Source of the DNA: Alphaproteobacteria bacterium
GTDB taxonomy: Bacteria > Pseudomonadota > Alphaproteobacteria > UBA828 > JAPUJA01
Assembly (NCBI GenBank): GCA_963694715.1
Contig: CAVOEB010000005.1
Span: 3,447-67,446, forward strand
Length of the DNA stretch: 64,000 bases
Direction of reading: 5' to 3'
This document shows positions 1-64,000 of this stretch, in pieces (position 1 is the first letter of the stretch; each line of letters starts with the position of its first letter). The notes below the pieces were generated by a model. The model was not told the origin of the DNA. It saw only the letters and a list, made by a program, of their open reading frames with translations, and did not search any database. Position numbers and translations under genes: made by a program.

Positions 1-108
1 GATACCGATGCGAATTGTGTTCTTTGCGCGCCCCCGATAGCCGCTCGCCCGGGAGAGAATTTTTTTGTGGCGGGCGTGCTTGGTGACGCCCCGCTTGACC
101 CGTGCCAT
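1..108 (-). CDS. rplT: 50S ribosomal protein L20, N-terminal part (runs off the left edge)
   Basis: Reverse-strand translation from the ATG at 108 reads [36 protein letters not shown], the canonical L20 N-terminus. It lies immediately downstream of rpmI. Confidence 0.9.
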
Positions 109-120
109 GGCGTCTCTCCT

Positions 121-321
121 TTACCGGTGATAAGGCAAATATTTAAGGACGATGCGCCGATCCGACGCGGCCATGACCGCAGTCCGCCGCTGGGCGCGCT
201 TCACCTTTTTTGCCTTCTTCGCGAGGAAATGCCGATGGCCGGCATGATTGCGCAGGATCTTGCCCGACCCCGTGACGCGGAAACGCTTCTTGGCGCCGCT
301 CTTGCTCTTGAGCTTAGGCAT
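121..321 (-). CDS. rpmI: 50S ribosomal protein L35
   Basis: ORF 121..387 contains MPKLKSKSGAKKRFRVTGSGKILRNHAGHRHFLAKK. Start trimmed to the internal ATG (complement of cat at 319-321), giving the usual 66-aa L35. Confidence 0.9.
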   Translation of the reverse strand: MPKLKSKSGAKKRFRVTGSGKILRNHAGHRHFLAKKAKKVKRAQRRTAVMAASDRRIVLKYLPYHR

Positions 322-493
322 TTTTTCCACCTCCTGTCCCGCCGAAGCAGGAAACTTTAAGACACGCGGGACGGCTGGGCATGCCATGGGCCGGACCGTC
401 CAAATGAGAAGGCCGGGTTATAGCGAGGGACGGTTAGTAATGCAAGGCTTACGCACGCATCGCACGCACGCGGCTGGTGGAAGAATTGAGCGC

Positions 494-913
494 TCAGGCG
501 TCTTCTTCGACGGGAACGCTGACGCGGAGCCAGTGGTTAATGCGCTGGCGTAGGCGACCGGGGGTAAACGGTTTTATCACATAGTCGTTGCCCTGTGCGC
601 CCAGACCGCGCGCCACGTCCTCGGGACTGTTGAGCGCGGTCAGGAAGATGATCGGCGCGCGCAGCAGGGGAAGTTCCTGGCGAATCCGGCGGCACGCCTC
701 GTAGCCGTCCATTTCCGGCATCATGACGTCGAGCAGAATGAGCTTCGGACTGACGCGATAGAGCAGGCGCAATTCATCGGTGCCGTTGGTCGCGCCGAGA
801 AAGGTATGGCCCATGACCTCTACGATTTCCCGGATCAGGCGCATGTTCACGGCATCGTCATCGACACCCATGATGAGGGAACCGGTTCGGGGCGCGGAGC
901 TCTCGGTTTGCAC
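494..913 (-). CDS. Single-domain CheY-like response regulator (receiver only)
   Basis: 139 aa with an acidic pocket VDDD, phospho-acceptor context LILLDVMMPEMDG and a conserved Lys in VIKPF. There is no output domain. GTG start at 913. Confidence 0.85.
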   Translation of the reverse strand: MQTESSAPRTGSLIMGVDDDAVNMRLIREIVEVMGHTFLGATNGTDELRLLYRVSPKLILLDVMMPEMDGYEACRRIRQELPLLRAPIIFLTALNSPEDVARGLGAQGNDYVIKPFTPGRLRQRINHWLRVSVPVEEDA

Positions 914-1112
914 ATCTTCATACCCCTTGGACGCGCATAGCGAGACTGGGTGCCGGGTTGCACGAACAGGCCTTGGCCCCTCAACCCACCAACCACGTCT
1001 CCACGCTAGCGGCCAAAGGTTAGAAAGTCCGGAATCGTCGCTAAGACTTTCGCGCTAAATCACAGAAAATCCAGCAGCCTCTAAAACCCGGAGTCCGGCC
1101 AGGACCCGCCGG

Positions 1113-1628
1113 CTATTTTCGGGTCACTACCATGGTCATCTGGCGGCCTTCAAGCTTGGGCATTTGCTCAACCTTGGCCAAGCCCTCCAGATCCGATCCT
1201 ACCCGATTGAGGACATCCATGCCGCGCTCCTGATGGGCCATTTCCCGGCCACGAAAGCGCAGGGTCACCTTGACCTTGTCCCCGTCGTTAAGAAATCGGA
1301 CGATGTTGCGCATCTTGACCTCGTAATCCGCCGTCTCGATGCCCGGGCGCATCTTGATTTCCTTAACCTCGATGATTTTTTGCTTCTTGCGGGCTTCGTT
1401 GGCGCGCTTCTGGGCCTCATACTTGAAGCGGCCGTAATCCATGATCTTGCACACGGGCGGCGCCGCGTTGGGTGAAATTTCGACAAGATCAAGACCAATA
1501 TTGGAAGCCATGCCAACGGCCTCCTCGGTTTCGACCACCCCGCGATTCTCCCCGGTTTCATCGATGAGTCGCACTTGCGGCGTTGTGATGAACTCATTGG
1601 TGCGCGGCCCGTCGCGTGAGGGGGGCAC
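1113..1628 (-). CDS. infC: Translation initiation factor IF-3
   Basis: 171 aa containing [18 protein letters not shown]-type N-domain and [17 protein letters not shown]...[15 protein letters not shown]-domain sequence. It sits between thrS and rpmI. The exact start is uncertain because IF-3 often uses atypical start codons. Confidence 0.9.
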
Positions 1629-1697
1629 CGTCGACGTATGTCTAACTATCCAACCAACTCCTTCTCCATTGAGGCCCGAAGCACTCCTCGGCTCGCC

Positions 1698-3608
1698 TTA
1701 TATCGCTGGGCTCGCTGCTTCGCGGACAAGAATATCGACCGCCTCATCGAGCGCAAGCGATTCTTGGTCCTTGGTTCCCAGGCGGCGCAGCGAAACGCTA
1801 CGTTCGTCGACCTCGCGTTTCCCAATAGCCATAATAACTGGCACCTTGACCACGGAATGGCGACGAACCTTGTAGCCGATTTTTTCATTCTCGCTGTCGA
1901 GCACGACGCGCAACCCGGCGCGACCCAGCCTGTCTGCGACTTCGCGAGCGTAATCGTTGCTCTCGTCGGTGATCGTCGCAACGACGACCTGGGTCGGGGC
2001 GAGCCAGAGCGGAAACTTGCCCGCGTAGTGTTCGATCAGAATGCCCGTGAAGCGCTCGAGCGAACCCAGGATCGTCCGATGGAGCATAACCGGTCGATGC
2101 TTCGCGCCATCCTCGCCGACGTAGGACGCGTCGAGCCGCTCGGGGAGGACGAAATCGACCTGGAGCGTGCCACACTGCCACTCGCGGCCGATGACGTCGC
2201 GCAGCACGAACTCGAGCTTGGGGCCGTAGAACGCGCCCTCGCCGGGATTAAGCGAATAGTCGAGCCCCGCCTCTTCGCAGGCTTTTTTCAAAGCCGCTTC
2301 GGCGCGATCCCAGACCTCGTCGCTGCCGGCGCGGACCTCGGGCCGATCGGCGAACTTGACGTGGACGTCCTCGAAGCCGAGGTCTGCGTAGATCGAGCGT
2401 AAGAGATCGCAGAAATCCTTCGTCTCCGGCGTGATCTGGGCCTCGGTACAGAAAATATGGGCATCGTCCTGGGTAAAGGCGCGAACCCGCATCAGGCCGT
2501 GCAGCGCGCCCGAAGGCTCGTTGCGCATGCAGGCGCCAAATTCGGCCATGCGCAAGGGCAAATCGCGATAGCTTTTCACACCCTGGCGGAAAATTTGGAC
2601 ATGGCAAGGGCAGTTCATCGGCTTGAGCGCCAAAACTCGTTCTTCGGATTCCGCGGTGAACATATGCTCGCGGAATTTCTCCCAATGGCCGGAGTCTTCC
2701 CATAACGCGCGATCGACGAGCTGCGGTGTATTGACCTCGATATAGCCCGCACCCTCCAGCCGGCGCCGGACGTAAGCCTCGAGGATCAGGTAGAGCGTCC
2801 AGCCCTTGGGATGCCAGAACACCGAGCCCGCGGCCTCTTCCTGGAAATGGAACAGCTCCATGTCGCGGCCCAGCCGCCGGTGATCGCGCTTCTCCGCCTC
2901 TTCGAGGCGGGTCAGGTAGGCCTTAAGCTGTCTTTCGTCGGGCCAGGCGGTGCCGTAGATGCGCTGGAGCATTACGTTGCGAGAATCGCCCCGCCAGTAA
3001 GCCCCGGCCAGCTTGAGCAGCTTGAACGCGCCGACGCGGCCCGTAGACGGTAAATGCGGCCCGAGGCATAGATCGACGAACGCGCCCTGACGATAGAGCG
3101 TAATTTCCTCGTCGACCGGCAGGTCGGAGATTAGCTCCGCCTTGTAATACTCGCCGATGCTCTTGAAATACTCGATCGCCTCGTCGCGCTGCCAGACCTC
3201 GCGCTCGATCGCTTCATCGCGCTCTACGATCTCGCGCATCCGCACCTCGAGGGTCTCGAGGTCATCGGGCGTAAACGGCTCGTCACGGGCGAAATCGTAG
3301 TAAAACCCATTCTCGATCGCGGGGCCGATGGTCACCTGGATATTGGGGAACACCTCCTTGGCGGCTTCCGCGAGGATATGCGCCGAATCGTGGCGCAGCA
3401 ATGCGAGCCCGTCTTCGTCCTTGACCGTGATGATTTCGATGGCGGCATCGTTCTCGATCGCGCGCGCGAGGTCCCACAGCGCGCCATCGACGCGCACGGC
3501 CAGCGCGGCCTTGGCCAGGCCGGGGCCGATCGCCGCCGCGATCTCCGTGCCTGTTACGGGACCATCGAACGACTTCGTGCTGCCATCAGGAAGTGTTATC
3601 GCGACCAT
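1698..3608 (-). CDS. thrS: Threonine--tRNA ligase
   Basis: 636 aa with a TGS-domain N-terminus ([20 protein letters not shown]), class II core motifs, an anticodon-binding C-terminus, and synteny with infC. Confidence 0.95.
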
Positions 3609-3680
3609 CGCCTGAATCTTTGTCCGCCTATGGTTAACAAAGGTTGAGGAGGCGGCACTCTATCGTCACGCCGCCCCCTG

Positions 3681-4622
3681 TCAACGCTCCGCCCCCGATC
3701 CGCCGCGCCGCGCCATCGCACGCTCGACCTCGTCCACCGCCAGCGCCGCCAGGTCGTCGACACGGATTAGCTCAACTGCCGGGCCTCTTGGGCGGCTAAG
3801 CACGGGATCGGACTCGCTTGAAAACAGCACCAGCGCCGGGCATCCCACCGCGGCGATCAAATGCATCGGCCCGGTGTCGTTGCCCAGTGCCGCCTCGGCG
3901 CGGCGCGCAAGAGCCGCGATCTCAGCAAGGCCGGTGCTTCCTGCGAGGCTGACGACGCCCGGCACTTCGGCAACCAGGGCGTCAAGAACGGCGCGTTCCG
4001 TTTCGGTCCCCAGCAGCACGGGCTGAACGCCACGGGCCAGAAGACGGCGCGCAAGCTCGCCGTAGGCGGCTGCAGGCCAACGCTTGGCGGGGCGATGGGC
4101 GGCGCCACCGGGAACCAGCAGCACGAACCGCCCGTCCAGAACGAAGGGGGCGATATCGGCATCGAGCCAGGCGAGGTCGGGCCGCGGCACGTCCGCGATT
4201 CCAGCCATCGCGAGCTGCTCGGCCTGGCGCTCGACGGTATGCATCCGGTCGCGTTCGGGATTCGCGTGGGGGTGCGAGCAGCCGGGCGCGATGCCCGACC
4301 ATTCAGGCCGTTGGCCGCGCGCAAACAATCGGAAATAGGCGGTCGAACGGTCGGAGGTCTGGAGGTCGTAAACCCGCGAGATTCCCTCCGCCCGCAGCCG
4401 CCGCCGGAACTCCAGCCAGGCCCCGATCTGAAACAGCGATGGGCGAAAATCGGTCCAGACCTCGTCGAACCAACCGCTCGTCCGGGCCAGCTCGGCATAG
4501 GGCGCTGTCGTCAGCAGGGTAATGTGGTCGGCCGCGTGATGGCGCCGAATCGCCTGGAATGGCCCGAGGGCGAGAATTACGTCCCCCAGCGCGCTGAGCT
4601 TTATGACGAGAATTCGCGTCAC
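3681..4622 (-). CDS. Glycosyltransferase family 9 (LPS heptosyltransferase-like)
   Basis: 313 aa with N-terminus MTRILVIKLSALGDVILALGPFQAI and C-terminal GNDTGPMHLIAA, both typical of ADP-heptose:LPS heptosyltransferases. Confidence 0.8.
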   Translation of the reverse strand: MTRILVIKLSALGDVILALGPFQAIRRHHAADHITLLTTAPYAELARTSGWFDEVWTDFRPSLFQIGAWLEFRRRLRAEGISRVYDLQTSDRSTAYFRLFARGQRPEWSGIAPGCSHPHANPERDRMHTVERQAEQLAMAGIADVPRPDLAWLDADIAPFVLDGRFVLLVPGGAAHRPAKRWPAAAYGELARRLLARGVQPVLLGTETERAVLDALVAEVPGVVSLAGSTGLAEIAALARRAEAALGNDTGPMHLIAAVGCPALVLFSSESDPVLSRPRGPAVELIRVDDLAALAVDEVERAMARRGGSGAER

Positions 4623-5785
4623 GCCGCCGGGGAGGAGCCAAGCAGCTCGCGGTAGACCTCAAGCGTGCGGGCGCACATTGTCTCGACCATGTAATTTTCG
4701 CGGACACCCTCGATCGAGCGATCGGCCATGCGGGTCCGGGCCTCGAGATCGAGATCGAGAGCCCGCGCCAGCCCTTGCGCCAGCTCGTCGGCCGAGCCGG
4801 GCGTCACGAGCCAGCCGGTCTCGCCCGGTATCACCGTTTCGCAAGCACCGCCGTGATTGGTTGCGACCATTGGCCGGCCCATGGCCTGTGCCTCGATGAT
4901 CGTGCGGCCGAAGGACTCCGGTTTGATCGACGCCGAGACCACGACATCGGCCAGCATGTAGGCCGCCGGCATATCGGCGCAAACCCCGACGATGCGAACC
5001 GACCCGGCCAGGCCCAGCGCCACGATCCGCGCCTCGAGCCGTTCGCGCACGCCGGCATGCTGCAGGTCCTCGCCAACCAGGATGCAATAGGTGTCGTTGC
5101 GCGCCAGTTTCGCCATGGCGTCGATCATGGTCTCCTGGCCCTTCCACGTACTAAGCCTGCCGGGCAACATGACGACGAAAGCGCCGTCCGGCAGCCGCCA
5201 GCTATTGGCCAGCGTCGCGATGCGGCCCTGGCTGACCGCGGCGGGGTCGAACTTGGTGACGTCTACCCCGCGCGGGATCATGCGCAGGCGCTCAGTGTCC
5301 GCGTCGTATCGCTCGATGACGTGGCTCCAGATAAACTGCGAAGTGATTATCACCCGCTCGCCCCGAAGCATGACTGAGTTATAGAGACGCTTGGCCGCCC
5401 CACCGCCAAAATAGGTGCCGTGATAGGTGGTGAGAAAACGCGCGCCTGTTCGCCGCGCGGCGAACAGGCCGCTCCAGGCTGGCGCACGGGAGCGAGCATG
5501 AACGATATCGACGCCCTCCGCGCGGATCAACGCGGTCAGGCGTTTGATGTTGGCATAGATGGTGAAGGGGTTCTTGCTCTGCAGCGGCAATTTGATATGC
5601 CGCCCGCCGATCCGCTTGAGCTGGTGTTCGAGCCCCCCGCCGGCGGAGGCCACCAGTGGGGTCCAGCCGGCAGCAGCAATCGCTTCGGCGATTTCGAGCG
5701 TGCCGCGCTCGACGCCGCCCGATTCGAATCGCGGCAGGATCTGAAGCACGACCGGCGGGCGCGTTTCCGCGAAGCCGTCCATCAT
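4619..5785 (-). CDS. Glycosyltransferase family 4 (GT-B fold)
   Basis: 388 aa. N-terminal ILPRFESGGVERGTLEIAEAI and C-terminal SASIKPESFGRTIIEAQAMGRPMVATNHGGACETV (E-x7-E region). 4-nt overlap with the GT9 gene. Confidence 0.8.
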   Translation of the reverse strand: MMDGFAETRPPVVLQILPRFESGGVERGTLEIAEAIAAAGWTPLVASAGGGLEHQLKRIGGRHIKLPLQSKNPFTIYANIKRLTALIRAEGVDIVHARSRAPAWSGLFAARRTGARFLTTYHGTYFGGGAAKRLYNSVMLRGERVIITSQFIWSHVIERYDADTERLRMIPRGVDVTKFDPAAVSQGRIATLANSWRLPDGAFVVMLPGRLSTWKGQETMIDAMAKLARNDTYCILVGEDLQHAGVRERLEARIVALGLAGSVRIVGVCADMPAAYMLADVVVSASIKPESFGRTIIEAQAMGRPMVATNHGGACETVIPGETGWLVTPGSADELAQGLARALDLDLEARTRMADRSIEGVRENYMVETMCARTLEVYRELLGSSPAA

Positions 5786-5844
5786 GCTATGATCGGACCT
5801 CTTCGACGACCGCCAACCAGCCCTATCACCCGACCGTCCTTGTC

Positions 5845-6630
5845 ATGCCGCACAACACGTCCACAGATTCCAAGGTGAGCCCGCACCGCCGCCTCGCTCG
5901 TGGCGACGGGTGCAACATCGCCTATCACGCTTCTCCTGGCGAGTCACCCGGCGTCGTGTTCCTGGGCGGCTTTATGTCTGATATGGCCGGCACCAAGGCC
6001 GTCGCACTCGAGACCCACTGCCGGGCCCAGGCGCGCGCCTTCGTCCGCTTCGACTATCAGGGTCACGGCGCTTCGAGTGGCGAATTTCTTGACGGCACGA
6101 TCGGCGGCTGGGCCTCGGATGCCGTTGCCGTGCTCGATACTCTGACCAAGGGTCCGCAGATCCTGGTCGGCTCGAGCATGGGGGGCTGGATCATGCTGCT
6201 GGCGGCGTTGGCGCGCCCCGGCCGGGTGAGCGGCCTGCTCGGTATTGCGCCGGCACCCGATTTCACCGAGGACCTCATGTGGCAGGAGTTCGAACCTGAA
6301 ACCCGCGACGCCCTGTTGCGCGACGGCATGGTCGAATTGCCGTCGAATTATGGCGACGGCCCTTACCTCATCGCCCGCGGGTTGATCGAAGAGGCCCGCG
6401 CCCACCTGCTGCTGCGCGCGCCCATCGCGCTGGCCTGCCCGGTCCGGCTGATCCAGGGCATGGCCGACGATGCGGTGCCGTGGGAGACGTCAATCCGTTT
6501 GGCCGAGAGGCTGCAGAGCCCCGACGTGACCGTGAGCCTGGTCAAGCATGCCGGGCACCGGTTCTCGGAGCCGCCCGAGATCGCCCGAATTACGGCGGCG
6601 CTCGACGAGCTGACCGGCGAAATAATCTGA
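5845..6630 (+). CDS. Alpha/beta-fold hydrolase
   Basis: Start trimmed to the ATG at 5845 (MPHNTSTD...). Nucleophile elbow GSSMGG and a C-terminal catalytic His context (HAGHRF). Confidence 0.75.
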   Translation: MPHNTSTDSKVSPHRRLARGDGCNIAYHASPGESPGVVFLGGFMSDMAGTKAVALETHCRAQARAFVRFDYQGHGASSGEFLDGTIGGWASDAVAVLDTLTKGPQILVGSSMGGWIMLLAALARPGRVSGLLGIAPAPDFTEDLMWQEFEPETRDALLRDGMVELPSNYGDGPYLIARGLIEEARAHLLLRAPIALACPVRLIQGMADDAVPWETSIRLAERLQSPDVTVSLVKHAGHRFSEPPEIARITAALDELTGEII

Positions 6631-6648
6631 GCCCGGCCCGCGCACGCC

Positions 6649-7281
6649 ATGCCCCCATCCCCGACCCGCAATGATCTCATACGCGCCAATGCCGTCGCGA
6701 TTCTTCTGGCCGCCCTCGCCGGTGCGCTCGTTCATTATTTTGACGCCGGCAACAACGGGGGCCTGCGCCCGCTCGCGACGCTGAGCGCGCTTAGCGACGG
6801 CCGCGCGGTGCCCGATATCCTTCTCCTCGACGACCCCATCGCACCGCCGCCGCTGGCCTTCAAAATTGAACCGGGGGGCTTGATCAAGCTCTCCAGTTTT
6901 CGGGGTAGGGTCACCCTGGTCAACCTGCGGGCGACCTGGTGCGGCCCTTGCCGTGACGAGCTGCCAGCGCTTGATCGCCTCCAGACGCGTCTCGGTGGCG
7001 CTGACTTCGAGGTCGTTGCTATCGCTCTCGACGACAGTGACGGCGGAGCGATCCTCGACTACTTCGAAGCGGCGCAGATCGGTTCGCTCGACGTCTATAT
7101 CGATCCCGAGTTTGCCCTGCTCTCAGCGCTTCAGGTGCCGGGGCTGCTGGCGAGCTTACTGCTCGATCATGACGGGCGCATCGTCGCCCGCCTCTACGGC
7201 GCTCACAGCTGGGACCGCAGACCGGTCATCGATTTTCTCGATCGTTACGTCGCCCGAAGCCTGGCGGCGGGCAGCGGCTGA
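6649..7281 (+). CDS. TlpA/ResA-like periplasmic thiol:disulfide oxidoreductase
   Basis: 210 aa with an N-terminal membrane anchor and a thioredoxin-fold WCGPC active site (RATWCGPCRDELPAL). Adjacent to ccdA. Confidence 0.85.
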   Translation: MPPSPTRNDLIRANAVAILLAALAGALVHYFDAGNNGGLRPLATLSALSDGRAVPDILLLDDPIAPPPLAFKIEPGGLIKLSSFRGRVTLVNLRATWCGPCRDELPALDRLQTRLGGADFEVVAIALDDSDGGAILDYFEAAQIGSLDVYIDPEFALLSALQVPGLLASLLLDHDGRIVARLYGAHSWDRRPVIDFLDRYVARSLAAGSG

Positions 7282-7293
7282 GGCGCGGACGCC

Positions 7294-8025
7294 ATGGCAG
7301 ACATCGGCGTCATCGGTGCCTTTCTGGCGGGGCTCATTTCATTTCTTTCGCCCTGCGTGCTGCCGCTGGTGCCGGGGTATGTCTCCTACGTCGCCGGTGA
7401 GGAACTGGGCGACCTCGCGGCCCAGGGCCTGACACGCCGGCGGCTATCGGCGCTTCTGCTGGCCTGCTTCTTCGTCCTCGGCTTCTCCGCCGTATTCATC
7501 GCGCTCGGTGCCAGCGCCAGCGCGATCGGCGAATTCCTGCTGACGCGCCGCTACGAGCTCAACCTCGTCGCCGGCGCCGTCGTGATCCTGTTCGGCCTTT
7601 ATCTCATGGGGCTCCTGCGACTGGGTTGGTTCAACCGCGAGATGCGCTTCGGCCAGCGCCTCGCCGGCGGCCATCCGGCCGGCGCCTTTCTTCTCGGCGT
7701 CGCCTTCGCCTTCGGCTGGACCCCCTGCATCGGCCCGGTGCTGGGTGTCATTTTGACCATGAGTGCGACCCAGGAAAACATCAGTGGCGGGGTCGTGCTG
7801 CTGGCCTTTTACTCGGCGGGCCTTGGAATTCCGTTCCTTTGCGCCGCGGCCTTTACCGGCTGGTTTCTCCGCCGGGTGCGCTGGCTGACCCGCTACAGCC
7901 GTGCGATACAGATCGCTGCTGGAGTCATTCTTGTGCTCATGGGTGGCGCCATGATCACCGGCTGGCTATCAAGCTTCGCCTTCTGGATTCTCGATCGGTT
8001 GCCGTTCCTGGCCGAGATCGGTTAG
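7294..8025 (+). CDS. ccdA: Cytochrome c biogenesis protein CcdA (DsbD-like membrane thiol reductant transporter)
   Basis: 243 aa polytopic protein with the two conserved Cys contexts, FLSPCVLPLVPGY and WTPCIGPVLG. Confidence 0.85.
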   Translation: MADIGVIGAFLAGLISFLSPCVLPLVPGYVSYVAGEELGDLAAQGLTRRRLSALLLACFFVLGFSAVFIALGASASAIGEFLLTRRYELNLVAGAVVILFGLYLMGLLRLGWFNREMRFGQRLAGGHPAGAFLLGVAFAFGWTPCIGPVLGVILTMSATQENISGGVVLLAFYSAGLGIPFLCAAAFTGWFLRRVRWLTRYSRAIQIAAGVILVLMGGAMITGWLSSFAFWILDRLPFLAEIG

Positions 8026-8903
8026 GCGCGCCCCTCGCCCGCCGCGGCCAAAGCGCGCAACCCCGCCTCGTAATCGGGATAGGCAAGGCTCACGCCGAGC
8101 TCGGCCTTGATGCGCTCGTTCCGCACGCGCCGATTGTCGGCGTAAAAACTCCGCGCCATGCCGGAAAGCTCCGCATCGTCGTACGAAATCGCCGGCGGCG
8201 GCGTAATACCCAGCAGCTCGCAAGCATACGTTATGACCTCGTCGGCAGGTGCTGGGCGATCGTCGCAGACATTGTAGACGGCGCCCGGATCGGGGCGTGC
8301 CATCGAGGCCCGCAGGGTCGTCACGATGTCGTCGCGGTGAATACGTGAGAACAGCTGACCGGGTTTGACGATCCGCCTGGCCTCGCCGCGCGCCGCTTGA
8401 ACCAGAGGGTTGCGCCCAGGTCCGTAGATTCCGGCCAACCGGAAAACGTGGACCGGTAGGCCGAAGCCGTGCCACAGATCGAGCCAACGGTCCTCCGCCA
8501 CCACTCGCCGGGTGCCGCGCTCGCTGCTGGGCGCACAAGGCGCGCTCTCGTCGACCCAGGCGCCCTGGGTATCGCCATAGACGCCGGTGGTCGAGAGGTA
8601 GCCCGCCCAGGTGAGCTGTTCTAGCCGAGCGAGATCGAAGAAATGCCAGTCGATGACCGAATCGCCGTCGCTATCGGGCGGCACGGAGCTGAGCAGGTGG
8701 GTTACGTCGACGAGAATGTTCGGCTTCAGGGGGTTTGTCCTATCGAACGCCACGACGCTCACGCCGTCGGGCGGTGGCGGCAGACTTTCGGCGGGCCGCT
8801 GGGTCGCCGTAATCCGCCAGCCTTCGGCCAAGGCGGCCTTGGCCATCGCCCGCGCCGTGAAGCCGAGACCAAAGCAGAAAAGATGAGGCGTCGAATCGGG
8901 CAT
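8022..8903 (-). CDS. NAD-dependent epimerase/dehydratase family (extended SDR) protein
   Basis: Start trimmed to the ATG at 8903 (MPDSTPHLFCFGLGFTARA). Contains YGDTQGAWVDE and LAGIYGPGRN motifs typical of this family. Confidence 0.7.
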   Translation of the reverse strand: MPDSTPHLFCFGLGFTARAMAKAALAEGWRITATQRPAESLPPPPDGVSVVAFDRTNPLKPNILVDVTHLLSSVPPDSDGDSVIDWHFFDLARLEQLTWAGYLSTTGVYGDTQGAWVDESAPCAPSSERGTRRVVAEDRWLDLWHGFGLPVHVFRLAGIYGPGRNPLVQAARGEARRIVKPGQLFSRIHRDDIVTTLRASMARPDPGAVYNVCDDRPAPADEVITYACELLGITPPPAISYDDAELSGMARSFYADNRRVRNERIKAELGVSLAYPDYEAGLRALAAAGEGRA

Positions 8904-8977
8904 GGCAGGCGGGTGCTTCTCGTGGGAGCGGCACACGGGGCTTGCACAAGCCCCGCGGGACGCTGACTCTAGCCGCC

Positions 8978-9754
8978 ATGAGCGTGCTTTCACAACCCGC
9001 CCGTCTTCTGGCCCTCGCCATGTTTGCCGTCGGCCTGCTCGTTCTGAGCTACGGCCCGGCCCGGGCCGACGGCTACGGCGATTGCGTCGCCTTGGTCGAG
9101 ATCGACGCCGACGCCGCCTTCGACGCGGCCACCGCGTGGCGCGACCTGGGCGGCGGCGAGCCAGCGCGCCACTGTGCCGCGCTGGCCCTGGTCGGGCTTG
9201 AACTCTACGCGGAGGCCGCCGAACGCTTTGAGGCGCTTGCTCTCGACATGACTACTGCGCCATCCGACGTCCGCGCCCGCGTGCTCGCCCAGGGCGGCCA
9301 GGCACGCATCGCCGCGCAAGACTACCCGGGCGCGGTGGCTACTCTTTCCGCCGCTCTGGAGCTCGCCCCAGACGACGCCGAGCTTTTCGTCGACCGGGCC
9401 CAGGCGCTCGCCGGGGCAGCCAACTACTTTCCCGCGATCGACGACCTCGACCAGGCCATCGAACTGGTCCCCGGTCATATCGATGCGCGCGTGTTCCGCG
9501 CCACCGCCTATCGGATGGTCGACGCGCCCGAGCTTGCACGCAAGGATCTCGATGTCGCGCTCGCCGCGGAGCCCGGTCATATCGACGCACTGCTGGAGAG
9601 AGGAAATCTTCGCCGCCTCCAGGGCGATGCGTTGGGCGCGCGGGCCGACTGGCTCGCGATCCTGCTGCACGCGCCCGACGGTCCAGCGGCCGACGCCGCG
9701 CGGCTTAACCTCGAGCAGCTCGACCTGAACCCCGAGGTCGTTCAGACGCCCTGA
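8978..9754 (+). CDS. Secreted TPR-repeat protein
   Basis: Start trimmed to the ATG at 8978. Signal peptide MSVLSQPARLLALAMFAVGLLVLSYGPARA followed by repeated A/L-rich TPR-like units. Confidence 0.65.
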   Translation: MSVLSQPARLLALAMFAVGLLVLSYGPARADGYGDCVALVEIDADAAFDAATAWRDLGGGEPARHCAALALVGLELYAEAAERFEALALDMTTAPSDVRARVLAQGGQARIAAQDYPGAVATLSAALELAPDDAELFVDRAQALAGAANYFPAIDDLDQAIELVPGHIDARVFRATAYRMVDAPELARKDLDVALAAEPGHIDALLERGNLRRLQGDALGARADWLAILLHAPDGPAADAARLNLEQLDLNPEVVQTP

Positions 9755-10887
9755 ATCGCCCCAGCCGCGCGCCATTCGCCGCGCACGGCCTCATCCTCTT
9801 CACGCTCTTCGCCGGCGGCCCGCAGAGTTGCAAACTGCTCGGGCGGCAGCAGCCGCGCCAATGCCCAGACCGCCATGGCCCGGACCAGCGGCGAAGCGTC
9901 GTCCAGCCGAGCCCTGGCTACGTCGGCCAGGCTTGTGTCATCGGAATTACCAATGGCGATCAGCACGTTGCGCACGAACCGGTCGCGTCCCGTGCGTTTA
10001 ATCGGCGAACCCGCAAACAGCGCCCGAAATGCTTCGTCGTCGAGCGCCGCCAGATCGGCGAGGCGCGGCGCGAAGAGTTCGGCCCGGGCCTGGAACGCCG
10101 CTTCGTTGGCGCGGCGTGCAAACTTGTTCCAGGGACAGACTGCCAGGCAATCGTCGCAGCCATAAATCCGGTTGCCGATAGGCACGCGGAACTCGGACGC
10201 GATATGGCCTTTATGTTCGATGGTCAGGTACGAAATACAGCGCCGCGCATCGAGTCGATAGGGCGCGGGAAACGCACGGGTCGGGCAAACATCGAGACAG
10301 CGCGAACAACTGCCGCAGTGATCGGCCTGAGGGACATCTGCCGGCAGGTCGAGCGCGGTAAACAGCTCGCCCAGAAACAGCCACGAGCCGTAACTCTGCG
10401 AGACCAGGTTCGTATGCTTACCCTGCCAGCCCAATCCGGCTTGCTCGGCCAGCGGCTTCTCCATAACCGGCGCGGTGTCGACGAACAGCTTGACCTCGGT
10501 GGCGAATTCGTCGGCAACCGCCCGCGCCAACAGACGCAGCCGGCGCTTAAGCACCACGTGATAATCCTTGCCCCGGGCATAGGTCGCCACCACGCCACGC
10601 GAGCGATGGGCCAGGTCGGCTAGCGGATCGCGTCCGGAGCCGTAATTCGCGGCCACGGTCACGATGCTCCGAACCTCGGGCCAGAGCGCCGTGGGCGCCG
10701 CACGACGCGCCGCCGTATCGGGCAGCCAGGCCATATCTCCCGCATGGCCCGCTGCGATGAAATCGCGCAAGCCCTCACTGTCCTGCACCCTTCCTGACGG
10801 CCCGCACACGCCCGCGGCCTCGAAACCCAGCTCTCGGGCTAGCCCAAGAATTCGCCGCTTTGCCTCGTCGGCCGCCACGTCTTGCAT
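9742..10887 (-). CDS. queG: tRNA epoxyqueuosine(34) reductase
   Basis: 381 aa with two 4Fe-4S motifs (CGSCSRCLDVCPT, CDDCLAVCPWNKF), YLTIEHKG and C-terminal HEAT-like repeats. Confidence 0.85.
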   Translation of the reverse strand: MQDVAADEAKRRILGLARELGFEAAGVCGPSGRVQDSEGLRDFIAAGHAGDMAWLPDTAARRAAPTALWPEVRSIVTVAANYGSGRDPLADLAHRSRGVVATYARGKDYHVVLKRRLRLLARAVADEFATEVKLFVDTAPVMEKPLAEQAGLGWQGKHTNLVSQSYGSWLFLGELFTALDLPADVPQADHCGSCSRCLDVCPTRAFPAPYRLDARRCISYLTIEHKGHIASEFRVPIGNRIYGCDDCLAVCPWNKFARRANEAAFQARAELFAPRLADLAALDDEAFRALFAGSPIKRTGRDRFVRNVLIAIGNSDDTSLADVARARLDDASPLVRAMAVWALARLLPPEQFATLRAAGEEREEDEAVRGEWRAAGAIQGV

Positions 10888-10896
10888 GCCCCGGAC

Positions 10897-11565
10897 CTAG
10901 AAGTCGAGATCGGCGTAATGGCGGGGTGGGGTTGCGCCGGGAATACTATCGGCCAGAAGCGGCCGGAATGAGGGGCGGCACTTCACCCGGGCATACCAAT
11001 CCTTGGCCACGGGAAAATCTTCCCACGGCACGTCGCCCAGATAATCGATGACCGATAGATGGGCCGCCGCCGCGATGTCGGCAAGAGAAAAATCATCTCC
11101 CGCGAGCCAGGTGCGCCGGTCGGCGAGGAAGCCGACATAATCGAGGTGGATGCGCAGGTTTTGCTGCCCGGCACGGATCGCCTGGGTGTTGGGCTCGCCC
11201 ATGCCCATGAAGCGTTTCATAAATTTTTCGCCGACCAGATTTTCCGTGATCTCAAGGTTAAATTTCAGGTCGAACCAGTCCACCAGACGGCGCGCCTCTG
11301 CGCGAAATAGCGGGCCCGTGCCGATCAGGGGCCGCTCGGGAAACACGTCCTCAAGATATTCGCAAATCGGCGTGCCGCCCGCCACGACCTCGCCGTCAGG
11401 CTCGACCAAGACCGGCACCTCGCCCGCAGGATTGAGCACGAGAAAGTCGGTACGCCGCTCCCACACCCGCTCGACGGTGAGGTCGAACTCGACCCCCTTC
11501 TCGGCCAACGCGACGCGGACCTTACGGCAAACGGGTGACAGCCAGAGGTGGTACAAGGTACGCAT
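10897..11565 (-). CDS. Glutathione S-transferase
   Basis: 222 aa with a GST N-terminal thioredoxin-like fold (MRTLYHLWLSPVCRKVRVALAEKGVEF) and a helical C-domain. Confidence 0.8.
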   Translation of the reverse strand: MRTLYHLWLSPVCRKVRVALAEKGVEFDLTVERVWERRTDFLVLNPAGEVPVLVEPDGEVVAGGTPICEYLEDVFPERPLIGTGPLFRAEARRLVDWFDLKFNLEITENLVGEKFMKRFMGMGEPNTQAIRAGQQNLRIHLDYVGFLADRRTWLAGDDFSLADIAAAAHLSVIDYLGDVPWEDFPVAKDWYARVKCRPSFRPLLADSIPGATPPRHYADLDF

Positions 11566-11662
11566 CGCGTGCGGATTTTACCCTAAGACGGCGGTCGACA
11601 ACAGAAGCGCCCGACCGCAGCTTACGGGAGGCGTCCCCACCGGGCGAGCCGTGCTCTCCCGC

Positions 11663-13597
11663 TTAACCTCCGAGCCCCCGGGTCATGAGCGCCGAAAGAC
11701 GCCGGGCAAAGCCGACCGGATCGCTCGGCGCTTCGCCTTCTAGGATGCGCGCCTGCTCGAACAGGAGCCACGCGGCCTCGCCAAGATCGTCACCCGCCCC
11801 GTCGATACCCACGCGCCCGGCCAGGCTGCGAATCAGCGGATGATCGGAGTTCAGCTCTAGGATCCGCATCGTCTTATCGGTCACCTGCTGGTGCTGGCGC
11901 ATCAGCCGCTCGAGATGCATGTCCATGTCGCCTTCGTCCGCAACGAGACAAACCGGGCTATCCGTCAGGCGGTCGGATTCGCGTACGTCCTTGACCTCGT
12001 CGCCCAAGGCAAGCTTGAGGAAGGCGACCAGCGGCGCGATATCCGTCTTGGGCGTTGCCGCCTCATCCGCCGCGTCGGCTGGCGCGTCCAGGTCTGCGAT
12101 CGCCCCGAGATCGGCGCCGCCACGGGTCGCCGACTTGAACGGCACCTCGTTGTACGCGCCAACCGCGCCAATCCAAAAATCGTCGATCGGATCGCTCAGC
12201 AACAGCACCTCGATACCCTTCCGGGCGTAGCCTTCGAGCTGCGGGCTCTTGCTCATCAAGTCGACGTCATCGCCGATGATGTAATAGATCGCCGACTGGC
12301 CTTCCTTCATCCGGCCCGTGTAACCCTCCAACGAGATCCAGTCGGTCGCACCCGTGCTCGAGCGGAAACGCGCCAACTTGAAGATCGCCTCGCGTTGATC
12401 GGGGTCCTCGTAGAGCCCCTCCTTGAGCACCGTGCCGAAATTGGCCCAGAACACCGCGTAATCGTCGGGCGCCTTGCCCGCCTTTTTCCCCAGCTCGCTG
12501 AACAGGCGCTTGACGATGCCGCTTCGGATCCGGCGCACGACTGGATTGTCCTGGAGCATCTCGCGGCTGACGTTAAGCGGCAGATCGTCGGAATCGACCA
12601 CGCCTCTCAGAAAGCGCAAGTAGGACGGAACGAGCCCTTCGCACTCATCGGTGATGAAAACGCGATTGACGTAGAGGCGAACCCGGTGACGGCGCTGCGG
12701 GTCGAACAGGTCATGGGGCGGGGTCTCCGGGACGAAGAGCAGCCCGGCGTACTGAATCTTGCCCTCGGCGCGCATATGAACGGTCAACCATGGCTGATCG
12801 AAGCCATGCGCCACATGGTGATAGAACTCGGCATACTGCTCCTCGGTAATCTCGCTCTTGGGCCGCTGCCAGAGAGCCGAGGCCGTATTCACCGTGCGCA
12901 TCTCATCGCCGTCCGCGAGACGGATGGGCAGCGCGATATGATCCGAGTAAGTCTTGATGACGCCTTCGAGCCGGGCCGCATCGAGCCACTCGGTCTCGCC
13001 CTTGCGCAGATACAGCACAATACGCACGCCGCGCGCGACATCCTCGGCGGCTTCCACGGAGAACGCCCCGGCGCCTTCCGATAGCCAGTGCCAGCCCTCG
13101 TTTTCGCCCGCCTTGCGCGCGAAAACCTCGACCCGCTCGGCGACCATGAAGGCCGAGTAAAAGCCGACCCCGAACTGGCCGATCAGCGCGACGTCTTTCT
13201 TGGCATCGCCCGAGAGCTGGCTCATGAACTGGCTCGTACCCGAGCGCGCGATGGTGCCCAGATTCTCAACCAGCTCGTCATGATTCATTCCGACGCCGTT
13301 ATCGGCCACTGTGATGGTGCGCGCCTTCTTGTCGAACGAGATGCTCACCCCTAGATCCGAATCGTCGCCCAGGAGCGTCGGCTCCGTCAGGCCGCGATAA
13401 CGCAGCTGATCGCAGGCATCGGACGCGTTCGAGATCAGCTCGCGCAGAAAGATCTCCTTCTCGCTGTAGAGCGAGTGGATCACGATATCAAGCAGCTTCG
13501 CGACTTCCGCCTGGAACGCGTGGTTCTCGGTCGTGTCCTTGGGTTTTGCGTCGGCCTTCTTGGCCTTGGTCGACGAGTCGGTTTTCGCCTTCGCCAT
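11663..13597 (-). CDS. htpG: Molecular chaperone HtpG (Hsp90)
   Basis: Start trimmed to the ATG at 13597 (MAKAKTDSS...). Contains FQAEVAKLLDIVIHSLYSEKEIFLRELISNASDA and GQFGVGFYSAFMVA motifs. Confidence 0.95.
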   Translation of the reverse strand: MAKAKTDSSTKAKKADAKPKDTTENHAFQAEVAKLLDIVIHSLYSEKEIFLRELISNASDACDQLRYRGLTEPTLLGDDSDLGVSISFDKKARTITVADNGVGMNHDELVENLGTIARSGTSQFMSQLSGDAKKDVALIGQFGVGFYSAFMVAERVEVFARKAGENEGWHWLSEGAGAFSVEAAEDVARGVRIVLYLRKGETEWLDAARLEGVIKTYSDHIALPIRLADGDEMRTVNTASALWQRPKSEITEEQYAEFYHHVAHGFDQPWLTVHMRAEGKIQYAGLLFVPETPPHDLFDPQRRHRVRLYVNRVFITDECEGLVPSYLRFLRGVVDSDDLPLNVSREMLQDNPVVRRIRSGIVKRLFSELGKKAGKAPDDYAVFWANFGTVLKEGLYEDPDQREAIFKLARFRSSTGATDWISLEGYTGRMKEGQSAIYYIIGDDVDLMSKSPQLEGYARKGIEVLLLSDPIDDFWIGAVGAYNEVPFKSATRGGADLGAIADLDAPADAADEAATPKTDIAPLVAFLKLALGDEVKDVRESDRLTDSPVCLVADEGDMDMHLERLMRQHQQVTDKTMRILELNSDHPLIRSLAGRVGIDGAGDDLGEAAWLLFEQARILEGEAPSDPVGFARRLSALMTRGLGG

Positions 13598-13773
13598 AAC
13601 AGAAATTCCCCCAATGCGTTGTCGCTCGTTGCGTCGCAATCCATATTTGCAGTCGCGGCGCCGGGTTCAAGAGGAAAGCCGCCCTCACCCATCCTTCTTT
13701 CTAACCCGGCCTTTCGGGTAGCGCCACTCGACGGGCACTTGCCTTGTACGCCGTCCCGGGCGATTTTGAGGCC

Positions 13774-16308
13774 ATGACAGCGCTAGCGGGCGAGAGGGGC
13801 CGCGTTATCGCCGTTCTCGGCCCCACCAACACCGGCAAAACCCATCTCGCCGTGGAACGCATGCTCGGTTACCGCACGGGCATGATCGGCTTTCCCCTAC
13901 GCCTGCTCGCCCGGGAGATCTACGACCGCGTGGTCGCCCAGAAGGGCCGCGGTTGCGTGGCCCTCGTGACCGGCGAAGAAAAGCGCATCCCCGCTCACCC
14001 GCGCTATTTCATCTGCACGGTCGAATCGATGCCGCTCGACCACGCCGTGGATTTCGTCGCCATCGACGAGATCCAGCTGGCCGCCGACCGCGACCGCGGC
14101 CATGTCTTTACGGATCGGCTGCTCCATGCCCGGGGCCACATCGAAACCATGCTACTGGGCGCCGCGACCATCCGCCCCCTGCTCCGGCGTCTCGTCCCCG
14201 ACGCGGAGTTTGTGATCCGCCCGCGCTTTTCCAAGCTGAGCTATGCCGGGACACGAAAATTGAGCCGCCTGCCGCCGCGCACGGTGATCGTCGCGTTTTC
14301 CGCAGCGTCGGTCTACGCCGTGGCCGAACAGATGCGCCGCCAACGAGGCGGCTGCGCCGTGGTACTGGGCGCGCTCAGCCCGAGCACTCGCAACGCCCAG
14401 GTGGCCATGTACCAGGCCGGCGAGGTCGATTACCTGGTGGCGACCGACGCCATCGGCATGGGTCTCAACATGGACGTGAACCATGTCGCGTTCGGCTCGC
14501 TCAGCAAGTTCGACGGCCAGCATATGCGCCGGCTCCAGCCCGCCGAGGTCGCCCAGGTCGCAGGCCGCGCGGGACGTCATATCAGCGATGGCACGTTTGG
14601 TGGCACCGACGCGCTGGAGGCGTTCGATTCCGATCTGGTCGAAGCCATCGAAGCGCACCAGTTCGCGCCGCTGCAGGCGCTGCAGTGGCGCAACACCGCG
14701 CTCGATTTCAGGAACGTCCGCGCCCTCTCGGCAGGCCTCGCTACGCCACCGCCGGTGCGCGGCCTGATGCGAACCCGAAGCGCGGACGACAGCGTCGCCC
14801 TCGACCTGCTGGCCGCCGACGAGGAAGTCATGGCCGTGGCCCGCCATCCCGACGCCGTACGCCGGTTGTGGGATGTCTGCCAGATCCCCGACTTCCGCAA
14901 GCTCTCTACCGAAAATCACGCAGGCTTGCTCAAACGGGTGTTTCTCTATCTCGCCACGGACGACGGCCGCCTACCCGACGACTGGGTGGCGCGCCAGGTA
15001 GCCCGGCTCGAGCGCACCGACGGGGATATCGAGACCCTGATGGGCCGGATCGCAGGAATTCGCCTCTGGACCTACATCACTCACAGAGCAGACTGGCTAG
15101 TTGACGCGCAAGCTTGGCAGGAGCGCAGCCGGTCGATCGAGGACCGCCTGTCCGACGCGCTCCATGACCGTTTGACCCAACGGTTTGTCGATCGTCGCGC
15201 GGCCCGGCTGTCGCGTGGCCTGCGCGCCGATACCCGGCTCCTCGGCACTGTAACGCCGAACGGCGAGGTCGTCGTCGAGGGGCATGAAGTGGGGCGTCTC
15301 GAAGGATTTTGCTTCCGGCCTGATCGTCACGCGCGCGGCGAGGATGCCCGCCTCCTGGGTACGGCCGCGCGACGTATCCTCGCCGATGCGATACCGCCGC
15401 GCATCGCCCGGATGTGCGCCGAGCCCGACGACGCCTTCGCGCTCGACGGATCCGGGATCATCACCTGGAGGGACGCGCCCCTCGCACTGTTCCACGCCGG
15501 CAACGCGCCGCTGGCGCCTCGGATCAAGTTGCTTTCGAGCGATCTTTTGAACGGCCCTCAGCGGGAACGGCTGCACCGGCGACTGATCCTGTGGCGCGGC
15601 GCCGAGATTGCCCGCCGGTTGCCGGCTCTTGACCGCCTGGCGCGGATGCCGCTGAACGGCGCGGCACGGGGATTGGCCTATCAACTGAACGAGGGATTGG
15701 GACTGATCGCAACCGACGCCGCGCGGGCCCAAATTACCGCCCTCACAGCGGCCGACCGGAAGGTGCTGGCGCGGGCAGGGGTGCGGCTTGGACGGTTCCA
15801 TGTCTTCATCGCCGGCGGTCACAGCACCGCCCAACTGCACTTGCGCGCCCGGCTATGGGCCGCCGCTGAGGGTTGGGAAGGCAAGTTACCGCTGCCCGCC
15901 CGTGGCCGGGTCTCGATGGTCGTAAACGCGCCATTGCCCGTCGCCTACTACGCGGCGATCGGCTATCCGGTATTCGGGCCGCGGGCCATTCGTGCGGATA
16001 TCGTCGAGCGCCTTGCCGCCCGGGCCCGCCAGCTGGCCGTCAAGGGTCCGTTCGAGATCGGCGCGGGACTTTCCTCGCTGGCAGGCTGTCCGCCCCAGGC
16101 GCTGGCCCTCGTGCTCGCCGAGATGGGCTTCAAGCCCCTTGAGAGCGAGGGGGGCGGTAGTTTACGTTTCGCCCTGCCAACGCGCAACAAGCGCCCGGAC
16201 ACGCGCACGCCCAAGAGCCGGCGCCGGAGACGCGCTGAGCGGGAGGCGGCGTCGCCATTCTCGAAGCTGCGCGATCATTTCGGCGGCGGCCAGCGCAAAG
16301 ACCGGTGA
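13774..16308 (+). CDS. SUV3-like ATP-dependent (RNA) helicase
   Basis: Walker A VLGPTNTGKTH, DEIQ box, large C-terminal extension and a basic tail. Start trimmed to the ATG at 13774 (the ORF track begins at the TTG at 13744). Confidence 0.85.
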   Translation: MTALAGERGRVIAVLGPTNTGKTHLAVERMLGYRTGMIGFPLRLLAREIYDRVVAQKGRGCVALVTGEEKRIPAHPRYFICTVESMPLDHAVDFVAIDEIQLAADRDRGHVFTDRLLHARGHIETMLLGAATIRPLLRRLVPDAEFVIRPRFSKLSYAGTRKLSRLPPRTVIVAFSAASVYAVAEQMRRQRGGCAVVLGALSPSTRNAQVAMYQAGEVDYLVATDAIGMGLNMDVNHVAFGSLSKFDGQHMRRLQPAEVAQVAGRAGRHISDGTFGGTDALEAFDSDLVEAIEAHQFAPLQALQWRNTALDFRNVRALSAGLATPPPVRGLMRTRSADDSVALDLLAADEEVMAVARHPDAVRRLWDVCQIPDFRKLSTENHAGLLKRVFLYLATDDGRLPDDWVARQVARLERTDGDIETLMGRIAGIRLWTYITHRADWLVDAQAWQERSRSIEDRLSDALHDRLTQRFVDRRAARLSRGLRADTRLLGTVTPNGEVVVEGHEVGRLEGFCFRPDRHARGEDARLLGTAARRILADAIPPRIARMCAEPDDAFALDGSGIITWRDAPLALFHAGNAPLAPRIKLLSSDLLNGPQRERLHRRLILWRGAEIARRLPALDRLARMPLNGAARGLAYQLNEGLGLIATDAARAQITALTAADRKVLARAGVRLGRFHVFIAGGHSTAQLHLRARLWAAAEGWEGKLPLPARGRVSMVVNAPLPVAYYAAIGYPVFGPRAIRADIVERLAARARQLAVKGPFEIGAGLSSLAGCPPQALALVLAEMGFKPLESEGGGSLRFALPTRNKRPDTRTPKSRRRRRAEREAASPFSKLRDHFGGGQRKDR

Positions 16309-16632
16309 CGGACCCGGCAGTCGACTGCCAACGGCTTGATCGTTGGCTGTTCCATGCTCGCATTTTCAAGTCGCGCGCGCTGGTCCAGCGCTTCTGCGAG
16401 GCCAGCAAGGTAAGAATCAACCGGCAGCGCACTCATTAAGGCACACCATCCCTTGCGTCCGGGCGATGTGCTGAGCTTCGCGCTGGGTGCGCAGGTGCGC
16501 GTACTCCGGGTGCTCGCGCTGGGCGCGCGGCGCGGCCCGACCGAGGAAGCGCGCCGGCTCTACGACGACATAGCGGCCGAGAAGAGCGATCCCGTAGCCC
16601 CCTCGGCGCACGCACCGCCGTCACCGTCGTAA
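16305..16632 (+). pseudogene. S4-domain RNA-binding (Hsp15/HslR-like) gene carrying a +1 frameshift
   Basis: The GTG at 16305 overlaps the helicase TGA. Frame A reads VTDPAVDCQRLDRWLFHARIFKSRALVQRFCEASKVRINRQRTH and stops at 16437-16439. The rest of the domain (LIKAHHPLRPGDVLSFALGAQVRVLRVLALGARRGPTEEARRLYDD...) continues in the +1 frame to the TAA at 16630-16632. Confidence 0.8.
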
Positions 16633-16699
16633 CGGGGCGGCTTGCGCCGGAGCGCGGCGCGGCCTATATCAACTCAATCTCAGACCTTAGTTCCTTGTC

Positions 16700-17164
16700 A
16701 TGATTGAACGTTTCCGCACACTCTTCGCATCAACCCGCTCCGAACCCGACGCTGGCCACCACGCCGCCGACGAGCTTCAGCTCGCAGCTGCCGCCTTGCT
16801 GGTCGAGGCCGCCCGGCTTGATGAGGTCTACGACGATGTCGAACGCACGGCGATCGACGGCGCCCTGCGGCGGCGCTTTGGCCTCGATGCCACGGAGGCC
16901 GCGGCGTTGATCGCCCAGGCCGAATCGACTCAGGACGACGCGGTCGAGATGCATCGCTTCACGCGCACGATCAAGGACCGGTTCTCCGCGGCAGAGCGTA
17001 TCGAAATGATTGAAATGCTGTGGGAAGTGGTATACGCCGATGGCGAATTGCATCCCTACGAAGCGAATTTGATGCGCCGCCTCGGGGGATTGCTCTATGT
17101 CTCGGAGCGCGACAGGGGTGCCGCACGCAAGCGCGTCGTCGAGCGGCTAGACGGTTCTGCCTGA
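16700..17164 (+). CDS. TerB-family (tellurite-resistance TerB / DjlA-N-like) protein
   Basis: 154 aa, helical and acidic, with the motif IEMLWEVVYADGELHPYEANLMRRLGGLL typical of TerB domains. Confidence 0.7.
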   Translation: MIERFRTLFASTRSEPDAGHHAADELQLAAAALLVEAARLDEVYDDVERTAIDGALRRRFGLDATEAAALIAQAESTQDDAVEMHRFTRTIKDRFSAAERIEMIEMLWEVVYADGELHPYEANLMRRLGGLLYVSERDRGAARKRVVERLDGSA

Positions 17165-17216
17165 CACGCCGGGCCCGGCAACAAAATCCAAAGATGTCAA
17201 ACGACTGGAGAGCTGA

Positions 17217-17552
17217 ATGACCTACGTTGTGAAAGACGCCTGCATCCGATGCAAATACATGGACTGCATCGAAGTCTGCCCTGTGGACTGCTTTTACGAG
17301 GGTGAAAACATGCTGGTTATTCACCCTGACGAGTGCATCGATTGTGGCGTTTGCGAACCGGAATGCCCGGTCGAGGCCATTGTTCCCGACACCGACAGCG
17401 ATACCGCGGGCTGGGTCGAGCACAACCGGAAATTTTCCGAAATCTGGGCCAACATCACGCGCAAGGGAGAGGCTCCTGCCGATGCCGACGAATGGGCCAG
17501 CAGGACCGGAAAGATGAAGGAATTTTCCGCAGAATCGGGCACAGGGTCGTAA
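17217..17552 (+). CDS. fdxA: 7Fe ferredoxin ([3Fe-4S][4Fe-4S])
   Basis: [55 protein letters not shown] is the canonical FdxA cysteine pattern. Confidence 0.92.
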
Positions 17553-17623
17553 CGTTGGACGCCGCTATAACCCTGTGAAACACTGGCCAAACACCCGTTA
17601 ACCACTAAGAATTCTCGATTTTT

Positions 17624-17652
17624 TTGGGTTCTTGTTGTAGAGTCCGCATAAT
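17624..17652 (+). promoter_or_regulatory. Candidate sigma-70 promoter upstream of carD
   Basis: TTGGGT, 17-nt spacer, CATAAT, in an AT-richer 300-bp gap. Implies a leader of roughly 200 nt. Confidence 0.3.
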
Positions 17653-17861
17653 CTTGGTGGACTGGCGGCGTTTGGGCTCTATGGGTGAAGATCTGTCGAG
17701 GGGGGTCTATTTTGATCGACGGCTCCCCGGTTTCCGGGCCGCACTTGCGAGAGCGGTTGGACAGTAACAAACAGAAAAGAACGGGATGGACGATTGGGCG
17801 CTTCGCGCGATGCCGAGCAGAAGGCTTGATCCGGCGCATCCTGTCAGGATGAAAAAATAAT

Positions 17862-18359
17862 ATGGCCAAGAAGCTTTCGTTTCGCGTGAACGATCACGTG
17901 GTTTATCCGTCCCACGGTGTGGGCAAGGTGACGGGTGTCGAATCTCAAACCATCGGCGAGACCAAACTCCGTTTCTTCGTGGTCGATTTCGAGCACGACA
18001 AGATGACCCTGCGGGTGCCGGTTGGCAAAGCCGAGGGTGCGGGCATGCGCAAGTTGAGCTCGCCCTCGCAGATGAAAAATGCGCTGTCGACCTTGAAGCG
18101 TCGCGCCCGGGTCAAGCGGGTGATGTGGAGCCGGCGCGCCCAGGAATACGAGGCCAAGCTGAATTCGGGTGATCCCATCTCGATTGCCGAGGTGGTGCGC
18201 GATTTGCATTCCGGTCGCACCCAGTCGGAGCAGTCCTACAGCGAGCGCCAGATGTACGAGGCGGCGCTGGAGCGGCTGGCCCGCGAGTTTGCCGCGGTCG
18301 AGAAGATCGAGCCTGAAGCCGCGGCGCAGAAGCTCGAGAAGGTTCTCTCCAACGCCTGA
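17862..18359 (+). CDS. carD: CarD/CdnL-family RNA-polymerase-binding transcription factor
   Basis: 165 aa. FRVNDHVVYPSHGVGKVTGVE... matches the CarD N-terminal Tudor-like domain. Conserved synteny with fdxA. Confidence 0.9.
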   Translation: MAKKLSFRVNDHVVYPSHGVGKVTGVESQTIGETKLRFFVVDFEHDKMTLRVPVGKAEGAGMRKLSSPSQMKNALSTLKRRARVKRVMWSRRAQEYEAKLNSGDPISIAEVVRDLHSGRTQSEQSYSERQMYEAALERLAREFAAVEKIEPEAAAQKLEKVLSNA

Positions 18360-18397
18360 CGATCCCCGGGGTCCGTCAGGGCCCATAAGCGACATAT

Positions 18398-18434
18398 CGC
18401 CGACGACGCCGTTTACGGTGTCGCCGGCGTTTTT
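18398..18434 (+). terminator. Rho-independent terminator after carD
   Basis: 14-bp imperfect stem CGCCGACGACGCCG / CGGTGTCGCCGGCG, loop TTTA, followed by TTTTT. Confidence 0.6.
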
Positions 18435-18579
18435 GCGTCCGGCTCGCGTCTCTTGGGTTGGCATCACCGTCAACCCCACGGGCGAGAACATCTCTCCTTT
18501 AGAGGTCGTCTCAACGAAAACGTATATTTTTCTTATATCTCAAACGGTTAAAAACAGTAGTAGATTGGTACAATTTAGG

Positions 18580-18608
18580 TTGATTCCTGCGCTGAGGGTT
18601 CTTAAAAT
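18580..18608 (+). promoter_or_regulatory. Candidate sigma-70 promoter upstream of rpoH
   Basis: TTGATT, 17-nt spacer, TAAAAT, about 55 nt upstream of the rpoH ATG in a markedly AT-rich stretch. Confidence 0.4.
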
Positions 18609-18662
18609 CGTTCCAATGTTAACGACCGCGACCGTCCGAGGGGCACGCCAAGAGGCCACGCC

Positions 18663-19547
18663 ATGAACTATATCGAGACCGCCGAAACACAACGCGCCAA
18701 CCGGCGCTTCATCAAGCAGTCGATCAGTACCCCGATGCTGACGCGCGAGCGTGAGATGGAGTTGGCGACCCGTTGGCGCGATGATGAGGACGAGGTGGCG
18801 CTACACGAGTTGATCCGCGCCTACGCACGGCTTGCGATCAGTACTGCAGGCAAGTACCGGAACTATGGCTTGCCCATGAGCGATCTCGTCCAGGAGGGCA
18901 ATGTCGGCCTCATGCTGGCCGCCCGGCGCTTCGATCCCGAGCGCGGCGTTCGCTTCTCGACTTACGCCAACTGGTGGATCCGCTCGGCAATGCAGGACTT
19001 CATCCTGCGCAACTGGTCGATCGTGCGGACCGGCACCACGGCGGCCCAGAAGTCTCTGTTCTTCAATTTTCGCCGCCTGCGCGCCCGCATCGAGGGGGCA
19101 ACAGGCGGCACGCTGGGTACCTCGGGCCGCAAGCAGATCGCCGAGGAGCTCGGAGTTCGTTATGACGAGGTGGCGGCCATGGAAGGCCGGCTTAGGCAGA
19201 GCGACCAGTCGCTCAACGCCGGGGTCGGCGAGGCCGGCGAGGACGAGTGGCAGGACTTCCTCGTGGACGAGCGCCCCAGCCCCGAAGACATCGTCGTCCA
19301 GATGCGTGACAACGAGACTCGCTCGCGCTGGCTGGCCGACGCGCTCAAGGAGCTGACCGCGCGCGAACAAACCATCATCAAGGAGCGCCGCCTGCGCGAC
19401 GACGTCGTCACCCTTGAAGCTCTGGGCGTGGAACTCGGCATCAGCAAGGAGCGGGTCCGCCAGATCGAGCACAAGGCGCTGCAGAAGCTTCGCGTCTCGA
19501 TCGAAAAGCAGGTCGAGAGTCCTGCGGACGCCCTCGCCGACCTCTGA
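18663..19547 (+). CDS. rpoH: RNA polymerase sigma-32 (heat-shock sigma factor)
   Basis: 294 aa with region 2 DLVQEGNVGLMLAARRFDPERGVRFSTYANWWIRSA, an RpoH box AQKSLFFNFRRLRA and region 4 LGISKERVRQIEHKAL. Confidence 0.92.
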   Translation: MNYIETAETQRANRRFIKQSISTPMLTREREMELATRWRDDEDEVALHELIRAYARLAISTAGKYRNYGLPMSDLVQEGNVGLMLAARRFDPERGVRFSTYANWWIRSAMQDFILRNWSIVRTGTTAAQKSLFFNFRRLRARIEGATGGTLGTSGRKQIAEELGVRYDEVAAMEGRLRQSDQSLNAGVGEAGEDEWQDFLVDERPSPEDIVVQMRDNETRSRWLADALKELTAREQTIIKERRLRDDVVTLEALGVELGISKERVRQIEHKALQKLRVSIEKQVESPADALADL

Positions 19548-19652
19548 ACTAGCCAGAAAATCCGTCCTTTAATCCGCTGACCCCAGCCATTCTGACGGTA
19601 TAATCTCGGCCGCCCCGCACCCTGCGGTGGTGGATAACGATGCGGGCACGCC

Positions 19653-20786
19653 ATGGTGGTTGAGGATTTCGATTTTCTGGTAATCGGTGGCGGGGTGGCG
19701 GGCTGCGCCGCTGCCTATGGCCTCACAGCCCATGGCCGGGTTTGCGTGCTCGAACGCGAATCGAGCCCGGGCTACCACTCGACGGGGCGCTCCGCAGCGC
19801 TGCACACCGAGACCTACGGCAACGCGGCAATCCGCGCACTCACCGTGGGCAGCCGCGCCTTTCTGCTCGACCCGCCGGATGGCTTTACGGACCACGCCCT
19901 GCTAAGCCCCCGGGGCGCCATGACCATCGGACACGCCGATCAAGGCGAACTTCTCGATCGCGCCTATGACGATTCCGTGCGCTTCGTGCCCAGCGTGAGG
20001 CGCCTAAGCCCAGCCCAGGCGATCGAGCGGGTACCCGTCCTAAACCCGCACTACGTGGCAGGGGCCATGTTCGAACCCGACGCCATGGATATGGACGTCA
20101 ATGCCATCCATCAGGGTTATCTCAAGGGCCATCGGGCGGGCGGCGGCCGGCTCGTGGTAAACGCCGAAATCAAGGGCCTCTCAGGCGGTGCCGGCAGCTG
20201 GCGCGCCGTCACTCCGGCGGGCGAGTTCCGTGCCCCGGTCATCGTCAATGCCGCCGGCGCCTGGTGCGACGAGATCGCCGAGCTTGCCGGAATTGCGCCC
20301 ATCGGATTGACGCCCAAGCGCCGCACCGCCTTTACCTTCGCTGCACCCGAGGACACCGAACCGGCAGATTGGCCGATGGTGATCGACGTTGCGGAGAAAT
20401 TCTATTTCAAGCCTGAGTCCGGCCTCCTGCTGGGCTCGCCCGCAGACGAAACCCCCATCGATCCTCAGGACGTCCAGCCCGAGGAACTTGACGTGGCGCT
20501 AGGCGCGGACCGGATTCAGAAGGCGACGGTTATGGAAATCCGCCGCATCGAGAGAAAATGGGCGGGCCTGCGCAGCTTCGTGACCGACAAGACCCTGGTC
20601 GCCGGTTTCGACGCGCAGGCTCCGGGCTTCTTCTGGCTTGCGGGCCAGGGCGGCTACGGCATCATGACCTCACCGGCCATGAGCCGGGTTGTCGCCGCGC
20701 TCGCAACCGGGCAGCCGTTCCCCGACGACCTCGCGGCGCTCGGCGTCACCGCCGACGATCTCTCGCCCGGCCGCCTGCGGCCCTGA
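19653..20786 (+). CDS. FAD-dependent oxidoreductase (DAO family)
   Basis: 377 aa with an N-terminal dinucleotide fold DFLVIGGGVAGCAAAYGL and C-terminal GQGGYGIMTSPA. Confidence 0.8.
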   Translation: MVVEDFDFLVIGGGVAGCAAAYGLTAHGRVCVLERESSPGYHSTGRSAALHTETYGNAAIRALTVGSRAFLLDPPDGFTDHALLSPRGAMTIGHADQGELLDRAYDDSVRFVPSVRRLSPAQAIERVPVLNPHYVAGAMFEPDAMDMDVNAIHQGYLKGHRAGGGRLVVNAEIKGLSGGAGSWRAVTPAGEFRAPVIVNAAGAWCDEIAELAGIAPIGLTPKRRTAFTFAAPEDTEPADWPMVIDVAEKFYFKPESGLLLGSPADETPIDPQDVQPEELDVALGADRIQKATVMEIRRIERKWAGLRSFVTDKTLVAGFDAQAPGFFWLAGQGGYGIMTSPAMSRVVAALATGQPFPDDLAALGVTADDLSPGRLRP

Positions 20787-20910
20787 ACCACCCCGCGAAT
20801 AATTCGCCGGATTTAAGGGCTACCAGTGGCGCAAGCCCGTGCTGCGATGTTCCCGCCCACCGGTTTGACAGGCCGGGGTCGGCCCCTTAGCCTCTGACTA
20901 GGAAACTCAC

Positions 20911-20924
20911 TTGGACCGTACCAA
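20911..20924. promoter_or_regulatory. Candidate HutC-type operator (copy 1) TTGGACCGTACCAA
   Basis: Shares the core CCGTACCAA (GG-W-CCGTACCAA) with 21681-21693. Lies just upstream of the HutC-type GntR start codon. Confidence 0.4.
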
Positions 20925-20928
20925 AGGC

Positions 20929-21657
20929 ATGGCGCGCACTGCACCGTCTAGTCAGCCGATTTATCAGCGGGTCCGCGATCATTTTGTCTCGCAGATCGAC
21001 CAGGGCGTCCTGTGCCCGCACAGCAAGCTGCCTTCCGAGCGCACGCTGAGCGAAACACTTAAGATCAGCCGCACCACTGCACGCCAGGCGTTCATCCAGC
21101 TCGAGAGCGAGGGCTTCATCTATCGCTCCGACCGGCGCGGCTGGTTCGTCGCTCCGCCCCGCCTGCATTACAACCTGTCGGGCGCGTTCAGCTTTTTCTC
21201 CTCGGTCATAACCGAGGGCGGTACGCCCGGCGCCGAGGTTCTCTCCAAGGAGACCGGTACTCCACCCCGCTGGGTGCGCGAGCGTCTTGGTCTGGAGCCT
21301 AAGGAAAAGGTCCATAAGACCCGCCGCCTTCGCCTGATCAGCGGCGAACCGGCGATGGTCGAGGAAAGCTTTCATCCGGCCCGTCGCTTTCCCGGTTTCC
21401 ACGATCACGACATGCACGGCTCCTTCTTCGACGTCCTGGCGAAGGACTACGGTGTCCACCCCCACCATCACGAAATCTCGCTCCGTCTGGTCGAGCTGGA
21501 CGACGAAGACGCGCGCCTGCTGGGTCAGAAACCAGGCAGCGCCGGCGTTCTCGTGACCCAGGCGGTATTCGATGCCGACGGATGGCCCTTCAGCATCGAC
21601 AGCCTTACATGGCGGGGCGATATCGCCGAGTTCACTGTCAGCGGGCGGGTCGAGTAA
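20929..21657 (+). CDS. GntR-family transcriptional regulator, HutC/UTRA subfamily
   Basis: wHTH PSERTLSETLKISRTTARQAFIQLESEGFIYR plus a UTRA-like C-domain. Start trimmed to the ATG at 20929 (the ORF track starts at the TTG at 20911). Confidence 0.85.
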   Translation: MARTAPSSQPIYQRVRDHFVSQIDQGVLCPHSKLPSERTLSETLKISRTTARQAFIQLESEGFIYRSDRRGWFVAPPRLHYNLSGAFSFFSSVITEGGTPGAEVLSKETGTPPRWVRERLGLEPKEKVHKTRRLRLISGEPAMVEESFHPARRFPGFHDHDMHGSFFDVLAKDYGVHPHHHEISLRLVELDDEDARLLGQKPGSAGVLVTQAVFDADGWPFSIDSLTWRGDIAEFTVSGRVE

Positions 21658-21680
21658 CGCCTTTAAACGGTCCGGCCACC

Positions 21681-21693
21681 TGGTCCGTACCAA
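21681..21693. promoter_or_regulatory. Candidate HutC-type operator (copy 2) TGGTCCGTACCAA
   Basis: TGGT-N4-ACCA palindrome, ~86 nt upstream of the dimethylglycine-dehydrogenase-like gene. Near-identical to copy 1. Confidence 0.4.
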
Positions 21694-21778
21694 GATTGCT
21701 ATTCCCTGACTCGGCTCCTAATCTTGGGGTTCTGTCCGAGGAACCGCAGGCACCACAGACGCGACGGGGAGACGAACC

Positions 21779-24223
21779 ATGTCCGAAAAATTTCCCGATC
21801 AGGCGAAGATCGTCATCATCGGCGGCGGCGTGGTGGGCTGCTCCACCGCCTACCACCTCACCCACAACGGCTGCACGGATGTCGTGCTGATCGAGAAAAA
21901 CAAGCTCACCTCCGGCTCTACCTGGCACGCCGCCGGCGCCATCGCCCAGTACCGGCCCAACAACAACCTGATGAATCTCGCGGCCTACGCCGTGCGCATG
22001 ATCCCCGGGCTGGAGAAAGAGACCGGGCAGGCGACCGGCTGGCGCCAGACCGGAGGCATGCGCATCAGCACCCAGAAGGAACGCCGCGCGGAATACGAGC
22101 GCACCATCACGGCAGCGCGCTCCTTTGGGCTCGAGATGGGCCTGATCGGGCCCAAGGAGGCCAAGGAGAAATTCCCGCTGATGCACACGGACGACCTCGA
22201 TTGCTCGATCTGGATCCCGTCGGACGGCCTGGTCAGCCCGTCCGACATGACTATGGCGCTGGCCAAGGGCGCGCGCATGAAGGGGGCGAAGCTTCTCGAG
22301 GACACCGCCGTGACCGATTTCGTCGTCACCGACGGGCGGCTCGAGGCGGTGGTCACCGATCACGGCACCATAAAATGCGAAGGCGCGGCGATCTGCGCCG
22401 GCATCTGGTCGCGCAAGATCGGCCGCCTCGCGGGCGTCGACATCCCCATCTGGCCATCGCACCACTGCTACATGATCACGGAGAAAATCGACGGCATCAC
22501 CCCCGATCTGCCGGTGATGCGCGATCCCGAGCTCTTTCATTACATCCGCGAGGAAGTCGGCGGCCTGATGGTCGGCCAGTACGAGCCCAACCCCATTCCC
22601 TACCCCGACGCCGCCGTGCCCGACGATTTCGTCTTCCACCTCATGCCTGAAAATCTCGACCATTTCATGCCCCTCATGATACCGCTTATCCACCGCTTCC
22701 CGGTGCTCGAGACGGCGGGCGTGAAGACCTGGATCCACGGCCTCGAATCTTTTACCGAGGACCAGAATCCGGTGCTCGGCGAAACCGAAATCGACGGCCT
22801 GTTCACCGCCTGCGGCTTTAACGCCTACGGCATCACGGTCGGTCCCGGCTTTGGCATGGCGCTCGGCGAATGGATGATGAACGGCGAGCCGCCCTTCGAC
22901 CTCTGGGGCACGGACATCCGCCGTTTTGCAAAATTCCACGGCTCCGATACGCAAGTTCGCGCGCGGGCCACCGAAGGCCAGAGCCGACACTACACGGTCC
23001 ACTGGCCCTATGAGGAGCATCAGGCGGGCCGCCCCTTGCGCCGTTCCGCGGTCTATGACCGGCTCGCTGCCGCCGGTGCCTGCTTCGGCGTCAAGGCCGG
23101 CTGGGAACGGCCCAACTGGTTCGCGCCCCAGGGTGTGGAACCACGCGACGAGTATTCGTTCGGCCGCCAGAACTGGTTTCCCCACGTCGCTGCGGAACAT
23201 CGCACCTGCCGCGAGGGGGCGGCGCTGTTCGACCAGTCCTATTTTTCGAAATTCATGCTGCTCGGACGTGATGCCGAGGCCTCGCTCCAGAGGCTCTGCG
23301 CCGGCAATCTCGCCAAGCCGCCGGGCCGGGTCACCTATACCCAGATGCTGAACGCGAAGGGCGGCATCGAGAGCGACCTGACCATCGCGCGCCTCGCCGA
23401 AGATGCCTACTACATCGTCACGGGCACGGCGTTCGCCGCCCACGATTCGCTCCATATCCGACGTCACCTGCCCGAAGGCGCGGCGGCCAACCTGATCGAC
23501 GTCACCTCGGCCTTCGGCACCCTATCGGTCATGGGTCCGAAAGCCCGCGAAATACTGAGCTCGGTGGCCGAGGGTGGGCTGGCGCCCGAGGAATTTCCGT
23601 TCGGCGCGGTGCGCGAAATCTTCATCGCGGGCGCCCCGGTCCGCGCCATGCGCCTCAGCTTCGTAGGCGAGCTCGGCTGGGAGCTGCACATCCCGACGGA
23701 ATACATGGTTACGGTCTATGACGCACTGCATGAAGCGGGCGCGCCGCACGGCATGGGCCATGCGGGCTACCGCGCCATCGACAGCTTGCGCCTCGAAAAG
23801 GGCTACCGGGTCTGGGCCGCCGATATCGGCCCCGATTATTCGCCTCTCGAGGCAGGTCTAGGCTTTGCCGTCTCGTTCAAGAAGGACGCCGACTTCATCG
23901 GCCGCGCCGCCCTCGAAGCGCAAAGCCGGGCGCCGCTCACCCGCCGCCTCGTCAGCTTCGCGATCGACGATTCTGATGCCATCGTGATGGGCCGCGAGAC
24001 CATCTACCGCGACGGCGAAAACGTGGGCTGGATTACCTCGGGCGGCCACGGCCACACGGTCGAGCGCGAGATCGGGCTGGGCTATGTGCGTCACACCGAG
24101 GGGGTAAGCGACGAGTTTCTTACCTCGGGCGCTTACGAGATCGAGATCGCGACCCGCCGCTTCCCGGCGACACTCCACACCGAAGCGCTCTACGATCCCG
24201 AGAACGCCCGTATCCGGGCGTAA
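21779..24223 (+). CDS. Dimethylglycine/sarcosine dehydrogenase-family enzyme (FAD oxidoreductase fused to GcvT-like folate-binding domain)
   Basis: 814 aa with an N-terminal DAO domain (IVIIGGGVVGCSTAYHL, SGSTWHAAG) and a C-terminal aminomethyltransferase domain (GYRAIDSLRLEKGY). Confidence 0.85.
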   Translation: MSEKFPDQAKIVIIGGGVVGCSTAYHLTHNGCTDVVLIEKNKLTSGSTWHAAGAIAQYRPNNNLMNLAAYAVRMIPGLEKETGQATGWRQTGGMRISTQKERRAEYERTITAARSFGLEMGLIGPKEAKEKFPLMHTDDLDCSIWIPSDGLVSPSDMTMALAKGARMKGAKLLEDTAVTDFVVTDGRLEAVVTDHGTIKCEGAAICAGIWSRKIGRLAGVDIPIWPSHHCYMITEKIDGITPDLPVMRDPELFHYIREEVGGLMVGQYEPNPIPYPDAAVPDDFVFHLMPENLDHFMPLMIPLIHRFPVLETAGVKTWIHGLESFTEDQNPVLGETEIDGLFTACGFNAYGITVGPGFGMALGEWMMNGEPPFDLWGTDIRRFAKFHGSDTQVRARATEGQSRHYTVHWPYEEHQAGRPLRRSAVYDRLAAAGACFGVKAGWERPNWFAPQGVEPRDEYSFGRQNWFPHVAAEHRTCREGAALFDQSYFSKFMLLGRDAEASLQRLCAGNLAKPPGRVTYTQMLNAKGGIESDLTIARLAEDAYYIVTGTAFAAHDSLHIRRHLPEGAAANLIDVTSAFGTLSVMGPKAREILSSVAEGGLAPEEFPFGAVREIFIAGAPVRAMRLSFVGELGWELHIPTEYMVTVYDALHEAGAPHGMGHAGYRAIDSLRLEKGYRVWAADIGPDYSPLEAGLGFAVSFKKDADFIGRAALEAQSRAPLTRRLVSFAIDDSDAIVMGRETIYRDGENVGWITSGGHGHTVEREIGLGYVRHTEGVSDEFLTSGAYEIEIATRRFPATLHTEALYDPENARIRA

Positions 24224-24225
24224 CC

Positions 24226-24248
24226 GCGAAATCCGTAACGGATTTCGC
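24226..24248. terminator. Perfect 10-bp hairpin between convergent genes
   Basis: GCGAAATCCG-TAA-CGGATTTCGC, 3 nt after the dehydrogenase stop. No T-tract, so terminator function is uncertain. Confidence 0.4.
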
Positions 24249-24379
24249 AAGCCTGCGCCAGCCGCGGACGCGGCCGTTCTATGATAATGGGCGTGCCGTC
24301 GCAGGGCCGGAGTTGGCTAAGGGCGGCCGGCCCCAACAGACTCCTGGTGTCAGCCGGCGCGGCGACCGAGCGCGGCCAA

Positions 24380-25582
24380 TCAGCCAAGCGACCGGCTCTC
24401 GAAGGGATAGGTCGAAAGCACTTCCGGGCCCGCAGCGGTGATCAGCACCTGTTCCTCTAGCTTGACGCCTTCGGCACCGCCGGTTGCGCCGATGTAGGAT
24501 TCGACGCACAGCGTCATGCCCGCCTCGAGCCGCCCCTCGTAGCCCCAGGCGTCGAAATCCTGCGCGTGCACGATACCCGACCATTCGTCGGCCAAGCCCA
24601 CCCCATGGGCGCGAAAGCTGTAGCGCTGTTCGTCATAGGGTGCGGGCACGTCGCCCGCCGCCTCGGTGTATTCGCAGAACGTCAGACCCGGTGCCAGTGC
24701 CGCGATCCCCTTCTGGATCTGCTCGTAGGCGGCACCATAGAGCGCGCGTTGCTCATCGCTGGGCGGCCCGCCGCCGCACAGCCAACTCCGCGAAATATCC
24801 GCGCAATAGCCATAGGGGCCGATCAGATCGGTGTCGAACGAGACGAGGTCGCCCGCCTCGATCGTCCGCGGTCCGCATTCCTGGTACCACGGGTTGGTGC
24901 GCGGACCGGAGGTGAGCAGCCGGGTCTCGATCCATTCGCCGCCCTGCTCGATATTGACCCGGTGCAGATGCGCCCAAAGCACGTTTTCCGTGACCCCCGG
25001 CTCCAGTGCCTCGTGCATCGCTGTGATGCCCGCCTCGCACACCGCGATGGCGCTGCGCATGGCAGTGATCTCCTCGGGCGTCTTTCGCGCCCGGACATGT
25101 TCGATTAGAAGCTGACCCTCGTGCAACTCCACGCCCCTCGCACCCAAAGCGTGTGCACCCACAGGGTCGAGGCGGTCGTAGGCAAGGCGGCGGTTGGTGC
25201 CGCCATAGGTCGCGACAAGATCGGCGATCTCTCCCGCCCACGCTTGCGCCTTCTCATCAATCCGCGAACCTGCGGTAAAGGCAAACCACGAGATCGCCGG
25301 GCGGACCTCGTCGATCGTCGGAAAATCCGCGAACAGGGGCTCGCAGCCCTTGAACTCGAGCAGCACGACGGGCCCCTCGGTGGCAATGAAGTCATAGCGC
25401 GCCGGGTTATGCAGGCACCAGACCTGCATGTTCGAGGCGTCGGTCGCATAGCGAATATTGATCGGATCGAACAGCAACAGGCCCGCAAGCTCGCGCCGCG
25501 CGAGCTCGCCCCGCAGCGCCGCCAGGCGCCCGCTGCGCAGGCGCGCGAGATCGACCGTCTCCGTCGGTGCGGGCGCCGTCAT
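24380..25582 (-). CDS. M24-family metallopeptidase-fold protein (creatinase/prolidase-like)
   Basis: 400 aa with a creatinase-like N-domain and pita-bread C-domain (DLVSFDTDLIGPYGYCADISR, HGVGL, LEEQVLIT). Substrate unknown. Confidence 0.75.
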   Translation of the reverse strand: MTAPAPTETVDLARLRSGRLAALRGELARRELAGLLLFDPINIRYATDASNMQVWCLHNPARYDFIATEGPVVLLEFKGCEPLFADFPTIDEVRPAISWFAFTAGSRIDEKAQAWAGEIADLVATYGGTNRRLAYDRLDPVGAHALGARGVELHEGQLLIEHVRARKTPEEITAMRSAIAVCEAGITAMHEALEPGVTENVLWAHLHRVNIEQGGEWIETRLLTSGPRTNPWYQECGPRTIEAGDLVSFDTDLIGPYGYCADISRSWLCGGGPPSDEQRALYGAAYEQIQKGIAALAPGLTFCEYTEAAGDVPAPYDEQRYSFRAHGVGLADEWSGIVHAQDFDAWGYEGRLEAGMTLCVESYIGATGGAEGVKLEEQVLITAAGPEVLSTYPFESRSLG

Positions 25583-27063
25583 TCGACGATCAACTTGACC
25601 TTCTGACCGACCCGAAGGGGCTGGCCCGCGACCAGCCCGTTGATCACCTGGAAGGTCTCGAGGGGAAAGTCGTCGACCATCATGCGCTGCGCTAGGCTCT
25701 CATGGCTGTCGCCGCTGCGCACGGAAACCAGCTTGAGACGCCGGGGCTTGAGCTGGGCGGCCTCGGCGTCGGTCAAGCGCCGGAAGCTGTAGGTCGTGCG
25801 CCGCAGTTCCTCGTTCAGCGCCGCGCTCACGCCCACCGGCGTGACGAACATGAAGCGATAGATGGTCTCCGCATCGAAGCGGTAGGCGATGAGGCGGATA
25901 TCGACCCACTCCCCATCACGTTGCAGACGCAGCCCGCCAGTCGCGGCGTCCATACCATTGACGGTAATTAGCTCCTTGTCCGAGAGCTCGCGGCCCTCGG
26001 CCCAGACGTTGGCGAGGTACCACATCATGCCCAAATCGTTTTCGGGCGGCGCATCGCCGTCGAAAATCAGCATCGAGCCGTTTTCGTGCTCGCCCACGAC
26101 CGCCTCTTCGGTATTGGTCAGGCTAAATCCCGGCGGCACCTCGAAGCGGAAACCCAACGTGGGGTGCGAAAATTGCCGACCGCGAATAAAGCCCTGCTTG
26201 GGCGAATCGCCCCATACCAGGCCGTCGATCATCTTGAGATAGATCTCCCGGTCCCAGGCCAGTGTCGCGTTGGTCTGGCCGCGCGCCTCCTGCGCGGCCT
26301 GGGTGATCCGATCGGCAGTGCGGGGATGGGTGCGGAACAGGTCGGGTACCGGATCGGCACCTTCCTTGCCCGCGATCTTTCCTGAGAGAGCGCTTTCCGC
26401 CTCGAGCTGAGACAGGAAACTGCGCATCGCCATCGGATCGTAGCCTGTGCGTACGAGATAGCGGATGCCCAGACGGTCGGCCTCGAGCTCCTGGTCACGG
26501 GAAAAGCCCAACAGGTAGAGCTGCGCGCCGGTGCCCGCAAGATTAGAGAGCGCCGGGTTGTCGACCAGGATGCTGAGGATATTGACGCCGATGCTCGCCG
26601 CGACCGCCTGGCTGTAGCGCTGGGCGGTATGGCGTCCGGTAACGTGGCCGATCTCGTGAGCCACGACGCCGGCCAGCTCCGCCTCGCTGTTGGCCAGCGC
26701 CATCAGTCCGCGCGTCACGTAGACATAGCCGCCCGGCAGGGCGAAGGCGTTGACCACCGGGCTGTCCAGCACCGTGAAGGTAAACGACAGATCGGGCATC
26801 TCGGACGAGGACGCCAGAAAGCGCCCGATGCTGGTGACGTAGCGCCGCACGTCGGTGTCTTCGTAAGCGCCGCCGAACTCCTTCATCACCTTCGGATGTT
26901 CTTCGGCGCCGATTTCCATTTCGTCGGACTGCGACATGAACGCGGTAAAGCTCTGCTCGCCCGTCGCCGGGTTGGTCGAGCACGCGGACAGCCCCAGTCC
27001 ACCGGCAATCATCAGGCTGCCCGCCACCGCCACGACGGTCAGCCGACGCCACAGATGTTTCAT
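25579..27063 (-). CDS. M48-family Zn-metalloprotease lipoprotein with C-terminal LysM-like domain
   Basis: Start trimmed to the ATG at 27063. Lipobox MKHLWRRLTVVAVAGSLMIAGGLGLSAC, HEIGHVTGRH zinc motif, C-terminal VRSGDSHESLAQRM...VINGL...GQKVKLIV. ATGA overlap with the M24 gene. Confidence 0.8.
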   Translation of the reverse strand: MKHLWRRLTVVAVAGSLMIAGGLGLSACSTNPATGEQSFTAFMSQSDEMEIGAEEHPKVMKEFGGAYEDTDVRRYVTSIGRFLASSSEMPDLSFTFTVLDSPVVNAFALPGGYVYVTRGLMALANSEAELAGVVAHEIGHVTGRHTAQRYSQAVAASIGVNILSILVDNPALSNLAGTGAQLYLLGFSRDQELEADRLGIRYLVRTGYDPMAMRSFLSQLEAESALSGKIAGKEGADPVPDLFRTHPRTADRITQAAQEARGQTNATLAWDREIYLKMIDGLVWGDSPKQGFIRGRQFSHPTLGFRFEVPPGFSLTNTEEAVVGEHENGSMLIFDGDAPPENDLGMMWYLANVWAEGRELSDKELITVNGMDAATGGLRLQRDGEWVDIRLIAYRFDAETIYRFMFVTPVGVSAALNEELRRTTYSFRRLTDAEAAQLKPRRLKLVSVRSGDSHESLAQRMMVDDFPLETFQVINGLVAGQPLRVGQKVKLIVE

Positions 27064-27245
27064 CACTTCACGTCCTCCACCTGATCGAGGCGTGTCGCCT
27101 CGATCATCGGTCCGTTGAAGAATTTTAACCAGCACCGTACGCGGATGAAACGGCCTTTTAGCGCCGTAATATCGAAGCCCTCGGGCTCGAGCGCGCGCCG
27201 GTCCGCGGGCGCAATCGCGATAGTGAAATCGGTCCGCCAGTCGCG

Positions 27246-27473
27246 CGCGCCCGGATCGGCAATGTTTATGTGAACCGCGACATGATCGGCGCCGTCGTCG
27301 GCGTTCAGCCGTTTGGCGGGGAGGGGCTTTCCGGCACCGGACCAAAGGCCGGCGGACCACGCTATTTGCACCGCTTTGCCACCGAACGTACATTGACGAT
27401 CAACACGGCGGCGAGTGGCGGCAACGTGCGTCTCCTGTCTCTCGACGATGACCCGGCGCCGGGCGGAAATTGA
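27246..27473 (+). pseudogene. putA: 3'-terminal remnant of putA (proline dehydrogenase / P5C dehydrogenase)
   Basis: The frame reads ...IGNVYVNRDMIGAVVGVQPFGGEGLSGTGPKAGGPRYLHRFATERTLTINTAASGGNVRLLSL. This matches the last ~70 residues of PutA (GNLYVNRN.IGAVVGVQPFGGEGLSGTGPKAGGP.YL ... NTAAAGGNASL). A TAG at 27159-27161 closes the frame, and there is no upstream PutA-like sequence. Confidence 0.8.
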
Positions 27474-27499
27474 AATCAAAAAAAGAGGTTAGCTTGTGA

Positions 27500-28075
27500 G
27501 TGATTGCATGGCGGGGGTATGGTCCTAAACTGCGGAACCGGAAGAAAACGGATATAGGCAACAACTTGGTGCAAAAACAAGCGATTGTGGCTCTTCTTGC
27601 TATCGGCGTTGCGACCCTCGGAGCGATCGCAACCCCAGCGTGTGCTGAAGAACCTGACTTCATCTCGATTTCGGCCGGCGTGTTCGACATCAACGACACT
27701 GCAACCACCGCCGAATTTCGCGTCGAATACCGTTCCGATCTGCGCTTCTGGCACTGGACGCCGTTCGTCGGTCTCATGGGCACGGCCGATAGCGCGCTCT
27801 ACGGCTATGCCGGGTTGGGCTTCGAGCTGTTCTTCGGCCCGCGCGTCGTAATCACGCCGAACGCCGCCTTCGGTGCCTATGCCGACGGCGACGGCAAGGA
27901 CCTGGGCTCAACCATCGAGTTTCGTACCGGCCTAGAGCTAGCCTACCGCTTCGACGACTACTCCCGCCTGGGACTGGCCTTCCACCACATATCGAACGCC
28001 AGCATCGACGAGAACAACCCGGGCACCGAATCCCTGGTACTGACCTATTCGATCCCGCTCTACAAATTTTACTGA
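27500..28075 (+). CDS. Lipid A deacylase PagL-like / acyloxyacyl hydrolase outer-membrane protein
   Basis: Signal peptide ...AIVALLAIGVATLGAIATPACA, beta-barrel-like alternating sequence and catalytic FHHISNAS motif. The true start may be the internal TTG/GTG at 27566/27569. Confidence 0.7.
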   Translation: MIAWRGYGPKLRNRKKTDIGNNLVQKQAIVALLAIGVATLGAIATPACAEEPDFISISAGVFDINDTATTAEFRVEYRSDLRFWHWTPFVGLMGTADSALYGYAGLGFELFFGPRVVITPNAAFGAYADGDGKDLGSTIEFRTGLELAYRFDDYSRLGLAFHHISNASIDENNPGTESLVLTYSIPLYKFY

Positions 28076-28119
28076 ACGACCGGGTTCGCCAGGGCCAGCA
28101 TTCCCGTGAAGGTCTTTCA

Positions 28120-28128
28120 CCCCCCCCC
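28120..28128 (+). repeat. C9 homopolymer tract at the 5' end of the FAD oxidase gene
   Basis: Counted directly: c28120 to c28128 within ...tttcac ccccccccac gac.... It lies between a GTG at 28106 and the main reading frame. Confidence 0.9.
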
Positions 28129-28160
28129 ACGACCCCCGCATCGGCGGCTGGTACGCCCAA

Positions 28161-29408
28161 TTGCCCGAGCCGGCGCCGGCTCGGCGCCTCAACGGCGACC
28201 AGAGTGCCGACTGGGTGGCCATCGGCGCGGGTTATACGGGGCTTGCCGCCGCCAGGCGCCTGGCCGAACACCGCCCGGGTGAGCGGATTTTGCTGCTCGA
28301 GGCCCGGCGCATAGGCCTCGGCGCATCTGGCCTCAATTCGGGCTTTGCGATCGATATTCCTCACAGCGTGAATGGCGCCACGGAAGACAGCCACCGACTT
28401 TACCGCCTTTGCTGTGCCGGCGTCGCGCTGCTGCGCGACGCCGTCGAAGCCGGGCAGATCGATTGCCAGTGGAGCGAGCGGGGCAAACTGCACTGCGCGC
28501 TCGCGGACACGGGCATGCGCGAGCTCGACGCGCTCTGCGCCGAACTCGATCACCTTGGCACACCCTACGAGCGGCTCGACGGCACAGCGCTCGCGGCGCG
28601 GATTGGTACGCCCTACTACCGCGCTGCGGTGCACACTCCGGGCACCGCCCTGATGCAGCCCGCGGCGCTTGCACGCGGCCTGGCAACGAGCCTGCCAGAA
28701 ACCGTCGAGCTTTACGAGGAGACGCCAGTTCGAGCGATCAAACCGGGCCGGCCGGTCCGACTCACCACGCCCTGCGCCACGATTGCCGCGCCGCACGTGC
28801 TGCTCGCGACTAAACATCCCATGATGGCACTGGCGGGGCTCGATAAACGGCTGTTTCCCGTGAGTACCTTCGCGAGCCTGACCCGGCCCCTGACGGCTAC
28901 GGAACAGGCCGAGCTGGGCGGCGAAGCGGACTGGGGCGTGATCCCGGGCCAGCGCATGGGCACGACGATGCGCTATACCCAGGATCGACGCCTTCTGATA
29001 CGCAACATCTTCCGCTACACACCGAATTTTCTGGCCGGCGAGGCAGCTTGGCGGCGAATTAAGGCGCAGCACAGCCGCTCGTTCGAGAAGCGCTTTCCCA
29101 TGCTGGGCGCCGTGCAGTTCGAACATAACTGGAGCGGCGCACTCTCGATGGCGCAAAACGGCAACGGTTTTTTCGGGCCAACCGGTGAGGGAGTACTCGC
29201 CTCGCTCGGCTGCAACGGGGTCGGGGTGGGGAAAGGAACGATCTTCGGGGCTATGCTGGCGGATTATGCCGTAGGCGCGGGCTCGGACCTTCTCGACGAC
29301 ATGCTAGCTCTGCCCGGCCCAAGCCGTCTGCCGCCCCGGCCGATCCTAAACCTCGCCGTACCCTTCATGATCAACCGGCGCCAACGCGTTGCGGGCCGAG
29401 ATTTATGA
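28161..29408 (+). CDS. FAD-dependent oxidoreductase, gamma-glutamylputrescine-oxidase (PuuB)-like
   Basis: 415 aa from the TTG at 28161, with DWVAIGAGYTGLAAARRLAE and GLGASGLNSGF. Conserved-looking N-terminal residues (...HDPRIGGWYAQ) lie upstream in the same frame but have no start codon. See the C9 finding. Confidence 0.75.
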   Translation: MPEPAPARRLNGDQSADWVAIGAGYTGLAAARRLAEHRPGERILLLEARRIGLGASGLNSGFAIDIPHSVNGATEDSHRLYRLCCAGVALLRDAVEAGQIDCQWSERGKLHCALADTGMRELDALCAELDHLGTPYERLDGTALAARIGTPYYRAAVHTPGTALMQPAALARGLATSLPETVELYEETPVRAIKPGRPVRLTTPCATIAAPHVLLATKHPMMALAGLDKRLFPVSTFASLTRPLTATEQAELGGEADWGVIPGQRMGTTMRYTQDRRLLIRNIFRYTPNFLAGEAAWRRIKAQHSRSFEKRFPMLGAVQFEHNWSGALSMAQNGNGFFGPTGEGVLASLGCNGVGVGKGTIFGAMLADYAVGAGSDLLDDMLALPGPSRLPPRPILNLAVPFMINRRQRVAGRDL

Positions 29409-29737
29409 GCAGCGCTTCGAGCGCCCGTTCAGTGCTCCGCGATTCTGAACGCCGCGAGTTCTATTTCAAGCTCATCGATATGCACCTTCAAGGCGTCAAT
29501 CATCGGTTCGAGATCCTCTAGGGTGTCTCGCGGCGTTTGACGTCCCAGGCCGCGAGCGTGAATACGACCGCCCGCTCGGGTTTTCCCGTGTCGGCGGGCT
29601 GGGTAGCTGGTGTTGAAGACCAAATTAGATAGGCTTATTTGTATCATCGAGGAGGAGCCTAATTAGGACTCCCTCATTGTTTTTCCGCACCCAAATGCGG
29701 TACAAGCTCCTATCGGAGAGGCGCCTGAAATAACGTC

Positions 29738-30631
29738 ATGAAAACCGAAGATATTCTCTCCAATAAGCCGTTGGTCCTGAGCCAGGCACAGCGCGAATCC
29801 TATTTCGAGACCGGCTATCTTCTGCTCGAACGCTTCGTCCCGCAGGACTGGCTCGAGCGGCTTCGCGTGCTCGCGGACGGGTTCGTCGAGATGAGCCGGG
29901 CGCTCACGGAGTCGGACGGAACACTCGATCTCGAACCCAACCACACGGCCGCCTTGCCCCGGTTGCGACGGTTGTGCGATCCCGTCGAGCATCACCCCGT
30001 GTTTTGGGAATTCACTTCCCGTGGACCGATCGTCGATCTGGCCGCCGATCTCGTCGGACCGGACGTCAAGTACCACCACTCCAAGCTAAACTTCAAATGG
30101 GGCGGCGGCGGCGAAGAAGTGAAATGGCATCAGGACATTCAGTTCTTTCCCCACTCCAACTACTCGCCGCTCACCATCGGCGTCTATCTCGAAGACGTCG
30201 ACGACGCCATGGCGCCCATGGGCGTGATCCCGGGCAGCCACGAGGGTGAACTGTTCGACCTCTACAACGAAGACGACGTCTGGACCGGTGCGATCCGGGA
30301 GGCGGACCTCAGTCGCGTCTCGTTAGAAAAGGCCGTCTTCCTGCCCGGTCCCAAGGGCTCGGTGACGATCCACAACTGCCGCACCGTTCACGGTTCGAAG
30401 CCTAACACGGCAGCGTGCGCAAGGCCGCTGTTGCTGCAGACCTACACCTCAGCGGATGCATTGAAGCTGACCAACTTCACTGACAACCTGATCCATTCCA
30501 ACCAGATCGTTCGGGGCAAGCCGGCCCGCTGGGTCGACTTCGATCCCCGCCCCTGCCTGATTCCGCCCGACTGGTCGAAAGGCTATACCTCGATCTTCGC
30601 ACTCCAGCAGGAGGAGGAGGCTAAGACCTAA
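29738..30631 (+). CDS. Phytanoyl-CoA dioxygenase (PhyH) family Fe(II)/2-oxoglutarate oxygenase
   Basis: 297 aa with VKWHQDIQFF (H-x-D facial triad) and distal VTIHNCRTVHGSKPN (His plus Arg). Confidence 0.8.
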   Translation: MKTEDILSNKPLVLSQAQRESYFETGYLLLERFVPQDWLERLRVLADGFVEMSRALTESDGTLDLEPNHTAALPRLRRLCDPVEHHPVFWEFTSRGPIVDLAADLVGPDVKYHHSKLNFKWGGGGEEVKWHQDIQFFPHSNYSPLTIGVYLEDVDDAMAPMGVIPGSHEGELFDLYNEDDVWTGAIREADLSRVSLEKAVFLPGPKGSVTIHNCRTVHGSKPNTAACARPLLLQTYTSADALKLTNFTDNLIHSNQIVRGKPARWVDFDPRPCLIPPDWSKGYTSIFALQQEEEAKT

Positions 30632-30689
30632 CGGCGTTCGGGCACGCGGTACCCGAGCGCCTTGGTTCATGCTATGACGCGAGGAGTGC

Positions 30690-30766
30690 GCGCCCGTAGC
30701 TCAGCCGGATAGAGCACCAGATTCCTAATCTGGGGGTCACAGGTTCAAATCCTGTCGGGCGCACCA
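30690..30766 (+). tRNA. tRNA-Arg (anticodon CCU)
   Basis: Cloverleaf read by hand: acceptor GCGCCCG/CGGGCGC, D arm GCTC..GAGC, anticodon stem CCAGA/TCTGG with loop TTCCTAA, T arm ACAGG-TTCAAAT-CCTGT, discriminator A and encoded CCA. Confidence 0.92.
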
Positions 30767-30815
30767 ATCTTTTCAATGGGTTGGGAATAATGCTCGTATA
30801 AAAAATTTATATTAT

Positions 30816-32999
30816 CTAACTCGATAGTTTTGGGTAGGCGTCCTGGCCCCAGATTTGGCGCTCGCGGATATAGTCGAGCGGCTTTTGCGGGTTGGCAGAT
30901 TCGAACTCGCGCGCGATCCGGTGGCCCTCGAAAATCGACATCTGGATAAACCGCGGGGTTTGGCCGTCGCCGGTTTCGTAGATCGCCTGAATATCGTTCT
31001 TTACCCATTCGGCTTTCCGCGCCTTCAGCTCGCTGAACAGCTCGCGGTGTGACACGCGCGAGGTCACCAGCACCACGGAATCACACTCCACTTTCGTCAC
31101 GTCCGTGCTAGCGCGCCGTGGCAGCACCCCGGCCTTGGGCGGCAAGGTGAACTCGGCGCCGTCGCGGTAGGCGTAGGCGAGCGAAAGCGTGACGCTCCCG
31201 GAAACGTCGACCACCTCGACCCAGTGAAGCAGGTGCTGGGCAATACCCTTGTCGTGGAGCTGGCGCTGCAGGTTGGGCGCTTCGAGCGTCAGGGTCGTAT
31301 AGGGTGCGATCTCGCCGAACTGGGTGACCATCGAGACCGTCTTTCCCTGGTCCGCGAGATACTCCGCCATGCCGACCCCGGTGAAGTAGCCGTCACCGTC
31401 GATCACGACGACCCGCTCGCCGGTTTCCTTGCCGGCCATGATCTGCTCGGGCGTGCAGAACTGGGGCAGATTTGCGTCGACACCGGCGATGGCCGGCCCG
31501 TAGTCGTTTGCACTGGCGCCGTCGGTGGCCCAGTGCGCGCCGACCGCGACAACCACCTTATCCGCCCCGTAGGTCAGGATATCGTCCGCCGTCATCTTGC
31601 CTACACCCGTATGCAACTCGACGTTGACGAGCTTCGCAATCTGGTTTTCCCGGTAGGAGACGACGCGGCCCCATTCCGACAGGCCGGGATAGCGCGAGAC
31701 GTCGCGGATATGCCCGCCGACCGTACTCGAAGCTTCGCGCAAATGCACATCGTAGCCGCGCACCCCCAGAACCCGCGCGCATTCCAGCCCGGCCGGTCCC
31801 GCGCCCACCACGAGGACCGAGCAGGGTTCGCTCGTCTGGGTGAATTTTTCCGGGTGCCAACCGCGCCGGTACTCCTCCATCGCGGTCGCGTTCTGCGTGC
31901 AGACGAGCGGCGGGCCGTCCAGGGCGAATTGCGAGATGCAGATGTTGCACCCGATGCATTCGCGAATATCGTCGGGTCTGCCCTCATCGATCTTCTTGGG
32001 CAGAAACGGGTCCGCGATCGAGGGCCGCGCCGCGCCGATCAGATCGAGCTCGCCGCCCTCGATCATGCGCACCATGGCGTCGGGCTCGGTGACGCGGTTG
32101 ACCCCGATTACGGGCACGTTTGCCACCGCCTTAACGGCCTTGGTCGCCCAGGTCTGGTAGCCCGCCTTGAAGAAGCGCGACGGCCCCGCGTCGTTGCCCC
32201 ATTCCATGAAAAACGAAAGCTTGATGTTCCACACATCCGCCACCCCCTCGCGGGTGACCAGTTCCACGAAGCGCAGCCCCTCGTCTTCCAGCTCCATGCC
32301 CGCCGGCCCCATGAGGCTATCGATCGCGACGCGGGTTCCGATCGCCGCGCTATCGCCGACCGCACCCTTGACCGCCGAGAGCACCTCAATCCAGAAGCGC
32401 GCACGGTTCTCCAGCGAACCGCCCCAGCGATCGGCCCGTTTGTTGTACATGGGCATCAGGAACTGCGCCGGTAGCGAGGATTCCGAGCCGATGATCTCGA
32501 TATAGTCGAAGCCCGCGTCGACGGCCCGTTGGGCGGCGAGAACGTATTGTCCGATCAGCTCGCTGATGTCGTCCTCGTCGCACTCGTAGCAGTAGTTCTG
32601 GTAGGCCGCCTCCGAGACATAGGCGCTGGGCCCCCGGGTGATGCAGAGCGAATCCCGGGCCTGGACATGGGCGCCGCCATGCCACAGCTGAATCCCCGCC
32701 AGCGCGCCGTGCTTGTGCACGCTCTCGGCCGTATGACGCAGGTTGATCACGTCGCCCTCGTCCCAGATCCGGGCACAGATATGGGGCGAATCGTCGGTTT
32801 CCGGCGAAATCGCGGTGAACTCGACACACACCGTCCCCCAGCCCCCTTCGGCCTTGGTCGCCCGGAAGGCGGCCTGGGCGCCGGGCCGAATGGTTCCGGC
32901 ATTGTTGCAGTGCGGGACCTGAAAGAAACGGTTTGGCGTGATCTTGGGGCCGATTTTCAGCGGCTCGAACAAGACATCGTGGCGTGGATCGCGTGGCAT
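30816..32999 (-). CDS. Trimethylamine/dimethylamine/histamine dehydrogenase-family flavoprotein (FMN, 4Fe-4S, ADP-binding)
   Basis: 727 aa, close over its length to remembered TMADH sequence: PRDPRHDVLFEPLKIGPK, VPHC (Cys for 6-S-cysteinyl FMN), RIWDEGDV, CIGCNICIS...C cluster motif, VLVVGAGPAG. Confidence 0.85.
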   Translation of the reverse strand: MPRDPRHDVLFEPLKIGPKITPNRFFQVPHCNNAGTIRPGAQAAFRATKAEGGWGTVCVEFTAISPETDDSPHICARIWDEGDVINLRHTAESVHKHGALAGIQLWHGGAHVQARDSLCITRGPSAYVSEAAYQNYCYECDEDDISELIGQYVLAAQRAVDAGFDYIEIIGSESSLPAQFLMPMYNKRADRWGGSLENRARFWIEVLSAVKGAVGDSAAIGTRVAIDSLMGPAGMELEDEGLRFVELVTREGVADVWNIKLSFFMEWGNDAGPSRFFKAGYQTWATKAVKAVANVPVIGVNRVTEPDAMVRMIEGGELDLIGAARPSIADPFLPKKIDEGRPDDIRECIGCNICISQFALDGPPLVCTQNATAMEEYRRGWHPEKFTQTSEPCSVLVVGAGPAGLECARVLGVRGYDVHLREASSTVGGHIRDVSRYPGLSEWGRVVSYRENQIAKLVNVELHTGVGKMTADDILTYGADKVVVAVGAHWATDGASANDYGPAIAGVDANLPQFCTPEQIMAGKETGERVVVIDGDGYFTGVGMAEYLADQGKTVSMVTQFGEIAPYTTLTLEAPNLQRQLHDKGIAQHLLHWVEVVDVSGSVTLSLAYAYRDGAEFTLPPKAGVLPRRASTDVTKVECDSVVLVTSRVSHRELFSELKARKAEWVKNDIQAIYETGDGQTPRFIQMSIFEGHRIAREFESANPQKPLDYIRERQIWGQDAYPKLSS

Positions 33000-33013
33000 G
33001 GTTGGTCTTTCCC

Positions 33014-33436
33014 CTAGTTCTTCTCACCGTAGACAGGCAGCGCTTCGGGTGCCGGCGGCTCGCCTCCGAGAATCATATCTGTAGCCTTTTCGGCGATCAT
33101 GATAACGGCTGCATTCAATTTCGCACTCACAATCGAGGGCATGACCGAGGCATCGACCACCCGCAAGCCCTCGATGCCGTGCAGGCGCAGGCTCGGGTCG
33201 ACCACGGCAGCTTCATCCGTGCCCATCTTGGCGCTGCCGCAGGGATGATATTCCGTGTCCGCCGCGGCGCGGACGAAGGCGTCGATCTGCTCGTCGGAGC
33301 GGACCTCTGGGCCAGGCGAAATTTTCCACCTCCGGAAGGCGTCGAACGCCGGCTGGGCGAAGATTTCTTGGGTGCGCCGGACCCCTTCGCGCGCGACGCG
33401 CCGGTCCTCTTCCTCCGCTAGGTAATTGGCTTTGAT
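33014..33436 (-). pseudogene. C-terminal ~140-aa remnant of a GMC oxidoreductase (choline-dehydrogenase-like)
   Basis: ...NYLAEEEDRRVAREGVRRTQEIFAQPAFDAFRRWKISPGPEVRSDEQIDAFVRAAADTEYHPCGSAKMG...LRVVDASVMPSIVSAKLNAAVIMIAEKATDMI matches only the BetA/GMC C-terminus. The FAD-binding N-terminal ~400 aa are absent. Upstream ORF sequence is antisense to the next remnant. Confidence 0.8.
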
Positions 33437-33980
33437 GATCAACGCAGCGACGGGCCTGGTGGGCGCAGCCGGGGTACTACTCGCGCTCGCCATGGGGGCG
33501 GGCCGCATCGTAGCGCTGGGGCGCAAAGAACCTGTACTTAACGAGCTGTGCGCACTCGACCCGCGCCGGGTTTCGGCGCTCAAGATTACCCGCACGGCAG
33601 ATGACGCGCCCGCTATCCTCGACGCAGTCAACGGCGCAGCGGACATCATGCTCGACTGCGTCGGCGACATTCCAGATCCCGTCTCGACCCAGAACGCGCT
33701 CGCTGCCCTGGAACCGTATGGCTGCGCCCTGTTTGTCGGGGGCTGTTTTGGCGATCTCGCGGTCAACTACGAGTGGATGCTGGACAAGCAGATCACCATG
33801 CTCGGATCGAGTTGGTATCCGCGCCAGGGCACCGCTGAGATGGTGGGAATGATCGCCACGGGGGCGCTCGACGCCGAGGCGCTCAGAACGCGGGTGTTCT
33901 CGCTCGACGAAGCGAACGACGCGGTGCAATGGGCGGAGAAAGGACCGGGTGGGCTCGAGCACGCCGCCCTCGTGCCTTGA
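33426..33980 (+). pseudogene. C-terminal (Rossmann-domain) remnant of a medium-chain Zn-dehydrogenase/reductase
   Basis: LMINAATGLVGAAGVLLALAMGAGRIVALGR...DCVGD...LFVGG...SLDEANDAVQWAE corresponds to the cofactor domain and C-terminus of MDR alcohol dehydrogenases. The ~150-aa catalytic N-domain is missing. A TAA at 33423-33425 closes the frame upstream. Confidence 0.75.
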
Positions 33981-34053
33981 GCCGTCAGCGGCTTGACATG
34001 GCCTGGCGCCGTTCGACCTGACAATACCCTCGCCTAACCAAGCGAAGCGAAAC

Positions 34054-34085
34054 AGGCCGGGGCCCCACGTTCGGGGCTCCGGCCT
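34054..34085. terminator. 13-bp GC-rich hairpin between convergent genes
   Basis: AGGCCGGGGCCCC-loop-GGGGCTCCGGCCT (one G-U pair). It is followed by a second small GGCCC-CGAAA-GGGCC hairpin. Confidence 0.45.
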
Positions 34086-34125
34086 ACAATCCTCAAGCCT
34101 GTAGGCCCCGAAAGGGCCGCCGCCG

Positions 34126-35145
34126 TCAGGAATAGTTCGCGCCGTAGCTGGCCCAGTCCCTATCGAATTTCGGGTGGAGCATATCGAGGAGCCCCGCGAG
34201 CCGGGGCTCCTCGTCGGGAAAATACTCCTTCATGCCGATGGCGTATTCCTGCTGCGAGACGAAGTAGTCGGGATCAAGCAGGGTAATCATGACCTCGCCC
34301 AGCACGCGGAGCATCGACATCATCTTGAAGGCGCGAACCTCGTGCAGGGTCGCTTCGATCTCCGCCGAATCGGCATCGGCAAAATAGGTCGCGACCGCGT
34401 AGCGATCCATCGCGTCGTCGGCGTCGATCCAGGTCAGCATGTCGGCAATATCCGACTTCGGGTTGCCGTAGGCCCCAGCATCCCAGTCGATGAACAGGAC
34501 CTCGCCCTTAGGGTTGAACATCATGTTCACATAGGCCAGGTCGTTGTGGGTGAAGACCGGGATAAACGGCCGTATGGCGCGCTCGAGCCGGTCGGTCACG
34601 TCGCGAAAATAAGGCACATCGCCGACCCAGGCCGAGGGCTGAAAATCCGAGGCTGCCACGCCCCGCTCCATGGTGTTGAGATAGCGGCGAATGGTGTGAA
34701 ACGGCCACCAGTAGCTGATCGTCTCCGCGATCGCGTCGGAGTTCGCGTGCAGCAGCTTCATCCGCTCGATGACGTGAGCCATCATCGCGGGTTCCTCGAT
34801 TTGCTCCTCGGTCATGACCGGAGAAGCGATGAAATCCGTGATCGTCAGGTTGGGCTCCCAGTAACGCAAGCAAGGCCCAACGCCCAGCTTGTGGGCCGCG
34901 AGCGTGCATTGGACGACGGAGGTCTGGCGGGTCCGGTATTGATCGACGCCGCAACGGATAGCATAGCGCTTGCCGTCGCCGTCGGTCGCAAAATAGGTAC
35001 GGTTGGTCAGCCCGCCGAAATGCTGCGAGACCTCGACCGCGCCGGTCCATAGGGGCAGGCTGCGGATATAGTTTTGGATCTCTTCGCTCGACCAGCTGCG
35101 CCGAATTCGCGAAATCTCGCTGCACTCGAAAACGGCGTCGCGCAT
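34126..35145 (-). CDS. Phosphotransferase of the APH / choline-ethanolamine-kinase fold
   Basis: 339 aa with Brenner-type motif FTHNDLAYVNMMF and FIDWDAGAYGNPKSDIADM. Last gene of the carboxylase-BVMO operon. Confidence 0.75.
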   Translation of the reverse strand: MRDAVFECSEISRIRRSWSSEEIQNYIRSLPLWTGAVEVSQHFGGLTNRTYFATDGDGKRYAIRCGVDQYRTRQTSVVQCTLAAHKLGVGPCLRYWEPNLTITDFIASPVMTEEQIEEPAMMAHVIERMKLLHANSDAIAETISYWWPFHTIRRYLNTMERGVAASDFQPSAWVGDVPYFRDVTDRLERAIRPFIPVFTHNDLAYVNMMFNPKGEVLFIDWDAGAYGNPKSDIADMLTWIDADDAMDRYAVATYFADADSAEIEATLHEVRAFKMMSMLRVLGEVMITLLDPDYFVSQQEYAIGMKEYFPDEEPRLAGLLDMLHPKFDRDWASYGANYS

Positions 35146-35177
35146 CTCGTTCTCCGGCCGCTGCGGGTGGATCGCCG

Positions 35178-36587
35178 TCAGAACGGCGGCCGCCGTTCGG
35201 CCCAGTTGAGTTCCTGTTCCAGCGCCTGCGCGACGCGCAACGGCGTTGCGTCATCGTGTCGCCAGCCGACGATCTGAAAGCCCGTCGGTAGGCCGTTGCC
35301 GGCAAAGCCCGAGGGCACGGAAATCGCCGGCAAGGTCAGCAAATTAAATGGGAAGGTCATCTCGTAATGGCAGAACTTCCCGTCTTTATCGTCGTGGCCA
35401 AAATTCGACTCCGGTGTTCCAACCTCGATTGCCGGCTGGGCGCTGGTCGGGCAGACCAGCCCGTCATAGCGGGAAAATATGGGCGCGATGGTTTCGGCCA
35501 AGCGGGTGCGAACCAGCTCGGTCCGCTTCAAATCCACTGCGCTTGCGGCCCGGCCACGCTCGACCGCCGCGACTAGGTCGGGCTCCATGCGATCGCGGAA
35601 CTCATCAAGACGATCGCCGACCACGAGGGCCGAGTAGACATCCCAATGGAGCCAGCCCGCCTCGTTGAGCTCGCGGCTCCAGGGCAGCTCGATCTCGTCG
35701 ACCGCAGCGCCCAGCGCGCGGAGCGTCGCGACCATTTTCCGGGTGTTCGCGACGATGTCGGGATCGACCGCGTAGTAGCCGAGATCGATGCTAAACACGA
35801 GTCGCACACCCGCGAGATCGGCCGAACCCGGCAAGGACACGGCAGGCAAGTCGGGTAGCGACGAAAAGTCGCGGTCGTCGGGGCCCTGGGCCGCGTTCAG
35901 AAAGAGCACCGCGTCCGAGACATGGTGGCAAAGCGGGCCAAAGCTGGTGTAGCTGTCGAACTGGCTCGGGAAGATATCGAAGGGGATCCGCCCCAGGCTG
36001 GGCTTGAGCCCCACGATGCCGCAGAACGACGCAGGCAATCGTATGGAACCACCCGCATCGCAGCCCTCGGCCAGCGGCACGCAGCCCGCCGCGACGGCAG
36101 CGGCCGCCCCGCCCGAAGAGCCGCCCGGCTGGTGGTCGAGATTCCAGGGGTTACGCGTCACACCCCAGAGCGGCGTGTCCATCTGGAAGGAATAGGCCAA
36201 CTCCGAGGTCACCGTCTTGCCCACCATGATAGCGCCAGCGTCCCGCAGTCGTTCGACGATCGCAGCATCCTGTTCGGGGATCCAGTTTTCATAGAGATAG
36301 GAGCCCTGGGTGGTGCGCTTGCCCTTGGTCGGCGTCATATCCTTGAACGCTATAGGAACCCCGTGCAACGGGCCCAGTGCCTCGCCTTTCACGACCGCCT
36401 CTTCGGCGGCCCGCGCGGCGGCAAGGGCCTCGTCGGCGTAGACGAAGCAGAAGCAGTTGAGCGCCGGGTTTACTTCCTCGATTCGATCGAGGCAATTTTG
36501 CACCACATCGACCGGGGAGAGCGCCCGGGTTCGGACCGCCGTGGCGATCTCGCCGGCGGACAGGCCGCACAGCTCAGGATCGCTCAT
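35178..36587 (-). CDS. Amidase-signature (AS) family amidase
   Basis: GGSSGGAAAAVAAG signature and a Ser-cisSer-Lys scaffold. Start trimmed to the ATG at 36587 (MSDPELCGLSAGEIA); 36617 is an alternative. Confidence 0.85.
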   Translation of the reverse strand: MSDPELCGLSAGEIATAVRTRALSPVDVVQNCLDRIEEVNPALNCFCFVYADEALAAARAAEEAVVKGEALGPLHGVPIAFKDMTPTKGKRTTQGSYLYENWIPEQDAAIVERLRDAGAIMVGKTVTSELAYSFQMDTPLWGVTRNPWNLDHQPGGSSGGAAAAVAAGCVPLAEGCDAGGSIRLPASFCGIVGLKPSLGRIPFDIFPSQFDSYTSFGPLCHHVSDAVLFLNAAQGPDDRDFSSLPDLPAVSLPGSADLAGVRLVFSIDLGYYAVDPDIVANTRKMVATLRALGAAVDEIELPWSRELNEAGWLHWDVYSALVVGDRLDEFRDRMEPDLVAAVERGRAASAVDLKRTELVRTRLAETIAPIFSRYDGLVCPTSAQPAIEVGTPESNFGHDDKDGKFCHYEMTFPFNLLTLPAISVPSGFAGNGLPTGFQIVGWRHDDATPLRVAQALEQELNWAERRPPF

Positions 36588-36662
36588 GGCTCGATAGCCC
36601 CCCATTTCGACGAGCACGCCGCGACACGCGCGCGCTGAGCCCGCCCCTTCAGGGGGCTGGGC

Positions 36663-38291
36663 TTAGCCAAGGGCAAAGCCTTCGTAGCCCTTTGAGACGA
36701 TCTCGTCGCATTTTTTTACATATTGAGGAAAGCCGATATAGGACAGGAAGACCCGCGCCTTGCCCGGGATGTTCGAGCCGACATACCAGGAATCCTGCAA
36801 CGGATAGACCGACCGGTCGGCCACTTCGTTGACATGAGCGACCCAGGCGTCCTGGGCTTCGGCCGTCGCCTCAATGCGGCTATGGCCGTGTTCTCGCATG
36901 TAGTCCAAGCAATCGGCGATGAACTCGACATGCTGTTCGATGGACTGAACCATATTGCTCAAGACCGACGGGCTGCCCGGTCCGGTGATCATGAACAGGT
37001 TGGGAAAGCCCGCAACGCTGAGCCCCAGAAGCGTGCGCGCGCCATTATCCCAGTTGGCGGCGAAAGACAGGCCGCCCCGGCCGCGGATATCGACACGCGT
37101 AAGCGCGCCAGTCACGGCGTCGAAGCCAGTAGCAAAGACGATGGCGTCGAGCTCGCACTCCCTATCGCCGACCCGAAGCCCGGTCGGTGTGATCTCCTCG
37201 ATCGGCGTTTTGCTCACATCGACGAGGGTGACGTTCTCCCGGTTATAAGTGGCGTAGTAGTCCGTATCGACGCACAACCGCTTGCACCCAATCAGAAAAT
37301 GGGGCGAAAGACTTTTGGCGACCTCCGGATCGCGAACAGTCTCACGGATCTTTGAACGGACATATTCGCCCGCGGTGTCGTTGGCCTCGACTGTGTCGAA
37401 CAGATCGGCGTACGCGCCCATATACGCGACCCCGCCCAGCGCCCAGCGGGCCGTATACTCGCGCTTGCGTTCTTCGGGCGTGACCTCGAAGGCGCTCTTT
37501 TCACTAACATCGAACAAGATGCCCGATCGGTTCTGCCTCGCCTTGGCGCGAAGTTCGGCGTAATGGGCCTTGAAGTCCTGCTGCTTTTCGGGAGAAAGCA
37601 GCTTGTTATGAGCCGGCACGCTGAAGCTCGGCGTACGCTGGAAGACAAGGAGCTGCTTCGCCTGCTCCGCGATCAGCGGGATAGCCTGGATACCCGACGA
37701 CCCGGTGCCGATGACGCCGACCCGCTGGCCGCTGAAATCGACCCCCGTCTCGGGCCAGTCGCCGGTGTGGTAGGTGGCGCCCGTGAAGTTGTCCAGACCC
37801 TTGAAATCCGGGATGTTGCGCGCCGACATGCAGCCCGTCGCCATGATGCAGAAGCGCGCCGTGACCACATCGTCGTGGTCGGTTTCAACGGTCCAGAGAG
37901 CGCCGTCTTCGTCGAAGTGCGCCCTCGTGACCCGAGTCTCGAACTGGATGTCGCGGCGCAGGTCGAAGCGGTCGGCAACGTGATCCAGGTAGCGCAGGAC
38001 CTCGGGCTGGGTGGCGTAGCGCTCGCTCCACTCCCACTCTTGCTGGAGCGCTTCGTCGAACTGGTAGGAATATTCCATGCTCTCGACATCGCAGCGCGCG
38101 CCGGGATAGCGGTTCCAGAACCAGGTCCCGCCGACCCCGCTGCCATCTTCGAAGACCCGTACGGAAAAGCCCATGCCACGCAGCTTATGGAGCATGTAGA
38201 GCCCGGCAAACCCGGCGCCGACAACGACGGCGTCAACTTCGCTTTCGGGAGCAGGACTATGGGTTTGGGATGACGATTGCGCAGACGACAT
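36663..38291 (-). CDS. Baeyer-Villiger monooxygenase (type I, FAD/NADPH)
   Basis: 542 aa with GAGFAG, GGTWFWNRYPGARCD, BVMO fingerprint FTGATYHTGDWP and a second Rossmann motif GVIGTGSSG. Confidence 0.88.
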   Translation of the reverse strand: MSSAQSSSQTHSPAPESEVDAVVVGAGFAGLYMLHKLRGMGFSVRVFEDGSGVGGTWFWNRYPGARCDVESMEYSYQFDEALQQEWEWSERYATQPEVLRYLDHVADRFDLRRDIQFETRVTRAHFDEDGALWTVETDHDDVVTARFCIMATGCMSARNIPDFKGLDNFTGATYHTGDWPETGVDFSGQRVGVIGTGSSGIQAIPLIAEQAKQLLVFQRTPSFSVPAHNKLLSPEKQQDFKAHYAELRAKARQNRSGILFDVSEKSAFEVTPEERKREYTARWALGGVAYMGAYADLFDTVEANDTAGEYVRSKIRETVRDPEVAKSLSPHFLIGCKRLCVDTDYYATYNRENVTLVDVSKTPIEEITPTGLRVGDRECELDAIVFATGFDAVTGALTRVDIRGRGGLSFAANWDNGARTLLGLSVAGFPNLFMITGPGSPSVLSNMVQSIEQHVEFIADCLDYMREHGHSRIEATAEAQDAWVAHVNEVADRSVYPLQDSWYVGSNIPGKARVFLSYIGFPQYVKKCDEIVSKGYEGFALG

Positions 38292-38351
38292 GGATACACC
38301 TCTAGCTCGTGCGCGGGGGCAGTCAAAGATTTGGTCGCGTCGGGGCTCGTG

Positions 38352-39836
38352 TCAAGCGGATATGGCCACTCGGCGGTGGCGGCGGAGCGTAAGCGAGGTT
38401 TCCTGATCCTCATAACGCAGGTAATTCGTGTCGACCATTCGGATTAACGAGGCGACCGTCTCCAGCTCGGGCGAAGACAGGGTGGAAAAATCGCGACGCG
38501 TTGGGCCGGCGGCACGCATCTTTTCGATATCGCTTTCAGGCACCAACGCACGCAGAAACAGCTCGTCGTCGGAGAGGTCGGCGCCAAGCTCCTTGCGTAG
38601 CTCTTCTAGGGTGGGTTGGGGCGGCGGCGTATTGGCAACCTGCTTTGCGCGCGGCGCGCTCATGATGCGATCGAGAATGTCCGGCTTGATCTCGCCCACG
38701 GGCTCGCCGTAAAGGCCTGCGGCATACTGGATGACCTCGTCGGGGATCACCGAATAGCGCTTGCCGGTGACGACGTTGAGCACCGCGAGAGTACCCACGA
38801 GCTGGGAAAACGGCGTCGCCATCCCCGGATAGCCGAGCTCGCGGCGGACCACCGCGGTCTCGCGCAGGACGTCGCCGTATTTTTCGGGCATGCCATGCTG
38901 GGCGAGCTGGTTCTTGAAGGTACCCGTCATGCCGCCCGGCACCTGATGTTGGGCGTAAAATAGGTCGTACTCCTGGGGCACGCCGACGGCGTAGCCCATC
39001 GCCTTAGCGACCGCGCGGAAATTTTCCTCGATGGCGGGGCAGTGGGACAGATCGAGCCCGTGGCTGTGTCCGGCAGCCTCCATATTACGCGCCATGGTGT
39101 CGACCGAAGGCGGCGCGGGACCGTCCGAGAGCGGCCGGTTGCAGGTGTGGAACCGGTCGATCCCGAGCTCGACCGCCGCCAGGTAGGTGTGTGAGGCGAT
39201 GCCGATCGAATTATGGCAGATCAGCTCGATTGTCCGCCCGCCCGCCGCCGCCTGGATCCCAGGGATCAGGGTGCGCGCGCGCTCGGGCGTGAGCACACCG
39301 GATGCGTCGTAAATGAGAAAACGGTCGACGTCGGGACTGGCGGCATAGAGTTTCGTGCGCTCGGCATAAAAGGCGTCCGTATGCACCGGGCTGTCGGCAT
39401 AGAACAGCGCGATGACGACCATTGCATCAGTCTCCTTCGCAACCCTCGCAAGCCGGTGGGCCTTATCGGCATTGGCAAGCAGCACGTCATAGATCCAGAC
39501 CGTGTCCATACCGTGGGCACAGAGCCGGCGCATCCAGAGGTCCATGATCGAATCGGGCGAGACCGAAAAGGTCACAGCCGCGTTGGTCCGCATGCCCGCG
39601 CGGAACCGGCTGTTGGGCATGGATGCCACCATCAAGTCCAGGCCCTCCCAGGGATCTTCCTGGCAATAGCGGATCAGCACTTCGAACTGGGAACTCCCGC
39701 CTATGTCGACGACCTCGTAACCGACCTTGTCGATCAGCGGCGTGGCGGGCAGCGCCTGGCCCGCCTGCATGCGCATGCCCCAGTGACATTGCTGGCCGTC
39801 GCGCAGCGTGGTGTCGATAAACTCGATGTGGGCCAT
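38352..39836 (-). CDS. Carboxyltransferase subunit of the pyruvate-carboxylase/oxaloacetate-decarboxylase (5S, HMGL-like) type, without biotinyl domain; atypical active-site motifs
   Basis: 494 aa with FIDTTLRDGQQ, EDPWEGL and HQVPGGMTGTFKNQL...PFSQLVGTLAVLNV matching the OadA/PycB fold. IYDASG replaces the usual IKDMAG, and ICHNSIG replaces H-x-H-D-T-S-G. Confidence 0.75.
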   Translation of the reverse strand: MAHIEFIDTTLRDGQQCHWGMRMQAGQALPATPLIDKVGYEVVDIGGSSQFEVLIRYCQEDPWEGLDLMVASMPNSRFRAGMRTNAAVTFSVSPDSIMDLWMRRLCAHGMDTVWIYDVLLANADKAHRLARVAKETDAMVVIALFYADSPVHTDAFYAERTKLYAASPDVDRFLIYDASGVLTPERARTLIPGIQAAAGGRTIELICHNSIGIASHTYLAAVELGIDRFHTCNRPLSDGPAPPSVDTMARNMEAAGHSHGLDLSHCPAIEENFRAVAKAMGYAVGVPQEYDLFYAQHQVPGGMTGTFKNQLAQHGMPEKYGDVLRETAVVRRELGYPGMATPFSQLVGTLAVLNVVTGKRYSVIPDEVIQYAAGLYGEPVGEIKPDILDRIMSAPRAKQVANTPPPQPTLEELRKELGADLSDDELFLRALVPESDIEKMRAAGPTRRDFSTLSSPELETVASLIRMVDTNYLRYEDQETSLTLRRHRRVAISA

Positions 39837-39840
39837 GGTG

Positions 39841-41211
39841 TCAGCCTTCCTGGGCGTTGACGGCGAGCATCAGAACAGATTCGAGCCAGCGCACGCTCAC
39901 CCCGCCCCGGACGAAATCGGGATGGGCGAGCAGTGCGCGCTGAAACGCGATATTGGTCTCGATCCCTTCGACGGCGAAGTCGTCGAGGGCGGCGCCCAGC
40001 CGCGCCAGCGCCTCGGCGCGGGTCGGCGCATAGGCGATCAGCTTGCCAATCATGGAATCATAGAATGGGGGCACCAGATCGCCCTCACGAATGTGGCTGT
40101 CGAGGCGCAGGCCCTCGCCCGCTGGCGGGCGCCAGGTGGTGACGCGCCCTGGCGAGGGCGCAAAATCCCGGCCCGGCGATTCCGCGTTGATACGGCACTC
40201 GATCGCATGACCGCGAAGCACAACGTCGGCCTGGGCAAACGATAGCGGCGCGCCGCCCGCGATGCGCAGTTGCTCACGCACGATATCGATGCCGGTAACC
40301 ATCTCCGTGACCGGGTGCTCGACCTGGATGCGGGCGTTCATCTCGATGAAGCAGGGTTTGCCCCGGTCCATGTTGTAGAGAAACTCCACGGTTCCCGCGT
40401 TGCGATACCCGATATGGCGCACGAGCTGAAGCGCGGCTTCATGCAGACGGGCACGGGCCGCATCGGGCAGCACCGGAGCTGGCGCCTCCTCGACGACCTT
40501 CTGGTAGCGCCGTTGGGCGGAACAATCCCGCTCGCCGAGATGGACCGCGTTGCCGTGGTCGTCGGCCAGCACCTGCACCTCGATATGCCGGGCGTTGGCA
40601 ATAAAGCGCTCCATATAGAGCGTACCGTCGTTGAACGCGGCGGCCGCTTCCGCAGACGCTTTTTCAAAGCAGCCGCGAATCGCGTCAGCATCCGTGGCGA
40701 CGAACATGCCCCGCCCGCCCCCACCGGCCGCGGCCTTGATGACCACGGGGTAGCCCATCGCGTCCGCGCGGGCTACGGCCTCGTCCACCGAGCCCACCGC
40801 TTCCGAGCCCGGCATCAGCGGCACGCCCGCCTCGGCCGCGACGCGCCGGGCGGCGATCTTGTCGCCCAACTGCTCGATGGTCTCGGGCCGGGGCCCGATG
40901 AAGAGAATACCGTTCTCGGCGCACGCGCGGGCGAAACCGGCGTTCTCGGCGAGGAACCCGTAGCCGGGATGGAGCGCGTCGCAGCCCGTGCCCTTCGCGG
41001 CCATGACTAAGGCGCCGGGATTGAGGTAACTGGCTTGGGCAGCCGCGGGACCGACGCAAATGGCGCGCTCGGCCAGCTCGGCGCCGCGGCCCTCGCGATC
41101 GGCCTCGGAGACGCCGAGCACGGTCTCGATGCCCTCGGCGTGACACGCCTCGATGACCCGGACCGCGATCTCGCCCCGGTTCGCGACGAAGACGCGCGCG
41201 AGAGTGCCCAT
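39841..41211 (-). CDS. Biotin carboxylase subunit (ATP-grasp)
   Basis: 456 aa with RVFVANRGEIAVRVIEA, GYPVVIKAAAGGGGRGM, EMNARIQVEHPVTE and HAIECRINAE. Confidence 0.9.
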   Translation of the reverse strand: MGTLARVFVANRGEIAVRVIEACHAEGIETVLGVSEADREGRGAELAERAICVGPAAAQASYLNPGALVMAAKGTGCDALHPGYGFLAENAGFARACAENGILFIGPRPETIEQLGDKIAARRVAAEAGVPLMPGSEAVGSVDEAVARADAMGYPVVIKAAAGGGGRGMFVATDADAIRGCFEKASAEAAAAFNDGTLYMERFIANARHIEVQVLADDHGNAVHLGERDCSAQRRYQKVVEEAPAPVLPDAARARLHEAALQLVRHIGYRNAGTVEFLYNMDRGKPCFIEMNARIQVEHPVTEMVTGIDIVREQLRIAGGAPLSFAQADVVLRGHAIECRINAESPGRDFAPSPGRVTTWRPPAGEGLRLDSHIREGDLVPPFYDSMIGKLIAYAPTRAEALARLGAALDDFAVEGIETNIAFQRALLAHPDFVRGGVSVRWLESVLMLAVNAQEG

Positions 41212-41226
41212 AAACCGGTCGCGCGC

Positions 41227-41694
41227 TCAGTCGAGGGGATCGAGGCGGAAAAGCGGCTGATCGAATTCGACCATCTCGCCATCCTCAACCAGCACCTCGA
41301 CGATGCGCCCTTTGCTCCCCGCCTTAATCGGCGTGAACAGCTTCATGACCTCGATCAGGCAGACCTCGGTGTCCTCGTCGACGGTCGCGCCGATCTCGAT
41401 ATAGGCCGGCGCGCCGGGTTTGGGCCGGCGCCAGAACGTGCCTAGATTCGGCGCACGGACGAGCAAACCCTCGACCGGCTGGGGCGGCGAGGCAGGTGCG
41501 GGTGTCGTCGCGGGCTTTGTCGAGACAGGGGCTGGTGGCGTATCGGAGCGAGCGCTGGAGAAACCGCCATCGACATTGTCGGGATCGGTCGAGAGAAGCA
41601 ACGTCGCACCACCGACCTTGAGGCGCATTTCATCCCAGCCGGATTCGCGAAAAACGCGCGTGATCTGCTCGATATCCTGTTCGGTCAGTGCCAC
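41227..41694 (-). CDS. Biotin carboxyl carrier protein
   Basis: C-terminal biotinyl domain with VCLIEVMKLFTPIKA (E-x-MK-L biotinylation motif) after a Pro/Ala linker. Start placed at the GTG at 41694, preceded by GGGAG. The ORF track extends to 41817. Confidence 0.8.
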   Translation of the reverse strand: MALTEQDIEQITRVFRESGWDEMRLKVGGATLLLSTDPDNVDGGFSSARSDTPPAPVSTKPATTPAPASPPQPVEGLLVRAPNLGTFWRRPKPGAPAYIEIGATVDEDTEVCLIEVMKLFTPIKAGSKGRIVEVLVEDGEMVEFDQPLFRLDPLD

Positions 41695-41748
41695 GCTCCC
41701 TACCCCTCGTGTAACGCGCCCGGAATAGGTCAGCTTAGGCGGAAACAG

Positions 41749-41761
41749 ATTGTCAGACAAT
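41749..41761. promoter_or_regulatory. Candidate FadR-type GntR operator ATTGTCaGACAAT
   Basis: Perfect 6+1+6 palindrome fitting the T-GT-N3-AC-A FadR-subfamily pattern. It lies 55 nt upstream of the BCCP start, in the surE/BCCP divergent region. A near-identical copy is at 43554-43566. Confidence 0.5.
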
Positions 41762-41834
41762 ATCGTCTTGCGTATGCTCAGGCGTAGAGCCCGCCCGCCG
41801 GCTCTCGCCAGCCACAATCAAGGAACGAATTTCC

Positions 41835-42620
41835 ATGACCGCAGCACTGGTCGATCCGGCCAACCTTCGAATTTTGATTGTCAACGACGACGGCGTTCAC
41901 GCGCCGGGCATCGAGCGGATGGAGGCGTTCGCACACGAATTGTCGGACGACGTATGGATCGTGGCGCCGGAATACGACCAAAGCGGCACGGGCCATTCTC
42001 TGACGCTGGTCGATCCCATCCGTATCCGTCAATTGGGGGGAAAGCGCTTCGCCGTGCGCGGCACGCCAACCGACTGCGTGGTGATGGCGCGCAACCAGAT
42101 CATGCGGGACGCACTTCCCACCCTGGTGCTTTCGGGTGTGAACCGGGGGCTCAACGCCGCTGAGGACGTGACCTATTCGGGCACCATCGCGGGCGCCATG
42201 GAAGCGACGCTGCTGGGCATCCCGGCGATCTGCCTCAGCCAGGCCTTCCGCAACCGCAACGACGTAAAGTGGCAGACCGCGGAGCGTTACGGCCCCGATC
42301 TTCTGGCCCGGCTGATCGCTCATGGTTGGCCGGTGGGCACGTTTCTCAATGTCAACTTTCCTCCGGTCGACCCCGACGAGGTCAAGGGGGTGAAAATCAC
42401 CTGCCAGGGCCAGCGCGGCCAAAGTTCGCTCCAGATCACCGACCGCATCGACGCCCGCGGCTTTCCCTATTACTGGCTGCACCTCGACCACGAGAAGGCC
42501 GCCTACCCCGAGGATACGGACCTGGCAGCCCTCGACGCGGGCTACATCTCGGTAACCCCGCTGCAGCTCGATCTGACCAATCACGCCGCAATAGATTCAC
42601 TGCACGCGGCGCTGGCCTAG
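41835..42620 (+). CDS. surE: 5'/3'-nucleotidase SurE
   Basis: 261 aa with ILIVNDDGVHAPGI, GTGHSLT and SGVNRGLNAAEDVTYSGTIAGAMEA. Confidence 0.92.
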   Translation: MTAALVDPANLRILIVNDDGVHAPGIERMEAFAHELSDDVWIVAPEYDQSGTGHSLTLVDPIRIRQLGGKRFAVRGTPTDCVVMARNQIMRDALPTLVLSGVNRGLNAAEDVTYSGTIAGAMEATLLGIPAICLSQAFRNRNDVKWQTAERYGPDLLARLIAHGWPVGTFLNVNFPPVDPDEVKGVKITCQGQRGQSSLQITDRIDARGFPYYWLHLDHEKAAYPEDTDLAALDAGYISVTPLQLDLTNHAAIDSLHAALA

Positions 42621-42676
42621 CCGAGGCTTATGCCAGGTAAAGTGGTCGACTGACGCCACGTGGAAACGACGGTGCG

Positions 42677-43429
42677 TCAGCCACCGGCGGCGAACAGAGA
42701 ATCAGGCAGACGATCCAGGCGCGCACGCGTACGCCGTAAGTGGCGGCGCATGGCGCGCTCCGCGCCGCGCGCATCGCTCGCAAGAACCGACGCGGCGATG
42801 GCCTCGTATTCTTCAAAGAAATGGCGCGACGACGCCACCAGGGTCATCTGGCGGAACTGCATGCGCATCAGGTGCATCTGGAGCAGCGGTGTACTGTGCG
42901 AGAGTTCGAGGTTCCCGCCGATCTGCACCAGCGTGTCGTAAAACTCCGTGCGCGCCTGCATCAGCGCCATGCCCTCGGGGTGGGTACGAAATTGGAGCAC
43001 CCTTTCGAGCGCCGCCTCGAACCTGGCGCGGTGATCCGCTTCGCCGATCCGCTCGGCGGCCAGGCCTGCCCCGAGCGTGGCGAGACGCTCGAAGACCGCC
43101 AAAATATCGTGCATATCCGAGCGCGAAAGTGAGCGGACGTAGGCGCCACGATGGGCCACCAGGTCGATCAGCCCTTCCGCCGCAAGCCGCTTGAGCGCCT
43201 CGCGCACCGTGCCGCGCGAGACGCCGTACTCCGCGGTCAGATCGGCTTCGATCAACCGTTGACCCGGGACATAACGGCCCGACTGGATCCCGTCATTGAG
43301 CGCCGCCACAAGCTGGTCGGGCGAACTGGGACCGTGGCGTGGCGCGGCGGCGCGGCGAGCAGTGCTAATTGGGGCGGTCGTTGCAGTCACGAGAGTCTTC
43401 TTTTGTGGTTGGCGACGATTGCCGATCAT
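42677..43429 (-). CDS. GntR-family transcriptional regulator, FadR/FCD subfamily
   Basis: 250 aa with wHTH LIEADLTAEYGVSRGTVREALKRLAAEGLI and an all-helical FCD-like C-domain. Confidence 0.85.
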   Translation of the reverse strand: MIGNRRQPQKKTLVTATTAPISTARRAAAPRHGPSSPDQLVAALNDGIQSGRYVPGQRLIEADLTAEYGVSRGTVREALKRLAAEGLIDLVAHRGAYVRSLSRSDMHDILAVFERLATLGAGLAAERIGEADHRARFEAALERVLQFRTHPEGMALMQARTEFYDTLVQIGGNLELSHSTPLLQMHLMRMQFRQMTLVASSRHFFEEYEAIAASVLASDARGAERAMRRHLRRTRARLDRLPDSLFAAGG

Positions 43430-43553
43430 CCGGCATAATTATCAAATCCCGCCGTCGCGAGATAGCCACTCGCTCGACCCGGCACCCGGCGGCTGGCGGT
43501 GGGGCCGGCGCGGATGTAAGCTGACTCGGATCGGGGAAATCTCCAACCTGAAT

Positions 43554-43566
43554 ATTGTCGGACAAT
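43554..43566. promoter_or_regulatory. Candidate FadR-type GntR operator ATTGTCgGACAAT
   Basis: Perfect 6+1+6 palindrome in the divergent region between the GntR gene (start 43429) and the thiolase-like gene (start 43611). Differs from the 41749-41761 copy only at the central base. Confidence 0.55.
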
Positions 43567-43610
43567 TGTATAGCTATCCGACCGCCTGCCCCCCCTTGGG
43601 AGAAGACGAT

Positions 43611-44777
43611 ATGACCGGATGCATGGTAGGCTGGGCCCATACGCCCTTCGGCAGGCTCGACGACGAGGACACGGAATCGCTGATCGTGCGCGTCGTGCGC
43701 GAGGCAGTGGCTGATGCGGACATCGGCTTCGAGGATATCGACGAGATCGTCCTCGGCCAATATAACGGCGGCTTCGATCCCCAGGGTTTTCCCTCCTCCC
43801 TGGCACTTCAGGCCGACCCGGCACTTCGCTTCACACGGACCACCCGTGTCGAGAATGCCTGTGCGACAGGCACGGCGGCGATCTACCAGGGCCTGCGCAG
43901 CCTGGAGGCAAAGCAAGCCCGCTTCGTACTCGCCATCGGCGTTGAAAAGATGACCGCGGCCGAGCGCGCGCGGGTCCCCAAGATTCTGCTGAGCGGCAGC
44001 TACGTCAAGGAAGAGGCGGACATCGAGGGCGGCTTCGCCGGTATTTTCGCGCAAGTTGCGCGGGCCTATTTCCAGCGCTTCGGCGAGCAAAGCGACGCCA
44101 TGGCGCGAATCGCCGCGAAAAATCACAAGAACGGCTCGGTCAACCCCTACGCCCATGTGCGCAAGGACCTGGGTTTCGAATTCTGCCGCACGGTCTCGGA
44201 CAAGAACCCAATGGTCTGCGATCCCTTGCGGCGCACCGATTGCTCGATGGTCTCGGACGGCGCCGCCGCGGTCGTGCTGACCGATACCGCCACCGCGCTG
44301 GGGCGGAAGAAGGCGGTAATCTTTCGCGCCGCCCAGCAGGTCAACGATTTTCTACCCATGAGCCGGCGCGACGTGGTGCTCTACGAAGGACCGGAGCGGG
44401 CTTTCCAGAAAGCCTATGATGAAGCCGGAGTGAGCGTGAACGATCTCGATTTTGCCGAGGTCCACGACTGCTTCACCATCGCCGAGCTGATGATCTACGA
44501 GGCCATGGGCCTGACGCCGAAAGGCGAAGGCGCGCGCGCCATCGACGAGGGCTGGACCGAGAAGAACGGTCGCTTGCCGGTCAACCCCTCGGGCGGGCTG
44601 AAGGCCAAGGGCCACCCCATCGGCGCCACGGGAGTCTCGATGCATGTGGTCGCCGCCGAGCAGCTCATGGGCAGTGCGGACGCCATGCAGATCTCCGGCG
44701 CCGAGCTCGGCGCCGTGTTCAACATGGGCGGTGCCGGGGTCGCCAATTGCACGAGTCTGCTCGAGCGCCTGCGCTGA
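43611..44777 (+). CDS. Thiolase-fold protein (SCP-x/lipid-transfer-type thiolase-like)
   Basis: Start trimmed to the ATG at 43611 (RBS GGGAGAAG). Contains [12 protein letters not shown] (active-site Cys), GHPIGATGV and NMGGAG. Confidence 0.8.
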
Positions 44778-44800
44778 GCCTTTTTTTTCAGGAGTATGTC

Positions 44801-46192
44801 ATGACCGAGCTTCGCCCGAACGAGCCGGACCTTGCCGCCCTCGACCGGGCGGGCATGATCCACCCCTTCTCGCAACTCCACGATCAGGCGCGCAAGGACC
44901 CTCTGATTTTCACCCACGGACAAGGTGTGACTATCACGGACGCGGCCGGGCGCGACTATATCGACGCGGGTTCGTCCCTGTGGTGCGTCAACGTCGGCTA
45001 TGGGCGCGACGAGATCGTCGAAGCGGCGGCCGAGCAGATGCGCACCCTGCCCTTCGTTCATATCTTCAGCAGCAACTCCCACGCACCGGTCATTCGTCTG
45101 ACCGAGAAGCTGCTCGAATTGGCGCCCGCCAATATGTCCAAGGTGCTCTTCGGCAACGGCGGCTCGGACGCGAACGACACCCAGGTCAAGATCGCCTGGT
45201 ACTACAACAACGCCCGCGGTAAACCCGCCAAAAAGAAGATCATTTCGCGGCGGCGTGCGTATCACGGCGCCACGGTCGTCGCGGGTAGCCTTACGGGTCA
45301 TGAGATCGTCCATAGCGGCTTCGACCTGCCGCTCGATTTCGTGCGCCATACCGACTGTCCCGACTGGCATCGGCGCGGCGACGCGGCCCAGACGCCCGAG
45401 GAGCACGCAACCGCACTGGCCGAGCAGCTCGACGCACTGATCGAAGCGGAGGGTCCGGACACGGTCGCCGCCTTCATCTCCGAGCCGATCATGGGCGGCG
45501 GCGGCGTGCTCGTGCCCCCGCCGGCCTACGGCCCCGCGGTGCAGGAGGTGCTGGCCCGGCACGACGTGCTGTTTATTGCCGACGAGGTGATCTGCGGCTT
45601 CGGTCGTACGGGAAACTGGTGGGGCTCGGAGACGGTGGGTTTTGCGCCTGACCTGATGAGCGTCGCCAAAGGCATCACCAGCGCCTATCTACCCATGTCG
45701 GCCTGCCTGATCTCGGACAAGGTGTGGGAGGCGCTCGATGCCGGCGCGGCGACGCTGGGCCCGTTCGGCCACGGCTTTACGACTACAGGGCACCCGGTGG
45801 CCGCGGCGGTGGCGCTCAAGAATATAGAGATTATCGAACGCGAGGACCTGGTGGGCAATTCGCGGCGTACCGGCGATTACCTGATCGCGCGACTGCGTGC
45901 CGAACTGGGCGATCACCCGTTGGTCGGCGAGATCCGGGGGGCAGGATTGCTGGCCGGGGTCGAACTCGATGCCGACAAGGAAACTCGCACGCCTTTCGAA
46001 GATGCGATGGCGGTGGGCTCGCGGCTCGGTAAGCTGTGCCTTGAGAATGGGCTGATCGTGCGCGGTGCGCTGGGCAAAGCGGTCGCCGCCATGGCGCCGC
46101 CCCTGATCGCCACCGAATCCGACGCCGACGAGATCGTCGCGCGACTGGGCCGCTCCCTCGACCAACTGCATGATGCCCTCCAGGCCGAGTAG
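44801..46192 (+). CDS. Class-III PLP-dependent aminotransferase (omega-amine:pyruvate transaminase-like)
   Basis: Start trimmed to the ATG at 44801 (RBS AGGAG). Contains [37 protein letters not shown] and [10 protein letters not shown] (PLP Lys). Confidence 0.85.
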
Positions 46193-46224
46193 ACCGGTGC
46201 GGGCACGGTGATGAAGGGAAGAGC

Positions 46225-46992
46225 ATGACGGAACCCAGGAAAGTCGCGATCGTTACCGGCTCGGCCACGGGGATCGGCGCGGCTTGCGCGCTGAGACTGG
46301 CGGGCCACGGCTATAACGTCGTCATCAACTGCACGGCAAGCCTCACAGAGGCGGAGGAGACCGCCGCGGCGTGCCGCGAGGCAGGTGTCGAAGTACTGAT
46401 CTTGCCCGCCGACGTCGCCGACGACGGCCAATGCCGCGCGCTCGCCCAGGCGGCACTCGACGCCTGGGGGCGAATCGACGCACTGATCAACAACGCTGGG
46501 CGAACCAAATTCGTCAAGGCCGAAGACTTCGAAGGGCTGACCGCCGAGGATTTCCAGTCGATCTACGCCGTGAACACGGTGGGCGCGTTCCAGACCGCGC
46601 GGGCCGCCGCGGACGCCCTACGCGCGGCTAATGGCGCGCTCGTCAACGTCTCCTCGCTGTCCGCTTATACGGGCCTGGGAAGCTCGATCGCCTATGCCGC
46701 GTCGAAGGGCGCGCTCAATACCCTGACCCTCTCGCTCGCCCAGACCTTAGCTCCCGAGGTACGGGTCAACGCTGTCTGTCCCGGCTATGTGGACACCCGC
46801 TGGATGCAGCGGACCATGGAGCCGGACCGCTACGAGCGGTTTCTGGCGGGCTTGCGCAAGCATGCGCCGCTGGCCACCGTGACCCAGGCCGACGACGTTG
46901 CCGAAGCGGTGTGCTGGTTCGTCGAGGGCGGGCGCACGATTACCGGCCAGATGCTGACCATCGACGCGGGCATGCACCTGACCATGGGGTGA
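46225..46992 (+). CDS. Short-chain dehydrogenase/reductase (classical SDR)
   Basis: 255 aa with TGSATGIG, NNAG and YAASKGAL (catalytic Y-x3-K). Confidence 0.88.
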   Translation: MTEPRKVAIVTGSATGIGAACALRLAGHGYNVVINCTASLTEAEETAAACREAGVEVLILPADVADDGQCRALAQAALDAWGRIDALINNAGRTKFVKAEDFEGLTAEDFQSIYAVNTVGAFQTARAAADALRAANGALVNVSSLSAYTGLGSSIAYAASKGALNTLTLSLAQTLAPEVRVNAVCPGYVDTRWMQRTMEPDRYERFLAGLRKHAPLATVTQADDVAEAVCWFVEGGRTITGQMLTIDAGMHLTMG

Positions 46993-46999
46993 GGCCGGC

Positions 47000-47704
47000 T
47001 CAGTCGCCCGGTGCGACGCGGATCAGGCTCGCCTGGGTTTCCCGTTTGGTCGGGAAGGTAAACGCCACCACGATACCGTCCCCTCCGTACCATACGGCGC
47101 CGGCGCGCACGTCCGAGCCGTCCGGGGTGCGAAACTCCACATCGTAGCGTCGGCCGGAAACCGACGCTTCTTCGAGCGTCGTTGTTTCCTCGCCCACGAG
47201 TTGCGCCGTGAATTCCTTGGTCCGGCCCTTGAGCGGGTTGAGCAGGCGACTCGCCTTCAACGCGACCTCGCACCAGACGGTCCAGGACAGCAACGCCGCA
47301 TCAACGATCGTCGGTGCATCGCCCGCCTTGTGCAGGCGGAGCCCGGTGCCCTCGGGCAGCACGGTAATGATACGCTCGCGGCCGTTATCGACGGTCATGC
47401 CGTCGAACCGTTCGAATAGGCCGTTGCGCCAGACCTCGGTCGATTCGTGACGGTAATTGAGCACGGGTATGACATAGGCGAGCGTGATCCCGATATCGAT
47501 GACCGTGTAGATGGCCATCTCTGCGCCGTTGGCCTGAATAGAAATTTTAAGCCTTCCGACGTCGTCGCCCTCATGGATGATCCGGTAGACGATCGGCCCG
47601 GACGGGGGCTGACAGTCGTCAGGCGCCCCGGCACTGATCTTTCCCGCCGCGACGAGCCCCAAAATAGGCGCCAGAAAAAGCGCTGTCAGGAGATTTCGGA
47701 TCAC
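47000..47704 (-). CDS. Hypothetical exported protein
   Basis: Start placed at the GTG at 47704, which overlaps the M24 stop (GTGA). Signal-like VIRNLLTALFLAPILGLVAAGKISAG. I recognise no motif. The upstream 139 aa of track ORF 47000..48121 are antisense or overlap artefact. Confidence 0.55.
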   Translation of the reverse strand: MIRNLLTALFLAPILGLVAAGKISAGAPDDCQPPSGPIVYRIIHEGDDVGRLKISIQANGAEMAIYTVIDIGITLAYVIPVLNYRHESTEVWRNGLFERFDGMTVDNGRERIITVLPEGTGLRLHKAGDAPTIVDAALLSWTVWCEVALKASRLLNPLKGRTKEFTAQLVGEETTTLEEASVSGRRYDVEFRTPDGSDVRAGAVWYGGDGIVVAFTFPTKRETQASLIRVAPGD

Positions 47705-48882
47705 GGGGTCCCGAAACCCGGTACGACCTCGAGAGGCACATCGCCACCGCCTACGAGCTCGCACACGCCGTCGGGATCGAGCGCATAGGTACCGCCCTGA
47801 ATGACGCCAATTCCCTCGTCTTCGAGCTCGAGGCAGGCGTGAAGCACGAACACCATGCCGGACTCGAGCCGTTGCTCCACGCCTCGGGCAATCTGCAGGC
47901 TTTCGAGCCAGACCGGTGGGTAGGCGATACCGATGCCGTAGCCGAAGCGCATCATCGCAGCGCCCTCCAGCCCCGCCGTACGCAAGGGATCGAGCGATGC
48001 CTCCTCGACCGCGGCGACCGGAACCCCGGGGCGGATTGCCGCGATACCGGCGGCGAGCGAGGCCCGCGCGAGATCGTAAACCTCCGCTGTCCGTGCATCG
48101 GGCGCGCCAGCGGCAAGGCAATGGATGGCGACCGCATGGTAACGCGCAGCCACGCCCGCGAATTCGAGATGCACCAGATCGCCCGGCTCGATGATCCGCT
48201 CGCGCGGCGTCGCGTGGCCGCCCGCGGCGCGAGGGCCACCGGCTAGCTCGGTCGGGATCGCCCAGTAATCGCTACCCGCCCGGCGCATCGCATCTTCGAG
48301 CGCGGCGGCGAGACCGATCTTGCTCATGCCGGGGCAAAGGGCCGCGCGGGCAGCATCAAGACCGCGTTTCGCATAGCCCGCGGCGCGCTCGATGAGTTCG
48401 CGTTCGCGCACCGATTTGATCGTGCGCAAGCGCCCCAGCAACTCGGTCGCATCGCCGAGTTCGGCGGGTGCCAGCGCCTCGGCCAGCGCCAGGCCAAGCG
48501 AATGGGGCAACGCCGCCGAGCCCGTCTCGATGGCCAGGCGGCCGTCGCTCAGGCCCTTTTCCCGCGCTACGTCCGCCACGAGGCCAGGTGCGTCTTCGAG
48601 GAACAGGTGGTAATCGCGCACGTCGTCGAGCCAGCAGGTCTCACGCGCCAACGGCCGATCCACGTTGCGTAAAATCAAGGTGGGTTCGTCGTCACCCGTG
48701 GTGAAGATCAGCGCCTGGGGGCTGTTGACCGCGACCCAGGCGTCGTAGCCCGCGAGGTAGTAAAGCGTCTCGGGCGCCACCGCGACGGCGCCGGTAAAGC
48801 CGGCCCCCGCCAAAACCACGCGCGCCCGAGCCAGGCGGGCCTTGTGTTCGTCGAGGGGAAATGCAGCATAGGGTGGCGTCAT
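47701..48882 (-). CDS. M24-family metallopeptidase-fold protein (creatinase/Xaa-Pro peptidase-like)
   Basis: 393 aa with a creatinase-type N-domain and pita-bread C-domain (GDLVHLEFAGVAARYH, YGIGIAYPP, VLHACLEL). Confidence 0.75.
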   Translation of the reverse strand: MTPPYAAFPLDEHKARLARARVVLAGAGFTGAVAVAPETLYYLAGYDAWVAVNSPQALIFTTGDDEPTLILRNVDRPLARETCWLDDVRDYHLFLEDAPGLVADVAREKGLSDGRLAIETGSAALPHSLGLALAEALAPAELGDATELLGRLRTIKSVRERELIERAAGYAKRGLDAARAALCPGMSKIGLAAALEDAMRRAGSDYWAIPTELAGGPRAAGGHATPRERIIEPGDLVHLEFAGVAARYHAVAIHCLAAGAPDARTAEVYDLARASLAAGIAAIRPGVPVAAVEEASLDPLRTAGLEGAAMMRFGYGIGIAYPPVWLESLQIARGVEQRLESGMVFVLHACLELEDEGIGVIQGGTYALDPDGVCELVGGGDVPLEVVPGFGTP

Positions 48883-48936
48883 TCTCGGCCCTCCTTAAGG
48901 GCGCGGGCATGCGCCGACCCTCTGATCGCGCGGGCC

Positions 48937-49254
48937 CTACTCTTCCGGCGCGAGGGTGACGCGCAGCCCGTCGAGCGCGTCGGAATATTCGATCTGACAA
49001 CTCAGACGCGATGTCTTTTTGTCGTAGCCGGGCGCGTCCTGGACCAGATCGACCTCCTCCTCGTCGGGCGCGGTGAGGCGCTCGAGCCAGGTGGGGCCGA
49101 CAAAGACATGGCAGGTCGCGCAGGCGCAGCAGCCGCCGCACACGGCTTCGATTTCCATGTCGTTATCCTTGAGATTCTCCATCAGGCTCAGCCCGGTCTC
49201 GCCGTCAAACCGGTGTTCCTTGCCCTCGCGGTCGATACAGGTGATCTGCGCCAA
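48937..49254 (-). CDS. [2Fe-2S] ferredoxin, adrenodoxin/putidaredoxin type
   Basis: 105 aa with CGGCCACATCHV plus distal SRLSCQI cysteine ligands. Confidence 0.9.
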   Translation of the reverse strand: MAQITCIDREGKEHRFDGETGLSLMENLKDNDMEIEAVCGGCCACATCHVFVGPTWLERLTAPDEEEVDLVQDAPGYDKKTSRLSCQIEYSDALDGLRVTLAPEE

Positions 49255-49292
49255 CGGTCTATTCCTTCTGATTCTTGTTAGTCGTCCGCGCG

Positions 49293-50513
49293 CTATACGG
49301 TGTCGCGGAGCGCCACCGCGGGATCGGCGAGTTTTGCCAGATCGGGCTGCGCGTTAGTTGGGATCAGCTTGCGGGCCTGCATGAAGTCCTTTGGTGCGTT
49401 GATCGCATCGAGCGCGATCAGCACACCCGCCTTCAAATAGGCAACGGCGAAGCGATTCTCGTCGGTCACCTGGCGCACGACCACCTGATCCGCACCCTCG
49501 GTCAGCCCCGCGATCTGGATCTTGAGATCAAACTGGTCAGACCAGAACCACGGCACCTCGCTGTAGGCCTCGGGCGTGCCGCAGATGGCGAGCGCCGCGG
49601 CCTTAGCCTGATCCATCGCGTTCTGCACGTTCTCCAGGCGCAGCCGGCGCCGGTAATGCCCGTTGGGGTGGTTAGTCACGTCGCCGATGGCAAAGATATC
49701 CGGATCGGAGGTCTGGGTGAACTCATCGACGACGATACCGTTTTCAACCTCGAGACCGCAGGCCGCCGCCAGCCCATCATTGGGCACGACGCCCACGCCG
49801 ACGACGGCGAAATCGGCGGGCAGGGTTGAATCGTCCGAGAGGCGCACGGCGCTGAGGCGTTCGTCACCCTCGAACCCGGTCACGGCGACGCCGGTACGAA
49901 TCTCGACCCCCTGGTCGCGATGACAAGCGGCGACATAGTCCGACATCTCGGGCGCGACAACCCGCGCCATGATGCGATCGAGCATCTCGAGCACGGTGAC
50001 GTGCGCGCCCATCTTGCGCGCGGTCGCCGCCACTTCCAGGCCGATATAGCCGCCACCGACCACGACAACTTCGCCCGCGTCTTCGAGATCCGAGCGCAGC
50101 GCCAGCGATTCGTCGAGGCTACGCAGGTAGCGGACGCCCGCGAGTTCGACGCCGGGAATGTCGAGTTGACGGTTCACGGACCCGGTGGCGAGGATCAATT
50201 TCTCGTAACCCAGGGCCTCGTCACCGGCGAGCACCACTCGGCGCGCCTCGCGCTCGATCGCCTCGACCCGAATGCCAATGCGCAAGTCGATATTCTTCTC
50301 GCCGTAAAATTCCGACTTACGCAAATAGGTCCGCACGGGCTCGATCTCGCCCGCGAGCAACGCCTTGGAAAGCGGCGGGCGCTCATAGGGTGCGTGAGGC
50401 TCCTCGCCCAGCAGGCGGATCGTGCCCCCGTAGCCCTTGGCGCGCAAAACCGCTGCCGCCTGCCCACCGGCATGGCCCGCGCCCACGATGACGACGCCGT
50501 CACCGACCATCAC
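49293..50513 (-). CDS. NAD(P)H:ferredoxin reductase (putidaredoxin-reductase-like FAD oxidoreductase)
   Basis: 406 aa with VIVGAGHAGG, PYERPPLSK, VVVGGGYIGLE, GDV and WFWSDQ motifs. Confidence 0.88.
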   Translation of the reverse strand: MMVGDGVVIVGAGHAGGQAAAVLRAKGYGGTIRLLGEEPHAPYERPPLSKALLAGEIEPVRTYLRKSEFYGEKNIDLRIGIRVEAIEREARRVVLAGDEALGYEKLILATGSVNRQLDIPGVELAGVRYLRSLDESLALRSDLEDAGEVVVVGGGYIGLEVAATARKMGAHVTVLEMLDRIMARVVAPEMSDYVAACHRDQGVEIRTGVAVTGFEGDERLSAVRLSDDSTLPADFAVVGVGVVPNDGLAAACGLEVENGIVVDEFTQTSDPDIFAIGDVTNHPNGHYRRRLRLENVQNAMDQAKAAALAICGTPEAYSEVPWFWSDQFDLKIQIAGLTEGADQVVVRQVTDENRFAVAYLKAGVLIALDAINAPKDFMQARKLIPTNAQPDLAKLADPAVALRDTV

Positions 50514-50696
50514 AAAATCTCCTGCTTCAAACGAAAATTCGACACGGCGCGCGACCCTCTAGTTCAATGCCAAAACCCCGATTAGGACGCGCAAGCCGGG
50601 GGTAATGTAAGGCGACCGGCATGTTTTGCAAGCGGCCTTGTCCGCCGCCCGCCCCGCGGGCACCATGGCTGCCGCCCCACTCAGGAGACCACTCCG

Positions 50697-51653
50697 ATGG
50701 CCCTTGCCACACCGATCACCGAATTGTTCGAGATTCGCCATCCCGTGCTGCTCGCGCCGATGGCCGGAGCCTCTGGGGGCGCGCTCGCCGCCGCGGTTAG
50801 CGCCGCAGGGGGCCTCGGCCTGATCGCTGGCGGCTACGGCAACGCCGGGCAACTCGAAGCCGAGTTCGTAGCCGCGGGCAACGCGCGGGTCGGCGTGGGC
50901 TTCATCACCTGGAGTCTCGCGCGCCAGCCGGCGCTGCTGACCCAAGCGCTCGAACACGCGCCCGCCGCCGTGTTTCTCTCGTTTGGCGACGATGCCCCCT
51001 TTTCTGATGAAATCCACAGGGCGGGCGCCAAACTGATCTGTCAGGTCCAGACCGTCGAGCAGGCCCGCGCCGCGGCCGATGCCAGCGCCGACGTGATCGT
51101 GGCCCAGGGCTCGGAGGCCGGCGGTCATGGGGCGAGCCGGGGCACCTTTGCGCTGGTCCCCGCAGTGGTCGATGCGGTCGCGCCCCTGCCGGTGCTGGCA
51201 GCCGGCGGCATCGGCGACGGCCGGGGACTTGGTGCCGCGCTTTTGCTGGGCGCCGCCGGCGCGGTGGTCGGCACCCGCTTTCTCGCCACCACCGAATGCC
51301 TGTGGCCCGACGGTTTCAAGCAACGCCTCCTCGAGAGCGGCGGCGACGATACGCTACGCACCAGCCTATTCGACCGCTTGCGCGGGCTCGATTGGCCCGC
51401 GGAATACACTGGCCGGGTGCTGCGCAACGACAGCACCGAGCGCTGGCAGGCGAACCCGCAGGCCCCCGGCGGCGGCGACACGGCGCGCAGCGACTACGAT
51501 GCGGCGGCAAGCGACGACGCCGATACCCGCGCGCTCCACGCAGGCGAAGTCCTCGACCTCGTCGATGCCGTGATCCCGGCGGCGCATCTGGTCGAGAAAA
51601 TCGTCGCCGAGGCCGAAGCGGAACTCGCCCGCGCTGCCCGCCTCGTCACCTAA
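50697..51653 (+). CDS. Nitronate monooxygenase (NMO / 2-nitropropane dioxygenase family, FMN)
   Basis: 318 aa with HPVLLAPMAGASGG, VIVAQGSEAGGH and LAAGGIGDGRG. Confidence 0.85.
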   Translation: MALATPITELFEIRHPVLLAPMAGASGGALAAAVSAAGGLGLIAGGYGNAGQLEAEFVAAGNARVGVGFITWSLARQPALLTQALEHAPAAVFLSFGDDAPFSDEIHRAGAKLICQVQTVEQARAAADASADVIVAQGSEAGGHGASRGTFALVPAVVDAVAPLPVLAAGGIGDGRGLGAALLLGAAGAVVGTRFLATTECLWPDGFKQRLLESGGDDTLRTSLFDRLRGLDWPAEYTGRVLRNDSTERWQANPQAPGGGDTARSDYDAAASDDADTRALHAGEVLDLVDAVIPAAHLVEKIVAEAEAELARAARLVT

Positions 51654-53455
51654 AGCGGCCAAACCAGCAGAATCATCGGCAAGGCTACGGCGACAATTAT
51701 CAACTCGAGCGGCAGGCCCATGCGCCAGTAATCGCCGAAGCGGTAGCCGCCCGGCCCCATGATCAGCGCGTTGTTCTGGTGACCGATGGGCGTGAGAAAG
51801 GCGCAGGACGCCCCAACCGCCACGGCCATCAGGAAACCGTCCGGATTGACCCCCAGGCTGCTCGCCACGCCGAGCGATATGGGCGCCATGACCACGGCGG
51901 TGGCCGCGTTGTTGATAACATCCGAGAGCGTCATGGTAACCACGAGGATCAGGCCCAGCGCCACGACGGGCGCTGCGTTGCCCGCGATGAACAGGATCGC
52001 GTCGGCGATCAGAACCGTAGTACCCGTCGCCTCGAGCGCCGCGCCCACCGGCATCAACGCCCCCATCAGCACGATGACCGACCAGTCGATGTTCCGGTAG
52101 GCCTCGCGCGGCGAGATGACGTCGAACAGCAGCATCGCGAGCGCGGCTAGGGTCAGCGCGACAGGCGCGCCGACGATGCCGAGCGCGGCGCAGATAATGG
52201 CTGCGATGAACACCGCCAGAGCGATCCAGAGCTTGCGCCGCTTGCCGATTTGCAGATCGCGCTCGGCCAGCGGAAGCAGGCCGAGATCGGCCAGGGTGCC
52301 CGGCATCTGCTCGGTGTCGCCCTGCAAGAGTAGTACGTCGCCCGCGCGAAACGTGAAACTTCTCAGACGCCCGCGGGTCGGCCGGCCCTGACGGGAAACG
52401 CCCAGCAGCTTGACGCCGTGATACGTCCGCAGGCGCAGGCCCCGCGCATTGCGTCCTTCGGCGACCGACCCTGCCGTGACCACGGCCTCGACCAGCCCGA
52501 CCTCGTCGGAACGCAGGGTCTCGGTTACGTCCTTGCCTTCATCGGCCAGGGTCAGGCCCAGCGTGGTTACCACCTTGTCTATGGATTCGGGCGCGGCTTC
52601 GAGGATCAGAATATCGCCGGCCTCGAGCGCGCCGCGCCAGGTGGGGCGCAGGATGCGGCGCTCGTCGCGCACGACACCGAGGATCGTGGCGTCGTGTTCG
52701 GCGGCAACATCCTCCACCTCACGCAGCAATTTTCCCACGATGTCGGAATCATCCTGGACCCGCGCCTCGGTCAGGTAACCCTTGATATCGAACAGCTCGT
52801 CCGGCGCGCTGCGCTCGCGCCGCTCCTTGGGGATCAGCCGCCAGCCCACAAACGCGACAAAGAGAAGCCCGGCCAACGCTATCGGCGCCCCTACGGGCGT
52901 GAAATCGAACATGTGGAACGGTTCGCCCAGCGCATCGGCGCGAAAGGTCGCGACGATGATATTGGGCGGCGTGCCGATCAGGGTGAGCAGCCCGCCCAGG
53001 ATGGCGGCAAACGAGATGGGCATCAGGATCGAGCCGGGCGTGCGCCCCGCTCCGGCGGCCGATTTAATGGCCACGGGCATCATCAGGGCCAGCGTGCCGA
53101 CATTATTAATGAACCCCGAAAGCACCGCCGAGATGCCGCCCAGCCCGCCGATATGGATCGAGGGGCGGCCCGTAAGCGGCGCGATGTAGCGCAACAGCAG
53201 ATCGACGGCCCCGGCGTTGGCCAGCGCCCGGCTGATGACGAGGACGGCGGCCACGGTAATCACCGCGGGGTGGCCAAAGCCGGCGAACGCCTCGCCCCCG
53301 GGTACCAGGCCCGAGATCAGCCCCGCTGCCAACGCAATCAGGGCAACCACGTCGTGGCGCCAGCGGCCCCATACGAAAAGCACCAGGGCGCCGCCCAGGA
53401 TGGCCAGGGAAATGATTTGCGGGGTAGTCACGGCAGGCTCCAGAATGCACCGCAC
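51650..53455 (-). CDS. SLC13/DASS-type anion permease with two central TrkA-C (RCK-C) domains
   Basis: 601 aa with polytopic N- and C-halves and a soluble insert carrying two TrkA-C-like repeats (GKLLREVE..., GRNARGLRL...). Start approximate. Confidence 0.75.
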   Translation of the reverse strand: MRCILEPAVTTPQIISLAILGGALVLFVWGRWRHDVVALIALAAGLISGLVPGGEAFAGFGHPAVITVAAVLVISRALANAGAVDLLLRYIAPLTGRPSIHIGGLGGISAVLSGFINNVGTLALMMPVAIKSAAGAGRTPGSILMPISFAAILGGLLTLIGTPPNIIVATFRADALGEPFHMFDFTPVGAPIALAGLLFVAFVGWRLIPKERRERSAPDELFDIKGYLTEARVQDDSDIVGKLLREVEDVAAEHDATILGVVRDERRILRPTWRGALEAGDILILEAAPESIDKVVTTLGLTLADEGKDVTETLRSDEVGLVEAVVTAGSVAEGRNARGLRLRTYHGVKLLGVSRQGRPTRGRLRSFTFRAGDVLLLQGDTEQMPGTLADLGLLPLAERDLQIGKRRKLWIALAVFIAAIICAALGIVGAPVALTLAALAMLLFDVISPREAYRNIDWSVIVLMGALMPVGAALEATGTTVLIADAILFIAGNAAPVVALGLILVVTMTLSDVINNAATAVVMAPISLGVASSLGVNPDGFLMAVAVGASCAFLTPIGHQNNALIMGPGGYRFGDYWRMGLPLELIIVAVALPMILLVWPL

Positions 53456-53600
53456 GCGCGGTTCGGTTCAAGCGCTCAGTGGCATCGACGTCGTATAAAT
53501 CTCCTGTCGTCTCCCGGCAACGGCCCGCCTATCTCTATGGCCTGTCAACGGGCCTCGCGGCCCCTGCGAGGTTGCCACAACCGAGGAGGAGACCGACGCC

Positions 53601-53906
53601 ATGTCGAGCGACAACCTTCACGCGTCCCGCGAGCGCTTGAGCAAGACCACCCTCTCGATGCATTAGGCCACCGTATCGCTCATAGAAGAGGTCGAAGCCG
53701 CCGACTGGTATCGCCAGCGGGCCGACGACTGCGACGATCCGGCGCTCAAGGAAATCCTCCTGCACAACATGCGCGAGGAAATTGAACACGCCGCCATGGT
53801 CCTTGAATGGATGCGCCGGAACAGCCCCGATTTCGACAAGGAGCTTAAGACCTATCTGTTCTCGGACGGCGATATCCTCGACGCCGAGGAACACACGACG
53901 AGCTAG
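53601..53906 (+). pseudogene. Encapsulated-ferritin-like (EncFtn-family) gene interrupted by an in-frame TAG at codon 22
   Basis: RBS GAGGAGGA, ATG at 53601. The translation MSSDNLHASRERLSKTTLSMH*ATVSLIEEVEAADWYRQRADDCDDPALKEILLHNMREEIEHAAMVLEWMRRNSPDFDKELKTYLFSDGDI... aligns along its length with remembered Rhodospirillum EncFtn. TAG at 53664-53666. No start codon follows the TAG before the conserved core. Confidence 0.75.
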
Positions 53907-54784
53907 CCGGACACGCCGGCCTCGCGGGCAACCAGGGCGTCGAAGGCCGCCACCAGCGAGACGGTCACCGGGCCCGGCGCTGCAAACTGGTTCGCATCGA
54001 CCGCGCCGACCGGGCGCAAACCGATCACCGCGTTGGTCAGGAAGCCCTCAGCCGCGGTCTCGATCCGGCCTGGCTCCAACGGCTCTTCGCGAACCGGCAG
54101 GCCAAGTTCGTCAGCGAGTTCGAGCACCACGGCACGGGTAATTCCCGGCAACACGCCCTCGGACGGCGGCGGGGTCGCGAGATCGCCGTTCTCGACCAGA
54201 AAGAAATTGGCGGCCGATGCCTCGGCAATGCGGCCTTTCGTGTTGAGTAGAAGTGCTTCGTCCGCCCCCGCTCCGTGAGCCGCGCTGCGGGCCAGAACAC
54301 CGTCCAGGTAGTTGAGCGATTTCAGGGTGGCGAGCGGCGAGCGCTCGTTGCGCCGAATCTCGTTCACAGTATGCAAGGTCGCTGGCGTCCCAGGCGCCGG
54401 CCCCGGCGCGCCGGGCGGCGCCTCAAGCGGATACGCTGCGATTAACAGCGTCGGCGTCGGCTTGTCCGGCGGCAGCACCCCGCGGGGCCCCGCGCCGCGC
54501 GTCAAGGTGAGCCGCACCACGGCATCCGCCGCCTCCAGGCGGTTTGCCGCGAGGGTGGCACTGAGTGCTCGCTCCAGCACATCGATATCTTCGGGCAGGG
54601 GAATACCCAACCGCTCGGCGCTCGCCGCCAGCCGATCGAGATGGGCACGCGGGCGAAAAAAACTGCCACCCCGCGCGCGTAACGTCTCGAACAGACCGTC
54701 GCCCAACAGGAAGCCGCGGTCGTCGGGAGCGATGCGGGCCGCACCCTCGTCGACGAGGGTGCCGTCAAGATAGACGCTGGCCAT
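53903..54784 (-). CDS. pabC: Class-IV aminotransferase-fold enzyme, probable aminodeoxychorismate lyase
   Basis: Start trimmed to the ATG at 54784 (MASVYLDGTLVDEG...). Contains RGFLLGDGLFET and NFFLV motifs. Co-oriented with, and overlapping, pabA-pabB. Confidence 0.7.
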   Translation of the reverse strand: MASVYLDGTLVDEGAARIAPDDRGFLLGDGLFETLRARGGSFFRPRAHLDRLAASAERLGIPLPEDIDVLERALSATLAANRLEAADAVVRLTLTRGAGPRGVLPPDKPTPTLLIAAYPLEAPPGAPGPAPGTPATLHTVNEIRRNERSPLATLKSLNYLDGVLARSAAHGAGADEALLLNTKGRIAEASAANFFLVENGDLATPPPSEGVLPGITRAVVLELADELGLPVREEPLEPGRIETAAEGFLTNAVIGLRPVGAVDANQFAAPGPVTVSLVAAFDALVAREAGVSG

Positions 54785-55346
54785 CGGACGCTCCCAGGAA
54801 ATTTTCCAGCAGGCGGTGGCCACCTTCGGTCAAAACCGATTCGGGGTGGAACTGAACGCCCATGACCGGATGGCTGCGGTGCGCCAGCGCCATGATCGCG
54901 CCTGACCGCTCGGTGGCGATGGCCTCCAGCTCGTGGGGCAAGCTGTCGGGGTCGACCACCAGCGAATGGTATCGCCCGACGCGAAGGGGATCGGGCAGGC
55001 CGGCGAACAGGCCGTGCCCGTCATGGCGAACCATCGACGTCTTGCCGTGCACCGGCGCGCCGCGCACGATCCGCCCGCCATAGACCTGCCCGATGCACTG
55101 ATGGCCCAGACACACGCCGAGGATCGGCACACGCGCGCCGAAACGTGCGATCAACGCGTTACACGCCCCCGCCCCGTCGGGCCCGCCGGGACCGGGCGAG
55201 ATCACGATATGGCTGGGCGGCTCGGCATCCAGCGCATCCAGATCGAGGGCATCGTTGCGCTGCACCGTGCAGGGATGGTCGAGTTCGCGGATATAGCGCG
55301 CGAGGTTGTGAACGAACGAATCGTAGTTATCGACGAGCAGGATCAC
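54765..55346 (-). CDS. pabA: Glutamine amidotransferase component II (aminodeoxychorismate/anthranilate synthase)
   Basis: Start placed at the GTG at 55346, overlapping the pabB stop (GTGA). Contains ILLVDNYDSFVHNL, GVCLGHQ (catalytic Cys) and GVQFHPES. Confidence 0.8.
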   Translation of the reverse strand: MILLVDNYDSFVHNLARYIRELDHPCTVQRNDALDLDALDAEPPSHIVISPGPGGPDGAGACNALIARFGARVPILGVCLGHQCIGQVYGGRIVRGAPVHGKTSMVRHDGHGLFAGLPDPLRVGRYHSLVVDPDSLPHELEAIATERSGAIMALAHRSHPVMGVQFHPESVLTEGGHRLLENFLGASDGQRLS

Positions 55347-56758
55347 GCGTCCGTCTCCAGTGGTCGGGCGGCGCGCAACAGCGCCGCGGCCTTGACGACG
55401 GTTTCGTCGAACTCCGCTGCCGGGTCGGAATCGGCGACGATTCCACCACCGACCCGGATACTGGCCTCGCCCGCACGAAGGGCGAGGGTACGGATGGCAA
55501 TGTTGAGATCTGCAGCGCCATCGGCGCCGAGAAAACCGATCGCGCCGAAATGGGGGCCGCGCGGCACGCCTTCGAGCGCGGTGATGATCTCCATTGCCCG
55601 AATCTTCGGCGCCCCCGTGATCGAGCCCCCGGGAAAGGTGACGCGCAGCAGGTCGATCGCATCCCGCCCGGCGTCGAGTTGGCCCGTTACCGTCGAGGTC
55701 AGGTGGTGGACCGTTGCGAAACTTTCGAGCACGCAAAGTTCACGGACATCGACCGTATGCGGCCGGCAGACCCGCGAGAGATCGTTGCGCAGCAGGTCTA
55801 CGATCATCACGTTCTCCGCCCGGTCCTTCTCGCTACCGAGCAGGGCCTGGGCCTCGTCACGGTCCTTCTCGGGCGTCGCGCCCCGGGGCCGGGTTCCCTT
55901 GATCGGGCGGGTCTCGACCCAGCCGTCGGACAGTTTCAAGAACCGTTCGGGCGAGGACGATGCGATCACGATCTCATCCAACCCCAGATAAGCGGCAAAT
56001 GGCGCCGGGTTGATGGCGCGTAAGCGCCCGTAGAGATGAAAGGGATGCAGCTCCGGCGGCAGGCTCGCACGCAAACCCCGCGATAGGTTCGCCTGATAGA
56101 TATCGCCCGCACGGATATGCTCGACGACCCGGGCGACCTTGGTCTCATACTCGGCGCGCCCGCAATCGGCTCGCCAGTTCGGCACCGGCCAATGCTTGGG
56201 GCGCGGCCCCATGGGCAGCGGGTCGCCGCTCGCACCACGCAACCGGGCTTCAAGGGCTTCGGCCCGTGCTCGTGCGCGTTTGGCTCCTGCGGCCCCGGAT
56301 TCGGGTTGGCCGCTCGAGACGATCCAGGCGCGGCGCGCCAGATTGTCGAACGCGGCAATGGTGTCGTAGAGGCCGACGGCCATGTCCGGAAACACAAGGT
56401 CACCCTTGGGCGCACGCGGGAGCCGCTCGAGATGATGGCCCAACTCGTATCCGAAATAGCCGAGCGCACCGGTCTGGAAGGGCGGCAAGTCGGGGACGGT
56501 CTCGGCCCGGATCGCTGTTAGCTCGGATTGAAGAAAATCGAAGGGCGGGCCCTCTCGGGTCTCGCCATCGACCGTCAGCCACCGGCCTTGTGCCGTTATC
56601 GTCCGCCAGGGATCGAGCGCAATGTAGGAATGGCGTCCCTGGCGCTCGCAGGTTTTCGCGCTGTCGAGGAACATGGCCCAGGGGTCGTCGGCAAAGGGCG
56701 TAAAGGCGGCGAAGGGGTCGAGATAGGGGATCTTGGCGATGTGGGGCCTAGACGACAT
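55343..56758 (-). CDS. pabB: Chorismate-utilising enzyme component I, probable aminodeoxychorismate synthase
   Basis: Start trimmed to the ATG at 56758. C-terminal FPGGSITGAPKIRAMEII...GGGIVADSDP motifs. Linked to pabA and a class-IV lyase. Confidence 0.75.
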   Translation of the reverse strand: MSSRPHIAKIPYLDPFAAFTPFADDPWAMFLDSAKTCERQGRHSYIALDPWRTITAQGRWLTVDGETREGPPFDFLQSELTAIRAETVPDLPPFQTGALGYFGYELGHHLERLPRAPKGDLVFPDMAVGLYDTIAAFDNLARRAWIVSSGQPESGAAGAKRARARAEALEARLRGASGDPLPMGPRPKHWPVPNWRADCGRAEYETKVARVVEHIRAGDIYQANLSRGLRASLPPELHPFHLYGRLRAINPAPFAAYLGLDEIVIASSSPERFLKLSDGWVETRPIKGTRPRGATPEKDRDEAQALLGSEKDRAENVMIVDLLRNDLSRVCRPHTVDVRELCVLESFATVHHLTSTVTGQLDAGRDAIDLLRVTFPGGSITGAPKIRAMEIITALEGVPRGPHFGAIGFLGADGAADLNIAIRTLALRAGEASIRVGGGIVADSDPAAEFDETVVKAAALLRAARPLETDA

Positions 56759-58064
56759 CGTCGAGCGCCGTGTCGATGGCATCGAATGCCCGGTGCAGAT
56801 CGGCATCGCCGATACAATAGGGCGGGATTAGATAAACCACGTTGCCCAGCGGGCGGATCAACAAGCCGCGCTCCATGAACCACTCCTTGAGCTTCGGGCC
56901 GATCGCAGCGCCGTAGCCCGCGTCGGCGCCCGTCACGTCGAACGCGGCGATAGAGCCCAGGATGCGCGGCCGGGCGACGTTGGGGCGGCCCGCGAGGCCC
57001 TGGAAGCGATCGCGGTATATCTGCTCGATCTCGGCGACACGGCCCAGCGAATTTTCTTCCTCGAAGATGTCGAGCGACGCGAGCCCGGCGGCGCAGCCGA
57101 TCGGATTAGCGGTGTAAGAATGGCCGTGAATGAACGCCTGATCAATGCTTTCGCCCAGGAAGGATTCGTAGATCGATTCGCGGCACACGGTCGCTGCCAA
57201 GGGCAGGAAGCCGCCGGTCAAGCCCTTGGCGAGACACACGATATCGGGTGTCACATCCGCTTTCAGGCAGGCGAACATCTCGCCGGTACGCCCGAACCCG
57301 GTCATGACCTCGTCGAAAATGAACAACACGCCCGCGGCGCGCAGGCGGGCTTCGATGGCGCGCAAGAATTCCGGCCGGCACATCCGCATGCCCGCGGCGC
57401 CCTCGACCAGCGGTTCGATGATCGCGGCCACGGTCTCCGCACCGGTGGTTTCAAGCTGGCGGTCGAGAGCGGCCAGCGCCGCCTCTTCCTTGGCCTCGAC
57501 CTCGAGGTCGCCCTCCCAGGTCGCCGGGTAGGGCACGATATCGACGGGGAACATCAGGTCGCGAAAAGGCTCGTAGAAGCCGCAGCTCTGGCCTACGGAC
57601 ATCGCACCCACCGTATCGCCGTGATAGCCGCCCTCGAAGGCGATGAAGCGGGTGCGCCCGGTCTCGCCCCGGTTACGAAACGACTGAAAGGCGATCTTGA
57701 GCCCGATCTCAACGGCCGTGGCGCCGCTGTCCGAATAGAACACCCGGCTGAGCGGCGCCGGCAACAAGTCCGTCAACCGTTTCGCCAGCGTCACGGCCGG
57801 CTCGTGGGTGAAGCCCGCGAACATCACATGTTCGAGCGCGGCGGCCTGCTCGGCGATGGCGCCCGCGATCTTGGGATGGCCGTGGCCGTGCATGTTGACC
57901 CACCAGGACGAAATCAGGTCGAGATACTCGGTGCCGTCGGCGGTGGTCAGCCGGGCCCCCTTGCCGCCCGTCACGACGACGGGACTGGGCGCCGTCTGGG
58001 CCTGGGTGAAGGGGTGCCAGACGTGGCGGGCGTCGTCCGCCAGAAGGTCGCGTTCGTTAGTCAT
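56748..58064 (-). CDS. bioA: Adenosylmethionine-8-amino-7-oxononanoate aminotransferase
   Basis: 438 aa with HVWHPFTQ, SSWWVNMHGHGHP and the PLP Lys in CLAKGLTGG. ATGA overlap with bioD. Confidence 0.9.
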   Translation of the reverse strand: MTNERDLLADDARHVWHPFTQAQTAPSPVVVTGGKGARLTTADGTEYLDLISSWWVNMHGHGHPKIAGAIAEQAAALEHVMFAGFTHEPAVTLAKRLTDLLPAPLSRVFYSDSGATAVEIGLKIAFQSFRNRGETGRTRFIAFEGGYHGDTVGAMSVGQSCGFYEPFRDLMFPVDIVPYPATWEGDLEVEAKEEAALAALDRQLETTGAETVAAIIEPLVEGAAGMRMCRPEFLRAIEARLRAAGVLFIFDEVMTGFGRTGEMFACLKADVTPDIVCLAKGLTGGFLPLAATVCRESIYESFLGESIDQAFIHGHSYTANPIGCAAGLASLDIFEEENSLGRVAEIEQIYRDRFQGLAGRPNVARPRILGSIAAFDVTGADAGYGAAIGPKLKEWFMERGLLIRPLGNVVYLIPPYCIGDADLHRAFDAIDTALDDVV

Positions 58065-58705
58065 GACGGGGTCACCTCGAAGCCGGGAATATGAGGCGGA
58101 GTCATAGCCGCCAGCGCGTCGGCGCTCAAGTCGTCGATATGCGGCAATTGGCCGATCACGGGAACGCGGCCGTAGGTCCCGATAGCTTCGCGGTTCGATT
58201 CGCTCGGCGGGCCGTTAATCACCACGCCGACCAACGGCAGTTTACGAACTCGAAGCGCCTCGATGCTGAGCAGGGTGTGGTTGATAGTGCCAAGGCCACT
58301 CCGTGCAACAAGCACGACGGGCAAAATGAGTTGGGCGATCAGATCGACCATCAGCGCGTCGTCGTTGAGTGGCACGAGCAACCCGCCTGCGCCTTCGACC
58401 AGCACCGGGCGGGGGCTGTCGGGCAACAAGAACGCGTTCATCCGGATTTCTACGCCGTCGAGCCGCGCCGAGAGATGCGGCGAGGCGGGCGTGTGGGTCT
58501 CGTACGCCGAGGGGTGAAACCGCTCCTCGGGCAATCCGGTCAGCCGGCGCACCGCCTCGGTGTCGGTCTCACCCTCGAGGCCCGACTGAACCGGCTTCCA
58601 GTAATCCAGGCCGAGCCCCTTCATCAGCCAGGCGGCGACCACCGTCTTGCCGATGTCGGTGTCCGTACCGGTCAAGAATAAACCGCGAGGGGACGACCTG
58701 CTCAT
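58061..58705 (-). CDS. bioD: Dethiobiotin synthase
   Basis: Start trimmed to the ATG at 58705, overlapping the bioF stop. Contains LFLTGTDTDIGKTVV (P-loop) and VEGAGGLLVP. Confidence 0.88.
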   Translation of the reverse strand: MSRSSPRGLFLTGTDTDIGKTVVAAWLMKGLGLDYWKPVQSGLEGETDTEAVRRLTGLPEERFHPSAYETHTPASPHLSARLDGVEIRMNAFLLPDSPRPVLVEGAGGLLVPLNDDALMVDLIAQLILPVVLVARSGLGTINHTLLSIEALRVRKLPLVGVVINGPPSESNREAIGTYGRVPVIGQLPHIDDLSADALAAMTPPHIPGFEVTPS

Positions 58706-59892
58706 GCCGTGCTTCTGTACTGTGCAGCCAGCCGGGGCAGTAGCGCGCCAACTGTCGCAATGTCTTCGTCCGAATGGGCGGCCGACGCGGCAAACCGCAG
58801 CCGCGCCGTACCGTTCGGGACGGTCGGCGGCCGGATGGCGATGGCGAGCACGCCTTCGGCTTCGAGAGCGCCGCCCAAGGCCAGGCACGCCTCCGCCTCG
58901 CCCAGAATGACCGGCACGATCTGGCTTGCCGATGCGCCGCAATCGAGGCCGGCGGCAGCGAAGGCTGCGCGCAAGGTTGCCCCGTGACGCAGCACCCGGG
59001 CCCGTTCGTCGTCGAGTTGGGGCAACAACTCAAGCGCCGCGCCGATCGCGCCCAGCACCGGCGGCGGCAGGGCGGTCGAATAGATCAGCCCGGCGCAGCG
59101 GTTGACCAGATAATCACGCAAGCTCTCGGAGCAGGCGACGTAGGCCCCGAAACTGCCCAGCGCCTTGCTAAACGTGCCCATGACGAAATCGACGCGCTCG
59201 CCGTATCCCGCCGCAAGGCCGAAGCCGCCCGGGCCGAACACGCCCGTCGCGTGCGCTTCGTCGACATAGAGAAATGCGCCAAACCGTTCGGCGAGCCCCA
59301 CCAGGTCGTCGAGATCGACGCAATCGCCGTCCACGCTGAAAACGGTTTCGGTGACGATGAAGCGCGGGCGCTTATCGCCGGCATCGCGGACCAGGAGCTC
59401 TTCGAGGTGGTCAAGATCGTTGTGCTGGTAGCGGATCTGACGCACGCCGGCGGCACGCAGGCCCAGATGGATGCTGGCATGATTGAGGCGGTCGGCGTAG
59501 ACTAGCGGCTCGGCGCCAAGCACCTGGTGGTCGAGCAACGCCGGCAGCACACCGGCGTTGGCCTGGAACCCCGTGCCCAGGATCAGCGCCGCGGGCTTTC
59601 CCTTGCCTCGCGCGAGTTGCGCCTCGAGCCCCTCGAACGGCTCGAGATTGCCGCACACCAGGCGCGACGCCGACGACCCCGTGCCCCAGCGCGCCGCCCA
59701 CTCCGATGCGCGCTCGATCAACAACGGGTGCTGGGCAAGGCCGAGATAATCGTTAGACGACAAGTTGACCATCGAGCGGCCCGCGATGACTGTACGTCCG
59801 CCCGCACTTGGGCCCATGGGGCGCAAACGGCGGCGCTGGGCTGGGTCGAGCCCGACGCAGACCTCGCTGTAAAGTCGTTCAATTTCGTTCAT
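58702..59892 (-). CDS. bioF: 8-amino-7-oxononanoate synthase
   Basis: Start trimmed to the ATG at 59892 (MNEIERLY; alternative 59907). Contains NDYLGL, DEAHATG and the PLP Lys in GTFSKALG. Confidence 0.88.
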
Positions 59893-60034
59893 CGCGCGGT
59901 GCCGCATCGTCCTGCCGTGGATTGCCAGAGGCCAACCGGCCCCACTGTCTTGCCTAGCCCCCGCCCTGTCAACGCGGACCGGTCGCAGGGCCGAAACGGC
60001 TTGCATTGAGGTCGCGCTCGGATACTTTAACGCC

Positions 60035-61066
60035 ATGGATGCCATCGAGGAAAACCCCACACAGTCGACAACGGCGACCGGGTCCAGTGCCGCGCGACGG
60101 ACCGCCGCCGCTTCCGCCGAGCCGTGGAGCCGCGAAGCGATAGCGGTGCTTTTCGAGTTGCCCTTCGCCGACCTCATCTTTCGTGCCCAGGGCGTGCATC
60201 GCGAGCATTTCGATGCCAATCAGGTGCAGGTGAGCTCGCTCAAGAGCATCAAGACCGGGGCCTGCCCAGAGGACTGCAAATACTGCCCGCAGAGCGCCCA
60301 TTATGATACCGGGCTCGCGCGCGAGGCGCTGGTGCCGCTCGACGAGGTAATGACGGCCGCCCGACGCGCCAAAGACGCGGGCGCAACGCGGTTTTGCATG
60401 GCCGCCGCATGGCGCGGCCCTCATGCACGCGACCTGCCCGCTGTGATGGAGATGATTGGCGCGGTCAAGAGACTGGACCTTGAGACCTGTGCGAGCCTCG
60501 GTCTGCTGGGCGAAGGCCAGGCGATTGAGCTCAAATCCGCGGGGCTCGACTACTACAACCACAACATCGATACCTCGGAAGAGTTTTACGGCCAGATCAT
60601 CACCACGCGGAGTTTCGACGACCGCCGTCAGACCCTGGACCAAGTGCGCGACGCCGGAATCAACGTGTGCTGCGGTGGCATCGTGGGCTTGGGCGAGGCG
60701 CGCACGGACCGGGTCGGCATGCTGCACGTGCTGGCCACCATGGCGCCGTCACCGGAAAGCGTGCCGATCAACCAGTTGATCCCGATCCCCGGCACACCGC
60801 TCGCGGCCGAACAGGCGCCCGACCCCTTCGAATTCGTGCGCACCATCGCGGTCGCGCGAATCGTCATGCCCGAGGCCATGGTCCGGCTCTCCGCCGGGCG
60901 CGAGCAGATGAGCGACGAGTTGCAGGCGTTGTGCTTTCTCGCAGGCGCGAACTCACTGTTCCTGGGCGAGGTGCTGCTGACCGCTGCCAACCCCGCGCCC
61001 GACGCCGATCGCGCACTGTTCGCGCGACTTGGCATCGAGCCGATGCCGGGCCGTCCCTCCGACTGA
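60035..61066 (+). CDS. bioB: Biotin synthase (radical SAM)
   Basis: 343 aa with [11 protein letters not shown] radical-SAM motif, NHNIDTS and [10 protein letters not shown]. Divergent from bioFDA. Confidence 0.93.
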
Positions 61067-61086
61067 ATCGGCTGGCGTCAGATGTC

Positions 61087-61488
61087 CTAACAGCCGATCA
61101 CGTCTATGCTCTCACGGTCGTAACAGGCGAGATCGTTGGCGATTTCGGGTTGAACCCCGATCAGCGGTCCGATCGGATTGGGCGAATCGCGCAAGGCTTC
61201 GCCGATCCGTGCCCACGCCCCAGCCTTGGTCAGCGCGACCATGCTTTCTTCCATCTGGTTGACGCATTGCCGGTAGCCGAGGGTGCCGGGGTTGTGTCCC
61301 GCATCCCGGCACTTCTCACTTACCGCAACAACAAGGTCTTCTACGTCAGCAGCCTCACGCGCCACGGCGAGGGTCTCGTCCACCCAGGCCTCGGTTTCAG
61401 CCAGGGTCATGAGGCCCGCCATGCGCCCACAGGGATATTCCGTGCCCTCTGTATTACAGCGTTTGGAAGGCAGGGGCCGAAGGTTCAA
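61087..61488 (-). CDS. Hypothetical protein (Cys-containing, no recognised domain)
   Basis: 133-aa ORF in the lower-GC terminal segment. The sequence is protein-like, but I recognise no motif. An internal ATG (MAGLMTLAE...) is an alternative start. Confidence 0.35.
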   Translation of the reverse strand: MNLRPLPSKRCNTEGTEYPCGRMAGLMTLAETEAWVDETLAVAREAADVEDLVVAVSEKCRDAGHNPGTLGYRQCVNQMEESMVALTKAGAWARIGEALRDSPNPIGPLIGVQPEIANDLACYDRESIDVIGC

Positions 61489-61525
61489 CCGACCATTTTC
61501 TCACCGGCCAAATCCCGGGAAAAGG

Positions 61526-63376
61526 CTACACAGCCATACCGAGCGCCGTGTCGAGTTTGGTCTGGGCAGTCTTCTTGAACAGTAACCTGTTGTTGGGCAT
61601 CAGCAGAAAATCGAGACCGGACAACGCCAGCGTTCGCGCGGCATCTGCGGTCGTATAGTTCATCGGTTCGCCATGCAGGTTCAGCGACGTATTCAAAAGC
61701 GCTGCGACACCTGTAAATTTCCGAAACTGGTCTATCAATTCCCAATATTCAGGATTTGTGCCGCGGTCCACGAATTGCGGTCGCACGCTGTAGTCAGCCG
61801 GATGAACGGTCCCGGCGATCTCGTGGCGCTGTTCGGAATTACTCGCGAAGCCAATGGTCATGAAAGGGCAAACCGCGCCTTTCGGATTGACAAGATAGCG
61901 ATCGGCTTCTTCCGCCAATATCGACGGCGTAAACGGCATCCAGAAATCCCGGTTCTTGATGGAATCGTTGATCAGTTTGACGTTGGCAAAATTTGAAGGA
62001 TTCGCGAGGATCGACCTATTTCCGAGCGACCTGGCGCCAAACTCTGCTGGCCCGACGCATCTTGCCAGAACATGATCAGCAGCGAGAAGGCGGGCGGCGG
62101 AATCGGGGCCAAAATTCTCTCGAATACTAAAATCATCTGCTGACGCGCCGACTTCCGCCAGGCGGGACTGCCAGTCGTCTGCAACTGCCGGGTCACCCAG
62201 GTAAACGTGCCGCATTGGAAGTGGTTGTCTAGTTTCCGCTGTCCGAGCAAAACAGGCGCCGGCGCTAAGCGACTCATCGCCGCCTGACGCGGGGACAGAC
62301 ATCCAGTCGATCTCCGGCATTTTCAGAAGATCACCGTTCGTTTTGATATTCATCGACAAGCCGCCCGAGAAGCAAACCCCCCGTCGACCAGTTTTCTGCA
62401 GCCAGTGTCGCATCCACGCCTTACAAAGGCTGGTAGCCCAATTCTGGAGCGCCGCAGCAAAAACATCAAATCGGACGCCTTCCATCCGGTCCTTCAAATC
62501 GAAGTATGAATCTTTCAAGGGCCGGTCCGAGACAAATTCTCCACCCCGAAAATCTAGTGCTTCGAACAATACCTTCTCGGCAACCTCGATGGCACTCGTG
62601 TAGTTGGAATAGCCGGACAGACCCATCACTTTGTATTCATGCTCGTTGGGCTTCATGCCCATGATCAAGGTGGCCCATTTGTACAAACGCGCGACCACGT
62701 GCCCGGCTCCACTTCCCAGCTGCTCCAGGCGCCCGTTTTCATTAATAATCGAGGCACTCCAGTTGCACCCGTCGCCCCAGCCGTCCGCAGTGAGAACGAG
62801 TGCGTCCTTCAGTCGGGCATCGTCAAGCTGGCCGCCGTAGACCGCGTAATACGCATGGCAAGTGTGATGATCGATGGCATCGATAATCACGTCATCCCGG
62901 CATTGCAGGTGTCGCAGAACGGCTGCGGGGCGTTCCGTATCCACGAAGTACGCGACAGCTGCCTCGCCGGAAATGTCACCCATCCACGAAAAATCATAGT
63001 TTGCGCCCTGGTTCAGTTTTTCGCCGGCCCTGAATTTTTCCATCCAGTATGAGCCATCGTTAGGCCGGCCTTCGTAGAAATGCGGGTACCACAGGTCATG
63101 CTGTTCGCGCACATGTTCCGCGACGGAAAAATTTGAAAAACGATCCAGTGCGGCATAAACCGGGTCGGAGACCATGCCCCCAAATACGACCTGATCAATT
63201 CGCCCGGCATCGCCTTCCAAGTGCCGGTTGATGAGGCTCCTCGCGGCTGCAAGCGGAAATGCAACCTGATTTTTCTTCTTGCTGAACCGCTCTTCCTGAA
63301 TTAACCCGACGATTTCACTGTCAATCATTAACGCTGCGGATGAGCAATGCCCCGATGAAATTCCAAGAATAATCAT
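61526..63376 (-). CDS. Carbamoyltransferase, NodU/CmcH family
   Basis: 616 aa with N-terminal MIILGISSGHCSSAALM...GLIQEERFSKKKN (ASKHA/Kae1-like domain) and a C-terminal YrdC-like region (NTSLNLHGEPM). Confidence 0.85.
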   Translation of the reverse strand: MIILGISSGHCSSAALMIDSEIVGLIQEERFSKKKNQVAFPLAAARSLINRHLEGDAGRIDQVVFGGMVSDPVYAALDRFSNFSVAEHVREQHDLWYPHFYEGRPNDGSYWMEKFRAGEKLNQGANYDFSWMGDISGEAAVAYFVDTERPAAVLRHLQCRDDVIIDAIDHHTCHAYYAVYGGQLDDARLKDALVLTADGWGDGCNWSASIINENGRLEQLGSGAGHVVARLYKWATLIMGMKPNEHEYKVMGLSGYSNYTSAIEVAEKVLFEALDFRGGEFVSDRPLKDSYFDLKDRMEGVRFDVFAAALQNWATSLCKAWMRHWLQKTGRRGVCFSGGLSMNIKTNGDLLKMPEIDWMSVPASGGDESLSAGACFARTAETRQPLPMRHVYLGDPAVADDWQSRLAEVGASADDFSIRENFGPDSAARLLAADHVLARCVGPAEFGARSLGNRSILANPSNFANVKLINDSIKNRDFWMPFTPSILAEEADRYLVNPKGAVCPFMTIGFASNSEQRHEIAGTVHPADYSVRPQFVDRGTNPEYWELIDQFRKFTGVAALLNTSLNLHGEPMNYTTADAARTLALSGLDFLLMPNNRLLFKKTAQTKLDTALGMAV

Positions 63377-63796
63377 TTCGCGCTCAATCGGCAGTTGTTT
63401 TTGGTGGAGGGATAGTGTTGGGGTAATTTTCTATGTTCTGAATCGGACGCCAAATCTATTAACAACGGTTGATTATTTTCAAGATACTATCAAACCCATA
63501 GGTAACATAAGGCCCTAAACTCTGATCGGCCCCTACTACGCGCGCGCAAGGATGAAGGGGGTATAGCCCCCCTCGTGGCTGCCGTGGGTGCGTGTGCTAT
63601 CGCCCCATTGTGGTCCAGCCGCTTTACGAACCCGCCCAGTAACCGAGCGCCGGTTGGCAGACCGCTGGGGCGGCGAAGCTCACTCCGATGCGCACACGCG
63701 GTGCAGACTAGGTCACATTCACCCGCTTTGAAGCGACTACATACCACATGATCAACGCACGGGCGTTGGAGACAGCCAAGGCCAACTGAGTGATGG

Positions 63797-64000
63797 TTAG
63801 ATCGTTACCCGCCTAATCGGCTTCTCCACCTCCGCCCTCCACGACTGCGCTGTCGGATTTCTCCCCTTCTTCATCGTCTGCTTCAGTTTCCCTCGACGCG
63901 CCCTTTCCTTTTCCTTCACCGGAAGTGGGAGCCTCGCGTTTCCATTTTTCAGATCGAGCTTGGATTCCCCATTTTCGTCAGAGACGGCTAAACTTTCCCC
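63797..64000 (-). CDS. 3' end of an unidentified ORF entering from the right edge
   Basis: Open frame from 64000 to the TAA (complement of tta at 63797-63799): ...GESLAVSDENGESKLDLKNGNARLPLPVKEKERARRGKLKQTMKKGRNPTAQSWRAEVEKPIRRVTI. No recognisable family. Confidence 0.3.
   Translation of the reverse strand, partial: GESLAVSDENGESKLDLKNGNARLPLPVKEKERARRGKLKQTMKKGRNPTAQSWRAEVEKPIRRVTI

Follow-up and report, generated by a model that had tools for sequence, protein, structure and literature searches.

Which compound is carboxylated by a biotin-dependent enzyme whose carboxyltransferase (CT) has a tyrosine in place of the metal-site lysine, and which of the genes around it are its real partners? 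The question is raised by an alphaproteobacterial contig, of which we analysed a stretch of 64,000 nucleotides (the window). Six intact open reading frames, co-oriented and tightly spaced on the minus strand, lie at 34126-41694 and are followed by a likely operon end:

34040..34084, minus strand: GC-rich hairpin, then a T-rich tract, 3' of the kinase stop; likely operon end (read by eye)
34126..35145, minus strand: kinase of the APH/choline-kinase fold, 339 aa; proposed substrate kinase (Pfam Choline_kinase and APH)
35178..36587, minus strand: amidase-signature hydrolase, 469 aa; lineage-specific insertion (Pfam Amidase, 350 bits)
36663..38291, minus strand: type I BVMO, PAMO-like, 542 aa; lineage-specific insertion (Pfam flavin monooxygenase families)
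38352..39836, minus strand: CT of the 5S/PycB/OadA fold without a biotinyl domain, 494 aa (Pfam PYC_OADA and a weak HMGL-like match)
39841..41211, minus strand: biotin carboxylase (BC), 456 aa (Pfam Biotin_carb_N, CPSase_L_D2 and Biotin_carb_C)
41227..41694, minus strand: BCCP, 155 aa, GTG start (Pfam Biotin_lipoyl; EVMKL biotinylation motif)

The initial annotation had proposed a tight, co-oriented six-gene operon, and this is borne out by the coordinates, the Pfam assignments and the intergenic gaps, which from BCCP to kinase are 15, 4, 60, 75 and 32 bp. Catalytic motifs are retained in all six proteins, as judged from Pfam and NCBIfam profiles and from motif reading. The GTG start of BCCP is preceded by a GGGAG ribosome-binding site; the protein scores 104 bits with the NCBIfam model TIGR00531, slightly below the cut-off of 115, and the BC scores 626 bits with the accC subfamily NF006367 (cut-off 597). 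One related MAG (n = 1, ~86% nucleotide identity) carries the identical six genes in the identical order, which counts little as independent evidence of the operon because the two are close kin. A consensus promoter/terminator scan returned site counts not above those of shuffled sequence. The hairpin at 34040..34084 was not among its sites, no terminator-like site fell between operon genes and its sites in the operon were all within coding regions. Synteny with locus L010 stops at 34133.

We then compared the CT with its structurally characterised relatives. Pfam recognises PYC_OADA (96 bits) and HMGL-like (40 bits) domains, and Foldseek with an AlphaFold model (pLDDT 88.8) gave 1rqb, 5ks8 and 2nx9 as best matches (TM ~0.8). 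With phmmer, FLIYDASG of the CT aligns with IALKDMAG, and ELICHNS with HLHCHST, in OadA 2nx9, PycB 5ks8 and 5S 1rqb alike; MAFFT alignments with outgroups of these types gave the identical register, and the model has beta strands at 172-177 and 202-207. The position of the carbamylated lysine (Kcx) is thus occupied by Tyr176 (codon 39309-39311) and the first His of H-x-H by Ile206 (codon 39219-39221), while the second His is retained as His208 (codon 39213-39215). The loss of the Lys and of one His had been read by eye; proper alignment did not recover the canonical residues. The same reading held that the metal-binding Asp is kept, and D8 and D13 are indeed both conserved; more precisely, the ligand in pyruvate carboxylase is the Asp of 'RD', which corresponds to D13 and not to D8. 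With D13 and His208 kept and the other two positions replaced, the full Asp/Kcx/H-x-H site is absent. The CT nonetheless retains R12, D13, Q16, R83 and T341. Within its clade R12, Q16, R83 and T341 are invariant in our alignments; we equate them with the residues of substrate enolisation in R. etli pyruvate carboxylase, which are Arg548, Gln552, Arg621 and Thr882. The substitutions fit the suggestion that neither pyruvate nor oxaloacetate is the substrate. An OadA-like decarboxylase role was ruled out, as the operon has an intact ATP-dependent BC.

The atypical active site is nearly family-wide. Tyr176 is invariant in the closest 120 of 2,928 database matches to the CT, and Tyr occupies the Kcx position in nearly all CTs of the best 80 genome loci, a set in which SYK-6, N. 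aromaticivorans and Aromatoleum do not appear. A literature search found no paper on this Tyr-type clade, and a search for a link to steroid or pregnane carboxylation returned nothing relevant.

The nearest described logic is that of the Hpe/Acv pathway. There, HpeHI, AcvAB or MarK phosphorylates 4-hydroxyacetophenone or acetovanillone, and HpeD or AcvF performs the dephosphorylation step (PMC9618137; bioRxiv 10.1101/2022.04.28.489975; PMC12624787). The three-subunit carboxylase HpeCBA accepts the phosphorylated ketone as its only substrate (PMC9618137). The acvCDE genes are in the order BCCP-BC-CT (bioRxiv 10.1101/2022.04.28.489975), and a kinase swap, MarK in place of AcvAB, has been documented (PMC12624787). 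From the literature we had at first assigned the window CT to the Xcc/Hpe/Acv family. This was dropped: CTs from plasmid loci with the exact hpe, acv or marK gene order are only 34-38% identical to it, retain the Lys and H-S-H, carry Thr in place of Arg83 and group in a clade of their own. In this comparison the synteny-defined proxies L099, L103, L101 and L104 stood in for HpeA, AcvE and XccA. Placed by these proxies, the window CT is outside the Hpe/Acv clade, in a sister clade with near-universal Tyr. Both the distance and the altered active site (Y for K; Arg83 where the proxies have Thr) count against the Hpe/Acv analogy.

Gene neighbourhoods within the CT's clade were then examined for conserved partners. 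In 44/83 non-redundant loci a PEP-synthase-like dikinase gene set adjoins BCCP-BC-CT, together with an AMP-binding ligase and a thiolase; an APH kinase takes the place of the dikinase in three loci, whose CTs form one subclade. The window kinase matches PF01633 (Choline_kinase; 48 bits, cut-off 29) and PF01636 (APH; 44 bits, cut-off 23), and the motifs HNDLAYVN and IDWD, of the HxDxxxxN and DxD types, can be read in its sequence. Homologues with 58-59% identity directly follow the CT in L002, L003 and L011. The family is small (146 database matches), and since paralogues, one of them 83% identical at the protein level, occur in unrelated contexts, the kinase is not dedicated to the window CT. 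The neighbourhoods of its homologues are diverse (AtuA/OYE/ACAD, PutA/OpuAC, transaminase plus phosphatase) and indicate no substrate. A tblastn search of plasmids was uninformative on context, all matches being below 50% identity for the amidase and below 29% for the kinase. No HpeHI-, AcvAB- or MarK-like gene lies near the cluster, and the operon kinase has a different fold; by analogy, the APH/choline-kinase fold is a putative third kinase type for phosphorylation-carboxylation pathways. APH-fold kinases usually target alcohol hydroxyls, not phenolic ones, which counts against a kinase-coupled reading, as do the paralogues in unrelated contexts and the finding that ~20/53 long Tyr-type loci are without any kinase type looked for.

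Further candidate partners lie on the other side of BCCP:

41749..41761, no strand: palindrome ATTGTCAGACAAT in the divergent SurE/BCCP intergenic region; candidate GntR/FCD operator (pattern TTGTCNGACAA)
41835..42620, plus strand: SurE-family phosphatase, divergent from the operon; proposed product phosphatase (NF001490, 343 bits, cut-off 233)
42677..43429, minus strand: GntR/FCD transcriptional regulator (Pfam GntR and FCD)
43554..43566, no strand: second palindrome copy ATTGTCGGACAAT between GntR and thiolase, 45 bp upstream of the thiolase ATG
43611..44777, plus strand: SCP-x-type thiolase, 388 aa (NF005704, 631 bits, cut-off 412)
44801..46192, plus strand: class III amine:pyruvate (omega) transaminase (Pfam Aminotran_3; NF004767, 581 bits, cut-off 517)
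46225..46992, plus strand: short-chain dehydrogenase/reductase, SDR (Pfam adh_short)

The SurE gene is adjacent to the operon and shares a candidate operator with it; its product differs in fold from the HAD-type HpeD and AcvF. SurE adjoins the CT in 13 Tyr-type loci, and in L051 and L083 it is directly 3' of the CT on the same strand, the slot held by the HAD phosphatase AcvF/HpeD in hpe/acv-type operons. Phosphatases of three folds (SurE, His_Phos_1 and PTP-like) occur among the Tyr-type loci. However, a recognisable phosphatase is within 10 kb in only 14/53 of the long ones, which argues against a phosphatase-coupled reading.

Within the window the pattern TTGTCNGACAA is matched twice, where 0.01 matches are expected. 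Both palindromes are conserved in L010, that at 41749..41761 in the identical place, and in many related loci a similar palindrome lies upstream of the first gene of the cluster. Homologues of the GntR regulator (41-85% identity) occur in many of the related loci. The ATTGTCNGACAAT sites are candidate GntR targets, predicted from sequence. A palindrome common to the SurE/BCCP and GntR/thiolase promoters links the functional unit beyond 34126-41694: the six genes of the initial annotation are real, but the unit reaches SurE, which had been overlooked, GntR and the thiolase/transaminase/SDR operon. The thiolase is 93% identical to that of L010 and 80% to that of L012, and the SDR is 87% identical in L010. 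The transaminase, whose best PDB relatives are omega-transaminases, is not in L010, relative to which it is a 1.45 kb insertion; a role as phospho-lyase partner of the kinase was ruled out on these two grounds. No CoA ligase gene adjoins the cluster in the window, a point against the pathway proposed below; L010 and L002 have one nearby.

The BVMO and amidase behave differently. As in type I enzymes, the BVMO combines two Rossmann motifs with the FxGxxxHxxxWP fingerprint and a catalytic Arg. It matches phenylacetone monooxygenase (PAMO, 1w4x) end to end (660 bits, 55% identity), keeps the KR(337)L motif and GPGSPSxLSNM bulge, and contains the BVMO fingerprint FTGATYHTGDWP. The amidase covers profile positions 1-443 of 445 of PF01425 (350 bits) with a GGSSGG motif and the catalytic Lys. 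No NCBIfam model reached its cut-off, and in the PDB the closest match over the full length is aryl acylamidase 4yj6. Of the CT loci, only those of the window and of a 95% relative (L001/L010) have the pair beside the CT; in L002, L003 and L011 the kinase comes directly after the CT with neither gene between. BVMO and amidase are thus a two-gene insertion confined to the window/L010 lineage. Conserved with the CT are the proposed substrate kinase, the SurE phosphatase, the thiolase and the GntR regulator with its common operator. That a kinase, a phosphatase and a thiolase are the genomic partners of the CT points to a substrate different from those of pyruvate carboxylase, OadA and 5S.

Taken together, and by analogy with Hpe/Acv, we think it probable that the six genes form the heart of a catabolic regulon under GntR control, in which a hydroxylated ketone is degraded via phosphorylation-coupled, biotin-dependent carboxylation. 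The SDR, and in this genome also the omega-transaminase, would yield the ketone from a secondary alcohol or amine. From analogy and gene position, the APH-fold kinase would use ATP to phosphorylate the ketone hydroxyl. By homology, BC would carboxylate the BCCP biotin and the CT move CO2 to the carbon beside the carbonyl, giving a phosphorylated beta-keto acid; R12, Q16 and T341, which serve enolisation, are retained, the Kcx/His site is lost, and Tyr176 presumably polarises the carbonyl instead. SurE, from the equivalence of its slot with that of AcvF/HpeD, would take off the phosphate, and CoA activation would precede release of acetyl-CoA by the thiolase. The BVMO and amidase would most likely form an oxygen-dependent side branch for related ketones (ketone to ester, then hydrolysis), as AcpAB does in Rhodococcus GD02; alternatively, the amidase may free an amine from an N-acyl precursor. 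As to the substrate, we lean towards an aryl ketone from the sequences of the PAMO-like BVMO and aryl-acylamidase-like hydrolase, although the retained Arg83 and the choline-kinase-like kinase may allow a small aliphatic hydroxy- or amino-ketone. A bolder proposal, which we put forward tentatively and with some doubt, is that Tyr-type CTs are a large 5S-fold class working without a carbamylated-lysine metal centre on phosphorylated ketones, the anionic group beside the carbonyl being bound by Arg83; the operon would then be an undescribed APH-kinase pathway for a small hydroxy- or amino-ketone, not acetovanillone.

Other explanations were weighed against this phosphorylation-coupled pathway. 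The locus might encode a true Hpe/Acv hydroxyphenylethanone pathway, for acetovanillone or 4-hydroxyacetophenone, in which only the accessory enzymes have been exchanged. The logic and the BCCP-BC-CT order are identical, the exchange of MarK for AcvAB is a precedent (PMC12624787), and the 55% BVMO-PAMO identity equals that reported for the GD02 acetophenone monooxygenase AcpA (PMC9618137). The 34-38% identity, separate clade and differing Lys, H-S-H and Thr residues of the CTs nevertheless make this quite improbable, and none of vanAB, pobA and the pca genes was seen in the annotated parts of the window. Carboxylase/kinase and BVMO/amidase could instead be two unrelated modules that act on different compounds and are co-transcribed by accident of insertion. 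The pair is indeed confined to one lineage, exactly between CT and kinase, and the region has other rearrangement scars (downstream gene fragments, the transaminase insertion and a putA remnant). Yet the insertion is intact, with no frameshifts, in two genomes ~86% identical in nucleotides, the scan placed no terminator-like site between the genes, and in GD02 a BVMO and a hydrolase act on the ketone class used by the carboxylase pathway (PMC9618137); we regard the accident as unlikely.

The initial annotation had itself been reminded of urea carboxylase and allophanate hydrolase, that is, of an amide or nitrogen atom being carboxylated and the product hydrolysed by the amidase. Beyond the presence of a biotin carboxylase and an amidase-signature enzyme in one operon, the evidence runs the other way. 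The amidase is not conserved with the CT family, being absent from all CT loci but L001/L010. It scores 164-185 bits with allophanate hydrolase models whose cut-offs are 487-511, and has 469 aa against their 563-600 positions. The CT has the 5S fold, not that of urea carboxylase, and retains the Arg/Gln/Thr set that serves C-H enolisation in pyruvate carboxylase. We consider this reading extremely improbable and abandon the analogy.

To our knowledge, every structurally characterised CT of the 5S/pyruvate-carboxylase/OadA type holds its metal with a carbamylated lysine. That the recently discovered acetovanillone carboxylases have a widespread sister family in which this lysine is an invariant Tyr raises the question of a metal-free reaction. 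If the proposed pathway is correct, the phosphorylate-carboxylate-dephosphorylate strategy for oxygen-independent ketone activation gains a third kinase fold and a new phosphatase fold, and possibly reaches substrates beyond lignin-derived aromatics. Ketone carboxylases that cost one ATP are relevant to lignin valorisation and CO2-fixing biocatalysis, and the predicted GntR operator offers an experimental way to the inducer and hence to the substrate.

Compared with pyruvate carboxylase/PycB, OadA and 5S, the window CT has the common fold of TIM barrel plus PYC_OADA domain (TM ~0.8) and keeps the RD..Q motif, Arg83 and the TPxSQ threonine at 27-30% identity; it differs in having Tyr176 for Kcx, Ile206 for the first metal His and no fused BCCP. 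The resemblance to PAMO and to the AcpA/AcpB acetophenone route is in the BVMO, which shares 55% identity with PAMO from end to end, has a PAMO-type active-site bulge and is followed by a hydrolase gene; the hydrolase here is of the amidase-signature type, not an alpha/beta-hydrolase esterase, and the pair sits within a carboxylase operon. The named Hpe/Acv systems are HpeHI-HpeCBA-HpeD of Rhodococcus rhodochrous GD02, AcvAB-AcvCDE-AcvF of Sphingobium SYK-6, MarK-AcvCDEF of Novosphingobium aromaticivorans and XccABC of Aromatoleum aromaticum. Like these, the window has a separate BCCP, BC and 5S-fold CT without a biotinyl domain in one operon, in the BCCP-BC-CT order of acvCDE, with a putative substrate kinase and a putative product phosphatase, both of other folds, within the cluster and predicted CoA-dependent cleavage downstream. 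In contrast to the proxies with hpe, acv or marK gene order, its CT has Tyr at the position of the carbamylated Lys, the H-x-H is degenerate, and Arg83 is retained where those CTs carry Thr. The kinase belongs to the APH/choline-kinase fold and not to the PEP-synthase-like or UPF0261 types, the phosphatase is a SurE and not a HAD enzyme, a thiolase stands in for the HpeF hydrolase or VceAB, and BVMO and amidase are added. The claim that no pathway with this combination had been described therefore holds in part: close homologues of the whole six-gene operon are without an assigned pathway, but the logic of carboxylase, kinase and SurE is that of the published Hpe/Acv systems (PMC9618137; bioRxiv 10.1101/2022.04.28.489975; PMC12624787).

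The six minus-strand reading frames proposed in the initial annotation were all present at the following coordinates. Each was intact, and the gaps between them were 4 to 75 bp.

41227-41694, minus strand: biotin carboxyl carrier protein (BCCP); GTG start codon preceded by GGGAG, biotinylation motif EVMKL
39841-41211, minus strand: biotin carboxylase (BC), scoring 626 bits (above cut-off) against the accC subfamily model
38352-39836, minus strand: 5S/PycB/OadA-type carboxyltransferase (CT) without a biotinyl domain
36663-38291, minus strand: type I Baeyer-Villiger monooxygenase (BVMO)
35178-36587, minus strand: amidase-signature enzyme
34126-35145, minus strand: APH/choline-kinase-fold kinase

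A terminator scan found no terminator-like site between the operon genes (the sites reported within the operon were all non-intergenic), and 3′ of the kinase stop we could read by eye a GC-rich hairpin followed by a T-rich tail. Since the left part of the window carries housekeeping genes (e.g. ThrRS, glycosyltransferases and QueG), the region looks chromosomal; its G+C content is 55-68%.

We aligned the CT with OadA (2nx9), PycB (5ks8) and the 5S subunit (1rqb) using phmmer, and with the same outgroups using MAFFT. The phmmer alignments were mutually consistent and MAFFT concurred: the carbamylated Lys of the metal site (Kcx; I-A-L-K-D-M-A-G) corresponds to Tyr176 (codon 39309-39311), and the first His of H-x-H to Ile206, while the second, H208, is kept. 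The register originally read by eye is thus upheld, with the canonical Lys and H-x-H both absent. The metal-site Asp, also claimed to be retained, is indeed conserved; in pyruvate carboxylase the metal is bound by the Asp of 'RD', which is D13 in the window's CT. The residues equivalent to the pyruvate-handling Arg548, Gln552, Arg621 and Thr882 of pyruvate carboxylase (R. etli numbering), namely R12, Q16, R83 and T341, are conserved as well. In an AlphaFold model of the CT (pLDDT 88.8), residues 172-177 and 202-207 form beta strands. The best structural matches to this model were 1rqb, 5ks8 and 2nx9 (TM ~0.8, 26% identity), and the structural comparison returned no nearer solved structure.

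A database search with the CT gave 2,928 matches at E < 1e-10. Tyr176 is invariant in the closest 120; at the H-x-H position most of these have H-x-N and about a quarter H-x-H, and I-x-H is confined to the small subclade of the window's CT. From these alignments the Tyr substitution is the mark of a family (hereafter Tyr-type) and not of one protein. The original interpretation is thereby supported in part: the CT is atypical, which implies a substrate other than pyruvate. A literature search found no paper on the Tyr-type clade.

Other genomic settings of the family were also seen. In several sphingomonad loci (L024, L035, L036, L066, L087 and others) a Tyr-type CT lies beside BCCP with no adjacent BC, in clusters resembling those for steroid side-chain degradation (ChsH2-type OB fold, paired ACADs, paired thiolase-like genes, ECH and OYE); these may represent another use of the same CT family. 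Loci L005-L007, L038, L044 and L058 each carry three tandem Tyr-type CT paralogues per operon, and none of L005-L007 showed a BC gene within 10 kb.

We then compared gene neighbourhoods of the CT homologues. The nearest public relative of the window is an uncultured alphaproteobacterial MAG (L010), whose CT is 95% identical and which is collinear with the window from 51265 down to 34133 at ~86% nucleotide identity. Among the neighbourhoods compared, a BVMO and amidase beside the CT are confined to the window and L010. In the next relatives, L002, L003 and L011 (CT 68-70% identical), an orthologue of the APH-fold kinase is the gene directly after the CT. Across the wider clade (83 non-redundant loci, CT 51-62% identity), 44 loci combine the genes of a PEP-synthase-like dikinase (PEP-utilizers, PPDK_N and two unassigned proteins) with an AMP-binding ligase, BCCP-BC-CT and thiolase. 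Phosphatases recur too: SurE in 13 loci, His_Phos_1 in three and a PTP-like protein in one, and in L051 and L083 SurE is the next gene after the CT and has its orientation.

In the window, a SurE gene (41835-42620) is divergent from BCCP; past it lie a GntR/FCD regulator and then a divergent thiolase/omega-transaminase/SDR operon. The palindrome ATTGTCNGACAAT has exactly two matches in the 64 kb window (0.01 expected by chance), at 41749-41761 and 43554-43566, so that both divergent promoter regions have one copy. It is kept in L010, and related sites lie upstream of many related clusters. We read it as a candidate GntR operator, and its sharing is read as joining the six-gene operon, SurE, GntR and the thiolase/transaminase/SDR genes into one putative regulon.

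The BVMO is 55% identical end to end to phenylacetone monooxygenase (PAMO, 1w4x), and has kept Arg337 together with the bulge and Met of the PAMO type; its next relative is steroid monooxygenase. The amidase has its catalytic motifs, and among solved structures an aryl acylamidase is the best match over the full length. The family models gave no match to a named amidase subfamily and, its pairing with the CT being so restricted, the suggested analogy with urea carboxylase/allophanate hydrolase fails. The transaminase, an amine:pyruvate omega type, has no counterpart in L010, relative to which it is an insertion of 1.45 kb. The kinase belongs to a small family (146 database matches) with paralogues in several unrelated catabolic contexts. 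Positions 34126-35162 are 82% identical in nucleotides to 9984-11020 of L090, a match spanning exactly the length of the kinase gene and nothing beyond, and the L090 context (AtuA, OYE, ACAD, DyP peroxidase) is unrelated to the operon; on this comparison, the kinase gene behaves like a movable single-gene cassette. Together the added genes suggest a modular ketone-catabolism island and do not fix its substrate.

Remnants and further catabolic genes were noted nearby. Directly downstream of the operon, where synteny with L010 stops, are two truncated fragments:

33091-33460, minus strand: GMC oxidoreductase C-terminal domain
33459-33854, plus strand: ADH_zinc_N domain

In their place L010 has ECH, a split ACAD, an ADP-forming acyl-CoA synthetase and a Rieske oxygenase. 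Amine-/osmolyte-type catabolic genes occupy 19653-30631 (DAO oxidases, M24 creatinase-like peptidases, PhyH and a dimethylglycine/sarcosine-dehydrogenase-like DAO + GCV_T protein). Within this stretch, 27282-27452 (plus strand) codes for no more than the C-terminal 57 residues of a PutA-like protein, a putA 3′ remnant that is 82% identical to the PutA C-terminus in L091 and overlaps the predicted 5′ end of an opposite-strand M48 peptidase frame. In L091 and L093 putA is intact, and paralogues of the operon's kinase come after it.

In the mechanism we propose, the kinase would phosphorylate the substrate of the carboxylase, Tyr176 would take over the function of the metal centre and SurE would remove the phosphate from the product; the SDR and transaminase would supply the substrate, presumably a hydroxylated ketone, and the BVMO and amidase would probably form a side branch for related ketones. 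A related logic is known. In Rhodococcus GD02 the first enzyme is HpeHI, which phosphorylates acetovanillone or 4-hydroxyacetophenone at the 4-OH. HpeCBA, a biotin carboxylase of three subunits, accepts no ketone but the phosphorylated one and carboxylates it at the cost of one ATP, after which HpeD dephosphorylates the carboxylated product (PMC9618137). Sphingobium SYK-6 has acvABCDEF, with AcvC as BCCP, AcvD as BC and AcvE as CT (bioRxiv 10.1101/2022.04.28.489975), and Novosphingobium has the UPF0261 kinase MarK in place of the dikinase (PMC12624787). The subunit letters given to the CT and BC conflict between sources, the CT being HpeB/XccC in PMC9618137 (Table 1) and ApkA/XccA in bioRxiv 10.1101/2022.04.28.489975. 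GD02 also handles acetophenone alongside the Hpe pathway through an esterase and AcpA, a BVMO as close to PAMO as that of the window (PMC9618137).

As proxies for the characterised CTs, namely HpeA/ApkA, AcvE (SLG_06500), Saro_1859 and XccA (one of WP_011236023-25), we chose plasmid CTs from loci whose gene order is exactly that of hpe, acv or marK:

L099, Rhizobium leguminosarum plasmid: dikinase alpha and beta, BCCP, BC, CT, HAD, acetoacetate-CoA ligase
L103, Rhodococcus sp. JS3073 plasmid: arrangement as in L099
L101, Pseudomonas putida YC-AE1 plasmid: Tm-1-like/UPF0261 kinase, BCCP, BC, CT, HAD
L104, Sphingobium yanoikuyae plasmid: as in L101, plus VceAB-like BKACE and thioesterase genes

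The proxies are 44-60% identical among themselves, matching the published 42-55% for AcvE, XccA and ApkA; the window's CT is only 34-38% identical to them. They keep Lys (x-K-D-P-G-G) and H-S-H where the window's CT has Tyr176 and I-x-H, and have Thr at the position of Arg83, which the window's CT has in common with pyruvate carboxylase. In a neighbour-joining tree with 5S, PycB and OadA as outgroup, the Tyr-type and Hpe/Acv/MarK clades are sisters, and the APH-linked CTs group together as a single subclade of the Tyr-type clade. Basal to the Tyr clade are the CTs of L096 and L098 (Rhodococcus plasmids pA and pRB98), with Glu at the Kcx position and H-F-H; their neighbours include a DUF35 OB-fold protein, a thiolase and a tyrosine-phosphatase-like gene, a further phosphatase fold for such clusters. 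The widest interest lies in this loss of Kcx throughout a family that is large, unstudied and sister to the acetovanillone carboxylases.

By analogy, the logic of the hydroxyphenylethanone pathway accounts for the carboxylase, kinase and phosphatase genes lying together in the window, where the kinase is of the APH fold and not a dikinase or UPF0261 protein, and the phosphatase is SurE and not a HAD protein. The initial annotation knew of no described pathway with this gene combination: a related pathway is known, but the window's CT falls outside its clade, as judged by alignment with proxies for the characterised proteins that were defined by gene order.

What the first reader, a model, noticed from the sequence alone, without database searches (positions are those of the whole stretch)
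41749..43566. The same 13-bp GntR/FadR-type palindrome precedes two accessory operons that flank surE, suggesting one uncharacterised regulon
ATTGTCaGACAAT (41749-41761) lies 55 nt upstream of the BCCP-first operon. ATTGTCgGACAAT (43554-43566) lies between the FadR-type GntR gene (42677-43429) and the thiolase-like/omega-transaminase/SDR operon (43611-46992).

Both are perfect 6+1+6 palindromes fitting the FadR-subfamily T-GT-N3-AC-A operator rule. I found no further copy by eye in the window.

This ties nine enzyme genes on both sides of the housekeeping gene surE to a single local repressor: three carboxylase subunits, BVMO, amidase, kinase, thiolase-fold protein, transaminase and SDR. I cannot match this enzyme set to a known pathway.
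Basis: partly seen in the sequence, partly recalled or inferred. Interest (0 to 1): 0.7.

Follow-up and report, generated by a model that had tools for sequence, protein, structure and literature searches.

The report
Shared GntR operator for ketone-catabolism genes
Two identical 13-bp palindromes are very probably the binding sites of the neighbouring GntR/FCD regulator, which would switch on and off a local set of ketone-degrading genes that also includes the supposedly 'housekeeping' surE; this is an ordinary kind of regulatory circuit controlling a not yet characterised pathway.

Summary
ATTGTCAGACAAT (41749-41761) and ATTGTCGGACAAT (43554-43566) are the only exact copies in 64 kb, against 0 in 100 shuffles. 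Both lie in divergent intergenic regions beside a GntR/FCD regulator gene.

Comparative data support an operator role. Both sites are kept in the metagenomic relatives that span them (GntR 80-89% identical) while flanking DNA drifts. Across 82 loci encoding related regulators, ATTGT-N3-ACAAT occurs 40 times in the 450 bp upstream of the regulator gene. Composition-matched control palindromes give 0-1.

The interpretation needs one correction. surE is probably a third target, not a bystander. Site 1 lies 74 nt upstream of surE and contains the -35 box of a predicted surE promoter, inside a 40-bp block invariant among relatives. SurE genes with the same motif upstream recur in distant loci.

The enzymes share a ketone theme. 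They include a PAMO/STMO-like Baeyer-Villiger monooxygenase, omega-transaminase, SDR, and a PycB-like carboxyltransferase with altered metal ligands. Distant regulator orthologues control carboxylase, CoA-ligase and thiolase clusters resembling 4-hydroxyacetophenone carboxylation in Aromatoleum.

Verdict: a new member of a known regulatory kind. The pathway is unresolved. Interest is moderate to low.

The parts
41749..41761 (.). Operator 1, ATTGTCAGACAAT, in the surE/BCCP divergent intergenic region
   Evidence: Exact palindrome. Identical in 5 of 5 aligned relatives, inside a 40-bp invariant block.
43554..43566 (.). Operator 2, ATTGTCGGACAAT, in the gntR/thiolase-like divergent intergenic region
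   Evidence: Exact palindrome. Mean column identity is 0.97 in 6 relatives against 0.72 for the rest of the aligned region.
42677..43429 (-). GntR-family regulator of the FadR/FCD subfamily; the probable true start is the GTG at 43390 (237 aa)
   Evidence: PF00392 plus PF07729. Orthologues are 227-255 aa, mostly 237, and L001 has ACG where the window has the upstream ATG.
41750..41778 (+). Predicted sigma-70-type surE promoter, TTGTCA-17-TATGCT, with its -35 box inside operator 1
   Evidence: Only promoter-like hit in 41600-43700; both hexamers are invariant in relatives. The scan alone is not significant: 2 hits in 14 kb against 2.3 expected.
41732..41760 (-). Weaker mirror-image candidate promoter for the BCCP operon, TTGTCT-17-TAAGCT, with its -35 box in the other half of operator 1
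   Evidence: Read directly from the sequence; the elements are invariant in relatives. It falls below the scan threshold (4/6 plus 3/6), so this is inference.
41835..42620 (+). surE (5'/3'-nucleotidase/phosphatase family), proposed third transcription unit of the regulon
   Evidence: NF001490 scores 343 bits against a cut-off of 233. Its position is conserved in relatives, and the motif lies upstream of surE in L027, L028 and L088.
41227..41694 (-). Biotin carboxyl carrier protein, first gene of the minus-strand operon (GTG start)
   Evidence: PF00364 and TIGR00531-like; start fixed by alignment with relatives.
39841..41211 (-). Biotin carboxylase
   Evidence: NF006367 scores 626 bits against a cut-off of 597.
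38352..39836 (-). PycB/OadA/5S-like carboxyltransferase with altered metal ligands (Lys to Tyr; first His of H-x-H to Ile)
   Evidence: PF02436 plus a weak PF00682 hit; below all NCBIfam cut-offs; PDB alignments and orthologue motifs.
36663..38291 (-). Type I Baeyer-Villiger monooxygenase, PAMO/STMO-like
   Evidence: phmmer against 1w4x gives 1.4e-197 (661 bits) and against 4ap1 1.1e-181. The FxGxxxHxxxWP fingerprint FTGATYHTGDWP is present in the translation.
35178..36617 (-). Amidase-signature hydrolase
   Evidence: PF01425 at 3e-104. Nearest solved structures are GatA and aryl acylamidase.
34126..35145 (-). APH/choline-kinase-like small-molecule kinase; variable, absent in some close relatives
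   Evidence: PF01633 and PF01636. Present in L001 and L084/85, absent in L081-83.
43611..44777 (+). SCP2-type thiolase-domain protein, first gene of the plus-strand operon
   Evidence: NF005704 scores 631 bits against a cut-off of 412.
44801..46192 (+). Class-III (omega) aminotransferase; variable, absent in L001, L081-83 and L087
   Evidence: NF004767 scores 581 bits against a cut-off of 517; presence and absence.
46225..46992 (+). Short-chain dehydrogenase/reductase
   Evidence: 87% identical to the L001 orthologue. The orthologues in L081-L087 are called adh_short/KR.

Best explanation
The two 13-bp palindromes are operators of the FCD-type GntR regulator encoded between them.

- A regulator dimer bound at site 1 would cover the overlapping -35 boxes of two divergent promoters. 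It would thereby control both surE and the BCCP-BC-CT-BVMO-amidase-kinase operon.
- A dimer at site 2 sits in the gntR/thiolase-like divergent region. It would control the thiolase-like-(transaminase)-SDR operon and probably gntR itself.
- By analogy with other FadR-subfamily regulators, the protein most likely represses until a pathway metabolite binds the FCD domain and releases it from DNA.
- The regulon is a modular catabolic unit built around ketones. The transaminase and SDR would generate a ketone from an amine or a secondary alcohol. The PAMO/STMO-like BVMO with the amidase-signature hydrolase, and the non-canonical biotin carboxylase, would consume it. The kinase and SurE would handle a phosphorylated intermediate.

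Shown: the sequence, position, conservation and clade-wide enrichment of the motif, and the gene families. Inferred: binding by this particular regulator, the sign of regulation, the promoters, the effector and the substrate.
For: - The two exact copies are the only ones in 64 kb, against 0 in shuffles.
- The regulator has a GntR wHTH plus an FCD domain. The motif matches the FadR-subfamily consensus of TKGT/ACMA boxes with GT-N3-AC spacing (PMC4494728).
- Both sites are retained in relatives with 80-89% identical regulators. Site 1 is invariant inside a 40-bp invariant block. Site 2 has 0.97 column identity against 0.72 for the rest of the aligned region.
- In 82 loci (close relatives excluded), ATTGT-N3-ACAAT with at most 1 mismatch occurs 40 times in the 450 bp upstream of the regulator gene. 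Nineteen permuted control palindromes give 0-1.
- In distant orthologous loci, motif-like sites again fall in divergent intergenic regions: thiolase/GntR, ACAD/SDR, SurE/PEP-utilizers and surE/thiolase-like.
- The -35 box of the predicted surE promoter lies inside site 1.
- Gene gaps within each operon are 4-60 nt.
- Ketone theme: the BVMO scores 661 bits against phenylacetone monooxygenase and 608 against steroid monooxygenase. Regulator orthologues are linked to AMP-ligase, a PPDK-like protein, BCCP-BC-CT and thiolase. This parallels HacABC/AcsA1/TioL1 of Aromatoleum (PMC10715001).
Against: - There is no binding or expression data.
- The motif is shared by a large clade of FCD regulators, so another paralogue in the unseen genome could bind these sites.
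- The promoter prediction is not statistically significant on its own. No convincing -10/-35 pair was found around site 2.
- No CoA ligase or transferase is present in the window operons, so the carboxylase-to-thiolase route is incomplete here.
- An amidase is an unusual partner for a BVMO.
- The SurE proteins found in such clusters do not form a visibly separate clade (46-55% identity to each other and to a canonical SurE).
- The transaminase and the kinase are dispensable in close relatives.
Confidence: 0.75

Rival explanations
1. The sites are real FCD-type operators, but they are bound mainly by a different paralogous GntR/FCD regulator encoded elsewhere in the genome. The adjacent regulator would have another specificity or share control with it.
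For: The same ATTGT-N3-ACAAT motif sits upstream of many only 31-58% identical regulators that share the recognition-helix signature. Several paralogues in one genome could therefore recognise it. L084/L085 carry a second GntR/FCD gene just beyond the kinase.
Against: Site 2 lies in the regulator's own divergent promoter region, the position where this clade almost always carries the motif. The regulator and both sites are inherited together in the relatives that span them. No second GntR of this clade is found in the 64-kb window.
Confidence: 0.1
2. The regulator binds the sites but acts as an activator, or with a different sign at each of the two sites, rather than as a simple repressor.
For: No clear promoter overlaps site 2. 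Its position 45 nt upstream of the thiolase-like start codon is also compatible with an upstream activator site if the leader is very short. Some FadR-subfamily proteins, FadR itself among them, both activate and repress (general knowledge).
Against: At site 1 the palindrome coincides with candidate -35 boxes, which is typical of repression by occlusion. Most characterised FCD regulators of catabolic operons are effector-released repressors (PMC4494728 background; general knowledge).
Confidence: 0.1
3. The palindromes are conserved only because they are back-to-back -35 promoter elements (TTGTCn / nGACAA), not transcription-factor sites.
For: TTGTCA resembles TTGACA. At site 1 both halves have a -10-like hexamer exactly 17 nt away.
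Against: Site 2 has the same 13-mer without matching -10 elements at the right spacing. The full 13-bp palindrome, including the outer A/T and the fixed 3-nt GT-to-AC spacing, is enriched about 40-fold upstream of related regulator genes in many taxa, whereas permuted palindromes are not.
Confidence: 0.04
4. The two copies are a chance coincidence.
For: None beyond the small sample of one window.
Against: There were 0 exact matches in 100 shuffles. Both positions are conserved in relatives, and the motif is enriched across the clade.
Confidence: 0.01

Closest known systems
FadR-subfamily (FCD) GntR repressors of catabolic operons, such as LldR, PdhR, GlcC, DgoR, ExuR and DipR
   Same: An N-terminal GntR wHTH plus an all-helical FCD domain. 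An A/T-rich palindromic operator with TKGT/ACMA boxes and GT-N3-AC spacing. Sites in the regulator's own divergent promoter region and in front of neighbouring catabolic operons.
   Different: It is below the cut-off of every named NCBIfam regulator model; the best is PhnR_burk at 79 bits against 271. The effector is unknown, the target genes differ, and no experiment has been done.
4-Hydroxyacetophenone carboxylation in Aromatoleum aromaticum EbN1: HacABC (formerly XccABC), AcsA1 CoA ligase and TioL1 thiolase
   Same: A three-part carboxylase encoded beside dehydrogenases that make a methyl ketone, and beside a thiolase. In distant regulator orthologues the cluster also holds an AMP-forming ligase (PMC10715001).
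   Different: The Aromatoleum pathway is controlled by the sigma-54 regulator EtpR, not by a GntR (PMC4630880 title). The window operon has no CoA ligase and adds a BVMO, an amidase, a kinase and SurE. Sequence relatedness to HacABC was not tested. The biotin dependence of HacABC is recalled from Wöhlbrand et al. 2008, which was not readable here.
BVMO-plus-hydrolase ketone routes with PAMO/STMO-type enzymes
   Same: The BVMO is a close homologue of phenylacetone monooxygenase (661 bits) and steroid monooxygenase (608 bits). It carries the type I fingerprint and is followed directly by a hydrolase gene.
   Different: The hydrolase is an amidase-signature enzyme, not an alpha/beta esterase. The BVMO shares an operon with a biotin carboxylase.
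Canonical SurE (serS-surE-pcm-lytM/nlpD locus)
   Same: It passes the SurE equivalog model (343 bits against 233) and keeps the N-terminal NDDG motif. It is 51% identical to the Azospirillum SurE that sits in the canonical locus.
   Different: Here surE lies between a GntR gene and a carboxylase operon and shares a predicted operator with that operon. serS, pcm and lytM are absent from the window.
Pyruvate carboxylase subunit B / oxaloacetate decarboxylase alpha / transcarboxylase 5S
   Same: The same fold families (HMGL-like TIM barrel plus the PYC_OADA domain), the conserved DTTLRDGQQ motif, and partner BC and BCCP genes.
   Different: The carbamylated Lys is replaced by Tyr and the H-x-H motif is changed in the whole orthologous family. 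It is below all equivalog cut-offs.

Membership tests
GntR family, FadR/FCD subfamily | N-terminal winged-HTH GntR domain | tested here: met
   PF00392 at 4.5e-17, residues 39-98.
GntR family, FadR/FCD subfamily | C-terminal all-helical FCD effector domain | tested here: met
   PF07729 at 1.1e-12, residues 108-232.
GntR family, FadR/FCD subfamily | Palindromic operator with TKGT/ACMA boxes and 3 nt between GT and AC | tested here: met
   ATTGTCNGACAAT occurs twice; the consensus is taken from PMC4494728.
GntR family, FadR/FCD subfamily | Operator located in the regulator's own or divergent promoter region, conserved among orthologues | tested here: met
   Site 2 lies in the gntR/thiolase intergenic region. 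There are 40 upstream hits in 82 loci against 0-1 for controls.
GntR family, FadR/FCD subfamily | Sequence-specific DNA binding that a small-molecule effector relieves | not testable with these tools
   Requires EMSA or footprinting with candidate ligands.
FadR sensu stricto (fatty-acid regulator) and PhnR_burk | Score above the NCBIfam equivalog cut-off | tested here: not met
   TIGR02812 scores 20.5 against 249; TIGR03338 scores 79.4 against 271.5.
SurE 5'/3'-nucleotidase | Score above the equivalog cut-off | tested here: met
   NF001490 scores 343 against 233; TIGR00087 scores 197 against 135.
SurE 5'/3'-nucleotidase (housekeeping copy) | Canonical neighbourhood with pcm, serS and lytM/nlpD | tested here: not met
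   The window neighbours are gntR and BCCP. The Azospirillum locus shows serS-surE-pcm-M23/LysM. Whether a second copy exists in the genome could not be tested.
Pyruvate carboxylase B / OadA / 5S carboxyltransferase | HMGL-like barrel plus the PYC_OADA domain | tested here: met
   PF02436 at 3e-27 and PF00682 at 3e-10.
Pyruvate carboxylase B / OadA / 5S carboxyltransferase | Metal-ligand set of Asp, carbamylated Lys (KDMAG) and H-x-H | tested here: not met
   YDASG replaces KDMAG and I-C-H replaces H-C-H in the alignment to 2nx9, 5ks8 and 1rqb. The same holds in all orthologues examined.
Pyruvate carboxylase B / OadA / 5S carboxyltransferase | Score above an NCBIfam equivalog cut-off | tested here: not met
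   The best hit, PRK09282, scores 304 against 402.
Type I Baeyer-Villiger monooxygenase | Close homology to characterised BVMOs and the FxGxxxHxxxW[P/D] fingerprint | tested here: met
   1w4x at 1.4e-197. FTGATYHTGDWP is present in the translation.
Hac-type ketone carboxylation pathway (carboxylase, then CoA ligase, then thiolase) | Adjacent beta-keto-acid CoA ligase | tested here: not met
   There is no AMP-binding gene in the window operons. One is present in the distant loci L002, L028 and L088-L090.
Hac-type ketone carboxylation pathway (carboxylase, then CoA ligase, then thiolase) | Orthology of the carboxylase subunits to HacABC | not tested

The most novel reading that the evidence does not exclude
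The regulon, and the wider set of clusters controlled by this GntR clade, may encode an undescribed route for methyl-ketone catabolism. It would use a distinct subfamily of biotin-dependent carboxylases, with a PycB-like CT whose carbamyl-Lys and His metal ligands are replaced. A phosphorylation/dephosphorylation cycle would accompany it, with an APH- or PPDK-type kinase and a recruited SurE, His_Phos_1 or ComB-like phosphatase. SurE would then act as a pathway enzyme rather than a stationary-phase nucleotidase.
Probability: 0.25. Interest if true: 0.6.

Novelty: new member of a known kind. Interest (0 to 1): 0.35.

Why it matters
The result gives a testable regulon for an uncultured alphaproteobacterium: two defined operators, three or four transcription units and a candidate effector class. 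It corrects the annotation-level view that surE here is a housekeeping bystander. It also yields a transferable operator rule, ATTGT-N3-ACAAT, for a large and widespread clade of FCD regulators, which can be used to delimit their regulons in other genomes.

The enzymology is the more interesting part. A carboxyltransferase family with a remodelled metal site is repeatedly linked to ketone-processing genes, kinases and phosphatases. That points to ketone carboxylation chemistry that has not been described biochemically. The regulatory logic itself is conventional.

Tried and rejected
- **Plasmid search.** Megablast of 41200-44000 against plasmids found only 80-82% matches to Azospirillum surE. 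This was useful only for showing the canonical serS-surE-pcm-lytM context.
- **Weak motif copies.** Those at 25314 and 41939 are intragenic and within chance expectation. The 41939 site is not conserved in L001, so both were rejected as operators.
- **Promoter scan as independent proof.** The 14-kb scan gave 2 hits against 2.3 expected, so the surE promoter call is used only together with its conservation.
- **A promoter at site 2.** Reading the sequence found no convincing -35/-10 pair in either direction.
- **SurE paralogy.** The identity matrix was inconclusive: cluster-linked SurEs are 46-55% identical both to each other and to canonical Azospirillum SurE.
- **Literature.** Searches for a described BVMO, biotin carboxylase and amidase cluster, for XccABC, and for biotin-dependent ketone carboxylases with PEP-utilising enzymes found nothing relevant. 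Wöhlbrand 2008 (PMC2519382) is not held, and PMC4630880 does not mention the carboxylase in its text.
- **Substrates considered and not adopted.** Urea/allophanate-type carboxylase plus amidase was rejected because the CT is of the wrong type. Nylon-oligomer, phospho-lyase and levulinate (lva) routes share only single enzyme families with this locus.
- **Searches not run.** Further 5.8-billion-protein searches on CT or SurE were not run, because generic source names were unlikely to settle the pathway.
Full report
**1. The observation**

An exact search for ATTGTCNGACAAT returns only these two sites in 64 kb, and 100 dinucleotide-preserving shuffles gave none. The reduced core TTGT-N3-ACAA also hits only these two.

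Allowing two mismatches adds sites at 25314 and 41939. Both are inside coding regions, and the count is within chance expectation. The 41939 site is not retained in relative L001.

**2. Gene map**

Minus strand:
- BCCP, 41227-41694, GTG start
- biotin carboxylase, 39841-41211
- PycB/OadA-like carboxyltransferase (CT), 38352-39836
- type I BVMO, 36663-38291
- amidase-signature amidase, 35178-36617
- APH/choline-kinase-like kinase, 34126-35145

Gaps between these genes are 4-60 nt.

Plus strand:
- surE, 41835-42620
- SCP2-type thiolase-like gene, 43611-44777
- class-III aminotransferase, 44801-46192
- SDR, 46225-46992

Gaps within the thiolase-to-SDR operon are 23-32 nt.

The GntR+FCD regulator (42677-43429, minus strand) is convergent with surE and divergent from the thiolase-like gene.

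Site 1 is therefore in the surE/BCCP divergent region, 74 nt from the surE ATG and 55 nt from the BCCP GTG. Site 2 is in the gntR/thiolase-like divergent region, 45 nt from the thiolase-like ATG.

**3. Conservation in close relatives**

A protein search with the regulator found seven close orthologues (80-99% identity) and then a drop to 63% or less. I fetched contigs for the 80-89% identical ones. Wherever the contig reaches, they keep the arrangement thiolase-like <> gntR, surE <> BCCP-BC-CT-BVMO-amidase.

The periphery is modular:
- The transaminase is absent in L001, L081-83 and L087.
- The kinase is absent in L081-83.
- A His_Phos_1 phosphatase gene is inserted between CT and BVMO in L084/85.
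- IS elements and a sensor kinase separate the thiolase-like gene from the SDR in some relatives.

Both palindromes are kept in every relative that spans them.

In the surE/BCCP alignment the motif lies in a 40-bp block that is invariant in five sequences: GAGCATACGCAAGACGATATTGTCTGACAATCTGTTTCCG.

In the gntR/thiolase alignment the motif has mean column identity 0.97, against 0.72 for the rest of the aligned region. The only variation is at the central base and one outermost base. That is the pattern expected for a dyad-symmetric protein site.

**4. Enrichment across the clade**

An alignment of regulator homologues retrieved 80 genomic loci. The conserved peptides used for retrieval were VPGQRL[IV]EA and [VL]SRG[PT][VI]REAL, that is, the DNA-binding region.

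Across all 90 loci, ATTGT-N3-ACAAT with at most 1 mismatch occurs 47 times in the 40 kb that lie within 450 bp upstream of the regulator gene. It occurs 42 times in the remaining 1.46 Mb, which is about a 40-fold enrichment.

With the close relatives removed, the real half-site gives 40 upstream hits. All 19 permutations of the half-site, arranged as the same kind of palindrome, give 0 or 1, with a mean of 0.2.

The commonest form is ATTGTAGGACAAT; the window's form is ATTGTC-N-GACAAT. The motif is thus the generic operator of a large FCD clade. It fits the published FadR-subfamily consensus of TKGT/ACMA boxes with three bases between GT and AC (PMC4494728).

In distant orthologous loci the best motif-like sites again lie in divergent intergenic regions:
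- thiolase/GntR and ACAD/SDR in L088-L090
- SurE/PEP-utilizers in L088
- surE/thiolase-like in L028

**5. surE is probably a target**

The only sigma-70-like promoter found in 41600-43700 is TTGTCA-17-TATGCT at 41750-41778 on the plus strand. It is a surE promoter whose -35 box is the left half of site 1.

The right half, read on the other strand, gives a weaker mirror-image candidate, TTGTCT-17-TAAGCT (41760-41732), facing BCCP. All four hexamers and both spacers lie in the conserved core of the intergenic alignment.

The promoter scan is not significant on its own: 2 hits in 14 kb against 2.3 expected. The promoters are therefore inference.

Three further observations point the same way:
- surE occupies this position in every relative whose contig covers the region.
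- Loci fetched only because of the regulator contain a SurE gene in L003, L027, L028 and L088. In L027, L028 and L088 the motif lies in the divergent region directly upstream of it.
- The canonical alphaproteobacterial neighbourhood, seen in Azospirillum, is serS-surE-pcm-M23/LysM. None of these neighbours is in the window.

The window SurE passes the SurE equivalog model and is 51% identical to the Azospirillum protein. Cluster-linked SurEs do not form an obvious separate clade. Whether the genome also has a canonical copy could not be tested.

**6. Likely mechanism**

A dimer of the FCD regulator at site 1 would occlude two overlapping divergent promoters, those of surE and the BCCP operon. 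A dimer at site 2 would control the thiolase-like operon and probably gntR itself.

Repression relieved by a metabolite is the usual behaviour of this subfamily. It fits the -35 overlap at site 1, but the sign of regulation is not shown.

Relatives lack the window's upstream ATG; L001 has ACG at that position. The regulator therefore probably starts at the GTG at 43390, giving 237 aa. Relatives also carry a second weak site, TTTGTCGGACGAT, about 40 nt upstream of that start. It is degenerate in the window.

**7. What the regulon does**

- **BVMO.** It is a close homologue of phenylacetone monooxygenase (661 bits) and steroid monooxygenase (608 bits), enzymes that convert methyl ketones into acetate esters.
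- **Amidase.** Its nearest solved relatives are GatA and aryl acylamidase. It could hydrolyse the ester or an amide analogue.
- **Transaminase and SDR.** These are enzyme types that make ketones from amines and from secondary alcohols.
- **Carboxyltransferase.** It resembles OadA, PycB and 5S. The carbamylated Lys of KDMAG is Tyr (YDASG) and the first His of H-x-H is Ile. The distant orthologues also have Tyr, and have F-H-[SA]-N in place of H-x-H. It is below every NCBIfam cut-off. I therefore do not file it as a pyruvate carboxylase subunit.
- **Distant regulator orthologues (45-58% identical).** They sit beside AMP-ligase, an unknown 200-aa protein, a PPDK_N/PEP-utilizers protein, BCCP-BC-CT and thiolase, plus 3-hydroxyacyl-CoA dehydrogenase, enoyl-CoA hydratase, ACAD, SDR and ADH genes. 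This looks like ketone carboxylation to a beta-keto acid, followed by CoA activation and thiolysis. The described parallel is HacABC/AcsA1/TioL1 for 4-hydroxyacetophenone in Aromatoleum (PMC10715001). The biotin dependence of HacABC is recalled from memory, not checked here.
- **Kinase and phosphatase pairing.** This recurs: APH kinase with SurE here, with His_Phos_1 in L084, and with a ComB-like phosphatase in L035. It hints at a phosphorylated intermediate.

The window operons lack a CoA ligase, so the substrate and the order of steps remain open. I give the ketone theme about 0.4-0.5 confidence.

**8. Verdict**

The operator interpretation is well supported by comparative evidence (confidence about 0.8). 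surE should be added to the regulon (about 0.65).

The regulatory design is a standard FadR/FCD circuit, so this is a new member of a known kind.

The less ordinary elements are the remodelled carboxyltransferase family and the recruited SurE. These justify follow-up but are not established here.

Noticed in passing
window 38352-39836 (-); orthologues in L001-L010 and L081-L090: The PycB/OadA-like carboxyltransferase has Tyr in place of the carbamylated Lys (YDASG/YDTAG for KDMAG). Its H-x-H motif is changed to I-C-H in the window group and F-H-[SA]-N in distant orthologues. The change is conserved across the whole family linked to these GntR regulators.
   Followed up: partly
L001, L081-L087 compared with window 34126-46992: The locus is modular among close relatives. 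The transaminase is absent in L001, L081-83 and L087, and the kinase is absent in L081-83. A His_Phos_1 phosphatase is inserted between CT and BVMO in L084/85. IS elements and a dCache sensor kinase are inserted between the thiolase-like gene and the SDR in L081-83 and L086.
   Followed up: partly
window 33014-33980: Overlapping fragments of a GMC-oxidoreductase C-terminal domain (minus strand) and a Zn-alcohol-dehydrogenase C-terminal domain (plus strand) lie just downstream of the kinase gene. They look like gene remnants.
   Followed up: no
window 43388-43429 (-): The annotated ATG start of gntR (43429) is not conserved; L001 has ACG there. Most close orthologues are 237 aa, matching a start at the GTG equivalent to window 43390, which gives a 237-aa protein.
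   Followed up: partly
L001:9991-10003 and the equivalent position in L081, L084 and L087; window about 43417-43429: Relatives carry a second, weaker motif copy (TTTGTCGGACGAT) about 40 nt upstream of the gntR GTG start, next to an invariant TTTGATAATT block. In the window this copy has decayed to 5 mismatches.
   Followed up: partly
L035:12076-13916: A 53% identical homologue of the APH-type kinase is followed directly by a 2-phosphosulfolactate-phosphatase-family (ComB-like) gene in a locus with a related GntR. This is a further case of kinase and phosphatase pairing.
   Followed up: no
L002, L028, L088, L089, L090: There is a widespread conserved cluster: AMP-ligase, an unknown protein of about 200 aa, a PPDK_N/PEP-utilizers protein of about 590 aa, BCCP-BC-CT and thiolase. 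In L028 and L088 there is also a PEP-utilizers protein of about 245 aa followed by an unknown protein of 517-565 aa. I found no description of this cluster in the searchable literature.
   Followed up: partly
window 47000-50513 (-): The plus-strand operon is flanked by DUF6134, a creatinase/M24-like peptidase, a 2Fe-2S ferredoxin (assigned from the syntenic relatives, not scanned in the window) and a ferredoxin reductase. This stretch is syntenic in all close relatives. No motif copy is associated with it.
   Followed up: no
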